64,000 nucleotides of DNA from an uncultured Actinomycetes bacterium (lineage in GTDB: Bacteria > Actinomycetota > Thermoleophilia > UBA2241). Each line of letters starts with the position of its first letter. The stretch's first letter is position 1. The DNA lies in the NCBI GenBank assembly GCA_963725665.1, contig CAVRZA010000004.1:192001-256000 (forward strand), in the 5' to 3' direction. The position numbers were made by a program, and so were the translations under genes. The notes beneath the pieces are model-generated. The model ran no database searches. It had not been told where the DNA came from and was given only the letters and a program-made list of their open reading frames with translations. Positions 1 through 64,000 of the stretch are shown piece by piece.

Positions 1-1380
1 CGGCTGCTTCATGATCGCCGAGAGGCGAAAGGCGGGCCGCATGTAGTCGGTGAAGACGAAGAAGGTGGCCACGTAGGGGCGCACGCCCCCGTGCAGGGCC
101 ATGCCGTTGCCGATCGCCGCCATGGCGTGCTCGCGCACGCCGAAGTGGAAGTTGCGCCCCGCGGGCGTCGTCGCCTGCTGGTCGGGCACGTCCTTGATCA
201 GGGTGTTGTTCGAGGGCGCGAGGTCGGCCGAGCCGCCGATCAAGGTGGGCAGACGCGGCGCCAGCGCGTTGATGACCTTGCCAGACGCCACGCGGGTCGC
301 GACCGCGCCGTCCTCGGGCTTGAACAGCGGCAGGTCGGCGTCCCAGCCCTCAGGCAGGGTCCGCGACCAGGCATCCTGCCACGCCTTCGCCCGGGCGAGG
401 TCGGACGCCCTCCACGCCTTGAGACGCTCGTTCCAGGCGGCGTGCGCGGCTGCGCCGCGTCGCGCCGCCTCCTCGTAGAACGCCCTAACCTCGTCGGGCA
501 CCAAGAAGGTCGGCTCGAGGGGCCAGCCGAGGTTCTCCTTGGTCAGCTTGACCTCGTCGGCGCCGAGCGGCGCGCCGTGGGCGCCGGCGGAGTCCTGCTT
601 GTTGGGCGAGCCGAAGGCGATGTGAGTGCGCACAGCGATGAACGACGGCCTGCCCGTCTCGGCCTTGGCCGCGGCGATCGCCGCGTCGATGGCCTCGAGG
701 TCGTTGCCGTCGCCGACGCGCTGCACGTGCCAGCCGTAGGCGGCGAAGCGCGCACACACGTCCTCGGTGAAGGCGAGGTCGGTCGAGCCGTCGATGGTGA
801 TGTGGTTGTCGTCGTAGATGACGATGAGCTTGCCGAGCTTCTGGTGGCCGGCGAACGACGCCGCCTCACTGCTCACGCCCTCCATCATGTCGCCGTCACC
901 GGCGAGCACGTAGGTGAAGTGGTCCATCACCTGCGGCCCGTCGCCGTTGAACGTGGCGGCCAGGAAGCGCTCGGCGACGGCCATGCCGACGGCGTTGGCG
1001 AAACCCTGGCCCAGAGGGCCGGTCGTCGTCTCGACGCCGGCGGTGTGGCCGTACTCGGGGTGCCCCGGGGTCCTGCTGCCCCACTGTCTGAAGGCGCGCA
1101 GGTCGTCGAGCGTCACGTCGTAGCCCGTGAGGTGAAGCAGGGAGTAGAGCAGCATGCTGGCATGGCCGGCCGACAGCACGAAGCGGTCGCGGTTTGGCCA
1201 AGCCGGGTCGGCCGGGTCGAAGCGCAGGTGCCGCGTGAACAGCGTGTGCGCTACGGGCGCCGCGCCCATCGGCATGCCGGGATGCCCGGAGTTGGCTTTC
1301 TGCACTCCGTCGACGGCGAGGAATCGGATCGTGTCGATGCAGCGTTCTTCGAGACTCTGTGCACTCGCCACTGGGATCAT
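1..1380 (-). CDS. tkt: Transketolase (5' part; runs off the window start)
   Basis: Manual translation of the minus strand from ATG at 1380 gives [42 protein letters not shown]. It later contains [17 protein letters not shown] and the TPP motif [17 protein letters not shown] upstream. Not in the ORF track because it is truncated. Confidence 0.95.
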
Positions 1381-1501
1381 CTGCGTCCTTTCGTCCCCGC
1401 CGTCACCAGGGCGATGCGGCGGACGCTCGTCCGCCTCGCCCCCACGGGCGGGATCGGGTGGGTGGTCGGCCGGACAGTGTTGCGCTCGCGGAGGCAGAGC
1501 C

Positions 1502-1542
1502 CGGCGGGCGCCCTCCCGCCCGAGGCGGGAGGGCGCCCGCCG
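1502..1542. terminator. Perfect 19-bp inverted repeat between the aminotransferase gene and tkt
   Basis: cggcgggcgccctcccgcc-cga-ggcgggagggcgcccgccg; no U-tract. Confidence 0.55.
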
Positions 1543-1578
1543 TCAGCGGGCGCGTGTCTTGGTCGTGGCGCGTAGGGC

Positions 1579-2685
1579 CTAGCCGAAGTACTCGCGGACG
1601 AACTTGACGAAGCGCTCGTTCTCGGCGACCGTGCCCGGCGTGACCCTGAAGTAGCCCTCTTTGCCGTTGATCGGCTTGATGGTCTTGATGAGGACCTGGT
1701 AGCCCTCCTTGGCGGCGTCGACCATCTCCTGCGACGTCTTGCCGGTCACGCCGGCGTCGACGAGCATGTAGTTGCCGTGCGGCGGGTAGGGCTTGAGGCC
1801 CTTGGCCTTCAGCTCCTCGACAAAGCGGTCCATCCACTCGTTGTTGTACTTGACCTTCTCCTTGACCTCCTCGGGGTTATCGAGGATCGCCTCGGCGGCC
1901 GCCATCGCCATCAGGCTCACGTTCCAGGGCAGGTACATGCGGCTGAAGGCCTCGACGAGCTCGGGCACGGCGACGACGTAGCCGAAACGCACACCCGCGA
2001 GGCCGTAGGCCTTGGAGAGGGTGTGCGAGAGGAACACGTGCGGGTACTTCTCGACGAGGTCGATCTTGGCCTCGACCTGCGGATGGTAGTCGAGGTAGGC
2101 CTCATCGACGCAGAGCGGGATGCCCAGCTCGCAGAACTTGGCCAGGTCGGCGTCGTCGATGAAGATCCCCGTCGGGTTGTTGGGGTTGATGATGAGCATC
2201 AACTTGGTCTTCTCGTTGACGGCCGCCAGCATCCCCTCGACGTCGTACTGCAGGTCGGGCTCGCGCAGCGGGATCTGGACGTTCACGCCGCCGCACAGGC
2301 CGGCGCGCGAGGGGAACATCTCGAACGTCGGGATCGAGCAGAGGAACTCGTCGCCCGGCTTCATGAAGATGCGCATCATCGCGTCGATGGTCTCGGAGGA
2401 CCCGTTGGCCACCGCGATGTTGTCCGGGCTCACGCCGTGCAGGTTGGCCAACTTCGTGCGCAGCCGCAGCATCCGGTCCGGGTAGCGGTTGCCCTGCTTG
2501 ATGATGTTGGCGGCCGCGTTGACGACCTTGTCGGAGGGCGGCACGGGGTTCTCGTTGAGCATCATGCGGCCCAACTCCGGATGCGCCCATGCGACGTCGC
2601 AGACGGCGATGCTGTACTGGGGCGCCGTCATCACCCACGGCATGAACAGGTCCTCTACCGGCTTCTTGATCTGCGCCATTCTCAT
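1579..2685 (-). CDS. HisC-family (class I/II) PLP aminotransferase
   Basis: Motifs LNENP, NRYPD, NGSSE, NPNNPTG, VDEAY and TLSKAYGLAGVRFGY (PLP lysine); not in a his operon. Confidence 0.9.
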   Translation of the reverse strand: MRMAQIKKPVEDLFMPWVMTAPQYSIAVCDVAWAHPELGRMMLNENPVPPSDKVVNAAANIIKQGNRYPDRMLRLRTKLANLHGVSPDNIAVANGSSETIDAMMRIFMKPGDEFLCSIPTFEMFPSRAGLCGGVNVQIPLREPDLQYDVEGMLAAVNEKTKLMLIINPNNPTGIFIDDADLAKFCELGIPLCVDEAYLDYHPQVEAKIDLVEKYPHVFLSHTLSKAYGLAGVRFGYVVAVPELVEAFSRMYLPWNVSLMAMAAAEAILDNPEEVKEKVKYNNEWMDRFVEELKAKGLKPYPPHGNYMLVDAGVTGKTSQEMVDAAKEGYQVLIKTIKPINGKEGYFRVTPGTVAENERFVKFVREYFG

Positions 2686-2712
2686 CCGTCCTTCCTCGTC
2701 AGGGGATCGTCG

Positions 2713-3936
2713 TCAAGCGGGTGTCGGAGCCGCGAAGCAGCTTCCTTCGAGGCACTTGCCTGCGAACTCGACCATGTCGTTGGTGGCCTTGCTGAACTGC
2801 TCCGCCGTCTTCACCAGCGCCGGGTGCGTGTTGTACTCGTCCCTGGTGTAGCCGTCCTCGCGGTAGGCGCGCTCGAAATAGGGCACGCGGAGCAGCTTGT
2901 CCATGACCTCCTCGGGGAAATCCTGCCAGATGCGCCCGCCGTCGTATGTGATGTCCTGGGGGGTGGGGAAGAAGAGCAGCTCGTCGATCAATCCCGGCGG
3001 GCAGGTGACGATGATGTCGCCGCCGGCCTTCTCCTCCAGGTGCCAGATGCGCGTCTTGCCGTCGACGGTCGGTCCCAGACGCAGCGAGCACGACAGCATC
3101 TTGCTCGGGTAGCCGCGCTCCTTGACCGTGCGGTAGGCCTTCTTGAAGATGGCCAGTTCCGCCGTGCGCACATCGGCCTCGGTGAGCTCGATGCCCTCCT
3201 CCTTGGCGAAGTCGCGCAGGCCGCCGAGGTCGCCGTAGCGGGCCTCCATGTGGGTGATCACGGAGCGCCACTTCGAGAGGTCGACGCCGTTGGCCTTGGC
3301 CTTCTCGAGACCCCGCACGACGGTCTTCGCGCAGTCCAGGAGCTGCGACAGGACGAAGGTGAGCGTGTTGTTGGTCGGTATGCCGCGCGAGGTGAGCTCC
3401 TCGATGAGCTGGTAGCCCTGCTTCGTGCCGGGGCACTTGACCATGACGTTCGGGTTGACGGCGTGGATCTCGAGCGCCTGGGCGAGCATCGCGTCGTAGT
3501 CGAAGCAGGAGCGCGGGTCGACCTGGCCCGAGAGGAAGCCCTCCTTGTAGCCGGAGGCCTCGAAGAGGGGCAAGAACATGTCCGATCCGGCCTTCACTAC
3601 CTCTTTGTAGAGCAGCCAGAAGAGCGACTCCTTGTCGAGACCGTCGTGCTCTTCCATAAGACGTTGAGCGACCTTCTCCCAGCGCGGCGGATCGTCCTTG
3701 ATCGCCTGCAAGGAGAGGGGCGGGTTGGTGGTGACCCCGCGGAACAGCTGGCCGAGGGGGTTGTCTCTGTCGTACATGCGCGCGAAATTGCGTCTCAGGG
3801 TCTCCTTGTCGCCCTCGTCCGCCTTGGCCAGCTCCGTCTTGGTGAAGTTCTCGAAGATCACCGGGGAGGAGTCCCACCAGATCTCCATGCCGGGACTCAC
3901 GGCGACCAGCGTCTCCATCAGGTTGTGTTCTTGCAT
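2713..3936 (-). CDS. Transaldolase/fructose-6-phosphate aldolase family protein (atypical active site)
   Basis: WWDS, RGVTTNP, SGQVDP, Schiff-base NVMVKCPGT, TNNTLTF. Confidence 0.85.
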   Translation of the reverse strand: MQEHNLMETLVAVSPGMEIWWDSSPVIFENFTKTELAKADEGDKETLRRNFARMYDRDNPLGQLFRGVTTNPPLSLQAIKDDPPRWEKVAQRLMEEHDGLDKESLFWLLYKEVVKAGSDMFLPLFEASGYKEGFLSGQVDPRSCFDYDAMLAQALEIHAVNPNVMVKCPGTKQGYQLIEELTSRGIPTNNTLTFVLSQLLDCAKTVVRGLEKAKANGVDLSKWRSVITHMEARYGDLGGLRDFAKEEGIELTEADVRTAELAIFKKAYRTVKERGYPSKMLSCSLRLGPTVDGKTRIWHLEEKAGGDIIVTCPPGLIDELLFFPTPQDITYDGGRIWQDFPEEVMDKLLRVPYFERAYREDGYTRDEYNTHPALVKTAEQFSKATNDMVEFAGKCLEGSCFAAPTPA

Positions 3937-4025
3937 GTCTCCTCCTAGCTTCTAGGCTGAAGTGGATAGGGCGCTTCCGGCCCAAACAGCGGGCTCTTGT
4001 GGCCGGCCCCCGGCCGGGCGCGCCC

Positions 4026-4979
4026 TCATTGGTCTGCGAGCCATTTCGGATAGTCGGGGTCGGCGAAGCCGCGCTCGGCGCGTCCGACGCGCTCCATGGC
4101 CCATTCCATGTAGTCGAAATCGATCTTCGACACCGTGTGCTGGATCATCGCCCACACGTCCCACCAGATGGCGGAGACGATCTTGTAGAGCATCATGCGG
4201 CCGAAGAGACGCTCGTCCATGTGGCCCAGGTAGACTTCGATGACGAGCCGCTCCTCCTCACGCGAGTACGGGTGCTCCATGACGTGGTCGCCGAGGTCGA
4301 AGTACGGGTCGGTCATGCCGCCGTACTCCCAGTCGATGATCCACATCTTGCCGTCGGCGTCGATGATGAAGTTCTCCGAGAGCAGGTCGTTCTGGCAAGC
4401 GACGTCGGGGACGGGGTTGCGCGCCGTCGCCTCTTCGATCTCGTCCATTCGCTTCAGCATCGCGGCGAGACGGTCCGGCATGGGAGTGTTGATCTCGCGC
4501 GAGACCTTCGTGTAGCGGCGTAGCATGTCGAAGATCTCGATCTTGTTGCTGAAGACGGCCTTGTCGTGGTACACGCGGACCGCCTCGACGGCCTGCTTGA
4601 TGCGCTCCGGGTGCCCGGCCATCGTGTCGGGGTGCATGACCTCGCCGTCGACGAAGTCGATGACCATGGCCTTCTCGGGCTCGATGACGTGGGCGACCTG
4701 GGGGGCCGTGCCGATCCTGGCCGCCTCGAGCATGCACTCGCGCTCGATGTCGCGGTCGATGAACATGTCGGTGCCGGCCCCGGGCACGCGCAGTACGTAC
4801 TTGCCGCCGCCGGGGTTGCCCCAGCCGCCGTTCACCCAGATGATGTAGTTGTGGTTGGTGATGCCGCCCGGGAGCTCCTCCCAGCGGATGTCCTTGCCCT
4901 TCCAGTCGTCGATGCGCGCCACGGCCTCTTCGGGAGTCAGTCCGTGTGCCTTGTGGGTCTCGGTCGTCTCGCCTCCCAT
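4026..4979 (-). CDS. Choline/ethanolamine kinase family phosphotransferase
   Basis: LPGGITNHNY, YVLRVPG, IDRDIE, Brenner motif CQNDLLSENF, IIDWEYGGMTDPYFDL. Start chosen at the ATG after the AAGGAGG RBS. Confidence 0.88.
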   Translation of the reverse strand: MGGETTETHKAHGLTPEEAVARIDDWKGKDIRWEELPGGITNHNYIIWVNGGWGNPGGGKYVLRVPGAGTDMFIDRDIERECMLEAARIGTAPQVAHVIEPEKAMVIDFVDGEVMHPDTMAGHPERIKQAVEAVRVYHDKAVFSNKIEIFDMLRRYTKVSREINTPMPDRLAAMLKRMDEIEEATARNPVPDVACQNDLLSENFIIDADGKMWIIDWEYGGMTDPYFDLGDHVMEHPYSREEERLVIEVYLGHMDERLFGRMMLYKIVSAIWWDVWAMIQHTVSKIDFDYMEWAMERVGRAERGFADPDYPKWLADQ

Positions 4980-5060
4980 TCCCCCTCCTTCTCTCATCTG
5001 CCGGTTGCAGCGGTGGGAAAGCCTGGTCTTCCCCGTCGCGTAGGAACGTTGCGGATCATC

Positions 5061-6443
5061 TCAGGAGACCGGGACCTCGAGTCCCATGGCGGCAAGTTCG
5101 GAGCGAACCTCGTCCATCACCTTGAGGTAGTCATCATTGATGATCCGCTTGCTCTTCGGGTCGTAAACCTCCTGGAAAGTGAGTCCTTTCTCGGGATCCT
5201 TCAGCTTGTCGCCGAACAGTGGATAGAGCTTCTGCGCGATCGGCTCGGCCTGCGCGCGCGTCAGCTTGGCGGCGGCGAGGCCCATCTCGGCGTGGAACTT
5301 GTGGTCGTCGGGCACCAGCGAGTCGGACTGCACCGCCATCGCCGGGTGGCCGGAGAAGACGTTGCCGCCGGAGGTCACCACAGCGAGCAGGTAGCAGGCC
5401 ATCTCGTGGTGGTACTGCTTGGTCCCCGAGCCGCCGCCGAGGTAGGGCAGGTTGACCATCGGGTAGCGCATGTTGCGCCCGATGGCCGCGTTCGACATGG
5501 CGATCGCCCAGATCAGCGGCTTCGTCGATGAGAGGTGCAGCTTGCTGTGCAGCGGTGCGTTGTAGTGGTAGCTGCCGCGGAAGATCAGGTTGCCCATGAT
5601 CATGTAGCAGGTCGCCGTGACGGCCACGCCCTCGGCGCCGCCCGCGTAGCCCCCGAAGAGCGGCGTCGAGGTCGAGCCGATGTTGGCGCTGATGCTGTTG
5701 TAGAAGGCCACCTTCTGCAGCGCCTCGTAACCGACCACCATCTCGCTGAGGAAGTCGATGAGGAAGCCGTCGCTGGGGCGCAGGCCGAAGTCGGGATAGC
5801 TGGCGGCGAACATCGAAGCCGGCTGCGAGGCGGCCGAGATGCCGTTGATGATGGGCAGGCCGGCGCGGCCCGACCGGCGTATCCCCTCGCGCGCCAGGCG
5901 CACCGTCTTGCACGCGGCGAGGACCTCCTGCGGCGAGCGCACGCGCGCATCCCTGCCGCGGAGGTGCAGGATCGACGGGACGCTCACCGAGTCGACGATG
6001 CTGAAGGACGCCATCTTCTCGACGGTATCCATGTAGACCTGCTCGTCGGTGGTGTAGATGCCGCCGCCCACGTGCACCCACGGACGGTCGTCCGTGGTGT
6101 CGGGGCGGCGGCCGTACATCGTCTTGCGCTCACGTCCCTCGCCGAAGGTCGCGCCGGTGGGGCACTGTGCGCAGGCGGTGAGGATCTCGTCGCGCGTGAA
6201 CTCCATGACGCGGTTGGTCTCGGGGCAGTAGCCGCCGGCCTCGGCCAGCAGGTCGACGGCCGCCTGGAAGACCCGGTCCGTAAGGTCGTCGTCGGTGTTG
6301 ATGATGGTCTCTCTGTCCCACTTGATCTGATGGCGCACGATCAGCTCGGCGAGCTTGGGGACGTAGCGCTTCATGTAGTAGTCGATCTCCGAGGTGAGCG
6401 GACCAGTCTCGGCGCGATCGAATACCTCGATCAGGTCAATCAT
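5061..6443 (-). CDS. Monomethylamine:corrinoid methyltransferase (MtmB) family, non-pyrrolysine
   Basis: 460 aa; DRAETGP N-terminus, DDDLTDRVFQAAVDLL, PLFGGYAGGAEG, C-terminal KGLTFQEVYD; no in-frame TAG. Confidence 0.85.
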   Translation of the reverse strand: MIDLIEVFDRAETGPLTSEIDYYMKRYVPKLAELIVRHQIKWDRETIINTDDDLTDRVFQAAVDLLAEAGGYCPETNRVMEFTRDEILTACAQCPTGATFGEGRERKTMYGRRPDTTDDRPWVHVGGGIYTTDEQVYMDTVEKMASFSIVDSVSVPSILHLRGRDARVRSPQEVLAACKTVRLAREGIRRSGRAGLPIINGISAASQPASMFAASYPDFGLRPSDGFLIDFLSEMVVGYEALQKVAFYNSISANIGSTSTPLFGGYAGGAEGVAVTATCYMIMGNLIFRGSYHYNAPLHSKLHLSSTKPLIWAIAMSNAAIGRNMRYPMVNLPYLGGGSGTKQYHHEMACYLLAVVTSGGNVFSGHPAMAVQSDSLVPDDHKFHAEMGLAAAKLTRAQAEPIAQKLYPLFGDKLKDPEKGLTFQEVYDPKSKRIINDDYLKVMDEVRSELAAMGLEVPVS

Positions 6444-6530
6444 TGAATGCTCCTTCAGGTCGGGCCGCCGTTGGCGCGGGGTTGCGGGTCGACGACGCCG
6501 TCATCGCGAAGTCGCTCTCGGCGCCCGTCG

Positions 6531-7175
6531 TCACGCGAGCTCCGTAGCCACCATCACGGCTTCGTAGGCCGAGGCCGCCCAGCCGTCGGCGCCGATCTGG
6601 TCGGCCCACGCCTGAGTGGTAGCCCCACCTCCGACCATGACCTGGTACTTGTCGCGCGTCCCTTGCTCCTTGAGCGCTTCGATCAGGTCGCGCTGCCCTA
6701 CCAGCGTAGTGGTCAGCAAGGCAGACATGGCGATGATGTCCGCGTCGACCTCCTTCGCCTTGTCGACGAACTTGAAGAGGTCGACGTCGATGCCCAGGTC
6801 CCAGACCTCGAAGCCCGACGTCTCGAAGAGGAGTCTGAGGATGTTCTTGCCGATCGAATGCAGGTCGCCCTTGACCGTGCCGAGGACGATCTTGCCCTTC
6901 TTGGGCCCCTCGCCGCCGCTCTCCCTGATCTTTGGCTCGAGGATCTCCATGGCCGCTTGAAAGGCCAGCGCGGCCTGCATCAGCTCGGGCAGGAAGATCT
7001 CCTCGCACTCGAACTGCTCGCCGATCACGTTGAGCCCGGGCAGAAGCCCCTGATCGATGATGGCTTTCGCCTCGACACCCTCGGCGAGGGCATCGTCGAC
7101 CGCCGCGAGGACCGCGTCCTGGTCCTGGTCGATGACCGCCTGCTTGAGCTTCTCAAAGACCTGTTCGTCTGTCAT
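6531..7175 (-). CDS. Methyltransferase cognate corrinoid protein (MtmC/MttC-like)
   Basis: Cap domain EIFLPEL, B12 motif GTVKGDLHSIGKN, SALLTTT, VMVGG. Confidence 0.93.
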   Translation of the reverse strand: MTDEQVFEKLKQAVIDQDQDAVLAAVDDALAEGVEAKAIIDQGLLPGLNVIGEQFECEEIFLPELMQAALAFQAAMEILEPKIRESGGEGPKKGKIVLGTVKGDLHSIGKNILRLLFETSGFEVWDLGIDVDLFKFVDKAKEVDADIIAMSALLTTTLVGQRDLIEALKEQGTRDKYQVMVGGGATTQAWADQIGADGWAASAYEAVMVATELA

Positions 7176-7253
7176 CTGGTGCGCTCCCTGTCCCTTCTTC
7201 AGCCTGCGCTGTTGTTCAGGCCGATCGTCGCCCGTGTCGTGGCCGCCGGGTCG

Positions 7254-8711
7254 TCACGCCCGCGCTTCTTCCAGGGGCACGGCGTCGCCGGCGACGATGC
7301 CGGGGAAGCGTTCCCTGATGGCATCGTCGAGGTCGGCGTCCCACACCGCCGGATTGGCCTGCGAAAGGATGCGCAGCGCCTCGGCGAGCGCGCGCGAGCG
7401 GATCTCGGGCCGTCCCGCATCCTCCCACTGGGGCCGCATGCCGCGGTCGGCCAGCCGCGGCAGCACCGCGGTGGTCCGCATGCGCGCCTTCGTGTGCTTG
7501 CGGCCCATGTAGCTGCCGCCGGGGCCGACCGCGGCGATCTCGTCGATGGCCAGGTTCTCGTCGCTGAACTCGAGGCCCCGCCAGACGCGCTTGTCCATGA
7601 GCGCGACCTCGTTGTCGATGACGCACTTGGCGAAGTCGAAGGCCATGAGCGAGCTCAGGAGGCCGCCCATGTTGAGCAGCGTCGCGCCGGCGGCGACGCC
7701 GAGGAGCGTGTTCATCCCCGTTTCAAAGCCCGACTGCGCGTCGTTGGCGTGCGCGTTGGTGAGGCCGATGTAGCCCCCGGAGGGCACGTCGTAGTAGCGC
7801 GCCATCTGCGCCACGCCAGCCAGGAGCATGCCGGTCTCGATGGCGCCGGGGGCGTAGGCGCCCGTGCGCATGTCCGCCACGGTGGGCAGGCTGGCGTAGA
7901 TCACCGGTGTGCCCTCGGCGACCATCTGCTGCAGCGCGGTGATTGCGAGGAACTCGGCATTGGCGACGACCAGACAGCCCAGCAGCGTCATCGGCGCCGT
8001 GAGCCCCGCGTTGGGCACCACCGTCGTGTAGACGGGCAGGCGCCGCTCCGTGAGCCACATGACCGCCTCGGTCGAGTCGACGTCCATCGTGAGTGGGCTG
8101 ACCATGGGGCAGTAGTGGTGGTTGATGATCGGGCGCTCACGGTAGGCATCCGCGCCCCCGGCGATGAGCTCGCCAAGCGCGATCACCTGGCGTAGGTCGT
8201 CCATGGTGGGCGTGTTGCTGCGCACCGGCTTGAGGCAGTTCTTCAGCGCGGGATAGAAGCGGCTCAGGCTGTGCTGCCCGGGCGGGGCGTCGTCGGCCAG
8301 CGTAGAGATGCTGAAGACGTCGAACCCGGGCAGCTCGTTGATGAGGTAGGCGATAGTGGCGATGTCGGTGGAAGTCGCGCGGCGTTCTACGCCGGTGACC
8401 GGGTCGACCACGTTGGGCGCCGAGGAGCCGGTGACGACGACGGGACCGTCGTCGGGGATGGTGCGGTCGAACCCGGGGTCGCGGCCGCGGAACGTGAAGC
8501 TGCCCGGCGCCATCGTGCGATATCTCTCCACGACGGCGCCGGGCAGCTTCACGAGGCCGGTCTCGTCGTCGACGAGGCACCCATGCTGGGCGAGTATCTC
8601 TCTCGCGCGCGCGTTGTGCGCGAGGACGCCGACCGACTCGAGGACCTCGAGCGAGGCCTCGTGGGTGCGCTCGACCTCCTCCGGCGTGAGCAGTTCGAAG
8701 AACGCTGCCAT
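7254..8711 (-). CDS. Trimethylamine methyltransferase (MttB superfamily), non-pyrrolysine
   Basis: HEASLEVLESVGV, AGLTAPMTLLG, DMRTG, YYDVPSGGYIGLTNAHANDAQSGFE (Leu at the Pyl-equivalent site), VGPGGSYM. Confidence 0.92.
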   Translation of the reverse strand: MAAFFELLTPEEVERTHEASLEVLESVGVLAHNARAREILAQHGCLVDDETGLVKLPGAVVERYRTMAPGSFTFRGRDPGFDRTIPDDGPVVVTGSSAPNVVDPVTGVERRATSTDIATIAYLINELPGFDVFSISTLADDAPPGQHSLSRFYPALKNCLKPVRSNTPTMDDLRQVIALGELIAGGADAYRERPIINHHYCPMVSPLTMDVDSTEAVMWLTERRLPVYTTVVPNAGLTAPMTLLGCLVVANAEFLAITALQQMVAEGTPVIYASLPTVADMRTGAYAPGAIETGMLLAGVAQMARYYDVPSGGYIGLTNAHANDAQSGFETGMNTLLGVAAGATLLNMGGLLSSLMAFDFAKCVIDNEVALMDKRVWRGLEFSDENLAIDEIAAVGPGGSYMGRKHTKARMRTTAVLPRLADRGMRPQWEDAGRPEIRSRALAEALRILSQANPAVWDADLDDAIRERFPGIVAGDAVPLEEARA

Positions 8712-8716
8712 CAGGC

Positions 8717-10006
8717 CTACACCTCACTCTCGCCGGCGGGGGCCGGGGTGGCGGGGGACTGGGCACGGGCGGGATCCGAGCCAGCGACGACGGCCGCCGA
8801 CGCGGCGATCTCGGCCAGCTCTGCAATGTGGCTCTCAATGAACTCAATCAACTTCACCTGATGCTCGAGGTACATGAGGTACTCGTCGTCGTTGCGCGCT
8901 GTCTTGTCCTCGTAGTAGGCGGTGACGTCCCAGTTGAGTACGTACAGGTTGCCGTTGGCGATCATGCGCGGCAGCAGCGCCAGCTCGGCCGCCGACATGG
9001 GACCGGGCTCGTCGTGCCTGGCAGCCTCGTCCTGGTAGGCGCGCACGAAGATGGCGGTCTTGTCGAGCCACAGCTCACCGCTGTCCGGCCCCTCCCAGGA
9101 GCTGCAGAAGTACGCCAGGGCGAGGCCCAGGTCAAAGAGGCGGTAGTCGAGCTTCGACCAGTCGAAGTCGAAGAAGCCGGTGCACGAGGACCCAGACCAC
9201 TCCACGGGGCGCATCGCGACGGCCTCCTGGTCGACCCACTTGAGGTTGCCGGGGTGGAAGTCGCAGTGCACTGGGATGAAGGGCATCCCCAGCAGCTGTG
9301 GCTCGATCGCGGTCCCCTTCTCGATGACCTCGAGGATCGCCGGCAGCTTGGCGAGGAAGTATTCGTCACTGCGCGTGTCGGTCGCTTGGGTCGCGCAGTC
9401 CTTGAAGGTGGCCGGAAGGCTGCGCAGCAGGTCCATGATCGGCGGCTGTTCGCGGGCGAGGCCTCGCGGATCGAAGTCGTGAGCGCAATAGTGGAAGTCG
9501 GACAGCACGCGCGCCGCGCTGTCAAGCTCTCTGTCGGTGCAGCGGTTCTTGACCCACGTGTACCTGTCCGCGCCGCTGAGCATCTCGTAGACGGCGAAGA
9601 AACGCACGAGCGTTCCGCCGTCGAGGACCTCCTCCCGAGTGACGAACGTGCCCGCGGCTTTGGTCGGGAAGACCTGCGCCGCCAAGTGGAAGCCTTTGCG
9701 GTTGATGTGACTCACGAGCGCGTGCTCGAAGCGGACTTCGCGCTCGGTGATGGCGCGGTTGTACTTGCGCACGAAGTAGCGGCGCTCACCGCTGCCGTCG
9801 TCGGCCCAGATGGCGAAGCTCAGGTTGACGTAGCCGCCGGTGATCTGTTCGATGCGCACGAACGCGCCCAGGTCGTAGTCGGTGGTGAAGACCTCGACGA
9901 GCTGCCCGGCGAGGAACTCCCATTCCAGCACGTCGCGCAGATGCGTGGTCTCCGCGACGAGGCTCTTCGTCAGCTCGAACAGCTCGTTCGCTCGCCGTAT
10001 GTCCAC
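8717..10006 (-). CDS. APH / type II homoserine kinase-like phosphotransferase
   Basis: ITGGYVNLSF, VHCDFHPGN, FFDFDW, DYRLFDL. Confidence 0.85.
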   Translation of the reverse strand: MDIRRANELFELTKSLVAETTHLRDVLEWEFLAGQLVEVFTTDYDLGAFVRIEQITGGYVNLSFAIWADDGSGERRYFVRKYNRAITEREVRFEHALVSHINRKGFHLAAQVFPTKAAGTFVTREEVLDGGTLVRFFAVYEMLSGADRYTWVKNRCTDRELDSAARVLSDFHYCAHDFDPRGLAREQPPIMDLLRSLPATFKDCATQATDTRSDEYFLAKLPAILEVIEKGTAIEPQLLGMPFIPVHCDFHPGNLKWVDQEAVAMRPVEWSGSSCTGFFDFDWSKLDYRLFDLGLALAYFCSSWEGPDSGELWLDKTAIFVRAYQDEAARHDEPGPMSAAELALLPRMIANGNLYVLNWDVTAYYEDKTARNDDEYLMYLEHQVKLIEFIESHIAELAEIAASAAVVAGSDPARAQSPATPAPAGESEV

Positions 10007-10031
10007 AGCGCTCCCCCTCAGATCCGTGCCT

Positions 10032-10844
10032 TCACGCGACGACGCACCGCATCCCCGCGCGCTCTATCTGCTCGCGCGCGGGCTCCTCGACGCTGTCGTC
10101 TATCACGACCACGTCGACCTGGTCCGCGCGACAGATCACCACGTCGGCGACCACGCCGATCTTGCTGCGGTCGGCGAGCACGATCACCTCGCCGCGCGTG
10201 TGGTCGATCATCGCGCCTTCGATGCTGGCCATGGCGAGGCTCGGTGTGGTCACGCCCTCTTCGAGGTCGAACCCGTCGGCGCCGATCAACGTCTTGCCGG
10301 CGCGGAAGCGTTCCAGGTGCTCGAGGGCCGGCGGACCCTCGACCGCGTTCGTGCGCGGGCTGTAGAACCCGCCCAGCAGGATGAGCTCGAGGCGCAAGCC
10401 TTGGGCCTCGGTCACGGCGCCGACGTTGTGCGTGATCACCCGCGCCTGGAGCGCGGGATCGACGTGGCGCAGAACGCGTGCCGCCGTGGTGCCGTTGCTC
10501 AGGAACACCGTCTCGCCGGGCTGGATCATGGCCGCCGCCGCCTTGGCGATGCGCCCTTTCTCCTCCGTGTGCGCCGCCGCGCGCTCGACGTAGAGCGGCT
10601 CTTCGAGCATATGGCGCTTGAGGATCGCGCCGCCGTGGGTGCGCAACAGCATGCCCTCGGCTTCGAGCCGCTCGAGGTCCCTGCGGATGGTCATCTCCGA
10701 GACGCCGAGATCCTCGCTCAGCGACGAGACGCGCACCTCGCGCCGCTCGTTGAGGATCTCGACGATGCGCACGCGGCGCCCGGCTGGGATCATCTCACGG
10801 ACCTCAGGGACTCCTGTCGGTGACACTGGTTCCCTTGTGCTCAT
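10032..10844 (-). CDS. DeoR/GlpR family transcriptional regulator
   Basis: HTH VSEMTIRRDLERLE, RTHGGA, EKGRIAKAAA, GTT motif; start codon uncertain. Confidence 0.92.
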   Translation of the reverse strand: MSTREPVSPTGVPEVREMIPAGRRVRIVEILNERREVRVSSLSEDLGVSEMTIRRDLERLEAEGMLLRTHGGAILKRHMLEEPLYVERAAAHTEEKGRIAKAAAAMIQPGETVFLSNGTTAARVLRHVDPALQARVITHNVGAVTEAQGLRLELILLGGFYSPRTNAVEGPPALEHLERFRAGKTLIGADGFDLEEGVTTPSLAMASIEGAMIDHTRGEVIVLADRSKIGVVADVVICRADQVDVVVIDDSVEEPAREQIERAGMRCVVA

Positions 10845-10878
10845 GGTTGCCGCCCGGCGATTCCGAACATAGTCGCAC

Positions 10879-10889
10879 ACATCATAGCA
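10879..10889 (-). promoter_or_regulatory. Extended -10 promoter (TGCTATGAT) for the deoR-led operon; the 9-mer ACATCATAG recurs at 10980-10988
   Basis: Minus strand reads gtgCTATGATgt about 35 nt upstream of the deoR start. Confidence 0.45.
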
Positions 10890-11046
10890 CTCGCCGACCG
10901 GATTCAAGCTGTGCAGTTCTGGGAGATGTTGGGCGGCCCTGCCGGGTGTTGAGAGTGGCAGACTAGTCGAAAAGTCTTGACATCATAGGAGCCGAGGAAG
11001 AAGGTTGCGCCGACAGGTTTGGCCATGCTGAGCATTGGGGGTCTCT

Positions 11047-12690
11047 ATGGCAGACGCCATGTCCACACCACCGACCGGCAGCGGTCCTCCGGGGGGCGCG
11101 CCAGTCCTCGACGAAGACACCAAGCAGCTCCACGAAATGGGCTACGCCCAGGAGCTCGACCGCCGCATGAGCGGCTTCTCCAACTTCGCGATCTCTTTCA
11201 CCATCATCTCGATTCTGTCGGGCTGCCTCACCGTCTACTCCTTCGGTCTGCAACACGGCGGCCCGCCGGTCATCAACTGGGGCTGGCTGGGCGTCGGCAC
11301 CATCGTGTGCTTCGTCGGCCTGTCGATGGCCGAGATCTGCTCGTCCTACCCGACGGCCGGTGGCCTCTACTACTGGTCGGCCAAGCTGGCGCCCGGCAAG
11401 AGCGGGCCTTGGTGGTCGTGGTTCACCGGCTGGTTCAACCTGCTGGGGCAGGTCGCCGTCACGGCCGGCATCAGCTTCGGCTGCGCCTTCTCGTTCGCGG
11501 CCTTCCTCGCCGAGTACACCAACCAGAGCTACTGGCTGTCGCCGGGGCACGTCCTCGCCGTCCTGTTCGTCGTCCTCGCGTTCCAGGGCCTGTTGAACAC
11601 CTTCAGCATCCGCCTGGTGGCCCTCCTGAACGACATCTCGGTCTGGTGGCACCTCATCGGTGTGGCGGTCATCGTCTTTATCCTGTTCTGGGGGCCCGCG
11701 AAGACGGCAAACGCCAACTCGTTCTCGTTCATGTTCGGCAGCGAGGGGTGGAACGCGTTCGCGGGGCTCTCTGGATTCACGATGCCCGTCTACGTGGCGC
11801 TGCTCGGCCTTCTGAACGCGCAGTACACGTTCACCGGCTACGACGCCTCGGCCCACGTCTCCGAGGAGACGATCAAGGCGAACGTCGCCGCCGCGAAAGG
11901 CATCTTCAACTCCATCTGGGTCTCGCTCATCGCCGGCTTCATCCTGCTCGTCGGCGTGAGCTACGCGATCCCGGACTTCTCGCACCCGGTCAAGTTCGCG
12001 GGGTCGGTGATGACGGACTATGCCTCGTTCGCCGTGGTGTACCCCTGCTGGGCGGCGACCTTCGTTGACGCGGCCGGCAGGTCGGCGGCCCTGCTACTCA
12101 TCCTGGTGGTCGGCGTGGCGCAGTTCTACTGCGGCATGTCGTCGGTCACGGCCAACTCGCGCATGATCTACGCGTTCTCACGCGACGGCGCCGTCCCCGG
12201 TCATCGCCTCTGGCACACGGTGAGCAAGAAGCGGCGCGTCCCCGTCGCCTCGGCCTGGTTCGGCGCCGTGGGAGCGTTCCTCATCTCCATCCCCTACCTG
12301 TGGAACTACACCGCCTACAACGCGGTGGTGGCCACGGCCGTCGTCGGCCTCTACATCGCCTACATGATCCCGGTGATTCTGCGCCGCATCAACTCCAAGG
12401 CGTTCGTGCCGGGCCCGTACAAGCTGAACCCGACGTTCAGCTTCGTGATCAACTGGATCGCCATCATCTGGGTGGTGTTCATCTGCATCGTGTTCCTGCT
12501 GCCGCAGTGGTCACCGATCACTGTCAAAACGTTCAACTACTCGCCTGTCATTGTGGCGGCCGTCATCGGGTTCGCCGGCATCTACTGGTTGGTGAGCGCT
12601 CGCAAGTGGTTCAAGGGACCGAAGGTCCAGGGCACGGCCGAAGAACTCGCCAGGATCGAGCGCGAGCTCACCGAGTTCGACGTAACGTAA
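11047..12690 (+). CDS. APC superfamily permease, ACT-type (amino acid/choline/GABA)
   Basis: LHEMGYAQELDRRMSGFSNFAISF, MAEICSSYPTAGGLYYWS, GYDASAHVSEET, SRMIYAFSRDGA; about 12 TM segments. Confidence 0.9.
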   Translation: MADAMSTPPTGSGPPGGAPVLDEDTKQLHEMGYAQELDRRMSGFSNFAISFTIISILSGCLTVYSFGLQHGGPPVINWGWLGVGTIVCFVGLSMAEICSSYPTAGGLYYWSAKLAPGKSGPWWSWFTGWFNLLGQVAVTAGISFGCAFSFAAFLAEYTNQSYWLSPGHVLAVLFVVLAFQGLLNTFSIRLVALLNDISVWWHLIGVAVIVFILFWGPAKTANANSFSFMFGSEGWNAFAGLSGFTMPVYVALLGLLNAQYTFTGYDASAHVSEETIKANVAAAKGIFNSIWVSLIAGFILLVGVSYAIPDFSHPVKFAGSVMTDYASFAVVYPCWAATFVDAAGRSAALLLILVVGVAQFYCGMSSVTANSRMIYAFSRDGAVPGHRLWHTVSKKRRVPVASAWFGAVGAFLISIPYLWNYTAYNAVVATAVVGLYIAYMIPVILRRINSKAFVPGPYKLNPTFSFVINWIAIIWVVFICIVFLLPQWSPITVKTFNYSPVIVAAVIGFAGIYWLVSARKWFKGPKVQGTAEELARIERELTEFDVT

Positions 12691-12738
12691 GTCATCCAAT
12701 TGCCGTGTGAGCAGACCTCACCCGACAGCCCCGAGTGT

Positions 12739-12780
12739 GCGGACGGGCGGCGCGGCAGCGCCGCCCGTCCGCTTTGTTTT
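12739..12780 (+). terminator. Intrinsic terminator
   Basis: 15-bp perfect stem followed by tttgtttt. Confidence 0.85.
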
Positions 12781-12835
12781 GCAGCTTGGGCGGCGGTATC
12801 GTAGCCTGCGCGACGCTGAGAGCCGAGGAGGGGTC

Positions 12836-13456
12836 ATGACCGAGCCGCGCGAGATCGCCGACACCGCCAAGGAGGTCGTCCCCGGCCTCTTCCACTGGCA
12901 GATCCGCAACAGCAGCATCGGGGGCGGCATATCGAGCTCCCACGCCCTGCAGGTCGACGGGGAGAGCGTGTTCATCGACCCGGTGCGGCTCGGTAACGAC
13001 GCTCTGGCCGCCTTACCCCGGCCCAGGGCCGTCCTCCTCACCGCGAGATGTCACCAGCGCTCGGCGTGGCGCTACCGTAAGCACTTCGGGCTGGAGGTCT
13101 GGCTGCCCGAAGACGCGTCGGCCGCCGACGAGGAGCCCGACCGCCGCTACGCGGAGGGCGATGTGCTGCCCGGCGGGCTGCTGGTAGTGCGGACGCCGGG
13201 CCCCGAATGGCCGCACTACTCGTTCGTGCGGCAGGACGAGCCCGGCGTCCTTTTCTGCTCCGACCTCATCTCTCACGATGGCGCGGGGGAGCTGCGCTTC
13301 ATCCCCTTCGAGTACCACGAGGATCCCGCCGCGACGCGGCGCAGTGTCGGGAAGCTCCTCGACCTACAGTTCTCGATCCTTTGCCTGGACCATGGCGAGC
13401 CGCTCGTCGACGAGCCCAAAGAGGCTCTGCGGCGGCTGCTCGAGGAGACGGCCTGA
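12836..13456 (+). CDS. MBL-fold hydrolase-like protein
   Basis: VFIDP, LLTARCHQR, TPG, LFCSDL, LDHG; RBS GAGGAG. Confidence 0.7.
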   Translation: MTEPREIADTAKEVVPGLFHWQIRNSSIGGGISSSHALQVDGESVFIDPVRLGNDALAALPRPRAVLLTARCHQRSAWRYRKHFGLEVWLPEDASAADEEPDRRYAEGDVLPGGLLVVRTPGPEWPHYSFVRQDEPGVLFCSDLISHDGAGELRFIPFEYHEDPAATRRSVGKLLDLQFSILCLDHGEPLVDEPKEALRRLLEETA

Positions 13457-13519
13457 CCGCCCTCCTGAGCTGCCGCCCGGAGCCTAGTGCGGCCCGGATC
13501 GCCGCCTCCTTGACCTGAC

Positions 13520-13744
13520 TTAGCCACCCCCGATGGGCGGGAAGAGGGCTACCGTGTCGCCGTCGTGCAACTCGTCGCTGAGTTCGGCGTGACGGCCGTT
13601 GACGAAGCGCAGGAGAGCCTGCTCTGGGCCGATGCCTAGGTCGGCAATGAGGTATGCCAGCGACGACCCGTGGGGGAGGTCGCGCGCCTGAGTCTCGAAA
13701 CGACCGTCACGCAGGGTGGCGTGGAGCTTGATCGTGACCCGCAC
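13520..13744 (-). CDS. MoaD/ThiS family sulfur carrier
   Basis: VTIKLHATLR...VNGR...DGDTVALFPPIGGG (C-terminal GG); GTG start after GGAGG. Confidence 0.88.
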   Translation of the reverse strand: MRVTIKLHATLRDGRFETQARDLPHGSSLAYLIADLGIGPEQALLRFVNGRHAELSDELHDGDTVALFPPIGGG

Positions 13745-14402
13745 GGGCCCCTCCGGTGCTTTCGCCTCGCGAAGATGAGGCCGGTGCGGCTCGTGCCACG
13801 AGCCGCACCGGCCCCTCGGGCAGCATGTCGGCGAGGCCGGCGTCGAGGGGGAGGCGGAGCGCCCGCCCGCCGAGCTCGACACGGCGGGCGCTCCGCCAGA
13901 AGCGCTCTGGTCTTGCGTTGAGGAACGCGACCAGATCGTCAGACTCCACCGACACGCCTCGCGCGAGCAGGCGTTCGCCCAGCAGCGGCAGAACGGTGTT
14001 GAAGAGGCACACCTTCACGGCCCCCCGGCCGGCGCCCTGACCATCCCGTTGAGGGCCCGATCGGTCGCCCTGCGGCAGGGTGATGCTCTGCCGCATGGTA
14101 GCCAACACGCCACCCCGCCGCAGGCAGGCGCCCGCCAGGCCGGGCAGCGCTCCCGAGAGAGCGAGACGCGACCCGGCGTCGAGAAAGCAGCCGTCGAGGT
14201 CGTCGACCGGGTGACCGTCGACGCAGACCGTCTTCACGCGCCGCTCGATCTCGTCGACCGACAGTCCCAACCGCCCGTGCAGGAACTCCCGCGGCGTACA
14301 TGGCTCCGCGACCGCTACGCCGACCCCCGTCATCAGCAGGGGCAGGAACTCGGCGACGGGCACCGCCTCGAAGACGAGCAGCAGCTCGGCCCGCTCCTCC
14401 AT
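13707..14402 (-). CDS. Hypothetical protein in the AOR operon
   Basis: Good RBS (GGAGGAGG); lies between aor and moaD; central VDGHPVDD...RLALSGALPG segment is reminiscent of a ubiquitin-like fold. Confidence 0.65.
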   Translation of the reverse strand: MEERAELLLVFEAVPVAEFLPLLMTGVGVAVAEPCTPREFLHGRLGLSVDEIERRVKTVCVDGHPVDDLDGCFLDAGSRLALSGALPGLAGACLRRGGVLATMRQSITLPQGDRSGPQRDGQGAGRGAVKVCLFNTVLPLLGERLLARGVSVESDDLVAFLNARPERFWRSARRVELGGRALRLPLDAGLADMLPEGPVRLVARAAPASSSRGESTGGARAGHDQAPRHPA

Positions 14403-14448
14403 GGGCCTCCTCCGCAGCGACGTGGCCTGCTCGACCCGGTCGTCCCTC

Positions 14449-16185
14449 CTACCAGCTCATGACCGCGTCGAGATCCTCGTCGGTCACTTCGAAGGTCAGG
14501 TCGTGCGGCGCCAACGGCTCTTTGGAGAAGAACGCCGGCAGCCGGTCGTCGGCCGACGTGAAGCCGGCCCGCCGGTTGAAGTCGCGCTCCGTCTCGAGGA
14601 TCTTCTTGCCCAGCGCCGTGACGTCGTCGCCGCTGACGGTCGTCCCGCTGAACGCTCCCAGCAGCTCGAGCAAAGCGTCGAAGGTCTCTGGCTGATCGAG
14701 GACGGCAAACGCGATGAACAGGCACATGCCCGTCGCATCGATGGCCGCCGTGGCGATCTGCAGGCTGCGCGAGAGGTCGGCCTGCCCCTCCGGCTTGAGC
14801 GGGTCGACGAACCCTCCGACCTTCAGGATGTTGGTGGCTATGGCGTAGCCGGCCGTATGGTCAGCGCCCATCGGGCTGGTCGCGTAGGTGACGCCGATCC
14901 CCTGGATGGCCCGCGGGTCGTAGGCCGGCAACGCCTGCCCCTTGACCACGGGCACGTGTTCGACGCCGAGCACCCGGCCGGTGACGGCCGCGCCGCTGCC
15001 GATGATGCGGCCGAGCGGCGTGCCCTCGCCGACCTGCTTGAGCAGGTCGATCGCGCCCGGACCGTCGCCGAACTCGAGCAGCCCGGCGTCCATGGCGACG
15101 GCGATGGTCGTGCCCATCTCGATGGTGTCCAGGCCGATGTCGTCGTCGAGCCGGTCGAGCTGGGCGATGATGTCGAGGTCGTCGATGCCGCAGTCGGCGC
15201 CGTGCGCCCACACGGTCTCGTACTCGGGCTGCTTGGTGACGTAGTTGCCGTCCTTGTCGTTGAAGATGCCCGAGCAGCGGATGACGCAGCCGCTGTTGCA
15301 GGCGTGGGTGGCCAGCCCGCCGCGCTCGATCTCGAGGGCGGCTTCGGCCTCACCGCTGACCCGGGCGGTGCCGGCGAACACGCCGACGCGGAAGTTGTCG
15401 GTGGGATAGCCGCCAGCCTCGTTGATGATGTTGGCCAGGACGTTCGTGCCGTAGGCCGGCAGGCCCTCGCCTGTGACCGGATGCTTCTTCAGCCCCTCGA
15501 TCCAGGCCTTGTTCGCGGCCGCGAAGCGCTCCGGCTCCTTGGGTTGGCGACGCGTGGTGCCGGTGGCATCGAGGACGATCGCCTTGACTCCCTTGGCGCC
15601 CATGACCGCACCGACGCCGCCGCGCCCGGCATGACGCGTCGGATGCAGCTCCATGTCGGTGCAGGCGATCGATGCGGCGCTCAGGCGCATCTCGCCGGCC
15701 TGGCCGATGCACATGGCGGCGATCTTCTCGCCGAACTCCTGCTTGAGGCGCTCGACGGTGTCGTAGGTGCCGAGGCCGCGCAGATAGTCGGCCGGGCGCA
15801 CCTGCACGCCGTCGCGCGACACGATGATCAGGAACAGCGAGCCCTGGGCGGGTTTGCCCTCGAGGACGATGGCGGCATAGCCGAGCTTGGCCAGGGCGTC
15901 GGCCACCTCGCCACCTGCGTTCGATTCCTTGATGCCCCCGGTGAGCGGGCTCTTGCAGCCGACGGACAGGCGCCCGGACATGGCCGCCGTGCTCCCGCTC
16001 AGCATGCCGGGGGCGATGACGAGCTTGTTGTCGGCGCCCAAGGGATGAGCGTCGGGTGGGACTTCGCGGGCGACGACGGTCGAGGTCATGCCTCGGCCTC
16101 CCAGACCGTCGTAGTCACCAGGGGGCGCTGTACGCGCGCGGGGCCCTCCTTCGGCGGACATGTCGATCCTCAGAACCGTGTCCAT
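14449..16185 (-). CDS. aor: Aldehyde:ferredoxin oxidoreductase (W/Mo-pterin AOR family)
   Basis: ILRID-like start, GLGGRG, KSPLTGGIKESNAGG, AGRGGVGAVMGAKGVKAI, CNSGCVIRC, PEYET, PAYDPR; start moved to MDTVLRID. Confidence 0.93.
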   Translation of the reverse strand: MDTVLRIDMSAEGGPRARTAPPGDYDGLGGRGMTSTVVAREVPPDAHPLGADNKLVIAPGMLSGSTAAMSGRLSVGCKSPLTGGIKESNAGGEVADALAKLGYAAIVLEGKPAQGSLFLIIVSRDGVQVRPADYLRGLGTYDTVERLKQEFGEKIAAMCIGQAGEMRLSAASIACTDMELHPTRHAGRGGVGAVMGAKGVKAIVLDATGTTRRQPKEPERFAAANKAWIEGLKKHPVTGEGLPAYGTNVLANIINEAGGYPTDNFRVGVFAGTARVSGEAEAALEIERGGLATHACNSGCVIRCSGIFNDKDGNYVTKQPEYETVWAHGADCGIDDLDIIAQLDRLDDDIGLDTIEMGTTIAVAMDAGLLEFGDGPGAIDLLKQVGEGTPLGRIIGSGAAVTGRVLGVEHVPVVKGQALPAYDPRAIQGIGVTYATSPMGADHTAGYAIATNILKVGGFVDPLKPEGQADLSRSLQIATAAIDATGMCLFIAFAVLDQPETFDALLELLGAFSGTTVSGDDVTALGKKILETERDFNRRAGFTSADDRLPAFFSKEPLAPHDLTFEVTDEDLDAVMSW

Positions 16186-16439
16186 GGGCACCTCCCGTGA
16201 ACGGTGGACCACCCGGCGGCGGCTCCGGTCCCGGCTCCTGCCGAGAAGTAGGAGCGCCGGAGGACGGTTCACGACGGACCCGCATATGTTAGTAATCCTC
16301 AGACTACTCCCTGGGCCGTTCATCGGGAAGCGTTCTCGCGTGCTACGGCGCCCTGCAGGTGGGGTGCTAGGATGAGCGCGTAGGCGGCCCCGGCGCCAAG
16401 GGCGCCGGGGCCGCCGGTTCGCCAAGAGGGGAGGGTGAC

Positions 16440-17238
16440 GTGGCCGAGCGTAAGAGCGAGGCCGACCGTCGGGGCGAGGCCGAACACGTGCGCCGCAACA
16501 GGGCGGCCTGGGCCGAGTGGGCGAGCGACTTCGTCGGCCCAGGCGAGCGCGCGTGGGCCAGTGAGGAGCCGTACTGGGGCATCTGGGCCATCCCCGACTC
16601 CGAGCTGCACGTGCTTCCCGCTCGAGCTCGCCGGCAAGGAGGTCGTCGAGCTCGGCTGCGGCACGGGCTACGTGTCGGCGTGGCTTGCCCGTCGCGGCGC
16701 GCGACCCGTCGGCGTTGATGTCTCCCCGGAGCAACTTGCGACGGCCCGGCGTCTGCAGGAGGAGCACGGCCTCTCCTTCCCCTTGCTCGAGGTCAGCGCC
16801 GAGCAGCTTCCCTTCCCCGATGCTAGCTTCGATTTGGCCATCTCCGAGTACGGGGCGAGCATCTGGGCCGATCCCTACCGGTGGGTCCCCGAGGCGTCGC
16901 GGGTGCTTCGCGTCGGAGGGCAGCTCATCTTCCTCGTGAACGGCACCATCATGATGCTCTGCACCCCCGACGACGCCGACGCGCTGCCGTCGGATCGTCT
17001 CGTGTGCGACTACTTCGGCATGCATCGCTTCGAGTGGCCCGGTTGGCCCTCGGTCGAGTTCCACCTCGGCTACGGCGACTGGATCAGGCTCCTGCGCGCC
17101 AACGGGTTCGAGGTCGAGGACCTGCTCGAGTTGCGTCCAGCAGAGAACGCGACCACCGATTTCGACGACATCGTGAGCCTCGAGTGGGCGCGGCGCTGGC
17201 CCTGCGAGGAGGTCTGGAGGGCGCGCAAGCGGGGTTGA
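16440..17238 (+). CDS. Class I SAM-dependent methyltransferase (one +1 frameshift near 16620)
   Basis: N-terminal NRAAW...WGIWAIPDSELHVLP in one frame, continuing as ELAGKEVVELGCGTG...FPDASFD in another. Confidence 0.8.
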
Positions 17239-17278
17239 GGGAGTGGGGCGCGGCGGCCGATGGCCGCCGCGCCCCAAC

Positions 17279-17324
17279 GAAAAGGGCGCCCGCGGGGCCG
17301 GCATTGCCGGCCCCGCGGGCGCCC
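17279..17324 (-). terminator. Terminator of the csp gene (20-bp perfect stem plus U-tract on the minus strand)
   Basis: gggcgcccgcggggccggca-t-tgccggccccgcgggcgccc preceded by an A-run on +. Confidence 0.8.
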
Positions 17325-17337
17325 GTGAATCCGTGCC

Positions 17338-17535
17338 TCAGACGGGCCGGACGTTGACCGCCTGAGGTCCCTTGCGGCCCTCGGTCACGTCGAACTCGAC
17401 GGTCTGGTTCTCAGACAGGGTGGCTACGCCGGGAGCGAGGCCGTTGACGTGCACGAACACGTCCTCGCCCTCTTCCTGCTCGATGAACCCATAGCCCTTC
17501 TGGCCGCTGAACCACTTCACTTTGCCCTGCGTCAA
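17338..17535 (-). CDS. csp: Cold-shock protein
   Basis: GKVKWF, KGYGFI (RNP1), DVFVH (RNP2), GPQAVNV. Confidence 0.95.
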   Translation of the reverse strand: MTQGKVKWFSGQKGYGFIEQEEGEDVFVHVNGLAPGVATLSENQTVEFDVTEGRKGPQAVNVRPV

Positions 17536-17832
17536 CTTCTACTCCTCGTCTCGTGAGCGTGTCCGCGGCGACGTGTCGAACCAACGATGCGCGCTCGTCA
17601 CTATGGGCGCTGCCTACGATCGCGGGTGCGCCGCAAACAGGCGGCTCACTATACCGTGTTCCCGGCGGCGAGGAAACCGGGGGCCGTCAAGACGGTCGCT
17701 GCCTAAGGCACGGGAGCGTGGTCATCGAGGCGCGCGCAACGCAAAGCGCACTTGCGTAGAGAGCCTCGTCCAGCCATGCTTACACGTCTTGGATAGAATC
17801 CCGCGGGCGGACCGCGATGAGAAAGGAACTGC

Positions 17833-18132
17833 ATGCCGAGCGTGAGAAGACGAACCGAGAAGAAGCGGACCGGGCCGGGCGTCGGCTCGCGCCGGCGCTA
17901 CTGCCACTTCTGCAAAGAGAAGATCGACGTGATCGACTACAAGGAGTTCGGGGCGCTGCGCAAGTTCATCAGCGACAGGGGCAAGATCAAGTCGCCGCGC
18001 ACCACCGGGACCTGCCGGCGCCACCAGCGCCAGGTGGCCGTCGCCGTCAAGCGGGCCCGCGAGATGGCCCTTCTTCCCTACGTCTTCGCGGCCCCGGACG
18101 CGGAGAGGGGCGGTCGTCGGCGCCCTCGCTGA
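17833..18132 (+). CDS. rpsR: 30S ribosomal protein S18
   Basis: [42 protein letters not shown]. Confidence 0.93.
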
Positions 18133-18174
18133 CCGTCGCCTCTCTGAGCCACTGACGTCGGGCAGGTCGCTGCC

Positions 18175-19608
18175 ATGAAGGTCCGCCTCATCGAGCCCGC
18201 GCCGCGGGGCATGAACACGTTCAGCATGATCCTGCTCCCCCGCCTCGGTCTGCCCATTATCGCCACGACGCTCAGGCAGCAGGGGCACGACGCGAAGATC
18301 TACGCCCCTCAGATGGCGCCGGTCGTCTGGTCCGACGTCTACGACGCCGACCTGGTCGGGATCACGACGACCACCTCGACGGTGACCGACGCCTACCGGT
18401 TCGCCGACGACGTGCGCTCCCGCGGGATCCCGGTCGTCATGGGCGGCTCGCACGTGACGTTCATGGCCGATGAGGCTCTCGAGCACGCCGACTACGTCGG
18501 GCGCGGCGAGGGAGGCGAGCAGCTCATGCCCGAGCTGATCGAGGCGCTTGGCGGAGACCGTGAGCTGGAGAGCATCAAGGGCCTGTCGTTCCGCCGTGAC
18601 GGCGAGGCCGTGCACAACGAGCCGCGCGGCTTCTGCACGAAGCTCGAGGATCTGCCGTTCCCCGACATGACGCTGATCCACGGCCACGAGAACCTGCACA
18701 CGACGCCGATGATGACGAGCTGGGGATGTCCCTTCAACTGCCACTTCTGCTCGGTCACGGCGCTGTTCGGCAGGAAGTACCGCTATCGCAGCGCGGACAG
18801 TGTGCTCGCCGAGCTGCGCGAGAAGCGGCCGCGCAAGGTGTTCTTCTACGACGACAACCTGGCCGCCAACAAGCGCCGGCTCAAGGAGCTTCTGCGCAGG
18901 ATGATCGCCGAGGACCTGGTCACGCCGTGGTCGGCGCAGGTGCGCGTCGACGTCGCCAGGGACGAGGAGCTGCTCGAGCTGATGCGCGACTCGGGCTGCG
19001 TGATGGTGTACCTCGGTCTGGAGTCGGTGAACCAGGAGACGCTGGACAGTTACGACAAGCACCAGACCGTCCAGGACATCGTCGACGGCGTGCGGGCGCT
19101 GCATCGCTACGGCATCATGAGCCACGGCATGTTCGTCGTGGGGGCCGACTCCGACACGCGCCAGACCATCCAGGATACCGTCGACTTCGCCAAGAAGAAC
19201 GGCATCGACACGATCATGTTGAGCGCGCTCACGCCGCTTCCCGGCACCACGACCTTCCGCGAGCTCGACGAGCAGGGCCGCATCTTCGACAAGCGCTGGG
19301 AGTTCTACGACTCCCACCACGTCGTCTTCCATCCCGCCACGATGTCGGCCCACGAGCTGCAGCTCGAAGCCCTGAAGGCCTATCGTCGCTTCTACTCCAG
19401 GGGGCAGTGGCTCAAGTACCTTCTGACCTTCCGCTTCACGAGGCTCCTCTTTCAGACCTGGGGGATGTACATCAGGGCGAACTGGCTCCGGAACGAGGAC
19501 AACAAGGCTTTCATGACGTCGGTGCAGGAGGCCTCCGCCCGGCGTGCGCTGGCGCCCGCTCGGGCTCCGGACACTCCCGAGCCGGCGGCTCCCGGCTCCC
19601 CTTCCTGA
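18175..19608 (+). CDS. B12-binding domain radical SAM protein
   Basis: PRLGL, VMGGSHVT, GEGG, CPFNCHFC (CxxxCxxC), FYDDNL, GLES, TPLPGT. Confidence 0.92.
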   Translation: MKVRLIEPAPRGMNTFSMILLPRLGLPIIATTLRQQGHDAKIYAPQMAPVVWSDVYDADLVGITTTTSTVTDAYRFADDVRSRGIPVVMGGSHVTFMADEALEHADYVGRGEGGEQLMPELIEALGGDRELESIKGLSFRRDGEAVHNEPRGFCTKLEDLPFPDMTLIHGHENLHTTPMMTSWGCPFNCHFCSVTALFGRKYRYRSADSVLAELREKRPRKVFFYDDNLAANKRRLKELLRRMIAEDLVTPWSAQVRVDVARDEELLELMRDSGCVMVYLGLESVNQETLDSYDKHQTVQDIVDGVRALHRYGIMSHGMFVVGADSDTRQTIQDTVDFAKKNGIDTIMLSALTPLPGTTTFRELDEQGRIFDKRWEFYDSHHVVFHPATMSAHELQLEALKAYRRFYSRGQWLKYLLTFRFTRLLFQTWGMYIRANWLRNEDNKAFMTSVQEASARRALAPARAPDTPEPAAPGSPS

Positions 19609-19797
19609 GGTCCACCGGGCCGGCGCGGCGCAGCCTTCGCGACGGCTGCTTCCGCTTCTTCCTACCGCTCTCGCCGCTGCTCGCCACCGCTCTGCGCTCT
19701 CGCCACCGCTCCCGCCGCTGCTCTTCGCCACCGCTCCTGCCCGCCTTGGGGTATCGTTGCCGGCGGATCCCGCGCAGGCTTCGCTTGGAGGTAGACG

Positions 19798-20307
19798 ATG
19801 GACGTCCTCGATTGCATCGCGCAGCGCTACAGCGCGCGCGGCTATCGCTCCGACCCGGTGGACGAAGAGGCACTCGACAAGGTGCTCGAGGCGGCGCGTC
19901 TGGCGCCGACCGCCGCCAACCGGCAGCCGTTTCGCGTGCTGGTCATCCACACGGCAGGCAGGGAAAAGGAGCTCGCGCGCATCTATGGCCGGCCGTGGTT
20001 CGTCCAGGCGCCCCTCGTGCTGGCGGTCGTGGCGGTGCCGGGCGAGGCGTGGCGCCGCATGGACGACAAGCCCTACGACGAGGTCGACGCAACGATCGCC
20101 ATGGACCACCTGATCCTCGCCGCTGCCAGCCTCGGCCTGGGCACGTGCTGGGTCGCCGCCTTCGATCCGGCCGTGGCGCGTGATGTGCTTGGTCTGCCCG
20201 ACGATGTCGAGCCGCTCGCGTTCACGCCGCTCGGCTACGCGACGACGCCGCCAAAGGAGAAGAAGCGGCGGCCGCTCGCGGAGCTCGTCAAGTACGAACG
20301 CTGGTGA
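19798..20307 (+). CDS. Nitroreductase family protein
   Basis: RYSARGY, APTAANRQP, LAAASLGLGTCW. Confidence 0.92.
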   Translation: MDVLDCIAQRYSARGYRSDPVDEEALDKVLEAARLAPTAANRQPFRVLVIHTAGREKELARIYGRPWFVQAPLVLAVVAVPGEAWRRMDDKPYDEVDATIAMDHLILAAASLGLGTCWVAAFDPAVARDVLGLPDDVEPLAFTPLGYATTPPKEKKRRPLAELVKYERW

Positions 20308-21673
20308 GCGCGTCGAGCAGCTCGTTCCAGGCGTCGAGATAGGCGTCGACGTCGTCGTCGACCGCCGGGATGGGGACCACGGGTCCGGCGCCTACGATCG
20401 CCTCCCACACGCTACGGTTCGCCAGCCAGATGCGGATCAGGCGCGCGAGCAAGTCGTCATGGCAGGCGCGCGCCTCGGCGGCGTCGCGGACCGGCGTCGG
20501 GCGGAACGTGTAGCCGGAGCGCGGCCCGAGATGGTGGATGTGCCAGGGCAGGCCGGTGCGCTCGACGCCGGCACGCATGCCTGCGGCGAGGCGCGCGCCC
20601 AGCCGCTGTGTGTGCGCGTAGGCCTCGGGCGTGAGCACCTCCAGCATGATCGCTTTCGCCGCCGCCATAGAGAGGGCGTTGCCGAAGAGCGTGCCACCGG
20701 TGGCGACCAGGTCGGAGCGCTCGCCGTCGGAGCCCTTCGCCTGCGTCAGTACCTCCGCGACTTCGTCGGTCATGCCCCAGGCACCGAACGGCACTCCGCC
20801 GGCGATCGACTTGCCGCTGGTCACGAGGTCGGGCGCGAGCCCCCACATCTTTGTCAGCCCACCCGGACCGACGACTTGAGTGTGCGTCTCGTCGAACGCC
20901 AGGAGGGTGCCGGTCTCGCGCGTGACCGCCCGCAAGGCGTCGTTGAAGCCCGGCTCGGGGAGGATCAGGCCGAAGTTGTTCGTCAGCGCTGGCTCGGTGA
21001 GCACGAGGGCCACCTCGTGGCCCTCGAGAGCCCGAGCCAGCGCCTCGGGGTCGTTGAAGGGCACGATGACCGTCTGCTCGATCACGCTCCTGGGCAGGCC
21101 CTTCTCCTCGGGAACAAGCTTGCCGTCGGCCTTGAGCTCGACGAGTGTCTGGTCGAAGTGCCCGTGGTAGTGGCCGTCGAACATGAGCACCTTCTCGCGC
21201 CCGGTCACGACGCGGGCGACGCGGATCGCCTCGGTGTTGGCTTGCGACGCCGACAGCGTGTACTGCCACTTCGGCAGGCTGTAGCGGCGGCCGAGCTCCT
21301 CAGAGACGACGATCGCGTCCTCCGTCGGGAGGAGGAACTGGTTGCCGCGCGCGATCCTCTCGGAAACAGCCCGCACGAGCGGCTCGGGCGCGTAGCCGCA
21401 GAACATCGACATGTCGGCGATGTTGAAGTCGCTGTAGGTATGTCCGTCGACGTCCGTGAAGCGGGCGCCGCGTCCCTCGACGACCCAGAGCGGTGGGTGG
21501 TGGTAGCTGCCGACGAGCCAGGCCATGGGTACGCCGTTCGGCATGACGCGGCGCCCGCGCTCCAACAGCTCTACGGAGCGTGGGTGAGCGTCGCGGAAAC
21601 GCGCGTCTTCCCGATTCTTCAACTCGCGCACAAGGGCGCGCTCGACGGTGAACACGGGGTCGATGGTCGTCAT
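20288..21673 (-). CDS. Class III PLP aminotransferase (GSA-aminomutase-like)
   Basis: PNGV, DVDGHTY, FDGHYHG, LTEP, FDETHT, SGKSIAGGVP, GGTLFGN. Confidence 0.9.
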   Translation of the reverse strand: MTTIDPVFTVERALVRELKNREDARFRDAHPRSVELLERGRRVMPNGVPMAWLVGSYHHPPLWVVEGRGARFTDVDGHTYSDFNIADMSMFCGYAPEPLVRAVSERIARGNQFLLPTEDAIVVSEELGRRYSLPKWQYTLSASQANTEAIRVARVVTGREKVLMFDGHYHGHFDQTLVELKADGKLVPEEKGLPRSVIEQTVIVPFNDPEALARALEGHEVALVLTEPALTNNFGLILPEPGFNDALRAVTRETGTLLAFDETHTQVVGPGGLTKMWGLAPDLVTSGKSIAGGVPFGAWGMTDEVAEVLTQAKGSDGERSDLVATGGTLFGNALSMAAAKAIMLEVLTPEAYAHTQRLGARLAAGMRAGVERTGLPWHIHHLGPRSGYTFRPTPVRDAAEARACHDDLLARLIRIWLANRSVWEAIVGAGPVVPIPAVDDDVDAYLDAWNELLDALTSVRT

Positions 21674-21921
21674 GGAGCGACTCCTCCTCGTCGATCGAAG
21701 CCGGCGTCGCCGGCGGCCGTCACGGCAGGTCGCGGCCGCCGGCCCATAGGAGCATTCGCCGCCGCCACTCCCTCGTCAAGTCAGCCCGACGGTATGCTTG
21801 TCGCTGATCAGTGCGCCGGAGTGGGGTGCTGGTCGGGATCATGGAGGCTGCCGGCTTGTTCTCGGGGCGGCGTCCCGGAGTGCGTGTGGGTGCGCGCTCC
21901 GGTGTCAGGAAGGGGCTGCGT

Positions 21922-23358
21922 GTGAAGGCAGAGTTGCGAGTCTTGAGCCCGGCCGAGCGCGAGCAAGTGCACGAGCGCACGCTGCACGTCCTCGCCACCA
22001 AGGGCATGCGCGTCGACACGGCCCAGGGACGTGTGATCCTCCGCGAAGCCGGGGGGCAGGTCGACGAAGAGACGCGCGGTGTCCGCTTCCCCGAGGAGCT
22101 CGTCGAGCGGTCGATCGACATGGCGACCAAGGAGTTCGCGCTCGGCGGTCGCCGAGCCGATTGGAGCTTCGCGCTGAACGCCGGCGGCTTCTCGCTCTGT
22201 GCAGACGGCGGCAGCAACGTGTTGCTCGACCGGCGCACGGGCGAGCGCCGCGATTCGACATTCGAGGATTGGCTCGAGATGACGCGCGTCCTCGACGCCA
22301 TCGAGGACGTCGGGATGTACTGGTGCATGATCGACGGCGGTCTCGACTGGTCGACGCCCGTCGGCATGGTCGAGTACCTGACGCACCTGTTCGGCACGTT
22401 CGGGCGCCACGTGCAGGACTCCTACGACACGCCGCGGGTCATGCCCTGGGTCACGCGTGCGCTCGAGGTCGTCTTCGGCAGCCGCGAGGAGGTGCGTCGC
22501 CGGCATCCGTTCTCGTTTCTGATCACGCCGGCCTCGCCCCTGATCATCGAGGAGCACTACACCGAGTCCTGGCTCGCCTCACGCGGCTACGATATTCCCG
22601 TCGCCGTGATGCCGATGCCGCTCATGGGCGCCACCGCGCCCGGGAGCCGCATCGCCACGCTGGTGCAGGCGAACTGCGAGGTCCTGGGCACGCTCTGCCT
22701 GGTGCAGGCGGCCGACCCGGGGGTGCCGTTCATCTACGCGCCCGTCGTCGCTAGCATGGACCCGCGCAGCGGGCGCTACAGCGGCGGCGCCATGGAGCAC
22801 TACGTGCTCGGCGCCGCCGCGACCGAGATGGCCCGTCACTACGGCTTTCCAGTGCTTGCCAGCGGCTGCGGCACCGACCATTTCGTGCCCTCGCTGCAGG
22901 CGGCCTACGAAAAGGCGATGAGCGCTCTGCTCGTTACCCTCTCGTGGCCCGACTTGCTAGTTGGCCCCGGCATGCTCGGCGGCGCCTCGGTCATGAGCTT
23001 CGAGCAGCTCGTCATGGACGTCGAGGTCTTCCGCGCCGCGCGCGCCGCGCACGAGGGCATCACGGTGAGCGATGAGTCATGGCTGGATGAAGCTGTGGCG
23101 CACGTCGACTTCGGCGGCAGCTTCCTGTTCGAGAGATCGACCAAGGAGAACGTGCGCCGCGGCGAGTGGGCGATGAGCCGCTTCGGCCTGCACGACACGC
23201 GCGGCGCCTGGGAGCGCGGCGGCTCGCCGACGACGCTCCAGCAGGCGCGCGACGAGGTAGAGCGGCTCCTCGCCTCGCACGAGCCGGAGCCGCTCCCCGA
23301 GGACGTCGCGCGCGCGCTGCGAGATCTGCGTCGTGAGGCGGCCGCGGCGTCCTCCTGA
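21922..23358 (+). CDS. Trimethylamine methyltransferase (MttB superfamily), non-pyrrolysine
   Basis: VHERTLHVLATKG, MGATAPGS, MDPRSG, ARHYGFPVLASGCGTD (Gly at the Pyl site), QAAYEK; GTG start at 21922. Confidence 0.88.
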   Translation: MKAELRVLSPAEREQVHERTLHVLATKGMRVDTAQGRVILREAGGQVDEETRGVRFPEELVERSIDMATKEFALGGRRADWSFALNAGGFSLCADGGSNVLLDRRTGERRDSTFEDWLEMTRVLDAIEDVGMYWCMIDGGLDWSTPVGMVEYLTHLFGTFGRHVQDSYDTPRVMPWVTRALEVVFGSREEVRRRHPFSFLITPASPLIIEEHYTESWLASRGYDIPVAVMPMPLMGATAPGSRIATLVQANCEVLGTLCLVQAADPGVPFIYAPVVASMDPRSGRYSGGAMEHYVLGAAATEMARHYGFPVLASGCGTDHFVPSLQAAYEKAMSALLVTLSWPDLLVGPGMLGGASVMSFEQLVMDVEVFRAARAAHEGITVSDESWLDEAVAHVDFGGSFLFERSTKENVRRGEWAMSRFGLHDTRGAWERGGSPTTLQQARDEVERLLASHEPEPLPEDVARALRDLRREAAAASS

Positions 23359-23465
23359 GAGTCCACCGGCTTGGCGTTGGCGGTGCGGGGGCAGAATCCC
23401 CTCTGTCTTCGGGCTTTTCCCGAGGGCGTCGCGGTGCTCAGATCAGAAGGACGGGCCGGGTCGCA

Positions 23466-23675
23466 GTGTGGAGGTCCAAGTCATGGTGGCTCTTCGTCGG
23501 CTTGCTTGCCGCTGCGTTGACGGCCGTCGTGGTCATCGCGTTCGTGACCTCGAGCCCCTTGACGAGCTACGGCGGCAGGGCGCCGCGTCCCGCCGGCCTG
23601 AGCGCGCCTGCGGCGCCGTATCCATCCCTGCACCCGGGCGCCGGCTCCGCCTCGGTGTCCGGCGCGTCGCAGTGA
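23466..23675 (+). CDS. Small membrane-anchored hypothetical protein
   Basis: One hydrophobic N-terminal segment; ends 13 nt before the DUF72 gene. Confidence 0.35.
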   Translation: MWRSKSWWLFVGLLAAALTAVVVIAFVTSSPLTSYGGRAPRPAGLSAPAAPYPSLHPGAGSASVSGASQ

Positions 23676-23688
23676 CCGTGGCCATCTG

Positions 23689-24396
23689 ATGGCTACGCTC
23701 TACACAGGCACCTCGGGGTTCGCTTACCCGGCGTGGAAGCCGGGCTTCTACCCGTCCACGGTGCCCGCCGCGAAGTTCCTTGAGTACTACGCTACGCGGC
23801 TCAATTGCGTCGAGATCAACTACACCTTCAGGCGCATGCCCGCCGCATCCACACTGCAGTCGTGGGTCGACCTCACCCCCGAGGGGTTTGCCTTCGCCGT
23901 CAAGGCGCACCAGCAGATCACGCACTTTCGCCGCCTCAAAGACGCCGGCGAGCCCACGCAGGCATTCCTCGCCGCCCTGGAGCCGCTGCGCGCCGCCGGC
24001 AGGCTTGGTCCCGTGCTGTTCCAGCTTCCGCCGCACCTGAAGGTCGACGTGGAGCGGCTCGATGCCTTTCTCGAGCTGCTGCCGCCCGACTCGAGATACG
24101 CCTTCGAGTTCCGCGACGCCTCGTGGTTCGTCGACGACGTGTACTCGCTGCTCGGCGAGTACGGCGTGTCGCTGTGCGTGGCCGAGTCCGACAAGCTGGA
24201 AGTACCCGATGTCGTCACCGGCGGCTTCGTCTACTACCGCTTGAGGAAGCCGACCTACGACGAGGCCGACCTCGACGGCGTCGTCGCTCGCTCGCGGCAG
24301 GTGCTGGCCGGCGGGCGCGACGTGTACGTGCTGTTCAAGCACGAAGACGACCCGACGGGAGCCCTCTACGCGGAGCGCGTGCTCGCGGCGGCGTAG
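23689..24396 (+). CDS. DUF72 (YecE) family protein
   Basis: GTSGFAY..W..FYP, VEINYTF, LFQLPP, EFR..SW, YYRL. Confidence 0.92.
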   Translation: MATLYTGTSGFAYPAWKPGFYPSTVPAAKFLEYYATRLNCVEINYTFRRMPAASTLQSWVDLTPEGFAFAVKAHQQITHFRRLKDAGEPTQAFLAALEPLRAAGRLGPVLFQLPPHLKVDVERLDAFLELLPPDSRYAFEFRDASWFVDDVYSLLGEYGVSLCVAESDKLEVPDVVTGGFVYYRLRKPTYDEADLDGVVARSRQVLAGGRDVYVLFKHEDDPTGALYAERVLAAA

Positions 24397-24524
24397 CCGC
24401 GGGTGGCTTGCGCCGTCGGCAGCCGAGCCCGCGTCGGCTTGCACTGGCGCGCTTCGGCGGTAGTGTTAGCGGACCGCGAATCGACCTCGTCGTGGCGTCG
24501 TGCGGCGAGGGGAAGGAGAGGCCC

Positions 24525-26049
24525 GTGTCCATCGTCCTTGACGGCAGCTCGCTGACGATCGAGAAGCTGGCGGCCATCGCCCGTGACGGCGAGGCGGTCG
24601 TGCTCGACGCGGCGGCTCTCGAGCGCATCCGTCGCTGCCGCGAGATGCTCGAAGAGAAGCTCGCGGCAGGCGAGATCATGTACGGCACCAACACCGGCAT
24701 CGGCGAGTTCTCCGAGGTCGTGCTCAACGACCAGCAGGTGCAGGAGTTCCAGCGCTCGCTCATCTACAACCACGCCGCCGGCATCGGCGAGCCGGCCCCC
24801 GAGGAAGTCGTGCGCGCCGCCATGGCGAGCCGTGTCAACGTGCTCGCCCGCGGGCACTCCGGCATCCGCGCCGAGATCCCGCTCACCCTGGTGAAGATGC
24901 TCAACGGCGGCGTCACGCCGGTGATCTGCCAGAAGGGCTCCGTAGGCGCCTCCGGCGACCTCGCCCCGATGGCGCAGATGGCGCTGCTCATGATGGGCGA
25001 GGGCGAGGCCTTCTACCAGGGCGAGCGCCTGCCCGGGCGAGCGGCCATGGAGCGGGCCGGCATCCCGGTGCCGGGCCTGCATGCCCGCGACGGCCTGGCG
25101 ATCATCAACGGCTCCAACGTGCTTACCGCCATGAGCGCCCTGCTGCTCGTCGACGTCGAGCGCTGGCTGCGCCAGGCGGAGATCGCCTGCGCCATGAGCC
25201 TCGAGGCGCTGCTGGCGAACCTCAAGCCCTACGACGTGCGCCTGCACGAGCTGCGCGGCTTCGCCGGCGCGGTCCGCAGCGCCCGGACCATCATGCGCTG
25301 CATCGAGGGCAGCGACCTGGCCACGGGCAAGATCAAGACCAAGGTCCAGGACGCTTACTCGATGCGCTCATCGCCGCAGGTGATCGGGGCGGCGCACGAC
25401 GCCGTCGCCTTCGCTCGCTCGCAGGTCGAGATCGAGCTCAACGGGGTCGGCGACAACCCCATCTTCCTGCCCGACGAGAGGCTCACGCTCACCGGCGCCA
25501 ACTTCCAGGGCACGCCCGTCTCACTGCCCATGGAGCTGGTCGGTCAGGCAATCACGATGGTCTGCGTGTTGAGTGAGCGGCGCCTGAACCGCCTCGAGAA
25601 CCCCGCCCTCAGCCAGGGGCTGCCCGACTTCTTAACGCCCGACCCCGGCTTCTACTCGGGCCTGATGCTCAGCCAGTACACCGCCGACACGCTGATCGTC
25701 GAGCAGCGCCTCCTCTCCGCCCCCGCCTCGACGATGTCGATCCCCGCCGCGGCCGACCAGGAGGACTTCGTCTCCATGGGCATGAACACGGCCCTCAAGA
25801 ACCGGCAGATCCTCGAGAACGCGTGCGGGGTGCTGGGCATCGAGTTCATGGCGGCGGCGCAGGCGCTCGACTTTCGCGACTTCACGCCCGGGAAGGGGCG
25901 TGCGGGTCGCGCACGACGTCATCCGGCGGCACGTGGCGCACCTGGATGAGGACCGGCCTCTCTACCCAGACCACAACGCGATGATGGCTCTCGTGCGCTC
26001 TGGCGAGATCCTCGCGGCGGTCGAGGAGGCCGTGGGACCGCTGGCGTGA
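24525..26049 (+). CDS. hutH: MIO-dependent aromatic amino acid (histidine) ammonia-lyase; +1 frameshift near 25895
   Basis: MYGTNTGIG, GSVGASGDLAP (MIO ASG), QDAYSMR, DNP, NFQG, QEDFVSMG. The C-terminus ...VAHLDEDRPLYPD...GPLA* is in a shifted frame. Confidence 0.85.
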
Positions 26050-26162
26050 GGCTGTGGTACGTATTTCACAGTGGTTGAGCAGCGAGTATTCTGTCTTGCT
26101 TGCAAGGGGTCGCGCGCTTCCGGGAGCCACGACGCGTGACGAAGACAAAGGGGAGGAAGACT

Positions 26163-27188
26163 ATGCGTGACTTGTCCACAAGGTCGAGGGTCCTGAGCCT
26201 CGCCACCATCCTCGGGCTGGTCGGGCTGGCGCTGCTCGTCGCCGGCTGCGGGAGCAGCACCACGACGAGCAGCGCCAGCCCCAGCGCCAGCCCGAGCGCG
26301 ACTTCCACCGCGGCCGCGCCGTGGACCGCCGCCGACCTCGCCGCGATCACGACCGACAGCTCACTCACGGCCTTGCTGCCGGCCGACATCCAGAGCAGCG
26401 GCGTGATCAAGTGCCTGAGCGACATCCCGTACCCGCCGTGGGAGTACTTCGACCCGCCGACCAGCACCAATCCGGCCGGCTTCGACTTCGACATGTCCCA
26501 GGCGCTGGGAAAGAAGCTCGGCGTCGAGGTCAAGTTCATCGACAGTACGTTCGAGTCCATCCTGCTCAAGATCAAAGGCGGCCAAGGCGACATGGCCTTG
26601 TCGGCGATGTACGACAACGAGGAGCGTCAGAAGGCCGGCTACAGCTTTGTCGACTACACGTTCGACGGCACAGGCATCCTGGTCGCCAAGGGCAACCCCA
26701 ACGGGATCACCGGCCTGGACAGCCTCGCGGGTAAGACGGTCGCCGTCGAGAGTGGCGCGACACAGGTGGTTGTGCTTCAGGAACTGAACAAGGACTTTCA
26801 GAGCGCCGGCGAGTCGCAGATGCAGATCCTGAGCCTCCCGGACCAGCCCGCGGCGCTGCTCGCGGTCAAGAGCAATCGGGCCGTCGCCGACCTGACCGAC
26901 TTCTCCACAGCCGTGGACATCGCCACGACGAACGACGGCAACACCTTCGAGGTGGTCCGCGATCCGGCGGCGCCCTACGAGCCGCAGATGAACGGTATGG
27001 CCGTGCTCGCCACGAACACGCAGCTCGTGGACGCCCTCCAGAAGGCGCTGCAGGCCCTGATCGACGAGGGTTCCTACCAGAAGCTGGTCGCGGCGTGGGG
27101 CTTCGTCCCTGTCGAGTCGGCGCAGGTGAACCAGGGTCCGGCCTACGCCGCGAGCCACGCAGGTCTCCCCGTGAGCCCCTCGCCGTAA
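26163..27188 (+). CDS. Polar amino acid ABC transporter substrate-binding lipoprotein
   Basis: Lipobox LVAGC, YPPWEY, GFDFD, SAMYDNEER. Confidence 0.9.
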   Translation: MRDLSTRSRVLSLATILGLVGLALLVAGCGSSTTTSSASPSASPSATSTAAAPWTAADLAAITTDSSLTALLPADIQSSGVIKCLSDIPYPPWEYFDPPTSTNPAGFDFDMSQALGKKLGVEVKFIDSTFESILLKIKGGQGDMALSAMYDNEERQKAGYSFVDYTFDGTGILVAKGNPNGITGLDSLAGKTVAVESGATQVVVLQELNKDFQSAGESQMQILSLPDQPAALLAVKSNRAVADLTDFSTAVDIATTNDGNTFEVVRDPAAPYEPQMNGMAVLATNTQLVDALQKALQALIDEGSYQKLVAAWGFVPVESAQVNQGPAYAASHAGLPVSPSP

Positions 27189-27192
27189 CACC

Positions 27193-28170
27193 ATGACGGT
27201 TGTGGGACCTTCTGGCCAGCTTGAAGGAGGTGCGGCGGCGCCCGGGGCGGGCTTGCCCGCCCCGGGCGCCGCGCGCCCGGAGGCGATAAAGGCGATCCCG
27301 GTCCGTCACTGGGGCCGCTGGATCGGCGCCGCTATCGTCATCTACCTGGTTGTGGCTCTCGCGTACTCGTTCGTCAAGAACAGCAACGTGGAGTGGCCGG
27401 TGGTATGGGAGTACCTGTTCAAGCCGCTGACGCTGCGCGGCCTGTTGCTCACGATCGAGCTGACGTTCGTCTCGATGGTGATCGGCGCGGCCGGCGGAGT
27501 CCTTCTGGCTGTGATGCGGCTCTCCGACAACTACGTGCTCTCGGGTATCGCCTGGGTCTACATCTGGTTCTTCCGTGGCACCCCGGTCTACGTGCAGATC
27601 ATCATCTGGGCCAACCTGGGTGTGTTTTATCCGAATGTCATCGCGGGGCTGCCGTTCACCGGTGTCGTGTTCGGCTCCACCGACAGCGGCACACTCGTGG
27701 CGCGCATCATCGTGCCCGCCATCCTCGCCCTCGGTCTGAACGAGGCGGCCTACGCCGCCGAGCTGGTGCGGGCCGGCATCATCTCCGTCGAGGCGGGTCA
27801 GACCGAAGCGGCGCTGTCGCTGGGCATGTCGCCCACGCTCACCATGCGCCGGGTCGTGTTGCCGCAGGCGATGCGTGTGATCATCCCCACGTTCGGCAAC
27901 GAGACGATCAGCATGCTCAAGACAACGTCGCTGATCGCCGCCATCGGCGGCCTCGAGATGTTCGGCCGCCTGCAGTCGGTCTACTCACAGACCTACCAGA
28001 TCATCCCGCTGCTCGTCGTGGCCTGCATCTGGTATCTCTTCCTCACGTCGGTCCTGACCATCGGCCAGGGCTACCTCGAGGCGTATTTTGGGAAGGGCTT
28101 CGGGGAGAAAGAGGCCGAGGCCGCGGAGAAGCGGGCCGTGAAGCGAGCAGCGAGGGCGCCGCATGTCTGA
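27193..28170 (+). CDS. Amino acid ABC transporter permease
   Basis: [19 protein letters not shown] loop, PQAMR, KTTSL; start uncertain. Confidence 0.92.
27235..27272. repeat. Perfect 18-bp inverted repeat just after the binding-protein gene (mRNA-stabilising or attenuating stem)
   Basis: gcggcgcccggggcgggc-tt-gcccgccccgggcgccgc. Confidence 0.6.
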
Positions 28171-28981
28171 CGAGAGCGGACATATTGTCTCGCCGACCGT
28201 CTCGGGGGTGTCGGCCGGCCAGCCCATGGTCAAGGCCGAGCAGGTCTGGAAGAGCTTCGGCAAGCTCGACGTGCTCAAAGGCATCGATCTCGAGGTCATG
28301 CCCCAGGAGACCTACGTCCTCCTCGGTCCGTCGGGCGGCGGCAAGTCGACGCTCCTGCGCTGCATCAACCATCTCGAGAAGATCAACGCCGGGCGGCTGT
28401 GGGTCGGCGGCGAGCTCATGGGCTATCGCCAGAGGGGCGATGTCCTGCATGAGATGCGGGCGAAGGACGTCGCGCGTCAGCGCTCTGAGGTGGGCATGGT
28501 CTTCCAGCGCTTCAACCTCTTCCCGCACATGACCGCCATCGAGAACGTGATGGAGTCGCCGATCAAGGTGCAGCACGTGCCTCGCCAGCGAGCCGAGAAC
28601 GAGGCCGAGGAGCTGCTGACCAGGGTGGGCCTGAAGGAGAAACTCGACGTGTACCCGGCTCAGCTCTCGGGTGGCCAGCAGCAGCGCGTCGCCATCGCCC
28701 GGGCCCTGGCCATGAAGCCCAAGCTGATGCTCTTCGACGAGCCCACCTCGGCGCTCGACCCCGAACTGGTGGGCGAGGTGCTCGACGTGATGAAGCAGCT
28801 TGCCCGCGACGGCATGACCATGGTCGTCGTGACACACGAGATGGGCTTCGCCAAGGAGGTCGCCGACGGCGTGGCGCTGATAGACGGCGGCGTCATTGTC
28901 GAGAATGGTCCGCCGCTCGAGGTTCTCGTCAACCCGAAGGAAGAGCGCACGAAGCTCTTTCTGTCGAAGGTGCTCTCCTAG
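28163..28981 (+). CDS. Amino acid ABC transporter ATP-binding protein
   Basis: [32 protein letters not shown]. Confidence 0.95.
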
Positions 28982-29143
28982 GGGCATCGTCAATGACCCG
29001 GGCAGAGAGAGGCTCTGCTCGCGGCATCGTCCAGTCGGCCGCGACGTCGCGAACCAGCAGTCGCGCACCGCGTCCCCGCGGCCGAGTGTCGCGCCAGGGT
29101 CCATAGAATCGCCGCAACCAAGCCACGGGAGGAAGGTCCGCTC

Positions 29144-29803
29144 ATGTCGACCACCGAGAAGCTCATCCTGGCCGTGCAGGACGGTGACGGCGAACAAGCC
29201 GCCGCCCTTGCCCGTCAGGCCCTCGACGAGGGCGCCGAAGCGGCAGCCCTCGTCGACGCGCTGACGGGCTGCATACGCGAGATCGGCGATCGCTTCGGCA
29301 CCGGCGAGATCTTCCTGCCCGAGCTGATGCTGGCTGGGCGCGCGATGCAGGGCGCGATGAGCGTCCTCGAGCCGGAACTTGTGAGGTCGTCGGCCGCCCT
29401 GCGGAAGCGCGGCACCATCGTGATCGGCACCGTGAAGGGCGACGTGCACGAGATCGGCAAGGATATCGCCACCACCATGCTCAAGGCGGCGGGGTTCGAT
29501 GTGCACGACCTCGGTCGGGACGTGAGCTCGTTCGACTTCGTGCGCCGGGCCGAGGAGGTGCACGCCGACATCATCGGCGCCTCCGCCCTGATGACCACGA
29601 CGATGCCGGCGCAGAAGGAGATCATCGACGTCCTCGAGGCGAAGGGCCTGCGCGCGAAGTACCACGTGATCATCGGCGGCGCCCCGGTCACCAGCGAGTG
29701 GGTCGCCGAGGCGGGCGCCGACAGCTGGGGCGAGGACGCCGGTAAGGCCGTGAAGATCCTCGAGCAGGTGATGGCCGAGAAGGCCGGGAAGCTGGAGGGC
29801 TGA
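29144..29803 (+). CDS. Methyltransferase cognate corrinoid protein
   Basis: EIFLPEL, GTVKGDVHEIGK, SALMTTT, IIGGAP. Confidence 0.93.
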   Translation: MSTTEKLILAVQDGDGEQAAALARQALDEGAEAAALVDALTGCIREIGDRFGTGEIFLPELMLAGRAMQGAMSVLEPELVRSSAALRKRGTIVIGTVKGDVHEIGKDIATTMLKAAGFDVHDLGRDVSSFDFVRRAEEVHADIIGASALMTTTMPAQKEIIDVLEAKGLRAKYHVIIGGAPVTSEWVAEAGADSWGEDAGKAVKILEQVMAEKAGKLEG

Positions 29804-29807
29804 CGAC

Positions 29808-31193
29808 ATGCCGCACCTGAAGATGTGGGAGATCATGCAGCGGGCCGCCGAGGGCCCCTTCTGCGAAGACGACACCTTCCTCTACGAGGTCTTCCTGCCG
29901 ACGATGAAGCAGGTCCTGCGCAAGTACGAGATCAGGTTCGACCCGGCCTCACCGGTGCCCGCAGACGACGATCTCGCCGACCGCGTCTGGCGAGGCCGCC
30001 GTCGAGCTGTTCCTCGAGGTCGGCGTGCACAACGTCGACACGCAGCGGCGCATCATGATCAGCGAGGCCGAGCTGAACGAGGCGCTCTACCTCGCGCCCC
30101 GAGCAGCACATCGTCGGGGCGGGCCACGAGACGCGCTGGTGGAGGCCGCGTCGTGTCGAGGACGAGCGCGCGCCGTTCTGCATCTTCAGCCCCGACATCA
30201 CCTACGACGAGGACATCTTCCTGCAGGCCTCGATGGCCTACGTGCAGGAGCCTCTGGCCGACGGTGTGTGCGGTCCTATCCTCGAGGAGAGCATCGGCGC
30301 GCAACATCGTCTCGGGCACGCCCTCGGAGATGGCCGGCGTGATGGAGCACGCCATGTTGCTGCGCAACGCGGCGAAGCTGGTCGGCCGGCCGGGGCTCTT
30401 CTTGGTCGCGGTGGGCACCGCCCAGTCCGACACGGGTCAGGTCGCCGTCAGCAACGACGAGTGGGGTGTGCGCGCGAGCGATGGTCGCCTCATCGGCGTG
30501 CTTACCGAGATGAAGACCGACAACGAGCTTCTGAACAAGGTCGCTCACTGCAAGCAGTACGGCTGCGCCATCGGCTGCCTGACGGGCGCCATCTACGGCG
30601 GCTACGCCGGTGGCGCCGAGGGCACCGCCGTGCTCGAGACCGCCCATCACCTGGTGGGCCTGACCGTCTACCAGCACAACTTCAACAACAGCTTCCCGTT
30701 CCACCTGCAGTACACGTCCAACAGCGGGCGGGAGATGCTGTGGGTGGTCAGCATGGTGCACCAGGCGCTGGCGCGCAACAGCCGCATCCTGTCGACCTCG
30801 CAACGGCTTCTTCAACGCCGGACCGGGGACCGACATGCTCCTCTACGAAGCGGCCGCGCACGCCATCGCCAGCACCGTGTCCGGAGGCGACCTGTGGACG
30901 GCGGCGCCGCGGCACAACAAGTACCGCAACTACGCGACGCCGCTCGAGGCGCGTCTCGCCTGCGAGGCCGCCCACGCTGTGGCGCGGCAGGGGATGACGC
31001 GCGCGCAGGCCAACGAGATCGTCGTACAAGCTCCTCGGCGAGTACGAGGAGACGATCGCCGACGCCCCGGCCGGCAAGCCCTTCCAGGAGTGCTACGACG
31101 TCATGAAGGTGCGGCCGAAAGAGCTGGTACCTCGACATGTACAAAGCCGCCAAGGAGAAGCTACACGGCCTGGGCGTCGAGTTTCCCTATTGA
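29808..31193 (+). CDS. MtmB family methyltransferase, non-pyrrolysine; about six +1 frameshifts
   Basis: RAAEGP, DDDLADRVW, GRPGLFLV, YGGYAGGAEG, AGKPFQECYD and LGVEFPY* are spread over three frames; the stitched protein has no premature stops. Confidence 0.8.
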
Positions 31194-31211
31194 GGCTGGC
31201 GCTGCCCGGCG

Positions 31212-32375
31212 TTACGGCCCGTCCACGCGCGGGGAGGCGACCGCCGTCGTCTGGTAGAGACCGGCGGCGACCTCGCGGCTGCCTCCGTGGAGCTGAGAAA
31301 GCGTCAGACGCTGCAGGCTGAGCGAGAGCAGTCCCGCGCCCACGGCCACCACAAGCTGCATCGCCTGGAAGCCGAGGGCGAAGGCGATGGCCGGTCCGCT
31401 CTCGATGCCGTAGACGGCGAGCGCCGCGACCGCAGCGGCCTGGAAGGTCCCCACGTTGCCCGGCGTGGCGGGGATGAGCCCGATGATGTTGGTCAGCACG
31501 AGCACGAGCGCAGCGCCACGCAATCCGGCGCCCTCGAGGTGGAAGGCGTGGAGCGCCGCGAACGCCGCCGCCACCTGCACCAGCCAGGCGAGCGCCTGCA
31601 CGCCGAGCTCCGACAGGGCCGACGAGGGCCTGCCCATGATGCGCTGGCTCTCGGCAAGCTCCGGCAGGTAATGGCCGACCCTCTGCCGCAGCCGCGACGC
31701 GCGGCCCGAAGGGAACCGAGGCAGGCGCAGCTCGAGACGCCGCGGGTACCCCTTGCGTTCGCTCTCGCGACGCTCACGCTGGCGCTCGAGGATCACGAGG
31801 CCGCCCAGGCACGCGCACGAGAACACGGCTCCGAAGACGAGCACCTCGACAGCCCACGACGGTGCGGAGAGAGTCGACACGATCGCCAGTGCGAGCGCCA
31901 CGAAGCTGACGGTGGCGAAGAGCCGCTCGGTGAGGCTCATGCCGAGCGCCGTCGCGAAGTGCACCGTCGCGCGTCGCCGGCGCAGCAGGATCGACAGCAC
32001 GTACGGCGTCAGTACGACACCCACGCGCACCGGCAGAACGATGTTGGCGAGGAGGCCGATGCTCGTGGCGGAGAAGGCGTCGACGAGGCGCGCGCGCACG
32101 TCGCCGAGAGCATCGACGATCACCTTGAGGGCCCAGCTGCGCAGGACCAGGGAGACGAGGAGCAGGCCCATGGCGGTCAAGGCCCAGCGCCAGTCGGCGT
32201 GGACGAACGACTGCTCCATGCGCTCAAGCTGGCCGTGCCCGAGGAGCAACGCGAGGGCGACGGCTACGGCGAGCCCGCCGAGCCACCAGCGCTTGCCGGG
32301 AATCGAAAGGACTCTGCCGACACCGTTTGTGGCAGAAGGCGTGGATTCTGTTGGTCGGTCTGTCGTGGTGCTCAA
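31212..32375 (-). CDS. Lysylphosphatidylglycerol synthase TM domain (UPF0104 flippase-like) protein
   Basis: LRSW, GLLANIVLPVRVG, TERLF, PATPGNVGTFQ; multiple TM segments. Confidence 0.8.
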   Translation of the reverse strand: MSTTTDRPTESTPSATNGVGRVLSIPGKRWWLGGLAVAVALALLLGHGQLERMEQSFVHADWRWALTAMGLLLVSLVLRSWALKVIVDALGDVRARLVDAFSATSIGLLANIVLPVRVGVVLTPYVLSILLRRRRATVHFATALGMSLTERLFATVSFVALALAIVSTLSAPSWAVEVLVFGAVFSCACLGGLVILERQRERRESERKGYPRRLELRLPRFPSGRASRLRQRVGHYLPELAESQRIMGRPSSALSELGVQALAWLVQVAAAFAALHAFHLEGAGLRGAALVLVLTNIIGLIPATPGNVGTFQAAAVAALAVYGIESGPAIAFALGFQAMQLVVAVGAGLLSLSLQRLTLSQLHGGSREVAAGLYQTTAVASPRVDGP

Positions 32376-32604
32376 CGATCTCTTTCCCTGGGCGGCCGCC
32401 CCCGGCAGAAGGGCCAGGGCTGCGATCTCTTGACTTGAGTATCGGGACGAGGCCCTGGTCCGAGAAGGATAGGACTGTTCCTATCTGTCCCAGAACAAGG
32501 TAGCTTGGTCATCCAGCCGGGCCGGGCGCAAGGCGATTAGTCACCCCTGTGGCCGGGCATGAGATGCCTCACACGGCGGAGAGCTCGGACGTCGGGAGTG
32601 GAGC

Positions 32605-33102
32605 ATGGCGCCGCTCGACCAGGATACCATCATCGGACACGTCCACCTCAAGGTGGCGGACCTCGACCGTGCCGTGGCCTTCTATCGCGACGTGCTCGGC
32701 TTCGACCTGACGACCCGCCTCGGCGCCCAGGCCGCCTTCCTCTCGGCCGGCGGCTACCACCACCACATCGGTCTCAATACGTGGGAGTCGGCGGGCGGGT
32801 CACCTCCTCCTCCGGGGACGACCGGGCTCTACCACTTCGCCGTCCGCTTCCCCACGAGACGTGCGCTTGCCGAGGCGCTGCTGCGGCTGATCGAGGTGCG
32901 CTACCCGATCGAGGGGGCGTCGGACCACGGTGTGAGCGAGGCGATCTACCTGCGTGACCCCGACGGCAACGGTATCGAGCTCTACTGGGATCGGCCGCGC
33001 GAGGAGTGGCCGCACGACCGCGACGGCGACCTTGAGATGTTCACCGCCGCCCTCGACCTCGAAGAGCTCCTGGCCGAGGTGCGGCGGTCGAACGGGGATT
33101 GA
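32605..33102 (+). CDS. VOC family (glyoxalase / catechol-2,3-dioxygenase-like) protein
   Basis: IGHVHLKVADL, GGYHHHIGLNTW, GLYHFA, DHGVSEAIYLRDPDGNGIELY. Confidence 0.92.
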   Translation: MAPLDQDTIIGHVHLKVADLDRAVAFYRDVLGFDLTTRLGAQAAFLSAGGYHHHIGLNTWESAGGSPPPPGTTGLYHFAVRFPTRRALAEALLRLIEVRYPIEGASDHGVSEAIYLRDPDGNGIELYWDRPREEWPHDRDGDLEMFTAALDLEELLAEVRRSNGD

Positions 33103-33153
33103 GGTCCGCGGGTCGGTCGCGCGGCCGATCGACCGAGGGTCTCGCAGGGGTTT

Positions 33154-33181
33154 TCAAGCGTCGGGCGATCGTGTTCGATAC
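33154..33181 (+). promoter_or_regulatory. Sigma28 (FliA/WhiG)-like promoter
   Basis: TCAAG-N15-TTCGATAC, 7 nt before GTG at 33189. Confidence 0.45.
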
Positions 33182-33188
33182 AGTGAGT

Positions 33189-33422
33189 GTGATGCGCGAC
33201 GGAGACTGCCCCTACCTGCGGTGCGAGAAGACGGCTCGGCGACTGCACGGCCTCACTGTCGATCAGACAGGGCCCATGGAGGTGTCGGAGGTCTGGTACT
33301 GTCGTCACCCCTTCCACGGGGTGGAAGTGCCGGTGGCCGGCAAGCGGGGTGAGGCGCAGCGGGTCTGCGCCCTCTGTACGCTCCCCGGCAGGGTGGGCGC
33401 CTCGTCCGCCGACGGCGAGTGA
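33189..33422 (+). CDS. Small Cys/His-rich hypothetical protein
   Basis: CPYLRC...WYCRHPFH...CALC; GC3-rich codon pattern. Confidence 0.55.
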   Translation: MMRDGDCPYLRCEKTARRLHGLTVDQTGPMEVSEVWYCRHPFHGVEVPVAGKRGEAQRVCALCTLPGRVGASSADGE

Positions 33423-33537
33423 GGCGAGTCGCGGCCCTGCGGCGGTCGGCAGGGGCACAGAAGGACGGCGGGGGCGCGACCCTGGTGTAGACGGACGTTC
33501 TATGGAGCAGGCGTTGCTCGAGGCTGATATTTATCAG

Positions 33538-33614
33538 CGAGAGGCGGGGACTGACCTTCTCTCATCGGCTCGCCAGGCTACGCTTTCCCTAGGACAGTCC
33601 CCGCTCTTTCCTTT
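33538..33614 (+). ncRNA. Candidate hairpin sRNA A
   Basis: Stem gcggggactg/cagtccccgc, CU-rich loop containing GGCTCGC, U-rich tail; sigma28-like TGGAG-N15-GCTGATAT upstream. Confidence 0.4.
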
Positions 33615-33705
33615 GCCGGGAGCGCCGACACTCTCTGGTCCACGTCATCGTGTCCCCTTCCCCCGAGAAATCTGAAGGAATCTCAGCAGGGAGGGCGAAT
33701 GAAGC

Positions 33706-33780
33706 GCGGGGGCTGCCAAACACCAGTGCTCCTTTGGCTCGCTCAACTGGTCTTTCTCACACCTGGCAGCCCCCTTTTCT
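33706..33780 (+). ncRNA. Candidate hairpin sRNA B
   Basis: Stem gggggctgcca/tggcagccccc with inner accagt/actggt, loop containing GGCTCGC, tttt tail; SigH-like AGGA-N17-GAAT upstream. Confidence 0.45.
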
Positions 33781-33975
33781 ATGCTCTCGTGCGGGCGCGC
33801 GATGGGTCGTCGCGAAGCCGCCCTGTGACGGCGTGACGTGCGGCTCGGGCCTTGAGCGGCGGCTTTACAGCCTTGGGGGTGGGTGCCAGAATAGCCGCTG
33901 GCCATCGGGCCGGACGCCCGTGGCGAGTGTCGACATACCTGCTCGCCCCTCGGTCCCCCAGAGAAGGAGCCGTTC

Positions 33976-34167
33976 ATGGCAAAGCCTGTCGTCGATGCGG
34001 AACTGTGCACCGGTTGCGGCACCTGCGAGGCCCTGTGCCCCGAGGTGTTCGAGGTGCGCGACGACGGCATCGCCTACGTCATCGATCCCGACGCCTGCAA
34101 CGAGGTGGACTGCTGCGAAGAGGCAGCGGAGAGCTGCCCCGAAGAGGCGATCACGTTCGTCGACTGA
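33976..34167 (+). CDS. Ferredoxin (single 4Fe-4S cluster)
   Basis: CTGCGTC...CP...CPEEAI; RBS AAGGAG. Confidence 0.93.
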   Translation: MAKPVVDAELCTGCGTCEALCPEVFEVRDDGIAYVIDPDACNEVDCCEEAAESCPEEAITFVD

Positions 34168-34367
34168 GAGTCCCAACGCTTGCGCGCGGCGCCGGCGCAG
34201 GCGCGCGCCGCGCGCGCAGACCCGCCCTCAAGGGTCACGCGGTCCTGCTCGACAGAGAGGAAGGTAGTCGTCGGTCGCCGAAACTCCCCCAAAGGCATGC
34301 ATCCCATGAGAGAAAGCGCCCACTACAGCGCGCAGCGTCTGCAAATCTCGGGTCTCGAGGCCTGGAC

Positions 34368-35066
34368 TTGATCGTCTTCGAGAACGTCAGCAAGGTGTAC
34401 GACGGCGAGGTCGTCGGGCTGCAGGAGGTCTCCCTGCACATCCCCAAGGGCGAGTTCGTCTTCCTTGTCGGCCCGTCGGGGTCGGGCAAGTCGACCCTCA
34501 TCAGGCTGGTGCTCAAGGAGCTCGACCCGACCCAGGGCCGCATCCTCGTCGCGGGACGCAACCTCAACACCCTGCGCCGCAGCAAGGTGCCCTTGCTGCG
34601 GCGTAACATCGGCTGCGTGTTCCAGGACTTCAAGCTGCTGCCCAACAAGACGGTGTACGACAACGTCGCCTACGCACTGCAGGTGGTGGGCGAGAACCAC
34701 CGCTCGGTGCGGCGCAAGGTCCCCGAGATCCTCAACCTTGTGGGCCTGGGCGAGAAGATGAGCAGCCTGCCGTTGGAGATCTCGGGCGGCGAGCAGCAGC
34801 GGGTCTCGGTGGCCCGTGCCTTCGTGAACCATCCGCCGCTGCTGCTCGCCGACGAGCCGACGGGCAACATCGACCCCGACACCTCGATCGGCATCATGCA
34901 GCTCCTCCTGCGCATCAACCGCACCGGGACGACCGTGGTCGTAGCGACGCACGACCGCGAGATGGTCGATCGCATGCGCAAACGGGTCGTCGCCCTCGAC
35001 ACCGGGCGCCTCGTCCGCGACGAGCGCCGCGGGGTCTACGATGGAGTGCAGCCCGATGAGAACTAG
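34368..35066 (+). CDS. ftsE: Cell division ATP-binding protein FtsE
   Basis: GPSGSGKST, VFQDFKLL, ISGGEQQR, ADEPTGN; TTG start; upstream of ftsX. Confidence 0.93.
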   Translation: MIVFENVSKVYDGEVVGLQEVSLHIPKGEFVFLVGPSGSGKSTLIRLVLKELDPTQGRILVAGRNLNTLRRSKVPLLRRNIGCVFQDFKLLPNKTVYDNVAYALQVVGENHRSVRRKVPEILNLVGLGEKMSSLPLEISGGEQQRVSVARAFVNHPPLLLADEPTGNIDPDTSIGIMQLLLRINRTGTTVVVATHDREMVDRMRKRVVALDTGRLVRDERRGVYDGVQPDEN

Positions 35067-35976
35067 CTTCTTCATGAACGAGGCCCTCGGCTCGCTGCGC
35101 CGCAACTGGGTGATGACGATCGCCGCCGTGCTCACGGTCTTCATCTCGATGGCCATCCTCGGCTTCGTCCTCGTCATCGATCGCAACCTGAACCAGGGAG
35201 CGACGAGCCTCAAGAACCGGGTCATGATCGAGGTCTTCCTCAAGGACAGCGCGACGCCGGAGCAGGTGGCGCAGCTCAAGCAGCAGATCGAGGCCATGCC
35301 CGAGTTCAAGAGCGTGACCTACATCTCGAAGGACCAGGCTCTGAAGGAGTTCAAGGATCGCCTCGGTGAGAACGCCCAGTCGATCCTCGAGAACCTCTCC
35401 ACGAACCCGTTGCCCGCCTCGTTCCGCATCTACGTGAAAGACCCGAATCAGGTCGAAGCCGTGGCGGGGCGCTTCTTCGCCAATCCCATCGTCGCCAACG
35501 ACCCCGGCACCCACAACGGGGTCCACTACGCGCGCGACACGGTACGCAGGATGCTGGGCACGATCGGCCTCATCGAGAAGGGCATGTGGGTGGCGACCAT
35601 CATCTTCGCCGCCGCCGCGGTGCTCCTCATCTCGACCACGGTGCGCCTGTCGATCTTCGCTCGGCGGCGCGAGATCGAGATCATGCGCCTCGTCGGCGCG
35701 ACCAACTGGTTCATCCGTTGGCCCTTCGTCGTCGAGGGTTTCATCACCGGGCTCGTGGGCTCCATCGTCGCTGCCTTGGGCGTGGGCGTCGTGAATTGGA
35801 CCGTCTTCAACTGGATAGAGAACTCGTCCGTGAACTTCCTCGGGGTCGAGAAGTACCCCGTGTGGATCCAGGGCGGCCAGTGGCCGCTGGGACTGCTGCC
35901 GACGCTGGCGGTGCTCGGGGCGATCCTCGGCGCGGCCGGAAGCGTCCTCGCCCTGCGCCGCTACCTGCGCGTGTAG
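35056..35976 (+). CDS. ftsX: Cell division permease FtsX
   Basis: NPLP, ISTTVRLSIFARRREIEIMRLVGATNWFIRWPF..EG. Confidence 0.93.
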   Translation: MRTSFFMNEALGSLRRNWVMTIAAVLTVFISMAILGFVLVIDRNLNQGATSLKNRVMIEVFLKDSATPEQVAQLKQQIEAMPEFKSVTYISKDQALKEFKDRLGENAQSILENLSTNPLPASFRIYVKDPNQVEAVAGRFFANPIVANDPGTHNGVHYARDTVRRMLGTIGLIEKGMWVATIIFAAAAVLLISTTVRLSIFARRREIEIMRLVGATNWFIRWPFVVEGFITGLVGSIVAALGVGVVNWTVFNWIENSSVNFLGVEKYPVWIQGGQWPLGLLPTLAVLGAILGAAGSVLALRRYLRV

Positions 35977-36038
35977 AGTCCACCGGCGGCGCGGCCTACA
36001 GGAACCGGCGGCCGCGCCGAAGAAGTACTCGGGATGCT

Positions 36039-37253
36039 ATGGGGATGAGACGACAAGCCCTCATCGCCGCCGCGGCCGGGCTCCTCGGGCTCGCGCTCGT
36101 GGCCGCCCACGCCCCAGCCGCCTCCGCTGCAAACGCCCAGGACGAGCTCAACCTCACCAGGCAGAAGCTCGTCCACGCCCGCGCTCTGATCGCAGCCGCC
36201 AAGGCGAAAGAGGGCAAGCTGAACGGTCAGGTCGACGCCTACGACGGGCGCCTGAACGCGATCGGCGGCGAGCTGGCCGCCTTGCAGGCGAAGCTCGCCG
36301 CCGTAGAGGCCAAGCTCGCCAAGACGCGGGCCGAGCTGACCAGGCTGCGCAGCCGACTGCGCGCCAAGGTGCGCGAGCTGCGCCAGGCCGAGGCCGAGCT
36401 GAGGTGGCAGCGGGAGGTCTTCGTCAGGCGCGTGGTGGAGAGCTACAAGACGGGCGACGTCGACTACATCGACGTCCTGCTCGGCTCCGCCGACTGGGAG
36501 GACCTCGTGACGCGCTTTCGCCTCGTGCGGCAGCTCGTCGGCAACGACAACCTGCTGGTCACGCAGCTTGATGCGGCGCGCCGCGAGGTGGCGCGCCAGA
36601 AGGCCAGTCTGGCGGAGCTGACGGCCGCCAAGGCGGCGGCCGAGGCGGAGCTCAGCGATCGACAAGCCGAGTTGGCCTCGCTCAAGGCGCAGGTCGTGGC
36701 CAAGCAGCAGGCGGTCCTTGCCGCCCGCCACGCCAAGGAACTCACGCTGGCCCAGGTCGTCCAGACGCGCAAGGGGTACGAGCAGCAGGAACAGGAGCTA
36801 CTGGCCGAGAGCCGCCGGCTGCAGACGATCATCACCGGCAGCTCGGGCTCGGGGACCGTGCACGGCACGGGCCGGCTGGTGTGGCCGGTCTCCGGGCCCG
36901 TCGTCTCGGGCTTCGGCTGGCGCATCCATCCCATCTTCCACACGCGCAAGTTCCACACCGGCATCGACATCGGCGTCGGCTACGGCACGGCGATCCACGC
37001 CGCCGACAGCGGCACCGTGATCTACGCCGCCGGAATGAGCGGGTACGGCAACGTCATCGTCATCGACCACGGCGGCGGGCTCTCGACGCTCTATGCGCAC
37101 CAGTCGGGGTTTGCGGTCGGGATGGGCGCCGGCGTGAGTCGGGGACAAGTGATCGGCTACGTCGGCATGACCGGCTACACGACCGGCCCGCACCTGCACT
37201 TCGAGGTGCGCGTAGGCGGTTCGCCCGTCGACCCGATGGGGTACCTGCCGTAG
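36039..37253 (+). CDS. Coiled-coil + M23 peptidase (EnvC-like murein hydrolase/activator)
   Basis: Signal peptide, long coiled coil, HTGID, LYAH, TGPHLHFEVR. Confidence 0.9.
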   Translation: MGMRRQALIAAAAGLLGLALVAAHAPAASAANAQDELNLTRQKLVHARALIAAAKAKEGKLNGQVDAYDGRLNAIGGELAALQAKLAAVEAKLAKTRAELTRLRSRLRAKVRELRQAEAELRWQREVFVRRVVESYKTGDVDYIDVLLGSADWEDLVTRFRLVRQLVGNDNLLVTQLDAARREVARQKASLAELTAAKAAAEAELSDRQAELASLKAQVVAKQQAVLAARHAKELTLAQVVQTRKGYEQQEQELLAESRRLQTIITGSSGSGTVHGTGRLVWPVSGPVVSGFGWRIHPIFHTRKFHTGIDIGVGYGTAIHAADSGTVIYAAGMSGYGNVIVIDHGGGLSTLYAHQSGFAVGMGAGVSRGQVIGYVGMTGYTTGPHLHFEVRVGGSPVDPMGYLP

Positions 37254-37347
37254 TGCCGCTTCCTCCGCTCCGCTCGACCGATGACAGTCGCAAGCGCCAC
37301 CCGTCAAAGTTGCTGAGAACCCGATCGGTAGCTACCATGCTGGGACA

Positions 37348-38631
37348 GTGCATACCCTAGAGATAGTCCTCCTCCTGGTCCTCCTGCTCGCCCTCGTCGT
37401 CGACGGCGTGCTGCTCGCGCGCCGCCTGCGTCCCGAGAGCGGGAGGGGCTTGGCGTTGCGCGCCGTCGCCCTGCTCCTCACCCTGGTCGCCGTCGTGCTC
37501 GTCGGCGGGTTCGTGGTCGTCGTCGCCCGTTCGGACAGCGGAGGCGGCGCCACACCGGCGACGATCGACGGGTCTGCGCAACTGCAGCAGCGCATCATCA
37601 GCGACCTGCAGCGCTACTACTACAAGCCCGTCGACACGGCGAAGCTCCAGCGCGTCGCCGGCACGAGCGCCATCGACGCCATGCTCAAGACGCTGAAGGA
37701 TCCCTACACCGAGTACATGGATCCCAAACAGACGAACTTGCTCGAGGAGCACCTCAAAGGCACCTACTCGGGCATCGGCGCCATCCTCGAGAAGAAGAAC
37801 GGCGAGGTCCGCATCACGCGGGTGATCGAGGGATCGCCGGCGGCCGAGGCCCAATTGCAGTCCGCCGACGTGATCGTCTCCGTCGATGGCCGTGCGACCA
37901 AGGGCGAACCGATCGAGGTCGTCAGCTCACGCATCAGGGGCAAGGCCGGCACGCAGGTCAAGCTGGCCGTTCGTCGCCCGAGCACGGGTGCGGCGCTGTC
38001 GCTCACGCTGACGCGGCGCGAGGTCTCGTTCCCGATCATGCGCAGCCGCCTCATCGACGATCACGGCGTGAAGGTGGGCTACGTGCAGCTGTTCGAGTTC
38101 TCCTCGGGCGCGACTGACAAGGTGCGCGCCGCGCTGCAGAGGTTGCAGCAGCGCGGCGCGCAGCAGATCGTCTTCGACCTGCGCTACAACGGTGGCGGCC
38201 TGCTCGACGAGGGCGTCGGCGTGGCCAGCGACTTCCTGCATCCGGGACTCGTCGTCGTCACGACGCAGGGCATGCACTCGCCCAAGGAGGTCTTCAAGTC
38301 GTCGGGAGGCCCCGCCACCACGCTGCCCGTCGTGGTCCTCGTCAACCACTGGACGGCGAGCGCCTCCGAGATCGTCGCGGGCGCCCTGCAGGATCAAGGG
38401 CGGGCGACGATCATCGGCACGCGCACCTTCGGCAAGGGTCTGGTGCAGAGACCCATCTCACTGCCCGGCGGCGCCACCCTCAAGCTCACAACGGCGGTCT
38501 ACCTGACCCCACGCGGGACGGACATCAACCACGTCGGGATCGTCCCCTCGATCTCGGTGAAGGACGATCCCAAGACCAAGCGGGACGAGGCTCTGCAGCG
38601 CGTCCTGCGGTTCATCGCGACGGGGCGCTAG
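37348..38631 (+). CDS. ctpA: S41 C-terminal processing peptidase
   Basis: DPYT, GIGA (PDZ), DLRYNGGG, TASASE, TFGKG. Confidence 0.9.
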   Translation: MHTLEIVLLLVLLLALVVDGVLLARRLRPESGRGLALRAVALLLTLVAVVLVGGFVVVVARSDSGGGATPATIDGSAQLQQRIISDLQRYYYKPVDTAKLQRVAGTSAIDAMLKTLKDPYTEYMDPKQTNLLEEHLKGTYSGIGAILEKKNGEVRITRVIEGSPAAEAQLQSADVIVSVDGRATKGEPIEVVSSRIRGKAGTQVKLAVRRPSTGAALSLTLTRREVSFPIMRSRLIDDHGVKVGYVQLFEFSSGATDKVRAALQRLQQRGAQQIVFDLRYNGGGLLDEGVGVASDFLHPGLVVVTTQGMHSPKEVFKSSGGPATTLPVVVLVNHWTASASEIVAGALQDQGRATIIGTRTFGKGLVQRPISLPGGATLKLTTAVYLTPRGTDINHVGIVPSISVKDDPKTKRDEALQRVLRFIATGR

Positions 38632-38638
38632 GCCCCTC

Positions 38639-40615
38639 ATGACCAGCGACCTCACGCCGGTGGCCCCGCTGGCGGCCCGCGTCGTGCGCTGGGGCAAGTT
38701 CTGGGCACTCGAGCCGCTGTTCGCCGACGAGCGCCACTACCTTCTGGCCAAGGGCGGTCGACGGCCGCGCCTCGGCGACCTCGTGCTCGCCGTCCCGGTC
38801 AAGCACAACCGCGTGCGCATCGTGGAGGTCCTGGGCGACGGCAACGACGTGCGCGCGGTGCTGCGCGCCCTGCTCTACGCGGAAGGTGTGCCGCAGGGCT
38901 TCCCACAAGCGGTGCTCGACGAGGCGGCGGCCGTCGTCGGCCGCCGAGAGCGGCGCGACGACGGCCGCGTCGACCTGACCGGCCTGCGCACCTTCACGAT
39001 CGACCCTGAGACGGCCACGGACTTCGACGACGCCATCTCGGTCGCGCGCGACGGCGACGCCTATCGCGCCTGGGTGCACATCGCCGACGTCTCCTACTAC
39101 GTCGACGGCGACGGAGCGATCGACGTCGAGGCGCGGCGTCGCACGGCCAGCGTCTACCTGCCGCTCTGGGCCGAGCCCATGCTGCCCGAAGCCCTCTCGT
39201 CCGACGTCTGCAGCCTCAAGCCCGACGAGCCGCGCAAGTGCGTCACGGCGGAGTTCCTCTTCTCGGCCAAGGGCGAGCGGCTCTCGATCGAGTTCTATCG
39301 CTCGCTGGTCAAGAGCGATCGCCGCCTGACGTACGGGTTCGTCGACGAGGAACTCGGCCACGGGGAGGACGGCGCGGCCGAAGGCGCCGGCGGCCGCGGC
39401 GAGGCGATCGCCGGCACCGCGGCCGCGCCCGCCCCGGTCGCCGTGCCGCCGCCCCTCGCCCCGGCGCTCGCCGCCGACCTGCGCCTCGCTCACGAGCTTG
39501 CCGAGACGCTGCGCGCCAGGCGCTTCGCACGCGGGGCGCTGCAGATCGGCTCGTTCGAGCCCGAGTACAGCTTCGATGAACGCGGCGAGCTCGTCGGGGC
39601 GCGCCAGCGCTACGACAGCGTCTCGCACCAGCTCGTCGAGGAGTTCATGCTGGCCGCCAACGAGGCCGTCGCCGGCTTCCTCGTGCAACAGCGGGCGGAG
39701 GGGATCTATCGTGTGCACGAGCCGCCCGAGGCGCGCAAGGCCGAGGGCCTGCTCGACATGATGGAGGACCTAGGGGTGCAGACGCCACCCCTGCCGGGCG
39801 ATGAGACGGCGACCGCGGCCCAGATCGCGGGCGCTCTGCGACGCCTCTCAGACACGCTGCCCAAGGTGAGCGCCCGCGAGGGCCGCGGTCGCCTCGCTTT
39901 TCCGCAGCTCCTGCTGCGCTCGCTCAAGCAGGCCTACTACGGGCCTGACAACCTGGGACACTTCGGCCTCGCCGTCTCGGCCTACCTGCACTTCACATCG
40001 CCGATCCGGCGGTATCCGGACCTCGTCGTCCACCGCGCCCTGCTGCACCGGCTCGGCCTGGGAGGCGAGGAACTCGGTGAGGCCGAGCTCTCCGACGTCG
40101 CCGCCACCTGCTCCGTCGCCGAGCGCAAGATCGCCAAGCTCGAGCTGCGGGCCGACGACATCGCCCTCGCCTTCATCCTCGAGCGCAGCCTGTACGAGAG
40201 GGGTTGGGAGAGCGCCTTGAGCGGCGAGATCGTCGGTGTCATCGAGTCGGGCATCTTCGTGCATTTCGGCGCCGCGTTCGAGGGCTTCCTGCCGGCGCGC
40301 AATTTGCCCGACGACTACTTCGCCGAGAACCTCCTCGGCACGGCACTCGTCGGCCGCCGTACGCAACACCGCTACCGCCTCGGGGACCCCGTCTCGGTGC
40401 AGGTGGTGCGCATCGACAGGGTCACGGGCAAGGTGGAGCTGGCCCTGGCCGCAAGCGATGAGGTCTCCCCGTCGCCACGCACCGGCGGCGGGCGGCAGGG
40501 AGCTACGCCCTCGCGCGAGACCCCCGGGTCGCCGCCGAGCGGCGGCTCGGCACGCGCGCGCTCGCGACGGCACGGCCCAGGGCGTCACTTGACCGGCCCT
40601 TCGCGCCGGCGATAG
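38639..40615 (+). CDS. rnr: Ribonuclease R / RNB family 3'-5' exoribonuclease
   Basis: TIDPETATDFDDA, EEFMLAAN, HFTSPIRRYPDL, S1 domain; upstream of smpB. Confidence 0.92.
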   Translation: MTSDLTPVAPLAARVVRWGKFWALEPLFADERHYLLAKGGRRPRLGDLVLAVPVKHNRVRIVEVLGDGNDVRAVLRALLYAEGVPQGFPQAVLDEAAAVVGRRERRDDGRVDLTGLRTFTIDPETATDFDDAISVARDGDAYRAWVHIADVSYYVDGDGAIDVEARRRTASVYLPLWAEPMLPEALSSDVCSLKPDEPRKCVTAEFLFSAKGERLSIEFYRSLVKSDRRLTYGFVDEELGHGEDGAAEGAGGRGEAIAGTAAAPAPVAVPPPLAPALAADLRLAHELAETLRARRFARGALQIGSFEPEYSFDERGELVGARQRYDSVSHQLVEEFMLAANEAVAGFLVQQRAEGIYRVHEPPEARKAEGLLDMMEDLGVQTPPLPGDETATAAQIAGALRRLSDTLPKVSAREGRGRLAFPQLLLRSLKQAYYGPDNLGHFGLAVSAYLHFTSPIRRYPDLVVHRALLHRLGLGGEELGEAELSDVAATCSVAERKIAKLELRADDIALAFILERSLYERGWESALSGEIVGVIESGIFVHFGAAFEGFLPARNLPDDYFAENLLGTALVGRRTQHRYRLGDPVSVQVVRIDRVTGKVELALAASDEVSPSPRTGGGRQGATPSRETPGSPPSGGSARARSRRHGPGRHLTGPSRRR

Positions 40616-40624
40616 CGTCGAGGC

Positions 40625-41140
40625 ATGACTCGCGATGTAGGCAGATCGCCTCGAGGAGGGGCCTCGGGCGGGGAGGGCACGAAGCTCGTCGCCAGCAACC
40701 GCAAGGCCTTCCACGACTTCTTCATCGACGAGACCTACGAGGCCGGCATCGCGCTAGTCGGCACCGAGGTCAAGTCTCTGCGCGAGGGGCGCATCAACCT
40801 GCGCGACAGCTACGCCGAGGTCAGGGACGGCGAGCTCTACCTGGTCGGCGTGCACATAAGCCCGTACACGCAAGGGAACATCTGGAACCACGACCCCCTG
40901 CGGCGGCGCAAGCTGCTGCTGCACAAGGACGAGATCAGGCGGCTGACCGGCAAGGTGAACGAGCGCGGCTACACCATCGTACCCACGCGGGTCTACTTCA
41001 AAGGGGGTCGCGCCAAGGTCGAGATCGGCTTGGCGCGCGGCAAGCGCCTGTACGACAAGCGGTCCGACTTGGCGAAGCGGGAGGCGGACCGCGAGGTGGA
41101 GCGTGAGTTCCGCCGCCGCCAGACGGGTCGCGATGAGTAG
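40625..41140 (+). CDS. smpB: SsrA-binding protein
   Basis: [38 protein letters not shown]. Confidence 0.97.
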
Positions 41141-41201
41141 AAAGCGCGGCGATGAGTAGGAAGCGCGGGGAGGATCCCGCGAGCGCAGGGAAGGGGGAGC
41201 G

Positions 41202-41501
41202 ATGAGTGAGGCAGAGGCGCGACGGCTGAGCGACGAGGAGATCCAGGCGGCGCTCGATGGTCTCTCCGACTGGGGCAGTGAGGGCGACGCCGTCGTCAGG
41301 ACGTACCGGCTGAAGGATTTCGCCACCGCGATGAACTTCGTCAACGCGGTGGCCGAGCTGGCCGAGGCGGCCCGGCATCACCCCGACATCGACATCCGCT
41401 ACAACAGGGTCAGGATCGCCCTCTCGACGCACACCGCCGGCGGTGTCACGCGGCGCGACATCGAGCTCGCCGAGGGCATCGACGGCCTGCACGCCGGCTG
41501 A
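41202..41501 (+). CDS. Pterin-4-alpha-carbinolamine dehydratase
   Basis: AEAARHHPDI, LSTHTAGGVTRRDIELA. Confidence 0.92.
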   Translation: MSEAEARRLSDEEIQAALDGLSDWGSEGDAVVRTYRLKDFATAMNFVNAVAELAEAARHHPDIDIRYNRVRIALSTHTAGGVTRRDIELAEGIDGLHAG

Positions 41502-41567
41502 CGGGGCGCGCGGGCGGCGGCGCGGGCGCCAATGGCGCCCGCGCCGCCGCCCGCGCGCCCCGTCAGC
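41497..41567. repeat. Perfect 71-nt palindrome (35-bp arms, 1-nt centre)
   Basis: gctgacggggcgcgcgggcggcggcgcgggcgcca-a-tggcgcccgcgccgccgcccgcgcgccccgtcagc. Confidence 0.9.
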
Positions 41568-41623
41568 GCGCACGCCGCGCGAGAGCCGGGGCCGCGCCCG
41601 GCCGTGCTACACTACCCGTCCGT

Positions 41624-41700
41624 GCCCTCGTAGCTCAGGGGATTAGAGCGCGCGCCTCCGGAGCGCGAGGTCGCAGGTTCGAATCCTGCCGGGGGCACCA
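41624..41700 (+). tRNA. tRNA-Arg(CCG)
   Basis: GCCCTCG/CGGGGGC acceptor stem, D arm GCTC/GAGC, anticodon loop CT-CCG-GA, GGTTCGAATCC, encoded CCA; extended -10 TGCTACACT upstream. Confidence 0.96.
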
Positions 41701-41792
41701 CGCATCCCCATCGCAGACTGTTCCTGACTGGCCGCCTCGCTCGCCGCTCGAAGCCGCCGCCCCCGCCAGAGCCTCGACCGGGGCACCCTCCG

Positions 41793-42479
41793 TCATGTCG
41801 GACTGGGTCTGCGCCCGGCGAGATGCGTGACGAGGATGTATGCGCTGACCATGAACACCCACGCGGGGAAGACCAGGACGACCCACGAGGACTGCGTGAA
41901 GATGAAGAGCAGGACGAGCGCCAGACCGTAGCTGAGCAGCGCCATCCAGCGCGGCATCACCCCCGTTCGCAGCCAGAGCGTGGCCTGCGAGATCAGGAAC
42001 ACGGCGGCCATGCGCAGGGCGTAGACGCTGAAGATCTGTGCAACCACCATGCGGGCGTAGACGTAGGTGGTGCTGTTGGCGAATTCCGACGGGTTCCTTG
42101 TGTAGACGGCGACGATGGCGGCGGCCGTTGCCGCGGCCGCGAACGTCATCGCCAGGAAGAGGAGCCCGCTGCCGAGGAACACGGTGGCGAAGAACTGGTC
42201 CTCGAAACGGCCCAGACGCTCGCGCGCGACGGCGATGAACCACAAGAAGAAGATTCCGGCGAACGGCACGAGAGCGACGGCGAACTTGAGCCTTCCCGTT
42301 CCTGTGTGGAGCGACGCGCCGGCGTCGTGCGATAGAGCGGGCATGCTGGTGGAGATGATCGAGACGCTGATGCTGAACAGCACGGCGAAGAGGATGCCCG
42401 CGATGGCGCCGGCGATCGGCGTCGTCGCCCGGCGCTCGACGTTGATGGGCCTCGTGCTCTGGTCCGCGGATCCGTTCAT
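41793..42479 (-). CDS. Integral membrane hypothetical protein
   Basis: About 6 TM segments; PFAGIFFLWFIAVARERLG..EDQFFATVFLGSG. Confidence 0.75.
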   Translation of the reverse strand: MNGSADQSTRPINVERRATTPIAGAIAGILFAVLFSISVSIISTSMPALSHDAGASLHTGTGRLKFAVALVPFAGIFFLWFIAVARERLGRFEDQFFATVFLGSGLLFLAMTFAAAATAAAIVAVYTRNPSEFANSTTYVYARMVVAQIFSVYALRMAAVFLISQATLWLRTGVMPRWMALLSYGLALVLLFIFTQSSWVVLVFPAWVFMVSAYILVTHLAGRRPSPT

Positions 42480-42612
42480 ATGGCCTCCGTTGGGACGGCG
42501 ATGGCTTGCCGGCATCATCTCACAGGTGTCGCGCCTCGGGACGATACTCAGAGCTCGACGGCGGTTGTCTTGAGGACGTTGCGTCGTCGGGGCTGCGGTA
42601 GCATTCACCGCT

Positions 42613-43533
42613 GTGGATGACCGCCGCCCCCCGCTCGCCGCCTACGCCGCCCTGCTCGGCACCACCACGGCGTTCGGCTTCTCGTTCGTGGCCACGAAGT
42701 TCGCGCTGCGCGGTTTCGAGCCCCTCTTGATCGCGCTCCTGCGCTTCACGCTCGCCGGCGCGATCCTTTACGTGCTCTGGCGTCTGCGCGGCGGGCGGGA
42801 GCGTCTCACGCGTCGCGAGCTGGCGCGACTCGCGGCGCTCGGATTCGTCTCGCTCACGGTCTACTTCACGTTCGAGAACCTCGGCATCGCGCGCACCAGC
42901 GCCAGCGACGCGGCCATCCTCATCGGCGCCATCCCCATCTTCGTCAGCGTGCTCAACGCCTTCACGTTGCACGAGCACAACAGCGGGGTGCAGTGGACCG
43001 GCATCCTGCTCTCGTTCGCCGGTGTCGTCGCGCTCATTGAGCTGGGCGCCAAGGGCGCCGGCGGCTCTACCCTGCTCGGCAACCTCCTCGTACTGGGTGC
43101 CTCCCTCGCGGCGGCCGTCTACAACGTCGCGGCGCGGCGGCTGCTCGTGACCCGCTCGGCGCTCTTCGTAACCACCTTTCAAAACCTCTTCGGCGCTCTC
43201 TTCATGCTGCCGCTCGCGGTCGGCGAGGCCCTGTTGGTCGGCGTGCGCTCGCCGACCGCGCAGGCCGTAGGCGCCGTCGCCTATCTCGTGCTGGCGTGCT
43301 CGGTGTGCGGCTATCTGCTCCTCAACTACGGTCTGCGCTTCATCGAGGCGAGCAAGGCGAGCGTGTTCATCAACCTCACTCCCGTGGTGGCCGTCGCGGC
43401 CGCCTACGTTCTTCTGGGGGAGCGGTTCACAGCCGGCCAGCTCGTCGCTGCGGTCGTCGTCGTCGTCGGCGTGTGGCTCACGAACCGCGGCGGCCGCGTC
43501 ACGTCGACGGCGGAGGCGGCCCCGCCCGGATGA
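42613..43533 (+). CDS. EamA/DMT family transporter
   Basis: Two EamA repeats; FGFSFVATK, LRF, NLTPVVA, LLGE. Confidence 0.9.
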   Translation: MDDRRPPLAAYAALLGTTTAFGFSFVATKFALRGFEPLLIALLRFTLAGAILYVLWRLRGGRERLTRRELARLAALGFVSLTVYFTFENLGIARTSASDAAILIGAIPIFVSVLNAFTLHEHNSGVQWTGILLSFAGVVALIELGAKGAGGSTLLGNLLVLGASLAAAVYNVAARRLLVTRSALFVTTFQNLFGALFMLPLAVGEALLVGVRSPTAQAVGAVAYLVLACSVCGYLLLNYGLRFIEASKASVFINLTPVVAVAAAYVLLGERFTAGQLVAAVVVVVGVWLTNRGGRVTSTAEAAPPG

Positions 43534-43570
43534 GAGGCGGGTGGCGGGGCGTCGCCGCCCGGCTGGGAGG

Positions 43571-43677
43571 CGGCGGCCCGAGGCATCGGACCGGGCTGAG
43601 ATGAGTCGACGGCCGCCCGAAACGTCGGGCCGGGCTGAGATGAGTTGGCGGCCGCCCAAGGCGTCGGACCCGGCTGA
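43571..43677. repeat. Degenerate 39-bp tandem repeat, about 2.8 copies
   Basis: Units start at 43571, 43610 and 43649; shared core tcggRccgggctgagatgagt (third copy partial and degenerate). Confidence 0.85.
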
Positions 43678-43802
43678 CGCGATCTGCGGCCGCTGAGCCG
43701 GCGCTGTCTCGTCGGGGTACGCTCCCTGCCTCGTCTTCGTAAAGCCCTCCCCCGCTCCGCTCGATAGAGGGAGTGGGCGTCTCAAAGAGGAAGAACGCGA
43801 CG

Positions 43803-45561
43803 ATGAGGACACAGCTGAGGACGAGCGGCAGCACGACGCGACGGGCAACGCTCGTGCTGACGCTCGTCGTGACCCTGACGGCTACGTTGGCGGTGGCCGC
43901 GAGCGGGGCCGGCGCGGCATGGGCCGCGCCGGCCCCGCTCGCGGCCACCGTGATCCCGCAGCACAGCACGACCGGTCCCACGCCGCCGCCTGGAGCCGGT
44001 CGCGCGAGCGGCCGTCTTGCGGGTGGCGCGGCCGGTGAGGTCGTCATCTCGGGCGTGCCGGCCTACCTCTGGCGCGACGGCTGCGGGCCGACCGCCGTCG
44101 GCATGGTTCTCGGCTACTACGACGCTCACGGCTGGGATCCGCTGATCCCCGGAGACGCGACGACGCAGACGGCCGGCGGTCGATCAGGTCATCTCCTCGC
44201 ACGGCTCCGTCTCGGCGCGCGCGGCACCACGAGGACTACGCCGAGCCACTCGACGACCCCGGCACCAACCCCTCGCCGCTGCCCGACATGAGCTCGCTCG
44301 ACCCGAGCGGCGCCCACCTCAGCGACTCGGTCGCCGACTTCATGCACACCTCGTGGAGCGCCGACGACCTCTACTACGGCTGGAGCTGGTCGAACATGAT
44401 CGGTCCGGCCTTCATCGAGCTACGTCGACTCCGTCGCGCCACAGTACGCGCCCTCCACGTCCGACTATGCATGGGCAGCACGCTGACGTGGACACTCGTC
44501 AAGGGCGAGATAGACGCCGGCCGTCCCCTCGTCTTCCTCGTCGACTCGGACGGCGACGGCAACACCGACCACTTCGTGACCGTGATCGGCTATCGTGAGA
44601 GCGGAGGGTATCCCGAGTACGCCTGCTGGGACACGTGGAGCACCAGCAGCGTGCGCTGGGCGACCTTCAGGGCCATGAGCTCGAGCTACACCTGGGGCGT
44701 GTGGAGCGCGACGACGTTCCACCTGGCCGCTCCTGTGACGCTGACCGCGCCCAACGGCGGCGAGGATTGGACCTCGGGCCAGGTGCACACGATCACGTGG
44801 ACCCCCGGCGTCGGCGACGTGAAGCTCGAGGTGTCGCGGGAGGGCGGGCGCCTTCACGACCATCGTCGCCGACACGCCCAACGACGGCAGCTACGACTGG
44901 ACGGTGACGGGGCCGGCCAGCAGCCAGGTCGTGGTGCTGCGTGTCGGCTCTCTCCTTCACCGGCAGCGACGTCTCTGACGCGCCCTTCACGGTCACCGTC
45001 CTACCCGGCGACGTGACCGCACCCACGACGACGGTCAGCGGCGTCGACACGCTCTGGCACCGCACCCCTGTCACGCTCACCTTCACGGCCGCGGACACGG
45101 AGTCCGGCGTCATGCGCACCGAGTACGCCATCGACGGCCTGCCGTCGCAGACGGGCGACCAGGCGGTTGTCTCGGGCCAAGGCGTCCACACCGTCGTCTA
45201 CTACTCGGTCGACAACGCCGGCAACGTGGAGACGCCGGACCACACCTGCACCGTGAAGATCGACGCCCTGGGCCCCAAGACGACCGCCTACGCGGCCTCC
45301 GTCTCTCGCGGTCACGCCGTGACCTTGCGCTATTTCGTCGCCGACCTCACGCCGAGGGCCACGGTGACGCTGCGCATCAAGACGCTCTCCGGCGTCACGC
45401 GCAGGACGATCAGCCTCGGCGCGCACTCGACGAACCGCGCGCTCGGCTATCGCTACGTCTGCAACCTCGCGCGCGGCACCTACCGCTACTACGTCTACGC
45501 TCGCGATCAGGCCGGTAGCGCCCAGCACCGCCTGGGCTACGCGACGTTGCGCGTGCGCTAG
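43803..45561 (+). CDS. Secreted papain-fold (C39-like) peptidase with Ig-like C-terminal domains; several frameshifts
   Basis: Signal peptide, GCGPTAVGMVLGYYD, DHFVTVIGY, WDTW, TAPNGGE, DVTAPTTT...YYSVDNAGNVE; pieces lie in ORFs 43773, 44288 and 44941. Confidence 0.65.
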
Positions 45562-45687
45562 CTACAGCTGGTGGCGCGGCGCGGGTTCCGACAGGCTTGT
45601 GCAGGCACGGGTCGCGACGCGGGGTTTCTGACACTCGGGTGTGAGATCGGACTCGAGCGGGCCGCCGAGGGGCGGGTCCTGAGAGAC

Positions 45688-46140
45688 CTAGAAGTCCATG
45701 GGGAGGATGAGGTCTCCGTCGAGCGCCCTGACGAAGCGTTCGGCCTCTTCCTCGAAATGCAGGCGGGTGAGCTGTTCGGACTGCCGCGCAAGCGCCTCGC
45801 TGCCCTCGTAGAGCACCTTGTTGAAGCGCTCCACGCCCTCCCTGTCGAGCGCGATCGTGCGCTGCGTCTCACAGTTGGGGCAGCGCAGGCTGAGCTCCCA
45901 CGTGGCGCTGCCGGTGCGCTGCCAGTCGGTGGGGTAGACGAGGGGGGAGTGGCAGACGGGACAGACGTTCACCTGGGCTCCACCTTGGACGCACGACTCT
46001 GTTTCCGTCGTCGCTACTTCGGCCTGTGCGGCTACTGCCGCAGGATGGGGCTGCGCGCCGTCATCGTCCTGATCGAAGACGATCATTTCGATGGCCATGC
46101 CGTCGGGAAAGATGAACAGTTCGACGCGGTAGTCGTCCAT
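45688..46140 (-). CDS. Hypothetical protein with Zn-ribbon (CPVC...CPNC)
   Basis: ATG at 46140 after AAGGG; two CxxC motifs; C-terminal LILPMDF. Confidence 0.7.
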   Translation of the reverse strand: MDDYRVELFIFPDGMAIEMIVFDQDDDGAQPHPAAVAAQAEVATTETESCVQGGAQVNVCPVCHSPLVYPTDWQRTGSATWELSLRCPNCETQRTIALDREGVERFNKVLYEGSEALARQSEQLTRLHFEEEAERFVRALDGDLILPMDF

Positions 46141-46192
46141 GTCCCTTGGCCCGTTTCCTCTGCCTCGTACAGTCGAGATGCCTGCAGTCCCT

Positions 46193-46220
46193 GTATCGGT
46201 CGGCTCGAGGTGGGTCTTTA
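46193..46220 (-). promoter_or_regulatory. Sigma28 (FliA/WhiG)-like promoter
   Basis: TAAAG-N15-ACCGATAC on the minus strand. Confidence 0.55.
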
Positions 46221-46321
46221 GGGCTGGGGGGGAGGACGTTCGTCCAGGCGGGGAGGTGAGTGGACAGCCCGCGGAGGCCGGTGGAATACTAGCGCGACCC
46301 CTCGACGAAGCATGAGGTGAC

Positions 46322-47197
46322 ATGTCCTCCGGCCAAGACTCCCAGAAGCTCCAGTCGCTGCCCATCGGTATGTTCGACTCCGGCATCGGCGGCCTCACCG
46401 TCTTGCACCAATGCCTCGTGACCATGCCCAACGAGGACTTCGTGTACTTCGGCGACACGGCTCGGTTTCCCTACGGTGAGAAGACGCAAGGAGAGCTCCA
46501 GGAGTACGCCACACAGATCGCCGCCTTCCTCGAGCGTGTCGGTGTGAAGCTGCTCGTCGCCGCCTGCTACTCGGCCACTGCCGCCGCTCTGCCGACGCTC
46601 CAGGAGCGATTCGCAACGCCCATCCTGGGTGTCGTCATGCCGGGGGCTCGCGCCGCCGTGCAGACGTCGCGCTACCGCCGCATCGGCGTCCTTGCGACCG
46701 AAGCGACGGTGGCCAGCGGCAGTTACCCGCGCGCCATCGCCAGCCTCGACATCGGCGCCGAGGTCCATCAGCGGGCGTGTCCCGGCCTGGCCTCCTTTAT
46801 CCAGGACGGTGACGTGGCGAGCCACGAGGTGATGGATGCCGTGCGCGCCTGTACGGCGCCGCTCAAAGAGCGGCGCGCCGACGTGGTCATCATGGGCTGC
46901 ACCCACTACCCCCTCATCTCCTCCATGCTGCAGCGCTTCTTGGGGCCCGACGTCGCGCTGGTCGACCCCGCCGCCGAGATAGCACGCGAGGTGTCCGAGA
47001 TCCTGCGGCGGCAGGGTATCGAGAGGCGCGAGGAGCGGGAGGGGGACTACTCCTTCTATTGCACCGGCGATCCCGAGTCGTTCCGCAGTGTCGGCTCGCG
47101 TTTCTTGCAGCTTCCCATCGACGAGGTGCGGCGGGTGTCGCTCGCCGACCTCGAGCGGCTGGTCGACGGGGAGATCGACGCCGCAGCGATCCCGTAG
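46322..47197 (+). CDS. murI: Glutamate racemase
   Basis: FDSGIGGLTV, GDTARFPYG, VAACYSAT, GCTHYP. Confidence 0.95.
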   Translation: MSSGQDSQKLQSLPIGMFDSGIGGLTVLHQCLVTMPNEDFVYFGDTARFPYGEKTQGELQEYATQIAAFLERVGVKLLVAACYSATAAALPTLQERFATPILGVVMPGARAAVQTSRYRRIGVLATEATVASGSYPRAIASLDIGAEVHQRACPGLASFIQDGDVASHEVMDAVRACTAPLKERRADVVIMGCTHYPLISSMLQRFLGPDVALVDPAAEIAREVSEILRRQGIERREEREGDYSFYCTGDPESFRSVGSRFLQLPIDEVRRVSLADLERLVDGEIDAAAIP

Positions 47198-47203
47198 GCG
47201 CGC

Positions 47204-47689
47204 ATGGACATGCGCTTCATCGCACGGAGCGGCCTGCTGGCCGCACTCTACGCTGCGTTGACCCTCGCCCCGGGGCTCAACTCGATCGCCTACGGCCAGG
47301 TGCAGTTCCGCGTCTCGGAGGGGCTTCTGCCGCTGGCTACGGTCGATCCGGCCGCCGTGGTCGGTTTGACGCTGGGCACGGCGATCGCCAACACCGCCAG
47401 CCCCATGGGACTGACCGACGTGGTCTTCGGGTCGCTCCTCACGCTCGTCTCCACGCTGCTCATGTACCGGCTCGGCCCGCGGCTGCTGGCCCTGGCCGTG
47501 CCGGTCGTGGTCAACGGTCTCGGCGTGCCCGTCGAGCTCGCCCTGATTCTGCAGCTTCCCTACTGGTACAGTGTGCTGGCGGTCACGGCCGGCGAGGCCG
47601 CCGTCATGTTGACTCTTGGTATCATCGTCCTGAAGGTCGTCCGCAGCGGCGTGCTCTGGCCCTGGGGGCGAGCCCACCCGCGCGGATGA
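47204..47689 (+). CDS. queT: QueT family transporter
   Basis: [32 protein letters not shown]. Confidence 0.85.
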
Positions 47690-47726
47690 CCGCGCCATCC
47701 GATCCGACACGAAGGAGGTCCGTCGC

Positions 47727-48444
47727 TTGAGGACCGGACGCAAGGCCGACGAGCTACGTACCGTTAGGATCACTCCCAACGTCGTCAAGCACGCCGACGG
47801 CTCCGTGCTCATGCAGATCGGCGACACGCACGTGATCTGCACGGCCGTCGTCGTCGACGGCGTCCCACAGTGGCTGCGCAAATCGCAGCGAGGCTGGCTG
47901 ACGGCCGAGTACAGCATGCTGCCGGCGGCCACCTCTGAGCGCAGCATGCGCGAGGCCGTGCGCGGCAAGCAGAGCGGGCGCACGCACGAGATCCAGAGGC
48001 TCATCGGACGCAGCCTGCGGGCGGTGACCGACATGGGCGTGATCGGCGAGCGCACCATCTACATCGACTGCGACGTCGTGCAGGCCGACGGCGGCACGCG
48101 TACGGCGAGCATCTCGGGAGGGTACGCCGCCCTCCACCTTGCCATGGCCAAGCTGCGCGAGCGCGAGCGCCTGACGGAGCTGCCCCTGTTCGACTCGGTG
48201 GCCGCGGTGTCGGTGGGTGTCGTCGACGGCGAGACGTTGCTCGACCTCGACTACGAAGAGGACGCCGCGGCGGCCGTAGACATGAACGTCGTCACGACGG
48301 GGACGGGCAAGCTCATCGAGGTGCAGGCGACGGCCGAGGGCGAGCCGTTCGCGCGCGCCACGCTCGACGACCTTCTGCGAGCTGGCCGCGAAGGGCGTCG
48401 AGCAGATCACGCGCGCGCAGACCGCCCTCGTCATGAGCGAGTGA
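47727..48444 (+). CDS. rph: Ribonuclease PH; +1 frameshift near 48378
   Basis: [43 protein letters not shown]. The canonical C-terminus [14 protein letters not shown]...* is in a shifted frame. Confidence 0.93.
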
Positions 48445-48490
48445 ACCTGGGCGAACGACGTGGGGGAGTGGACCACGTGCGCGTGACCGA

Positions 48491-49156
48491 GTGACCCGGA
48501 GCGGGCCGTTGCGTTTCATGCTGGCCACCGCCAACCGTCACAAGCGGCGCGAGTTCGCCTTGATCCTCGCGCCGCACGAGGTGCTGCCCATGCCTCGTGA
48601 CGTCGTCCTGCCCCCCGAGGGCACGGAGTCCTTCGCGGCCAACGCGCGGGCCAAGGCGCGGGCCTTGCGTGAGGCGGCGCAGAAGCACACGCGCGGGACG
48701 CCCTCCGACGACCAGTCCGCCGCGGATCGCGAGACCGCGCCCGACTTCTTCATCGCCGACGACTCGGGGCTCGAGGTCGAGGCGCTCGGCTGGGGGCCCG
48801 GCGTGATCTCCTCGCGCTACTCGGGGCGCGAGGGCGACGACCGCGCCAACATCGACAAGTTGCTCGTCGCCCTCGCGCCCGCCCTCGAGGAGACGGCGCG
48901 CCGGGCCCGCTTCGTGTGTGAGCTGGCTTGCCAGGCCGCGGACGGCGAAGAGACAGTCGTGCGCGGGGAGTGGTGGGGACACATCGCGCGCTCCCCGCGA
49001 GGAGACGGCGGCTTCGGCTACGACCCGGTCTTCGTGCCCGACGGCTCCGACCTCACGGTGGCGCAGTTGCCCGACGAGGCCAAGAACCGCGCGAGCCACC
49101 GCGCGCGCGCAGCGCGCGCCCTGCTCGCGCGCTTGCAGGCGGAGGGCGTGCTGTGA
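48491..49156 (+). CDS. rdgB: Non-canonical purine NTP pyrophosphatase (RdgB/HAM1)
   Basis: [40 protein letters not shown]. Confidence 0.93.
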
Positions 49157-50067
49157 GCGCCGAGCATCTCCCTCTCGAAGAGGCCAACAGGATCAAGGCG
49201 CGCGCCGCCTACATCTCCATCATCTCGAACTCCCTGCTGATCGCCTTCAAGCTCACGGTGGGGCTCATCTCGGGCTCGGTCGGCATCATCTCGGAGGCGC
49301 TGCACTCCGGTAGCGACCTCATCGCGGCCATCATCGCCTTCTTCTCCGTGCGCCAGGCGGCCAAGCCGGCCGACCTCACGCACAGGTACGGCCACGAGAA
49401 GGTCGAGAACGTCTCGGGAGTCGTCGAGGGGGCGCTCATCTTCGGCGCCGCCATCATCATCATCTACGAGGCGGTGCAGAAGCTCATCAACGGCCTGCAC
49501 ATCGACCACCTGTGGCTGGCCATCGGGGTCATGCTCCTGTCGGCCGCGGTCAACATCGGCGTGTCCCGCTACCTCTATCCCATCGCTCGGCGCACGGAGA
49601 GCGCCGCGCTCGAGGCCGACGCTGCCCACCTCCTGACCGACGTCTACACCTCGCTCGGCGTCGCGGGGGGCCTGGCTCTGGTGAAGCTCACCGGCAAGAC
49701 CTTCTTCGACCCCGTGCTGGCCATGGTCGTCGCCGTCATCATCATCCGTACGTCGATCGGGCTCATGAGCCACTCGACTCGGGTGCTGCTCGACGAGGCG
49801 CTGCCCGACGATGAGCTCGCCGTGATCCGCGACACGGTCGCGGAACATCGCGGCGAGCTCATCGTCGGCTACCACAAGCTACGCGCCCGCCGCGCGGGCA
49901 GCAAGCGCCACATCGACCTCCACATCACGGTCGAAGACGACATGGGCATCGTCGACGCGCACGACGCCGCCATGCACATCAGCGCCGACATCCGCCGCCG
50001 CATCCCGAACTCCGAGGTGCTGGTGCACATCGAGCCGCGCTCGCACGACCGCCAGGACGACTCCTAG
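49153..50067 (+). CDS. Cation diffusion facilitator transporter
   Basis: EALHSGSD, HRYGHEKVE, HLLTD, VHIEP; GTG start overlaps the rdgB stop. Confidence 0.92.
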   Translation: MSAEHLPLEEANRIKARAAYISIISNSLLIAFKLTVGLISGSVGIISEALHSGSDLIAAIIAFFSVRQAAKPADLTHRYGHEKVENVSGVVEGALIFGAAIIIIYEAVQKLINGLHIDHLWLAIGVMLLSAAVNIGVSRYLYPIARRTESAALEADAAHLLTDVYTSLGVAGGLALVKLTGKTFFDPVLAMVVAVIIIRTSIGLMSHSTRVLLDEALPDDELAVIRDTVAEHRGELIVGYHKLRARRAGSKRHIDLHITVEDDMGIVDAHDAAMHISADIRRRIPNSEVLVHIEPRSHDRQDDS

Positions 50068-50125
50068 CCCTCTTGCCCGACCGGATCACGGTCGCGCACA
50101 CGCTGGGACGTGGGATGTGCAGCCA

Positions 50126-51427
50126 CTACGCGAATGGCAGGCGCAGCGTCGAGGCGACCAGGACCACCGTGAGGGCGATCAGCACGACCGAGAAGCCCCA
50201 CGCCACGGCATTGTAGACGGGTCCGTTGACGTGCTCGCCCATGATGGAGCGGTCGTTGATGATGGTGAGCACGTAGATGAGGACGATGGGCAGCAGGATG
50301 CCGTTCAGGTCCTGGCTCAATAGCATCACCTTCACCAGAGGCAGGCCGGGGATGACGGCCACCGCGGCGGGCACGAAGATGAAGAACGTCAGCAGGCCGT
50401 TGAAGATCGGCGCCTCCGAGAACGAGCGGTCGAGCCCCGATTCGAAGCCGAAGGCCTCCGAGATCGCGTAGGCGGTAGCCAGCGGCAGTATGGCCGCGGC
50501 GAGGATCGACACGTTCAGAAGGCCGAAGCCGAACAGCAGCGCGGCGAGCTCGCCCGCCAGCGGCTCGAGAGCGCGGGCGGCGTCCTGGGCCGTGCCGACG
50601 ACGATGCCGTCCCGGTAGAGCGTCGCCGCGCAGGCGACGACGATGAAGAAGTCGATGCCGTTGGTGAACACGGCCCCCAGGTAGACCTCGGTCTTGGTGT
50701 ACGCGTAGTCGCGGATCGAGATCTTCTTGTCGGCGACGGAGGCTTGGATGAAGAACTGTCCCCAGGGCGTGATGGTCGTCCCGATGGCGGCGATGACCGT
50801 CAGGAGCCAGATGGTGGTGGGGGTGACGTGTGGCGTCACGGCGCTGTGGGCCGCTTCTCCCCACTGGGGGTGGGCGAGGATGCCGGCGACGACGTAGGCG
50901 GCGTAGACGGCGGTGAGGGCGAGGAACACGCGCTCGACGCGGCGGTAGGAGCCGCGGGTGACCAGAAGCCAGACGCCGACGGCGACCGGTGGCACGCAGA
51001 GCCAGGCCGGGACGTGCGCCAGGCTGAAGGCAGCGGCGACGCCCGAGAACTCGGCCACCGTGGTGCCGAAGTTGGCCACCAGCATGACGAGCATGGCGAA
51101 GGCCGTCATGCGCAGGCTGAAGCGCTCGCGGATGAGGGCCGCCAGCCCCTTGCCGGTCACCACGCCCATGCGCGCGCCCATCTCCTGCGTCACGGCGAGG
51201 ATGGGCGTGATCAGCAGCAGCACCCAGAGAAGCTGGTAGCCGAAGCGAGCGCCGACGACCGACCAGGTCGTGATGCCGCCGGCGTCGTTGTCGGACGCGG
51301 CCGTGATGAGCCCGGGCCCCATGATCGCCAAGAAGACGAGGAGGCGCGAGCGGCCGATGTGGTCGAGCCGGCCGCCTCCGATCCATCTCCTGACGCGTCG
51401 CCACGCGTGCCGGGTTGGGCCTGCCAT
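50126..51427 (-). CDS. NRAMP-related Mg2+ transporter (NrmT-like), copy 2
   Basis: GPG..DNDAGGITT, QEMGARMG, GTTITPWGQFF. Confidence 0.9.
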   Translation of the reverse strand: MAGPTRHAWRRVRRWIGGGRLDHIGRSRLLVFLAIMGPGLITAASDNDAGGITTWSVVGARFGYQLLWVLLLITPILAVTQEMGARMGVVTGKGLAALIRERFSLRMTAFAMLVMLVANFGTTVAEFSGVAAAFSLAHVPAWLCVPPVAVGVWLLVTRGSYRRVERVFLALTAVYAAYVVAGILAHPQWGEAAHSAVTPHVTPTTIWLLTVIAAIGTTITPWGQFFIQASVADKKISIRDYAYTKTEVYLGAVFTNGIDFFIVVACAATLYRDGIVVGTAQDAARALEPLAGELAALLFGFGLLNVSILAAAILPLATAYAISEAFGFESGLDRSFSEAPIFNGLLTFFIFVPAAVAVIPGLPLVKVMLLSQDLNGILLPIVLIYVLTIINDRSIMGEHVNGPVYNAVAWGFSVVLIALTVVLVASTLRLPFA

Positions 51428-51431
51428 GAGG

Positions 51432-52700
51432 CTACGAGAAGAGCGGCGAGGTGACGAGGATGGCGCTCATGCCGATCAGAACGACGGAGAACGTCCAGGC
51501 GATCGCGTTGCGCACCGGGCCGTTGACGTGCTCGCCCATGACGCGGGGATTGTTCACGATACGGAGCGTGAAGAGGAGGATCACCGGCAGGAGCACGCCG
51601 TTCAGCATCTGGGCGACCAGGATGACGCTGACGAGCGGCAGTCCCGGGATGATGGCGATCGCCGCCGGGACGAACATTAGGAACGTGATGATGCCGTTGA
51701 AGACGGGCGCCTCGCGGAACGAGCTGTCGAGGCCGCTCTCGAAGCCGAACGCCTCGCAGACGACGTAGGCGGTCGCCAGCGGCAGCACGCTGGCGGCGAG
51801 GACGGAGACGCTCAGCAGGCCGAGGCCGAACAGGTACGTGGCGGCAGCGCCGAGGAACGGCTGCAGCGCCAGCGCCGCGTCCTGAGCCGACGTGACGACG
51901 ATGCCCTCGGGGTAGAGCGTGGCGGCGCAGGCGACGACGATGAAAAAATCGATGGTCGTCATGAACACCGAACCGACGTAGATCTCGCGCCTCGTGTAGA
52001 CGTACTGCCTCAGCGACACCTTCTTGTCCACGACGGCCGCCTGGATGAAGAACTGCCCCCAAGGCGTGAGCGTCGTGCCCACCGCGGCGATGGCCGTAAA
52101 TAGCCACAGCGTGTTGAGCTGGACGCTGGGGACGAGGGCGCCGTGCGCCGCAGCCGACCAGTCCGGCTTGGCCATGATGCCCGCGACCACGTAGGTCACG
52201 AGGACGAAGCCCAGGGCCAGCAGGATGCGCTCCACCTTGCGATAGGAGCCGCGCGTCACGAGCAGCCAGATGGCGGCGGCGAGCAGGGGTACGGCGAGGT
52301 AGGAAGGCACGCCGAGGAGGTCGCTCGCGGCCGCGATGCCCGAGAACTCGGCCACCGTGGTGCCGAAGTTGGCGACCACAGTGACCAGGATGGCGAGGGC
52401 GGTCACCTGGAGGCTGAAATTCTCGCGTATGAGGCCGGCCAGCCCGCGTCCGGTGACCACGCCGACGCGGGCGTTCATCTCCTGGACGACGGCGAGCACC
52501 GGCGTGATCAGCACGAGGATCCAGATCATGCTGTAGCCGTAGCGCGAGCCGATCACCGACCAGGTCGTGATGCCGCCGGCGTCGTTGCCGGCGTTGGCGG
52601 CGATCAATCCAGGCCCGACCATGCTCAGGATGACGAGCAGGCGGGTGCGGCCGATACGGCCGGCGAGGCGACGGCCTACAGTGCGCGGAGCCAGCACCAT
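51432..52700 (-). CDS. NRAMP-related Mg2+ transporter (NrmT-like), copy 1
   Basis: GPG..GNDAGGITT, QEMNARVG, GTTLTPWGQFF. Confidence 0.9.
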   Translation of the reverse strand: MVLAPRTVGRRLAGRIGRTRLLVILSMVGPGLIAANAGNDAGGITTWSVIGSRYGYSMIWILVLITPVLAVVQEMNARVGVVTGRGLAGLIRENFSLQVTALAILVTVVANFGTTVAEFSGIAAASDLLGVPSYLAVPLLAAAIWLLVTRGSYRKVERILLALGFVLVTYVVAGIMAKPDWSAAAHGALVPSVQLNTLWLFTAIAAVGTTLTPWGQFFIQAAVVDKKVSLRQYVYTRREIYVGSVFMTTIDFFIVVACAATLYPEGIVVTSAQDAALALQPFLGAAATYLFGLGLLSVSVLAASVLPLATAYVVCEAFGFESGLDSSFREAPVFNGIITFLMFVPAAIAIIPGLPLVSVILVAQMLNGVLLPVILLFTLRIVNNPRVMGEHVNGPVRNAIAWTFSVVLIGMSAILVTSPLFS

Positions 52701-52710
52701 CGAGGCCTCC

Positions 52711-53952
52711 TCAAGGGAAGATCCTCGGCAGGCGCTTCTTCCAGGCCAGCGGCAGCACGAGGTCGATGGCATCGTCGACCGTGATGATGCCGTGCAGCAC
52801 ACCGTCGTCGTCGACGACCGGCAGGGCCAGGAGGTTGTACTTGGCGATGGCCCCCGTGACTTCTTCTTCGCTCGCCGTCGGGGGCACCGACACAGGGTTC
52901 GCTTTCATGAACTCGCGTACCTTGCGCTCCGGGGGCACCGTGATCAGGTCACGCAGGGAGAAGACGCCCAGGAGGCGCTCCGCCTTGTCGACCACGTAGA
53001 CGTAGTAGACGGTCTCGACCTCGGGCTCCTGCTCGCGCAGGCGCTCGATCGCCTCGCCCGCGGTGAGCTCCGGACCCACGAAGGCGAACTCCGTGGTCAT
53101 GATGCCGCCGGCCGAGTGCTCCGGGTAGGCGAGGAGCTCGCGGACGTCCTCGGCCTCGTCGGCGGCCATCATGGCTATCAGGCGCTCGGCGCGTTCCGGC
53201 GGCAGGTCGGCGAGCAGGTCTGCGGCGTCGTCGGGGTCCATGTTCGAGAGCAGGTCGCGCGCCTTCTCGTCGGGCAGCTCCTGGATCAGCGACGCCTGGA
53301 AGGAGGGGTGCATCTCCTCGACGGCGTCGGCGGCGACCTCGTCTTCGAGGGCGTCGAACACGGCGGCGCGCTCCTCGGGAGAGAGCTCGTGGGCGATGTC
53401 GGCGATGTCGGCGGGGTGCAGCAGCGAGAGGTCGGTGCGCGGCACCGTGAGCTTCACCGACTCCGCGTCGCTCAGCCGCGCGTCGACGTTGCGCCAGTCG
53501 ATGAGCGTCGGCTTGCTGGGTTTCGTTCGCCGGCTCGTCACCTTGGCGAGGCCGATGCGGCGCAGGATGGCGCCACTCGAGACGTCGACGGCCACCACGC
53601 GCAGCTCGCGACCGACGCGGGTGAGCTGGATGTCATTGACGCGGATGATCTTGTGCCCCTCGGTGTCGACGATCTGCTTGTCGAGCACCTGTCCGCTGAG
53701 CAGGATCTCGCCGGCCTCGAGGGGCCGGTCTTCGAGCTCGCGGGCCGGCACACGCAGCAGGGTGCCGGACTCCTCGAAGCTGCTCACGGCCGACCAGGGG
53801 ACGACGAGCTGACGGCGTCCCCGCTTGAGGACGAGGGCGCTGATCACGGGGTAGGGAGTGCGGACGGCGGCGACCAGGTCCTGCAGGCGCCCAGCGCTGC
53901 GGCCGGAGGCGTCGCGCACTGTCTGTCCGGTGAGCTTACTGAAGAAGAACAT
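52711..53952 (-). CDS. PRC-barrel + MgtE intracellular N domain + CBS pair protein (no TM domain)
   Basis: LDKQIVD, HPADIAD, MDPDDAADLL, AGGIMTT, LPVVD..G.L.GIITVDD. Confidence 0.9.
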   Translation of the reverse strand: MFFFSKLTGQTVRDASGRSAGRLQDLVAAVRTPYPVISALVLKRGRRQLVVPWSAVSSFEESGTLLRVPARELEDRPLEAGEILLSGQVLDKQIVDTEGHKIIRVNDIQLTRVGRELRVVAVDVSSGAILRRIGLAKVTSRRTKPSKPTLIDWRNVDARLSDAESVKLTVPRTDLSLLHPADIADIAHELSPEERAAVFDALEDEVAADAVEEMHPSFQASLIQELPDEKARDLLSNMDPDDAADLLADLPPERAERLIAMMAADEAEDVRELLAYPEHSAGGIMTTEFAFVGPELTAGEAIERLREQEPEVETVYYVYVVDKAERLLGVFSLRDLITVPPERKVREFMKANPVSVPPTASEEEVTGAIAKYNLLALPVVDDDGVLHGIITVDDAIDLVLPLAWKKRLPRIFP

Positions 53953-54065
53953 CGTCCACCCCCTTTCCGCGTCGTTCCTTCTCGGCGCTCAAGGCCACAA
54001 CGAAACGAGCCTCCCCGTGCAGGGAGGCTCAAGCTTCCGGCCTACAGCGGCCGCGCGGATGGGCG

Positions 54066-54231
54066 AATCCTCACTCGTCCGAAAAGCTTTGGCACAGCAC
54101 AGCGTTGAGGGCTAGCCTCAGCCGTTTCGGGTAAGACCTTGGACCGGTAATACCTGTTCTACCCGTTGGCGTCTCTGGACGTTTCCGGGCAACGGCCTCT
54201 ATCTGTGCTGGAGCCTCACCTAACGAGGAAT
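54066..54231 (-). ncRNA. M-box (ykoK) Mg2+ riboswitch
   Basis: Minus strand reads CTCGTTAGGTGAGGCTCC...GCCCGGAAACGTCCAGAGACGCCAACGGGTAGAACAG...AAGGT...GTGCCAAAGC...ACGAG, matching the ykoK consensus; upstream of Mg2+ transporter genes; hairpin gagcctccc/gggaggctc at 54008-54030. Confidence 0.93.
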
Positions 54232-54486
54232 CTCTTTGGTAACGCTCCCGAAACGTACGCCCCCGTCGCGGGTGGTGTCAAGGCGAGGGCGGGCCGGCGC
54301 CGGCGGGCGGAGGCACTGCGTAGGCGGCGTTTTCGGGCGACCGCGGCGGGGCGCCGGCAGCGAGGCTGCCAAAGGGGCCCCACCGCGGTCGCCGTCGCTG
54401 CTGTATACTATCCGCCGGTCCGGCCCGCCCTCGCCGCCGGACAGCGGCCCCGCCGCCAACCGTCGACCGGGAGCAGAGAGCCGGGC

Positions 54487-55446
54487 ATGATCATCACCGT
54501 CACGCCCAACGCGGCAATCGACAAGACGCTCACCGTCCCCAACTTCCACACCGGCTTCCGCCATCGCGCAAGCCAGAGTCTCACGTTACCGGGCGGCAAG
54601 GGCGTGAACATCGCCCGCGCGCTCAAGACCCTTGAGCAGCCGGTCATCGCCACTGGGCTCGTGGGCGGACGCACGGGGCAGCAGATCGTCGAAGGGCTGA
54701 CGCGCGAGGGCATCCTCAACGACTTCGTGCGCATCCAGGGGGAGTCACGCACCTCGACCGCGGTCATCGACCCGACCAACATGAGCCAGACCGAGATCAA
54801 CGAGTACGGCCCGGTGGTGACCGAGCAGGAGCGTCAGGCCTTTCTCGAGAAGGTCGACTACCTAGCGAAGGGGGCGCACTACGTCATCATCGCCGGCTCC
54901 CTGCCGCGCCGCCTGCCGGACGACTTCTACCAGCAAGTCCTGCAGACGGTGAAACGCCATCGCTGCCTCTCCGTGCTTGACAGCTCCGCCCAGCCCCTGC
55001 GGCTGGGAGTGCGCGGGCGCCCAGACTTCGTGTCGCCCAACGTGCGCGAGGCCGAGGACCTCGTGGGCCACGAGTTCCACGACGAGCAGGACGTGATCGA
55101 CGCCACCGGTATCATCCGGGAGATGGGTGCTCAGAACGTCATCATCACCATGCCCGACGGCTGTTTCGCGCGCGTCAAGCACGGCCGCCGCATCAGGGTC
55201 TTCCACGCCTCCATTCCCTTGATAGAGACGGTCGTGAGCACGGTCGGCTCCGGCGACGCCTTTCTCGCCGGCTTCATCGCCAGCCGCTTCCAGCGCACGG
55301 AAGTGCCCGACTGCCTGCGTTTCGGTCTCGCCTGCGGCGCCGCGAACACCCTGCGCTACGGAGCGGGCGTGTTCGACCCCAACGAGGTGGAGCGCCTCTA
55401 CAAGACGACCGAGGTGACCGAGGTCCACGCGGCCGCGCGCGACTGA
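54487..55446 (+). CDS. 1-phosphofructokinase family hexose kinase (PfkB)
   Basis: MIITVTPNAAIDKT, PGGKGVNIAR, AGSLP, PN..E, TVGSGDAFLAG. Confidence 0.92.
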   Translation: MIITVTPNAAIDKTLTVPNFHTGFRHRASQSLTLPGGKGVNIARALKTLEQPVIATGLVGGRTGQQIVEGLTREGILNDFVRIQGESRTSTAVIDPTNMSQTEINEYGPVVTEQERQAFLEKVDYLAKGAHYVIIAGSLPRRLPDDFYQQVLQTVKRHRCLSVLDSSAQPLRLGVRGRPDFVSPNVREAEDLVGHEFHDEQDVIDATGIIREMGAQNVIITMPDGCFARVKHGRRIRVFHASIPLIETVVSTVGSGDAFLAGFIASRFQRTEVPDCLRFGLACGAANTLRYGAGVFDPNEVERLYKTTEVTEVHAAARD

Positions 55447-55610
55447 TCGCCGGCCCGGCGGCGCGGTCCGCCGCCCCCGTGATCGACGCGCGGACACCGA
55501 CTGGTCGTCGCCGCGTCGCCACCAGCTTCCGCAGCTCCCCAACGTCACTTCTGCACGGCGGCGAAACGTAGACGGACTGAGGAACCGCCTCGTAGGGCAG
55601 ACAGACCTGA

Positions 55611-56564
55611 ATGAGACGCACGCTCCCCATTCTCGCCGTGGCCCTGGCCGCGGTCGCGGTGGCCGCAGTCGCATACGCTTCGCTGCGGTCGCCCAGCACG
55701 ACACACCCGCAGGCGGCCGCGACGCGGTCGACGGCCGCCTCTCCCACCGCTGCGGCTGCGTCCGGCATGCCGCACCTCGCGCACGTGTTCGTCATCGTGA
55801 TGGAGAACAAGTCCGCGAGTGAGATCGCCGGCAACTCATCGGCGCCCTTCATCAACGGGCTAATCGGGCGCTACGCCTATGCCGCCGACTACTCCGCCCT
55901 CACGCACCCCAGCCTGCCCAACTACATCGCTCTCACCAGCGGCTCGTTCCAGGGCATCACCGACGACCGCAACCCGCCCGGCGCCGGCTACGCGGTCGAC
56001 GCGGTCAACCTCGCCGACCGCATCGACGGCGCCGGCCTCACGTGGATGGCCTACGCCGAGAGCCTGCCGAGCGCCGGCTACGCCGACAACGCCGGTCAGT
56101 TCGCCACCAGGCACGAGCCGTTCCTCTACTACACGGACATCCTGGGGAACGACAGCCGCCGCATCTCCCACATCGTGCCCTTCACCCAGATGGCGACCGA
56201 CTTGCGCTCCGCGGCCACGACGCCGAGCTTCGCGTTCATCACTCCCAACGCGTGCAACGACATGCACGACTGCCCCGTGTCGGTCGGTGACGAGTGGCTC
56301 TCGAAAACGGTGGCGGTGATCCTGAGCAGCAAGGCCTTCACGAGCTCTCCTTCCCTGCTCGTGGTCACCTGGGACGAGGGCAGCGACTCCGACAACCACG
56401 TCGTTACGGTCCTCGCCGGCAACAGCGTCAAGCAGGGCTTCCGTTCGAGCCAGGCCTACGACCATTACTCGCTCCTGCACACGATCGAGGCGAGGCTCGG
56501 TCTGCAGCCCATGACGGCCAGCGACGGCAGCGCCGCCGTGATGAGCGAGTTCTTCCGGCGGTAG
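55611..56564 (+). CDS. Secreted phosphoesterase (SapM-like acid phosphatase)
   Basis: HVFVIVMENK, HPSLPNYIA, RHEPF, NDMHD, TWDE, YDHYSLLHTIE. Confidence 0.88.
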   Translation: MRRTLPILAVALAAVAVAAVAYASLRSPSTTHPQAAATRSTAASPTAAAASGMPHLAHVFVIVMENKSASEIAGNSSAPFINGLIGRYAYAADYSALTHPSLPNYIALTSGSFQGITDDRNPPGAGYAVDAVNLADRIDGAGLTWMAYAESLPSAGYADNAGQFATRHEPFLYYTDILGNDSRRISHIVPFTQMATDLRSAATTPSFAFITPNACNDMHDCPVSVGDEWLSKTVAVILSSKAFTSSPSLLVVTWDEGSDSDNHVVTVLAGNSVKQGFRSSQAYDHYSLLHTIEARLGLQPMTASDGSAAVMSEFFRR

Positions 56565-56721
56565 AGCGAGCTCGCGCAGCACTTCTGCCCGTCGTCCCCG
56601 TCTGAATCGGCAGTCGCATTGGGGCACCCAAGCGAAGGGCGAACCGGGGGCGGGAGACGGAGCGGATCCCGGCGTCGCGCTAAGGCGAGCGTTGGGCGCC
56701 GCCTTCTGTCGCAGACTCGCG

Positions 56722-56751
56722 TTGACGCTCCCTTGCGGGCGGTGCTAGCAT
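56722..56751 (+). promoter_or_regulatory. Sigma70-type promoter of guaB-guaA
   Basis: TTGACG-N18-TAGCAT with extended TG; GC-rich discriminator. Confidence 0.6.
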
Positions 56752-56809
56752 CCGGCCCAAGTTGCGTGCGAGCAACCGCCACATCCGTTCCCACAGAGAG
56801 CGACCTCAG

Positions 56810-56843
56810 AGGCTCCGGCCCCCGTGTGCCGGGCCTTTTGTTT
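56810..56843 (+). terminator. Terminator-like hairpin inside the guaB leader
   Basis: aggctccggc-ccccgtgt-gccgggcc-ttttgttt, about 30 nt before the guaB start. Confidence 0.6.
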
Positions 56844-56872
56844 ACCACCAGCCCAGGGCGTAGGAGGCAGTG

Positions 56873-58030
56873 ATGGAGGTAGAGATCGGCCGCGGCAAGA
56901 AGGGCCGCCGGGCCTACGGCTTCGACGACATCGCGATCGTGCCCAGCAGGCGCACGCGCGACCCCGAAGACGTCGACATCACGTGGAAGCTTGGGCCGTA
57001 CACCTGCGAGCTTCCGTTGCTGGCCTCGGCCATGGACGGCGTCGTCGACCCTGAGATGGCTGTGCGCATTGGCCGGCTCGGCGGGCTCGCGGTGCTTAAC
57101 CTCGAAGGCGTGCAGACGCGTTACGAGAACGCCGCCGAGCAGCTCGACCGCATCGCCGCGCTGCCCAAGGAGTCGGCGACGCGCACGATGCAGGAGATCT
57201 ACCAGGAGCCGATCAAGGAAGAGCTTGTCGCGCGGCGCATCAAGGAGATCAAGGACGGCGGCGTCATTGCCGCTGCGTCACTCACGCCGCAGCGCGTGCG
57301 CCAGTATCACCAGGTCGCCCTCGACGCCGGCCTCGACGTCCTCGTCATCCAGGGCACAGTCATCTCGGCCGAGCACGTCTCCAGCAGGGTCGAGCCGCTC
57401 AACCTCAAGGAGTTCATCGGCCAGATCCCGGTGCCGGTCATCGTCGGCGGCGTGGCGTCGTACTCCACGGCCCTGCACCTCATGCGGACCGGCGCCGTGG
57501 GCGTGCTCGTCGGCGTCGGCCCCGGCCACGCCTGCACCACGCGCGGCGTGCTCGGCATCGGCGTGCCGCAGGCGACGGCGATCGCCGACGCCTCCGCCGC
57601 GCGCATCCAGCACCTGCTCGAGACCGGTACCTACTGCAACGTCATCGCCGACGGCGGCATGCGCACCGGCGGCGACATCGCCAAGGCCATCGCCCTGGGC
57701 GCCGACGCCGTCATGATCGGCTCGCCGCTGGCCGCGGCCTCCGAGGCGCCGGGCCGCGGCTACCACTGGGGCATGGCGACCTTCCATCCCGAGCTGCCGC
57801 GCGGCACGCGCGTCAAGGCCGGCGCAAAGGGCAGCATAGAGGAGATCCTGCTGGGCCCGGCGCACGAGAACGACGGCACCCTCAACCTGTTCGGTGCCCT
57901 GCGCACGTCGATGGCGACCTGCGGCTACGACACCATCCAGAACTTCCAGAAGGCCGAGGTCATGGTCGCGCCGGCGCTCATGACGGAGGGCAAGAAGCTG
58001 CAGAAGGAGCAGGACGTCGGCATGGGCTGA
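56873..58030 (+). CDS. guaB: IMP dehydrogenase family protein (GuaB3-type)
   Basis: [47 protein letters not shown]. Confidence 0.92.
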
Positions 58031-58062
58031 AGGCCCCGTCGCCGAGGAGGAGAAGAGCACCG

Positions 58063-59664
<1,602 letters not shown>

Positions 59665-59725
59665 GGCCGCGCGTCGGCCGTCAGCGGCCGGCGGAGTCGC
59701 GGCGGTAGGCCGGGCTCCGAGGGTG

Positions 59726-61324
59726 TCAGCGCACGGTCACCGTGATGCGCGGGCTCCAGCCGCTGAGGTGCTTGGAATCGGCCCGCATGAGCATCTTGAG
59801 GTGGTAGGTCTCCCTCACCGGCGTCCCGAAGCGACGGGTCGAGAAGGTGGTGCCGTTCACGAGGGTGACGTAGCCGCCCTGAGAGATGCGGTGCCATGGC
59901 CCCCGCTTGTGATTGCCGGCGCGGTCGGTCCAGACCTCGACGACCCCGCGTGGCTTGGCCGGCGAGACCGATCCCGACACCCCGTAGACCTTACCCAGAG
60001 AGAGCTTGATGCTCGTGCTCGATACGCTCACCTTGTGGCGCACCCCTACGCGAACCTCCTGGCCGGTCGCCGCCGCCGCCCCGGCGAAGAGGAAGCGTAG
60101 GCGGTAGGTGGTGCTCGTGACGGGAGAGTCGCTGTAGCTCAGCGTGCTCGCCCCCGGGCTCCCGTACGCGACGGTCTGCCAGGCGGTCGCGCCGGCGGGT
60201 CGTGCCTGGATGAGCAGTACGCCGGGGGCCAGGATGCTGGTGCTGCCGCTCAGAGAGACCCTGGCGCCCGTCGTCACGATGGCCTTGAAGGTCGTGCCCG
60301 TGGCCGCTGGCTTGGCGGTAAGCGACAGGGTGAACGATCGCCCGGCACTGAGGCTGCGCTCGACCCGGCCGCCGACGGTGGTGGCGTAGCAGACGCCACC
60401 ACCGGCCGCGAGTGCGGTCACGTTGGACTTGCCGCCGCCGCTCTGCGTCGCCCAGGCGGTGCCGTCGGTGGCAATGCCCGCGAGCCACCCGTTGCCGCCG
60501 CCGGCCACGAGCCTGTCGGGGGCCGCGCGCTCGACGAGCGCCAGCGAGCTCATGCTGCCTCCGGCCGGTAGAGGAGGGTCAGGCAGGGCCGTCGCCGCCC
60601 CTGTTCCTTGCTTCGAGAAGACCTGATCCGCGGAGCAGTAGTAGACGATTCCCGCCGCCGACGCGGCTGGGAGGGCGACATCGACCAGGTTGCGGGTCGT
60701 CGCGGAGTCACGTGTCGCCCATGAGCCGGTCTGGTTCACCAAGAGGACACCCTGCGCTCCGACGGCCGCCGCGACGTCGCCGTCGGCCGATACGGCGACT
60801 GCGTTCAGGTCGGCTGTGGTCGGCGAGCTCTCGTGCTCCCAGGTGGCGCCGCCGTCGACCGTCTTGAGGAGGACCCCACCCGTGCCGACCGCGTAGCCCA
60901 CGGTGCCGCTCATCGCCACGTCACGAAGGCCGCCGGTCACGTCATCGGGCCGCGTCGCCGCGGTCCACGCGAACGTGTCGCGGTCGTCGGGCGCCCATAC
61001 GAGGATGGTCCCTGCAGGGCCCACGGCGACGCCGTGATCGGCGTCGGTGAACGCGACCCCGCTCAGGGTCGCGGAGGTGAGCCGGCCGGCGGAGATGTTG
61101 GTCCATGTCGCGCCGCCGTCGCCGCTGACGGCGACGGCAGCGCCTGCGCCGGCCACGACCAGTCCCGTGTCGCCGAACGTGCCGACGGCGTCGAGGCTCG
61201 TAGCTGCCTTCAACGGGTCCGGGAGGATCGACCAGCCGGGAAGTGCCGCAGCGACACCGGGCGCCAGGAGAAAGGCGAGCAACGTCAGCGCGACGGCAAG
61301 CGCGAGTGTCGGGCCGCGGCTCAT
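59726..61324 (-). CDS. Secreted YCF48/BNR-repeat beta-propeller protein with C-terminal beta domains
   Basis: Signal peptide, DGGATW repeats, AVG..G motifs. Confidence 0.75.
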   Translation of the reverse strand: MSRGPTLALAVALTLLAFLLAPGVAAALPGWSILPDPLKAATSLDAVGTFGDTGLVVAGAGAAVAVSGDGGATWTNISAGRLTSATLSGVAFTDADHGVAVGPAGTILVWAPDDRDTFAWTAATRPDDVTGGLRDVAMSGTVGYAVGTGGVLLKTVDGGATWEHESSPTTADLNAVAVSADGDVAAAVGAQGVLLVNQTGSWATRDSATTRNLVDVALPAASAAGIVYYCSADQVFSKQGTGAATALPDPPLPAGGSMSSLALVERAAPDRLVAGGGNGWLAGIATDGTAWATQSGGGKSNVTALAAGGGVCYATTVGGRVERSLSAGRSFTLSLTAKPAATGTTFKAIVTTGARVSLSGSTSILAPGVLLIQARPAGATAWQTVAYGSPGASTLSYSDSPVTSTTYRLRFLFAGAAAATGQEVRVGVRHKVSVSSTSIKLSLGKVYGVSGSVSPAKPRGVVEVWTDRAGNHKRGPWHRISQGGYVTLVNGTTFSTRRFGTPVRETYHLKMLMRADSKHLSGWSPRITVTVR

Positions 61325-62226
61325 GGAGGCGGCGGTGTCCAGGCGGGCGCCGGCGGGGGCGGTGTGTAGGCCGGAGCCGGCGGCGTGCGCGTCGGCGCCG
61401 CCGCGTGCGACGCGGCCTTGGCGGCCAGGGCGGCCTGTATTCGCGCCAGCAGCTTGCGCGCGCCGGGGTAATGCCCGTCTTGGGCCAGGACGCGCTTCAC
61501 CGACGTCCGCGCGCTCTGCCAGTGTCTGGCGTCCGCCTGAGCGAGCGCTCGCGCGTAGACCGGCTTGAGCTGAACGCGCAGCACGGCCCGCCGGTGCAGC
61601 TTCTTCGCTCCGGGGAACCGCGGACTGACGGCGAGCAGGCGCTCAATGCGCTGGGCGGCGAGCTTCCAGTGACCCTGGCTGAAGGAGGCGCGCGCCTGCG
61701 CGAAGAGCAGTCCGGCCTGCTGCTTGGCCTTGATCAGCCGGAGGTCCTGGTCCGCGCTGGCCTTGGCGTTGAGGGCGGTCGCCTGGTCGGCGGTCTCCTG
61801 CGTCTGCTGGACCATCGACGCGGCCCGGCTCGAGAGCTCACGGGCCTCCTTGGAGAGCGAGGTGGAGTCGGCGTAGGGCAGAATGGCGAGGATCTTGGCG
61901 TCCGCCAGCTTGCGGGCGGCCTCGTCGTAGCGGCCAGCAGCCAGGGCCTGCTTGCCGGCCCCGTAGTTCGAGGCCGCCGAGACCACCGACCTGGCCGCGA
62001 AGGCCGCGGCCACAACGGCAACAACCACCACGATCAGGGTGACGAGGACGCCAGGCCGCGGCAGCCGCTTGTGCTGCCACGGGCTGTCTTCCCAGTCGTC
62101 GTCGGACGAGCGGTCCGCATCCGTCTTGAGCGTCAGGTGCCAGCGCTGGCGAAGCGGCGCCGCGAGCCGGTCGTCGACGCGATAGCGTGCATCGATGAGG
62201 CGATCTCTGAGATGGTCGTACCCCAT
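61321..62226 (-). CDS. Single-TM helical (TPR-like) hypothetical protein with Pro-rich tail
   Basis: One TM segment, Ala-rich helical repeats; stop overlaps the downstream start. Confidence 0.6.
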   Translation of the reverse strand: MGYDHLRDRLIDARYRVDDRLAAPLRQRWHLTLKTDADRSSDDDWEDSPWQHKRLPRPGVLVTLIVVVVAVVAAAFAARSVVSAASNYGAGKQALAAGRYDEAARKLADAKILAILPYADSTSLSKEARELSSRAASMVQQTQETADQATALNAKASADQDLRLIKAKQQAGLLFAQARASFSQGHWKLAAQRIERLLAVSPRFPGAKKLHRRAVLRVQLKPVYARALAQADARHWQSARTSVKRVLAQDGHYPGARKLLARIQAALAAKAASHAAAPTRTPPAPAYTPPPPAPAWTPPPP

Positions 62227-62420
62227 GCTCCTATGAAAGCCCCTGGCCGAGCCTGCGTCAATGCCGTTGGGAGGGCGCGGCCGCGCCGTGGCGGCGCGAG
62301 GTCGAGAAGCAAGCACGAGCAAGGGAGGCAAAAGGGGAGTGAGAACTGCGGTCCGCCCGCCGGAGCGGCGGATCGACGTGGCGGGCGGTCAGGGCGACCG
62401 CCCTTCTGGCCGTCGTGCGA

Positions 62421-62591
62421 CTAGCTGGCGGCGAGGCGCGGTTCTTCGTCCCTGACGGGCTGCGGCTCGGGAGCCATGACCACCAGGGTGGCGGCCGTGC
62501 CGCACTCACGGCAACGCACGACCATCGGCGCCAAGGCGAGGAACTCCTCGGAGAAGTAGGTCTCGCAATGGTCACAGTAGAACTCGGCTAT
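62421..62591 (-). CDS. Small Zn-ribbon protein (56 aa), apparent ATA start
   Basis: AEFYCDHCETYFSEEFLALAPMVVRCRECG...; strong SD GGGGGTGA upstream; not in the ORF track. Confidence 0.55.
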   Translation of the reverse strand: MAEFYCDHCETYFSEEFLALAPMVVRCRECGTAATLVVMAPEPQPVRDEEPRLAAS

Positions 62592-62923
62592 CTCGTCTCA
62601 CCCCCTTCTCGCTTCTCGACGTCGCCGAGGACGCGGCGGCCGTAGTTGTAGGCCGAGAGTGTGAGCGTCACGGCCGGGTTACCCAGGTAGGAGATCTCGG
62701 CCGTGCCCACCTTCAGGAAGCGTCGCCTGGGCTGGCCACGCAGCACCTTCGGGGGGCGGTCGAGTGACACGACGCGTTCCTGGCCGCGGCGTTCGTCGCC
62801 GAGCCAGAAGAAGAGGCGGCTGGGGCGTAGGTCGACGCCGAAGAGGGAGCCGGCCTGAATGCTGAGCTGGCGCTCCCTGCCCTGTTCGACCAGGGCCGAC
62901 TTGGTCGTCTCAACCCGTGGCAT
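62588..62923 (-). CDS. Hypothetical protein
   Basis: ATG at 62923 after GAGG; coupled to its neighbours. Confidence 0.6.
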   Translation of the reverse strand: MPRVETTKSALVEQGRERQLSIQAGSLFGVDLRPSRLFFWLGDERRGQERVVSLDRPPKVLRGQPRRRFLKVGTAEISYLGNPAVTLTLSAYNYGRRVLGDVEKREGGETR

Positions 62924-63701
62924 CGGGGATCCTCTGCCGCTCCATCGAGTCGATGTATACCACAATCAGCACCACGTCCGCGAGGAACGCGACCAGCCCG
63001 AGCGCCGCGACCTGCACGGCGAGCAGCGGCAGGAGGCTTGCCAGGGGCGATGCCCCGACTGTGGTCGCGGCGACGATGAGCGCGGAAGCAAGGATCGAGA
63101 CCAGGATCACGGCGACCGAGAGGAGCCAGTTGGCCTCGACGGTCTGCCAGGAGCGGCGCACGGCGGCGACGAAGCCCAGGCCGCTCACGACGATGGCGTA
63201 GTCCGCGTAGAGGAGGAGAAGGAGCGCCACGAGAGCGACGAGCTGGACCAGCAGGATGGTCGCCTGCTGCTGCACTCCGGGCGCGAGGTGCCGCAGCGTT
63301 GCCGACGCCGCGGCGCTCGCCAGCCAGTCGATGACGGCCACGACCAAGACCAGGTCGGTGAGGCTGCGGAACTGGGCTCCGTCGGCCGGTGCGAGATGGA
63401 GACGGCCCACGAGCGAGCGGATGTAGCCGGCGCGGAAGAACGCGGTGAGGGCCACGGCGGCGAAGACGACGGCCGCGGCCGCGAGGAGCCTCATGGGAGC
63501 GCCGCCGCCTCCGAGGGCGCCGAGGAGCGAGGGATTGCTGTCGAGGAGCGCGGCGGCGCTCCGGCCTGTGATGAGCCACGATGCCAGGAGCGGCGCCACG
63601 AAGTCCAAGAGCTGTAGGGCGATGGCGAAGAGAACGAGGTGGAGCTTGGCGCGCAGCAGCATGATGACCCGCCGCGGCAGGGTCGCGCCGTTCATCTCCA
63701 T
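62910..63701 (-). CDS. Integral membrane hypothetical protein
   Basis: About 6 TM segments; start set at MEMNG. Confidence 0.7.
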   Translation of the reverse strand: MEMNGATLPRRVIMLLRAKLHLVLFAIALQLLDFVAPLLASWLITGRSAAALLDSNPSLLGALGGGGAPMRLLAAAAVVFAAVALTAFFRAGYIRSLVGRLHLAPADGAQFRSLTDLVLVVAVIDWLASAAASATLRHLAPGVQQQATILLVQLVALVALLLLLYADYAIVVSGLGFVAAVRRSWQTVEANWLLSVAVILVSILASALIVAATTVGASPLASLLPLLAVQVAALGLVAFLADVVLIVVYIDSMERQRIPDATG

Positions 63702-63726
63702 GGGGGCGGAGTATACACTAGCCGCG

Positions 63727-64000
63727 ATGATGGCCCCCCGCTTGCGCAGCACCCTCCTTTCCCGTGCGCCTACGGCGATCGTGCTCGCCCTCGCGGCGCT
63801 GGTCTTGGCGGGCTGGGGGCTTGCGCCGCCGGCGGCGGCGCAAGCCCCCAGCCCGCCGCGCGTCGCCGCGAGGGCGGCCGTCGTCATCGACCAGAGCACG
63901 GGGCACGTGCTCTACGCCCTGCGCCCCGACAGACGCCTGCCGATGGCCTCCACGACCAAGATCATGACGGGCATCCTCGTGGTCGAGCACGCCAACGATT
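63727..64000 (+). CDS. D-alanyl-D-alanine carboxypeptidase (S11), 5' part
   Basis: Manual translation gives a signal peptide, then AAVVIDQSTGHVLY...LPMASTTKIMT (SxxK); runs off the window end. Confidence 0.9.
   Translation, partial: MMAPRLRSTLLSRAPTAIVLALAALVLAGWGLAPPAAAQAPSPPRVAARAAVVIDQSTGHVLYALRPDRRLPMASTTKIMTGILVVEHAND

What the first reader, a model, noticed from the sequence alone, without database searches (positions are those of the whole stretch)
1..12690. Candidate undescribed pathway: corrinoid demethylation of a choline-like amino alcohol coupled to pentose-phosphate assimilation of its carbon skeleton
Seen: nine closely spaced co-oriented genes, in order deoR, APH kinase, non-Pyl MttB, corrinoid protein, non-Pyl MtmB, choline/ethanolamine kinase, transaldolase-family protein, HisC-like aminotransferase and tkt, divergent from an ACT-type permease. 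Established: non-Pyl MttB proteins demethylate quaternary amines; the ACT family includes the yeast choline permease Hnm1; HisC transaminates an O-phospho-beta-amino alcohol; DeoR regulators typically sense phosphorylated metabolites. Inference: choline or methylethanolamines are imported, phosphorylated and demethylated stepwise (MttB, then MtmB) to phosphoethanolamine, which is transaminated to glycolaldehyde-2-phosphate. Adding a dihydroxyacetone unit to that C2 aldehyde would give xylulose-5-phosphate, a transketolase substrate. This route would avoid CutC/EutBC and trimethylamine release. N-methylated amino-polyols are alternative substrates.
Basis: partly seen in the sequence, partly recalled or inferred. 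Interest (0 to 1): 0.85.

Follow-up and report, generated by a model that had tools for sequence, protein, structure and literature searches.

The report
Choline-type amine breakdown island, new sugar-phosphate exit
An uncultured soil and peat actinobacterium carries a gene island that probably strips all methyl groups from a choline-like compound with vitamin-B12 enzymes and then feeds the leftover two-carbon amine phosphate into sugar-phosphate metabolism by a route not found in print.

Summary
Nine co-oriented genes lie on the minus strand at 1-10907: DeoR, APH kinase, non-Pyl MttB, corrinoid protein, non-Pyl MtmB, choline/ethanolamine-kinase family, TAL-like, HisC-like and Tkt. An ACT-type permease is divergent.

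- **Conserved core.** The core is TAL-like plus HisC-like. They are adjacent in 46 of 46 assessable Actinomycetota loci and 24 of 27 Desulfobacterota loci. A transketolase follows in 41 of 41 actinobacterial loci.
- **Dedicated transketolase.** This Tkt is a paralogue separate from the housekeeping tkt-tal pair.
- **Three demethylation systems.** The pair sits beside three unrelated N-demethylation systems: MttB/MtmB/corrinoid, Pyl-MtbB, and DMGDH-like plus ETF.
- **Outside the window.** A Pyl-MtbB, a permease and a phosphoesterase lie just left of the window.
- **Enzyme identity.** The TAL-like protein keeps the Schiff-base lysine but has Gln for Glu96 and Met for Phe178 in 74 of 74 members. 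The HisC-like protein is not the genome's best hisC.

Kinase-dependent phosphocholine demethylation is already published. The transamination and TAL/Tkt exit turned up in none of five targeted literature searches. No enzyme step was assayed.

This scan reached a similar reading earlier on other DNA.

The parts
1..1380 (-). Transketolase, N-terminal 460 aa in the window. The whole gene is G000:C4:191335-193380, 681 aa. It is a paralogue dedicated to this module.
   Evidence: Pfam Transketolase_N 497.7 bits. Full gene scores 900.1 bits to TIGR00232 and is the only full-length Tkt in the genome. In five genomes with two tkt genes, the 79-81% copy follows TAL-like/HisC-like and the 66-67% copy sits with, or in the same genome as, a canonical tal.
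1502..1542 (-). Perfect 19-bp-stem hairpin between the HisC-like gene and tkt, with no T run. Possible terminator or attenuator, or an RNA-stabilising element.
1579..2685 (-). HisC-family PLP aminotransferase (368 aa). Proposed aminoethyl-phosphate transaminase.
   Evidence: TIGR01141 260.9 bits, below the cut-off of 276.55. PLP Lys, Asn157, Asp184, Tyr187, Arg222 and Arg335 are kept; Arg322 becomes Lys, Asp85 becomes Ser and Tyr110 becomes Phe, all at 95% or more in the family consensus (58 sequences). It lies directly after the TAL-like gene in 46 of 46 actinobacterial loci.
2713..3936 (-). Transaldolase-fold Schiff-base enzyme (407 aa) of a separate, highly conserved subfamily.
   Evidence: TAL_FSA 103.7 bits. 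NCBIfam transaldolase models are far below cut-off, 101 against 367. AF2 model pLDDT 86.7; best PDB matches are transaldolases, TM 0.68/0.76. Lys132, Asn35, Asn154, Thr156 and Arg181 are kept; Glu96 becomes Gln and Phe178 becomes Met in 74 of 74 members.
4026..4997 (-). Choline/ethanolamine-kinase family kinase (323 aa).
   Evidence: PF01633 88.9 bits. Best PDB relative is 3DXQ, a 'choline/ethanolamine kinase family protein', 138.8 bits; LicA 4R77 scores 65.6 bits.
5061..6443 (-). Non-pyrrolysine MtmB-family methyltransferase (460 aa).
   Evidence: PF05369 227 bits, full length, no stop. Ser/Ile-Ser aligns with the TAG of the genome's own Pyl-MtmB. 90-91% identical in L034, L036, L041 and L108.
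6531..7175 (-). Corrinoid (B12) carrier protein (214 aa). It is the only one in the locus.
   Evidence: B12-binding and B12-binding_2 domains. MtgC/MtbC-type models below cut-off. DxHxxG at residue 104.
7254..8711 (-). Non-pyrrolysine MttB-superfamily methyltransferase (485 aa).
   Evidence: PF06253 273 bits. Leu aligns with the TAG of an own Pyl-MttB. Best PDB relatives are the glycine betaine methyltransferase MtgB entries 9YCE and 2QNE, about 202 bits.
8717..10006 (-). APH-fold kinase (429 aa), 5 bp upstream of the MttB-like gene. It holds the position that MthK holds next to MthB.
   Evidence: PF01636 73.7 bits. No PDB relative by sequence at E 0.01. Relatives at 51-66% identity lie in the related loci.
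10032..10907 (-). DeoR/GlpR-family regulator (291 aa).
   Evidence: HTH_DeoR 61.3 and DeoRC 128.1 bits. A DeoR homologue is present in 29 of 36 large actinobacterial loci.
11035..12690 (+). APC-superfamily permease of the ACT (amino acid/choline) type (551 aa), divergent from DeoR.
   Evidence: AA_permease_2 190.5 bits. TIGR00907 382.7 bits, below the cut-off of 598.3. Homologue present in 18 of 36 large actinobacterial loci.
12739..12772 (+). Terminator-like hairpin (15 pairs, then a T run) just after the permease stop.
   Evidence: It lies inside the weak ORF 12707-13456, which has no significant Pfam match.

Best explanation
This is a catabolic island for N-methylated 2-aminoethanol head groups: choline or phosphocholine, and dimethyl- and monomethyl-ethanolamine.

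**Inferred route**
1. Permeases import the amino alcohol.
2. The APH-type kinase and the choline/ethanolamine-type kinase phosphorylate it.
3. Three corrinoid-dependent methyltransferases remove the N-methyl groups one after another. These are the non-Pyl MttB, the Pyl-MtbB just outside the window, and the non-Pyl MtmB.
4. All three hand the methyl groups to the single corrinoid protein. A pterin methyltransferase and a RamA activase encoded elsewhere then pass them to tetrahydrofolate.
5. The product, phosphoethanolamine, is transaminated by the HisC-like enzyme to glycolaldehyde phosphate.
6. The TAL-fold Schiff-base enzyme and the dedicated transketolase join this aldehyde to the sugar-phosphate pool. 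The product could be xylulose-5-P (transfer of a dihydroxyacetone unit) or erythrulose-4-P (transketolase).
7. DeoR would sense a phosphorylated intermediate.

**Shown:** gene content, conservation, active-site residues, and the separate Tkt paralogue.
**Inferred:** every substrate, the order of the steps and the C-C chemistry.
For: **Families and tight spacing**.

**Core conservation**
- HisC-like follows TAL-like at 26-130 bp in 46 of 46 actinobacterial loci, and lies within 4.5 kb in 24 of 27 Desulfobacterota loci. Tkt follows in 41 of 41 actinobacterial loci.
- The Tkt is a separate paralogue.
- Two Desulfobacterota loci carry HAD, TAL-like, HisC-like, RpiB and a split transketolase instead. 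L090 has a full-length Tkt.

**Three non-homologous demethylation modules stand beside the pair**
- MttB/corrinoid/MtmB: L034, L036 and this window.
- Pyl-MtbB: 15 of 49 actinobacterial loci, all with an in-frame TAG. Here it lies 229 bp beyond the tkt stop.
- DMGDH-like plus EtfBA: 13 of 22 large Desulfobacterota loci.

**The substrate looks like an aminoethyl phosphate**
- Where no kinase is present, the importer's best matches are the PhnS2/T2/U2 2-aminoethylphosphonate ABC models, just under their cut-offs: 331/393, 435/458 and 501/593 bits.
- A bona fide alanine dehydrogenase (497 bits) sits between TAL-like and HisC-like in Desulfobacterales loci. This fits a catabolic transaminase.
- TalB's Arg181, Ser226 and Arg228 (phosphate-binding by recall) are kept in the TAL-like family.

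**Other support**
- RamA (2 copies) and pterin-binding methyltransferases (4 copies) exist elsewhere in the genome.
- Precedents: MthK/MthB act on phosphocholine (PMC12155760, abstract and sections 8, 10, 11). The non-Pyl MtmB homologue MtqB acts on choline (PMC13044021, abstract and sections 16, 18).
- EutB was not found.
Against: - No assay was done. No substrate is shown for any enzyme.
- In 22 of 36 large actinobacterial loci the triad has no demethylase gene within about 10 kb, and only 11 of 36 have a kinase there. Five of five such genomes do have choline-kinase-family genes elsewhere.
- The TAL-like enzyme lacks both the Glu of transaldolases and the Tyr of fructose-6-P aldolase. A canonical transaldolase or aldolase mechanism is therefore doubtful.
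- A Pyl-type MtbB would normally be expected to use free dimethylamine.
- The genome holds about 29 MttB-family genes, so one of them next to any given operon is not rare in itself.
- Related genomes are kin, so the counts overstate the number of independent events.
- MthB, MthK and MtqB sequences could not be fetched, so orthology to the characterised enzymes is untested.
- A strong hairpin separates the HisC-like gene from tkt.
Confidence: 0.45

Rival explanations
1. Two separate units lie side by side. One is a Mth-like choline/phosphocholine demethylation module, which harvests only methyl groups. The other is an independent permease-DeoR-TAL-like-HisC-like-Tkt module that degrades a different amine. 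Candidates are free ethanolamine via glycolaldehyde (an FSA-type condensation with GAP would need no kinase), or an amino-polyol whose keto product is a ketose phosphate.
For: - 22 of 36 large actinobacterial loci have the triad with permease and DeoR but no demethylase within about 10 kb; 25 of 36 have no kinase there.
- The TAL-like enzyme has Gln at the Glu96 position, as FSA does.
- E. limosum stops at DMAE and excretes it (PMC12155760, abstract).
- The genome has about 29 MttB paralogues.
Against: - Three unrelated demethylation systems recur next to the pair in two phyla.
- Kinase-free Desulfobacterota loci use a PhnS2-like importer, which suits an aminoethyl phosph(on)ate.
- In L036 the ten genes form one co-oriented string.
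- Type-A genomes have choline-kinase genes elsewhere, 5 of 5.
Confidence: 0.25
2. The conserved pair degrades 2-aminoethylphosphonate and its N-methyl forms. HisC-like would replace PhnW, and the TAL-fold lysine enzyme would act on phosphonoacetaldehyde in place of phosphonatase.
For: - The importer's best matches are the PhnS2/PhnT2/PhnU2 models, and the regulator resembles PhnR/PhnF.
- Alanine dehydrogenase fits a pyruvate-dependent transaminase.
- Phosphonatase also uses a Schiff-base lysine (recalled, not checked here).
Against: - The transporter scores are below the equivalog cut-offs.
- The actinobacterial loci carry choline/ethanolamine-type kinases and APC permeases, which a phosphonate does not need.
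- A dedicated transketolase and RpiB make no sense for acetaldehyde.
Confidence: 0.1
3. TAL-like and Tkt serve C1 assimilation. They would regenerate pentose phosphates for a ribulose-monophosphate or dihydroxyacetone-type cycle that fixes formaldehyde derived from the methyl groups. HisC-like would be a passenger.
For: - The genome has a hexulose-6-phosphate synthase above cut-off, 226.5 bits.
- It has many methylamine methyltransferases.
- Related Actinobacteriota are reported as active methylotrophs in a mire (PMC10805028, passages).
Against: - The tightest link is TAL-like to HisC-like, not to Tkt.
- The pair occurs in anaerobic Syntrophales-type loci without Tkt: 21 of 22 lack one at 60% identity or more.
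- The TAL-like enzyme lacks the catalytic Glu and Tyr needed for normal transaldolase or FSA work.
- HPS lies on another contig.
Confidence: 0.07
4. These are ordinary housekeeping pentose-phosphate and histidine genes that happen to lie next to a methyltransferase operon.
For: - This Tkt is the only full-length transketolase found in this genome.
- The HisC-like score is only just under the hisC cut-off.
Against: - TAL-like orthologues are patchy. At 62% identity or more they are in 10 of 25 sampled genomes of the same family, and in none of the six other families with 11 or more genomes sampled.
- Sister genomes keep a separate tkt-tal pair.
- A better hisC exists.
- Catalytic residues are changed.
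- Identity to Desulfobacterota copies is 68-72%.
Confidence: 0.03

Closest known systems
Mth choline (phosphocholine):tetrahydrofolate methyltransferase system of Eubacterium limosum (MthK, MthB, MthC, MthA; PMC12155760, abstract and sections 8, 10, 11 read)
   Same: A kinase gene lies next to a non-Pyl MttB-superfamily gene and a corrinoid-protein gene. Phosphorylation comes before demethylation. No trimethylamine is released.
   Different: - This locus has two kinases of different families and three methyltransferase families (MttB, MtbB-Pyl, MtmB) around one corrinoid protein.
- It has no MthA-type gene in the locus.
- It has a downstream aminotransferase, TAL-like enzyme and Tkt module. 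E. limosum stops at dimethylaminoethanol.
- The paper reports co-localisation in Firmicutes and delta-proteobacteria. Its Tables S4 and S5 could not be seen.
- Sequence orthology to MthB and MthK was not tested.
MtqB/MtqC of Methanococcoides methylutens Q3c (non-Pyl MtmB homologue acting on tetramethylammonium and choline; PMC13044021, abstract and sections 16, 18 read)
   Same: A non-Pyl MtmB-family methyltransferase is encoded next to a corrinoid protein. Choline is a demonstrated substrate of that family.
   Different: - That system is archaeal and feeds coenzyme M.
- It acts on free choline.
- Orthology was not tested.
- The enzyme here is proposed to act on a monomethyl or other phospho-amine.
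Transaldolase B and fructose-6-phosphate aldolase of E. coli (TalB, FsaA)
   Same: - Same fold: Foldseek best hits are transaldolases.
- The Schiff-base Lys is kept, as are Asn35, Asn154, Thr156 and Arg181.
- Gln stands at the Glu96 position, as in FsaA Gln59.
   Different: - Met replaces TalB Phe178 / FsaA Tyr131. The FsaA numbering is recalled.
- It is about 90 aa longer than TalB.
- It scores far below every NCBIfam transaldolase cut-off.
- It is always paired with a HisC-like gene.
Histidinol-phosphate aminotransferase HisC (E. coli 1FG3 and plant 8BJ1 structures; CobD-type decarboxylases in the same family)
   Same: Same fold and PLP residues, and a basic pair at Arg322/Arg335. The natural substrate of HisC is a 2-amino-alkyl phosphate, which makes phosphoethanolamine a plausible ligand.
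   Different: - It scores below the equivalog cut-off.
- Asp85 becomes Ser and Tyr110 becomes Phe. Their role in imidazole binding is recalled, not tested.
- It is not in a his operon.
- The genome has a better hisC.
Sulfoquinovose transaldolase and transketolase pathways (recalled; not looked up here)
   Same: Dedicated transaldolase- or transketolase-family paralogues process an unusual substituted sugar or aldehyde next to housekeeping PPP enzymes.
   Different: The substrates there are sulfonated sugars. No aminotransferase, kinase or demethylation step is involved.

Membership tests
MttB superfamily, non-pyrrolysine branch | Full-length match to PF06253 without an in-frame TAG. | tested here: met
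   273 bits over profile positions 30-490 of 500, open frame. Leu aligns with the TAG of an own Pyl-MttB.
MttB superfamily, non-pyrrolysine branch | A cognate corrinoid protein is encoded next to it. | tested here: met
   The corrinoid protein lies 78 bp downstream and has DxHxxG.
Mth (phosphocholine) system | A kinase gene lies within three genes of the MttB homologue. | tested here: met
   The APH kinase lies 5 bp upstream, and a choline-kinase-family gene lies three genes downstream.
Mth (phosphocholine) system | A methylcorrinoid:THF methyltransferase (MthA-type) is encoded in the cluster. | tested here: not met
   No PF00809 match in the locus. The four matches lie on C2, C3 and C6.
Mth (phosphocholine) system | Sequence orthology to MthB and MthK, and activity on phosphocholine. 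| not testable with these tools
MtmB family (non-Pyl, MtqB-like) | Full-length PF05369 match without TAG. | tested here: met
   227 bits over positions 1-450 of 450. Ser/Ile-Ser stands at the Pyl site.
Dimethylamine methyltransferase MtbB (Pyl) | PF09505 match interrupted by one in-frame TAG at about profile position 354. | tested here: met
   429.5 and 169.4 bits on either side of the TAG at L025:14756-14758. This lies outside the window, on its left.
Transaldolase (EC 2.2.1.2) | TIM-barrel transaldolase fold with a Schiff-base lysine. | tested here: met
   pLDDT 86.7; best PDB hit is 3R5E, TM 0.68/0.76. Lys167 aligns with TalB Lys132 in 74 of 74 members.
Transaldolase (EC 2.2.1.2) | Catalytic Glu (TalB Glu96) and Phe178. 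| tested here: not met
   Gln and Met in 74 of 74 family members. Four canonical Tal proteins of sister genomes keep Glu and Phe.
Transaldolase (EC 2.2.1.2) | Score above a curated NCBIfam cut-off. | tested here: not met
   Best is NF002881, 101 bits against 367.
Fructose-6-phosphate aldolase (FSA) | Gln at the Glu96 position together with the catalytic Tyr (FsaA Tyr131; numbering recalled). | tested here: not met
   Gln is present, but Met stands at the Phe178/Tyr position. TIGR00875 scores 33.6 bits against 245.95.
Histidinol-phosphate aminotransferase (HisC) | Score above the TIGR01141 cut-off. | tested here: not met
   260.9 against 276.55. The own C11 copy scores 342.3.
Histidinol-phosphate aminotransferase (HisC) | PLP-binding Lys and fold-type I residues. 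| tested here: met
   The equivalents of Lys214, Asn157, Asp184, Tyr187, Arg222 and Arg335 are conserved.
Histidinol-phosphate aminotransferase (HisC) | Residues said to hold the imidazole (Asp85, Tyr110; recalled). | tested here: not met
   Ser and Phe, each in at least 95% of 58 family sequences. The role of these residues is recalled, not verified here.
Transketolase | Full-length match above the TIGR00232 cut-off. | tested here: met
   900.1 bits against 682.25.
ACT (amino acid/choline transporter) family of APC permeases | Match to TIGR00907 above its cut-off. | tested here: not met
   382.7 against 598.3, although it is the best model by far. APC-superfamily membership is met: PF13520, 190.5 bits.
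DeoR/GlpR regulators | An HTH_DeoR domain followed by a DeoRC sensor domain. | tested here: met
   61.3 and 128.1 bits.

The most novel reading that the evidence does not exclude
A pathway not found in print assimilates the C2 skeleton of phospholipid head groups. Phosphoethanolamine is transaminated to glycolaldehyde phosphate. A new subfamily of transaldolase-fold enzymes and a dedicated transketolase then build it into pentose or tetrose phosphates. The module has moved between Actinomycetota and Desulfobacterota and has been coupled at least three times to different N-demethylation machines (corrinoid/Pyl-dependent or flavin/ETF-dependent). Choline can then be used completely, for carbon, nitrogen and methyl groups, without trimethylamine, acetaldehyde or microcompartments.
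Probability: 0.33. Interest if true: 0.85.

Novelty: new variant of a known kind. Interest (0 to 1): 0.72.

Why it matters
Choline and ethanolamine head groups are among the most abundant nitrogenous compounds released from membranes in soil, peat and sediment. Three kinds of route are established:
- cleavage to trimethylamine,
- oxidation via glycine betaine,
- ethanolamine ammonia-lyase or phospho-lyase.

A demethylate-transaminate-condense route would be a fourth. It would conserve carbon, release no trimethylamine (a methanogenesis substrate) and yield methyl-THF. It would also give functions to four groups of proteins:
- a large, highly conserved 'transaldolase family protein' subfamily (3727 database proteins at E 1e-10 or better),
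- a HisC paralogue,
- a transketolase paralogue,
- bacterial non-Pyl MtmB and Pyl-MtbB proteins.

The lineage is related to mire Actinobacteriota that were reported as active methylotrophs (PMC10805028, passages). The route would therefore bear on carbon and methane budgets of peatlands.

Tried and rejected
- **Housekeeping PPP/his genes.** Rejected.
- **Promoter scan.** No sigma-70-like sites were found. Terminator-like sites were no more frequent than in shuffles, 7 against 5.7. No inverted repeat was found in the DeoR-permease gap.
- **APH kinase against PDB.** No hit by sequence at E 0.01. I did not fold it.
- **ORF 12707-13456.** It has only insignificant metallo-beta-lactamase hits and holds a terminator-like hairpin, so I left it out.
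- **Clusters 11 and 14 in related loci.** Cluster 14 is a weak metallophosphoesterase. Cluster 11 has no family.
- **Literature.** Seven searches in all. Five looked for the downstream route: glycolaldehyde phosphate, phosphoethanolamine, aminotransferase, transaldolase; names of glycolaldehyde phosphate; methylethanolamines and demethylation; aminoethylphosphonate, transaldolase, HisC; phosphoethanolamine catabolism, phnS2. None gave a paper describing it. One search was the methyltransferase background search, and (pyrrolysine with Thermoleophilia) gave one incidental paper.
- **Sequencing runs.**
  - No run held half of the stretch's words; the best DNA run held 0.23.
  - Contigs of one run on record as RNA (X20) lie on pieces of the HisC-like, kinase, MtmB-like, MttB-like and APH genes, mostly at 90-95% likeness.
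  - These contigs come from relatives, DNA carry-over is not excluded and there was no silent control. I count this as no more than a hint of expression.
- **L102 (Paracoccaceae).** A TAL-like gene stands alone between transposase genes and a zinc-ADH-like gene. It is uninformative.
- **Canonical Tal extraction.** My ORF pick was wrong for 2 of 6 loci (L137, L138). Only 4 were used.
- **Asp17 equivalence.** One alignment supports it (Asp22, invariant). Another does not.
- **C11 HisB-like gene.** My first translation used the wrong frame. I corrected it.

Full report
**1. What is there**

The window is G000:C4:192001-256000 of a 3.73-Mb, 68% G+C genome in 12 contigs. It is 97.5% complete with 5% contamination.

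ORF listing, codon-position G+C (GC3 0.88-0.97) and family scans give nine co-oriented minus-strand genes:

| Gene | Coordinates |
|---|---|
| DeoR | 10032-10907 |
| APH-fold kinase | 8717-10006 |
| MttB-like | 7254-8711 |
| Corrinoid protein | 6531-7175 |
| MtmB-like | 5061-6443 |
| Choline/ethanolamine-kinase family | 4026-4997 |
| TAL-like | 2713-3936 |
| HisC-like | 1579-2685 |
| Transketolase | 1-1380, running off the window |

- An APC permease of the ACT type (11035-12690) is divergent from DeoR.
- Gaps between the genes are 5 to 89 bp, except 198 bp before tkt. That gap holds a perfect 19-bp-stem hairpin.
- Both methyltransferase homologues are uninterrupted. At the codon where the genome's own Pyl paralogues have TAG, they have Ser/Ile-Ser (MtmB-like) and Leu (MttB-like).

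**2. The locus is larger than the window**

Three plus-strand genes lie left of the window and converge on tkt:
- a weak metallophosphoesterase (315 aa),
- an APC-like permease (579 aa),
- a dimethylamine-methyltransferase homologue with one in-frame TAG. PF09505 scores 429.5 and 169.4 bits on either side of it.

Its end lies 229 bp from the tkt stop.

The genome can read TAG as pyrrolysine:
- ARAGORN finds a tRNA-Pyl.
- A PylS C-terminal domain scores 314.6 bits.
- A Pyl-type MtmB is present.
- 6 of about 29 MttB-family genes carry one TAG.

The island thus holds all three methylamine-methyltransferase families around a single corrinoid protein. The methylcorrinoid:pterin methyltransferase and the RamA activase are not in the island. 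The genome has four PF00809 and two RamA matches elsewhere, one pair adjacent on C2.

**3. Conservation elsewhere**

The TAL-like protein belongs to a large and strongly conserved family. 3727 database proteins score E 1e-10 or better, and the best 120 are 76-91% identical.

A scan of one genome per species returned 107 relatives. The best 80 loci were kept. Sorted by record title, and for L074 by gene order, they are:
- 49 Actinomycetota (mostly Thermoleophilia),
- 30 Desulfobacterota-type (Syntrophales, Desulfobacterales),
- 1 Paracoccaceae.

My tblastn tables give the following:
- **HisC-like.** It follows TAL-like on the same strand at 26-130 bp in 46 of 46 assessable actinobacterial loci. 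It lies within 4.5 kb in 24 of 27 Desulfobacterota loci; L085, L097 and L099 lack it.
- **Transketolase.** One at 60% identity or more follows in 41 of 41 actinobacterial loci, but in only 1 of 22 Desulfobacterota loci.
- **All ten window genes.** They recur in 2 of 80 loci. In L036 they form one co-oriented string. In L034 the methyltransferase block is inverted. L041 and L108 are partial.

The TAL-like/HisC-like(/Tkt) core is the conserved unit.

**4. The core is accessory, and its transketolase is its own paralogue**

- In a sample of 151 genomes of the class, orthologues at 62% identity or more occur in 10 of 25 other genomes of the same family. They occur in none of the six other families with 11 or more genomes sampled. 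The weaker hits, at 31-35% identity, are ordinary transaldolases.
- Of 41 family genomes, 36 have a transketolase.
- In five genomes with two copies (G158, G160, G164, G166, G168), the 79-81% copy follows TAL-like and HisC-like.
- For G160 and G164 the 66% copy is adjacent to a canonical tal (27-28% identical to TAL-like). For the others the fetched stretch ended near it.
- Genomes without TAL-like show tkt followed by a canonical tal in 4 of 7 stretches.
- This genome has only the TAL-linked Tkt, plus a split transketolase on C6 and a short-type Tal on C2.

**5. Recurrent partners**

Gene-cluster maps and family scans show several architectures.

*Actinobacterial loci*
- **Type A:** cytochrome bd, permease, triad, DeoR. 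It has no demethylase or kinase within about 10 kb.
- **Type B:** two repeats of choline-kinase-family gene, phosphoesterase and APC permease. A Pyl-MtbB then stands directly before the triad. MtbB is present in 15 of 49 loci, and all 15 have an in-frame TAG.
- **Overall:** of 36 loci with at least 12 kb held, 14 contain a corrinoid-type methyltransferase gene and 22 do not.

*Desulfobacterota loci*
- **Syntrophales-type:** an ABC importer, GntR, TAL-like, HisC-like, EtfB, EtfA and an 806-aa DMGDH/sarcosine-dehydrogenase-type enzyme. The DMGDH-type gene is in 13 of 22 large loci.
- **The importer:** its best NCBIfam models are PhnS2, PhnT2 and PhnU2 (2-aminoethylphosphonate type), at 331/393, 435/458 and 501/593 bits against their cut-offs.
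- **Desulfobacterales-type:** one or two genuine alanine dehydrogenases (497 bits) are inserted between TAL-like and HisC-like. Some also have an APH kinase (2 of 30 loci) and, in L090, a full-length Tkt.
- **L103 and L104:** HAD hydrolase, TAL-like, HisC-like, RpiB and a split transketolase.

*What this shows*
- Three unrelated N-demethylation systems are found next to the same pair.
- Two unrelated kinds of transketolase are found there too.
- Two uptake strategies are used: a permease with a kinase, or a PhnS2-like ABC importer without one.

*Caveat.* Related genomes are not independent. The weight rests on the number of different architectures, not on the locus counts.

**6. What the core enzymes look like**

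*TAL-like enzyme*
- It folds confidently (pLDDT 86.7, pTM 0.86). Its best PDB matches are transaldolases: 3R5E at TM 0.68/0.76, then the N. gonorrhoeae and E. coli TalB entries.
- Mapped on E. coli TalB, 74 of 74 family members keep Lys132, Thr33, Asn35, Asn154, Thr156, Arg181 and Ser226. Arg228 is kept in 67 of 74.
- All 74 have Gln for Glu96, Thr for Ser176 and Met for Phe178.
- Four canonical Tal proteins from sister genomes keep Glu and Phe.
- Gln at this position is the FSA state (FsaA Gln59 in the same alignment). The FSA catalytic Tyr is absent.
- PDB entry titles for TalB E96Q and F178Y variants show that these two positions have been studied by mutation. That they separate transaldolase from aldolase activity is my recollection.
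- I conclude that it is a Schiff-base enzyme for a phosphorylated carbonyl compound, not a canonical transaldolase or FSA.

*HisC-like enzyme*
- It keeps the PLP lysine and the fold-type I residues.
- It has Lys for Arg322, Ser for Asp85 and Phe for Tyr110, each in at least 95% of 58 sequences.
- The imidazole-binding role of Asp85 and Tyr110 is recalled, not tested.
- It scores just below the hisC cut-off.
- The genome has a better-scoring hisC on C11.

**7. Reading**

*What is shared.* The features common to all architectures are:
- a small amine,
- often N-methylated,
- carrying or receiving a phosphate two atoms from the nitrogen,
- losing its amino group to a keto acid,
- ending in sugar-phosphate interconversion.

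*Best fit.* Phosphocholine, DMAE-P, MMAE-P and phosphoethanolamine fit best. Choline-kinase-family and APH kinases are present. Published systems show phosphocholine demethylation by a non-Pyl MttB with its kinase (PMC12155760) and choline demethylation by a non-Pyl MtmB (PMC13044021). Phosphoethanolamine is histidinol phosphate without its side chain. The kinase-free loci import through a 2-aminoethyl-phosph(on)ate-type transporter.

Alternatively it could take a glycolaldehyde unit from transketolase to give erythrulose-4-P. An RpiB-family isomerase could turn erythrulose-4-P into erythrose-4-P. That reaction is recalled from the Brucella erythritol pathway; the RpiB gene itself was seen in L103 and L104.

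*Confidence.*
- General scheme: about 0.45.
- Specific xylulose-5-P chemistry: lower.

*Rivals.*
- Two independent modules, with the triad handling another amine: 0.25.
- Aminoethylphosphonate catabolism: 0.1.
- C1 assimilation, given that HPS is present: 0.07.
- Housekeeping coincidence: 0.03.

**8. Novelty**

- The upstream half is a new variant of a published kind of system. It has three methyltransferase families instead of one, two kinases, and an actinobacterial host.
- Expression of Pyl-type mttB and mtbB in mire Actinobacteriota has been reported (PMC10805028, passages).
- The downstream half appeared in none of the five literature searches aimed at it. Subscription journals and supplements were not searchable.
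- Earlier notes of this scan on other genomes reached a similar reading (e1-4920995, e1-3094249, e1-3065069). They are not independent evidence. I re-derived their main observations from my own loci.

Noticed in passing
G000:C4:186941-191106 (left of the window; L025:10941-15106): Metallophosphoesterase-like gene, APC-like permease and a dimethylamine-methyltransferase homologue with an in-frame TAG, converging on tkt. They belong to the same island but lie outside the finding's coordinates.
   Followed up: yes
G000:C6:343702-343774, C6:296347-297081, C3:245990-247345, and six MttB-family genes with one TAG: The genome has a tRNA-Pyl (CUA), a PylS C-terminal domain, a Pyl-type MtmB and about 29 MttB-family genes. 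It is a pyrrolysine-using actinobacterial methylamine specialist. A tRNA-Sec is also called at C11:550041-550138.
   Followed up: partly
G000:C11:265300-272703 (L026): A second locus holds a corrinoid protein, a non-Pyl MtmB-like gene (298 bits), a 474-aa gene and a divergent IGPD (HisB)-like gene. These converge on the genome's best-scoring hisC (342 bits) and a 543-aa permease. The 'true' hisC may itself belong to a catabolic set.
   Followed up: partly
window 30297-31123: Another MtmB-family match is split over three reading frames.
   Followed up: no
G000:C6:479384-479995: A hexulose-6-phosphate synthase scores above its cut-off, in a 578-aa open frame. This points to a ribulose-monophosphate-type formaldehyde route in the same organism.
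   Followed up: no
L103:9237-14639 and L104:9238-14707: In two Desulfobacterota genomes the TAL-like/HisC-like pair is flanked by a HAD hydrolase, an RpiB-family isomerase and a split transketolase.
   Followed up: partly
L102:9035-12479: In a Paracoccaceae genome a 69%-identical TAL-like gene stands alone between transposase genes and a zinc-ADH-like gene. This suggests recent transfer.
   Followed up: no
window 12707-13456: This ORF has good codon statistics but no family. Its first 70 bases hold the strongest terminator-like hairpin of the region, so its start or its reality is doubtful.
   Followed up: partly
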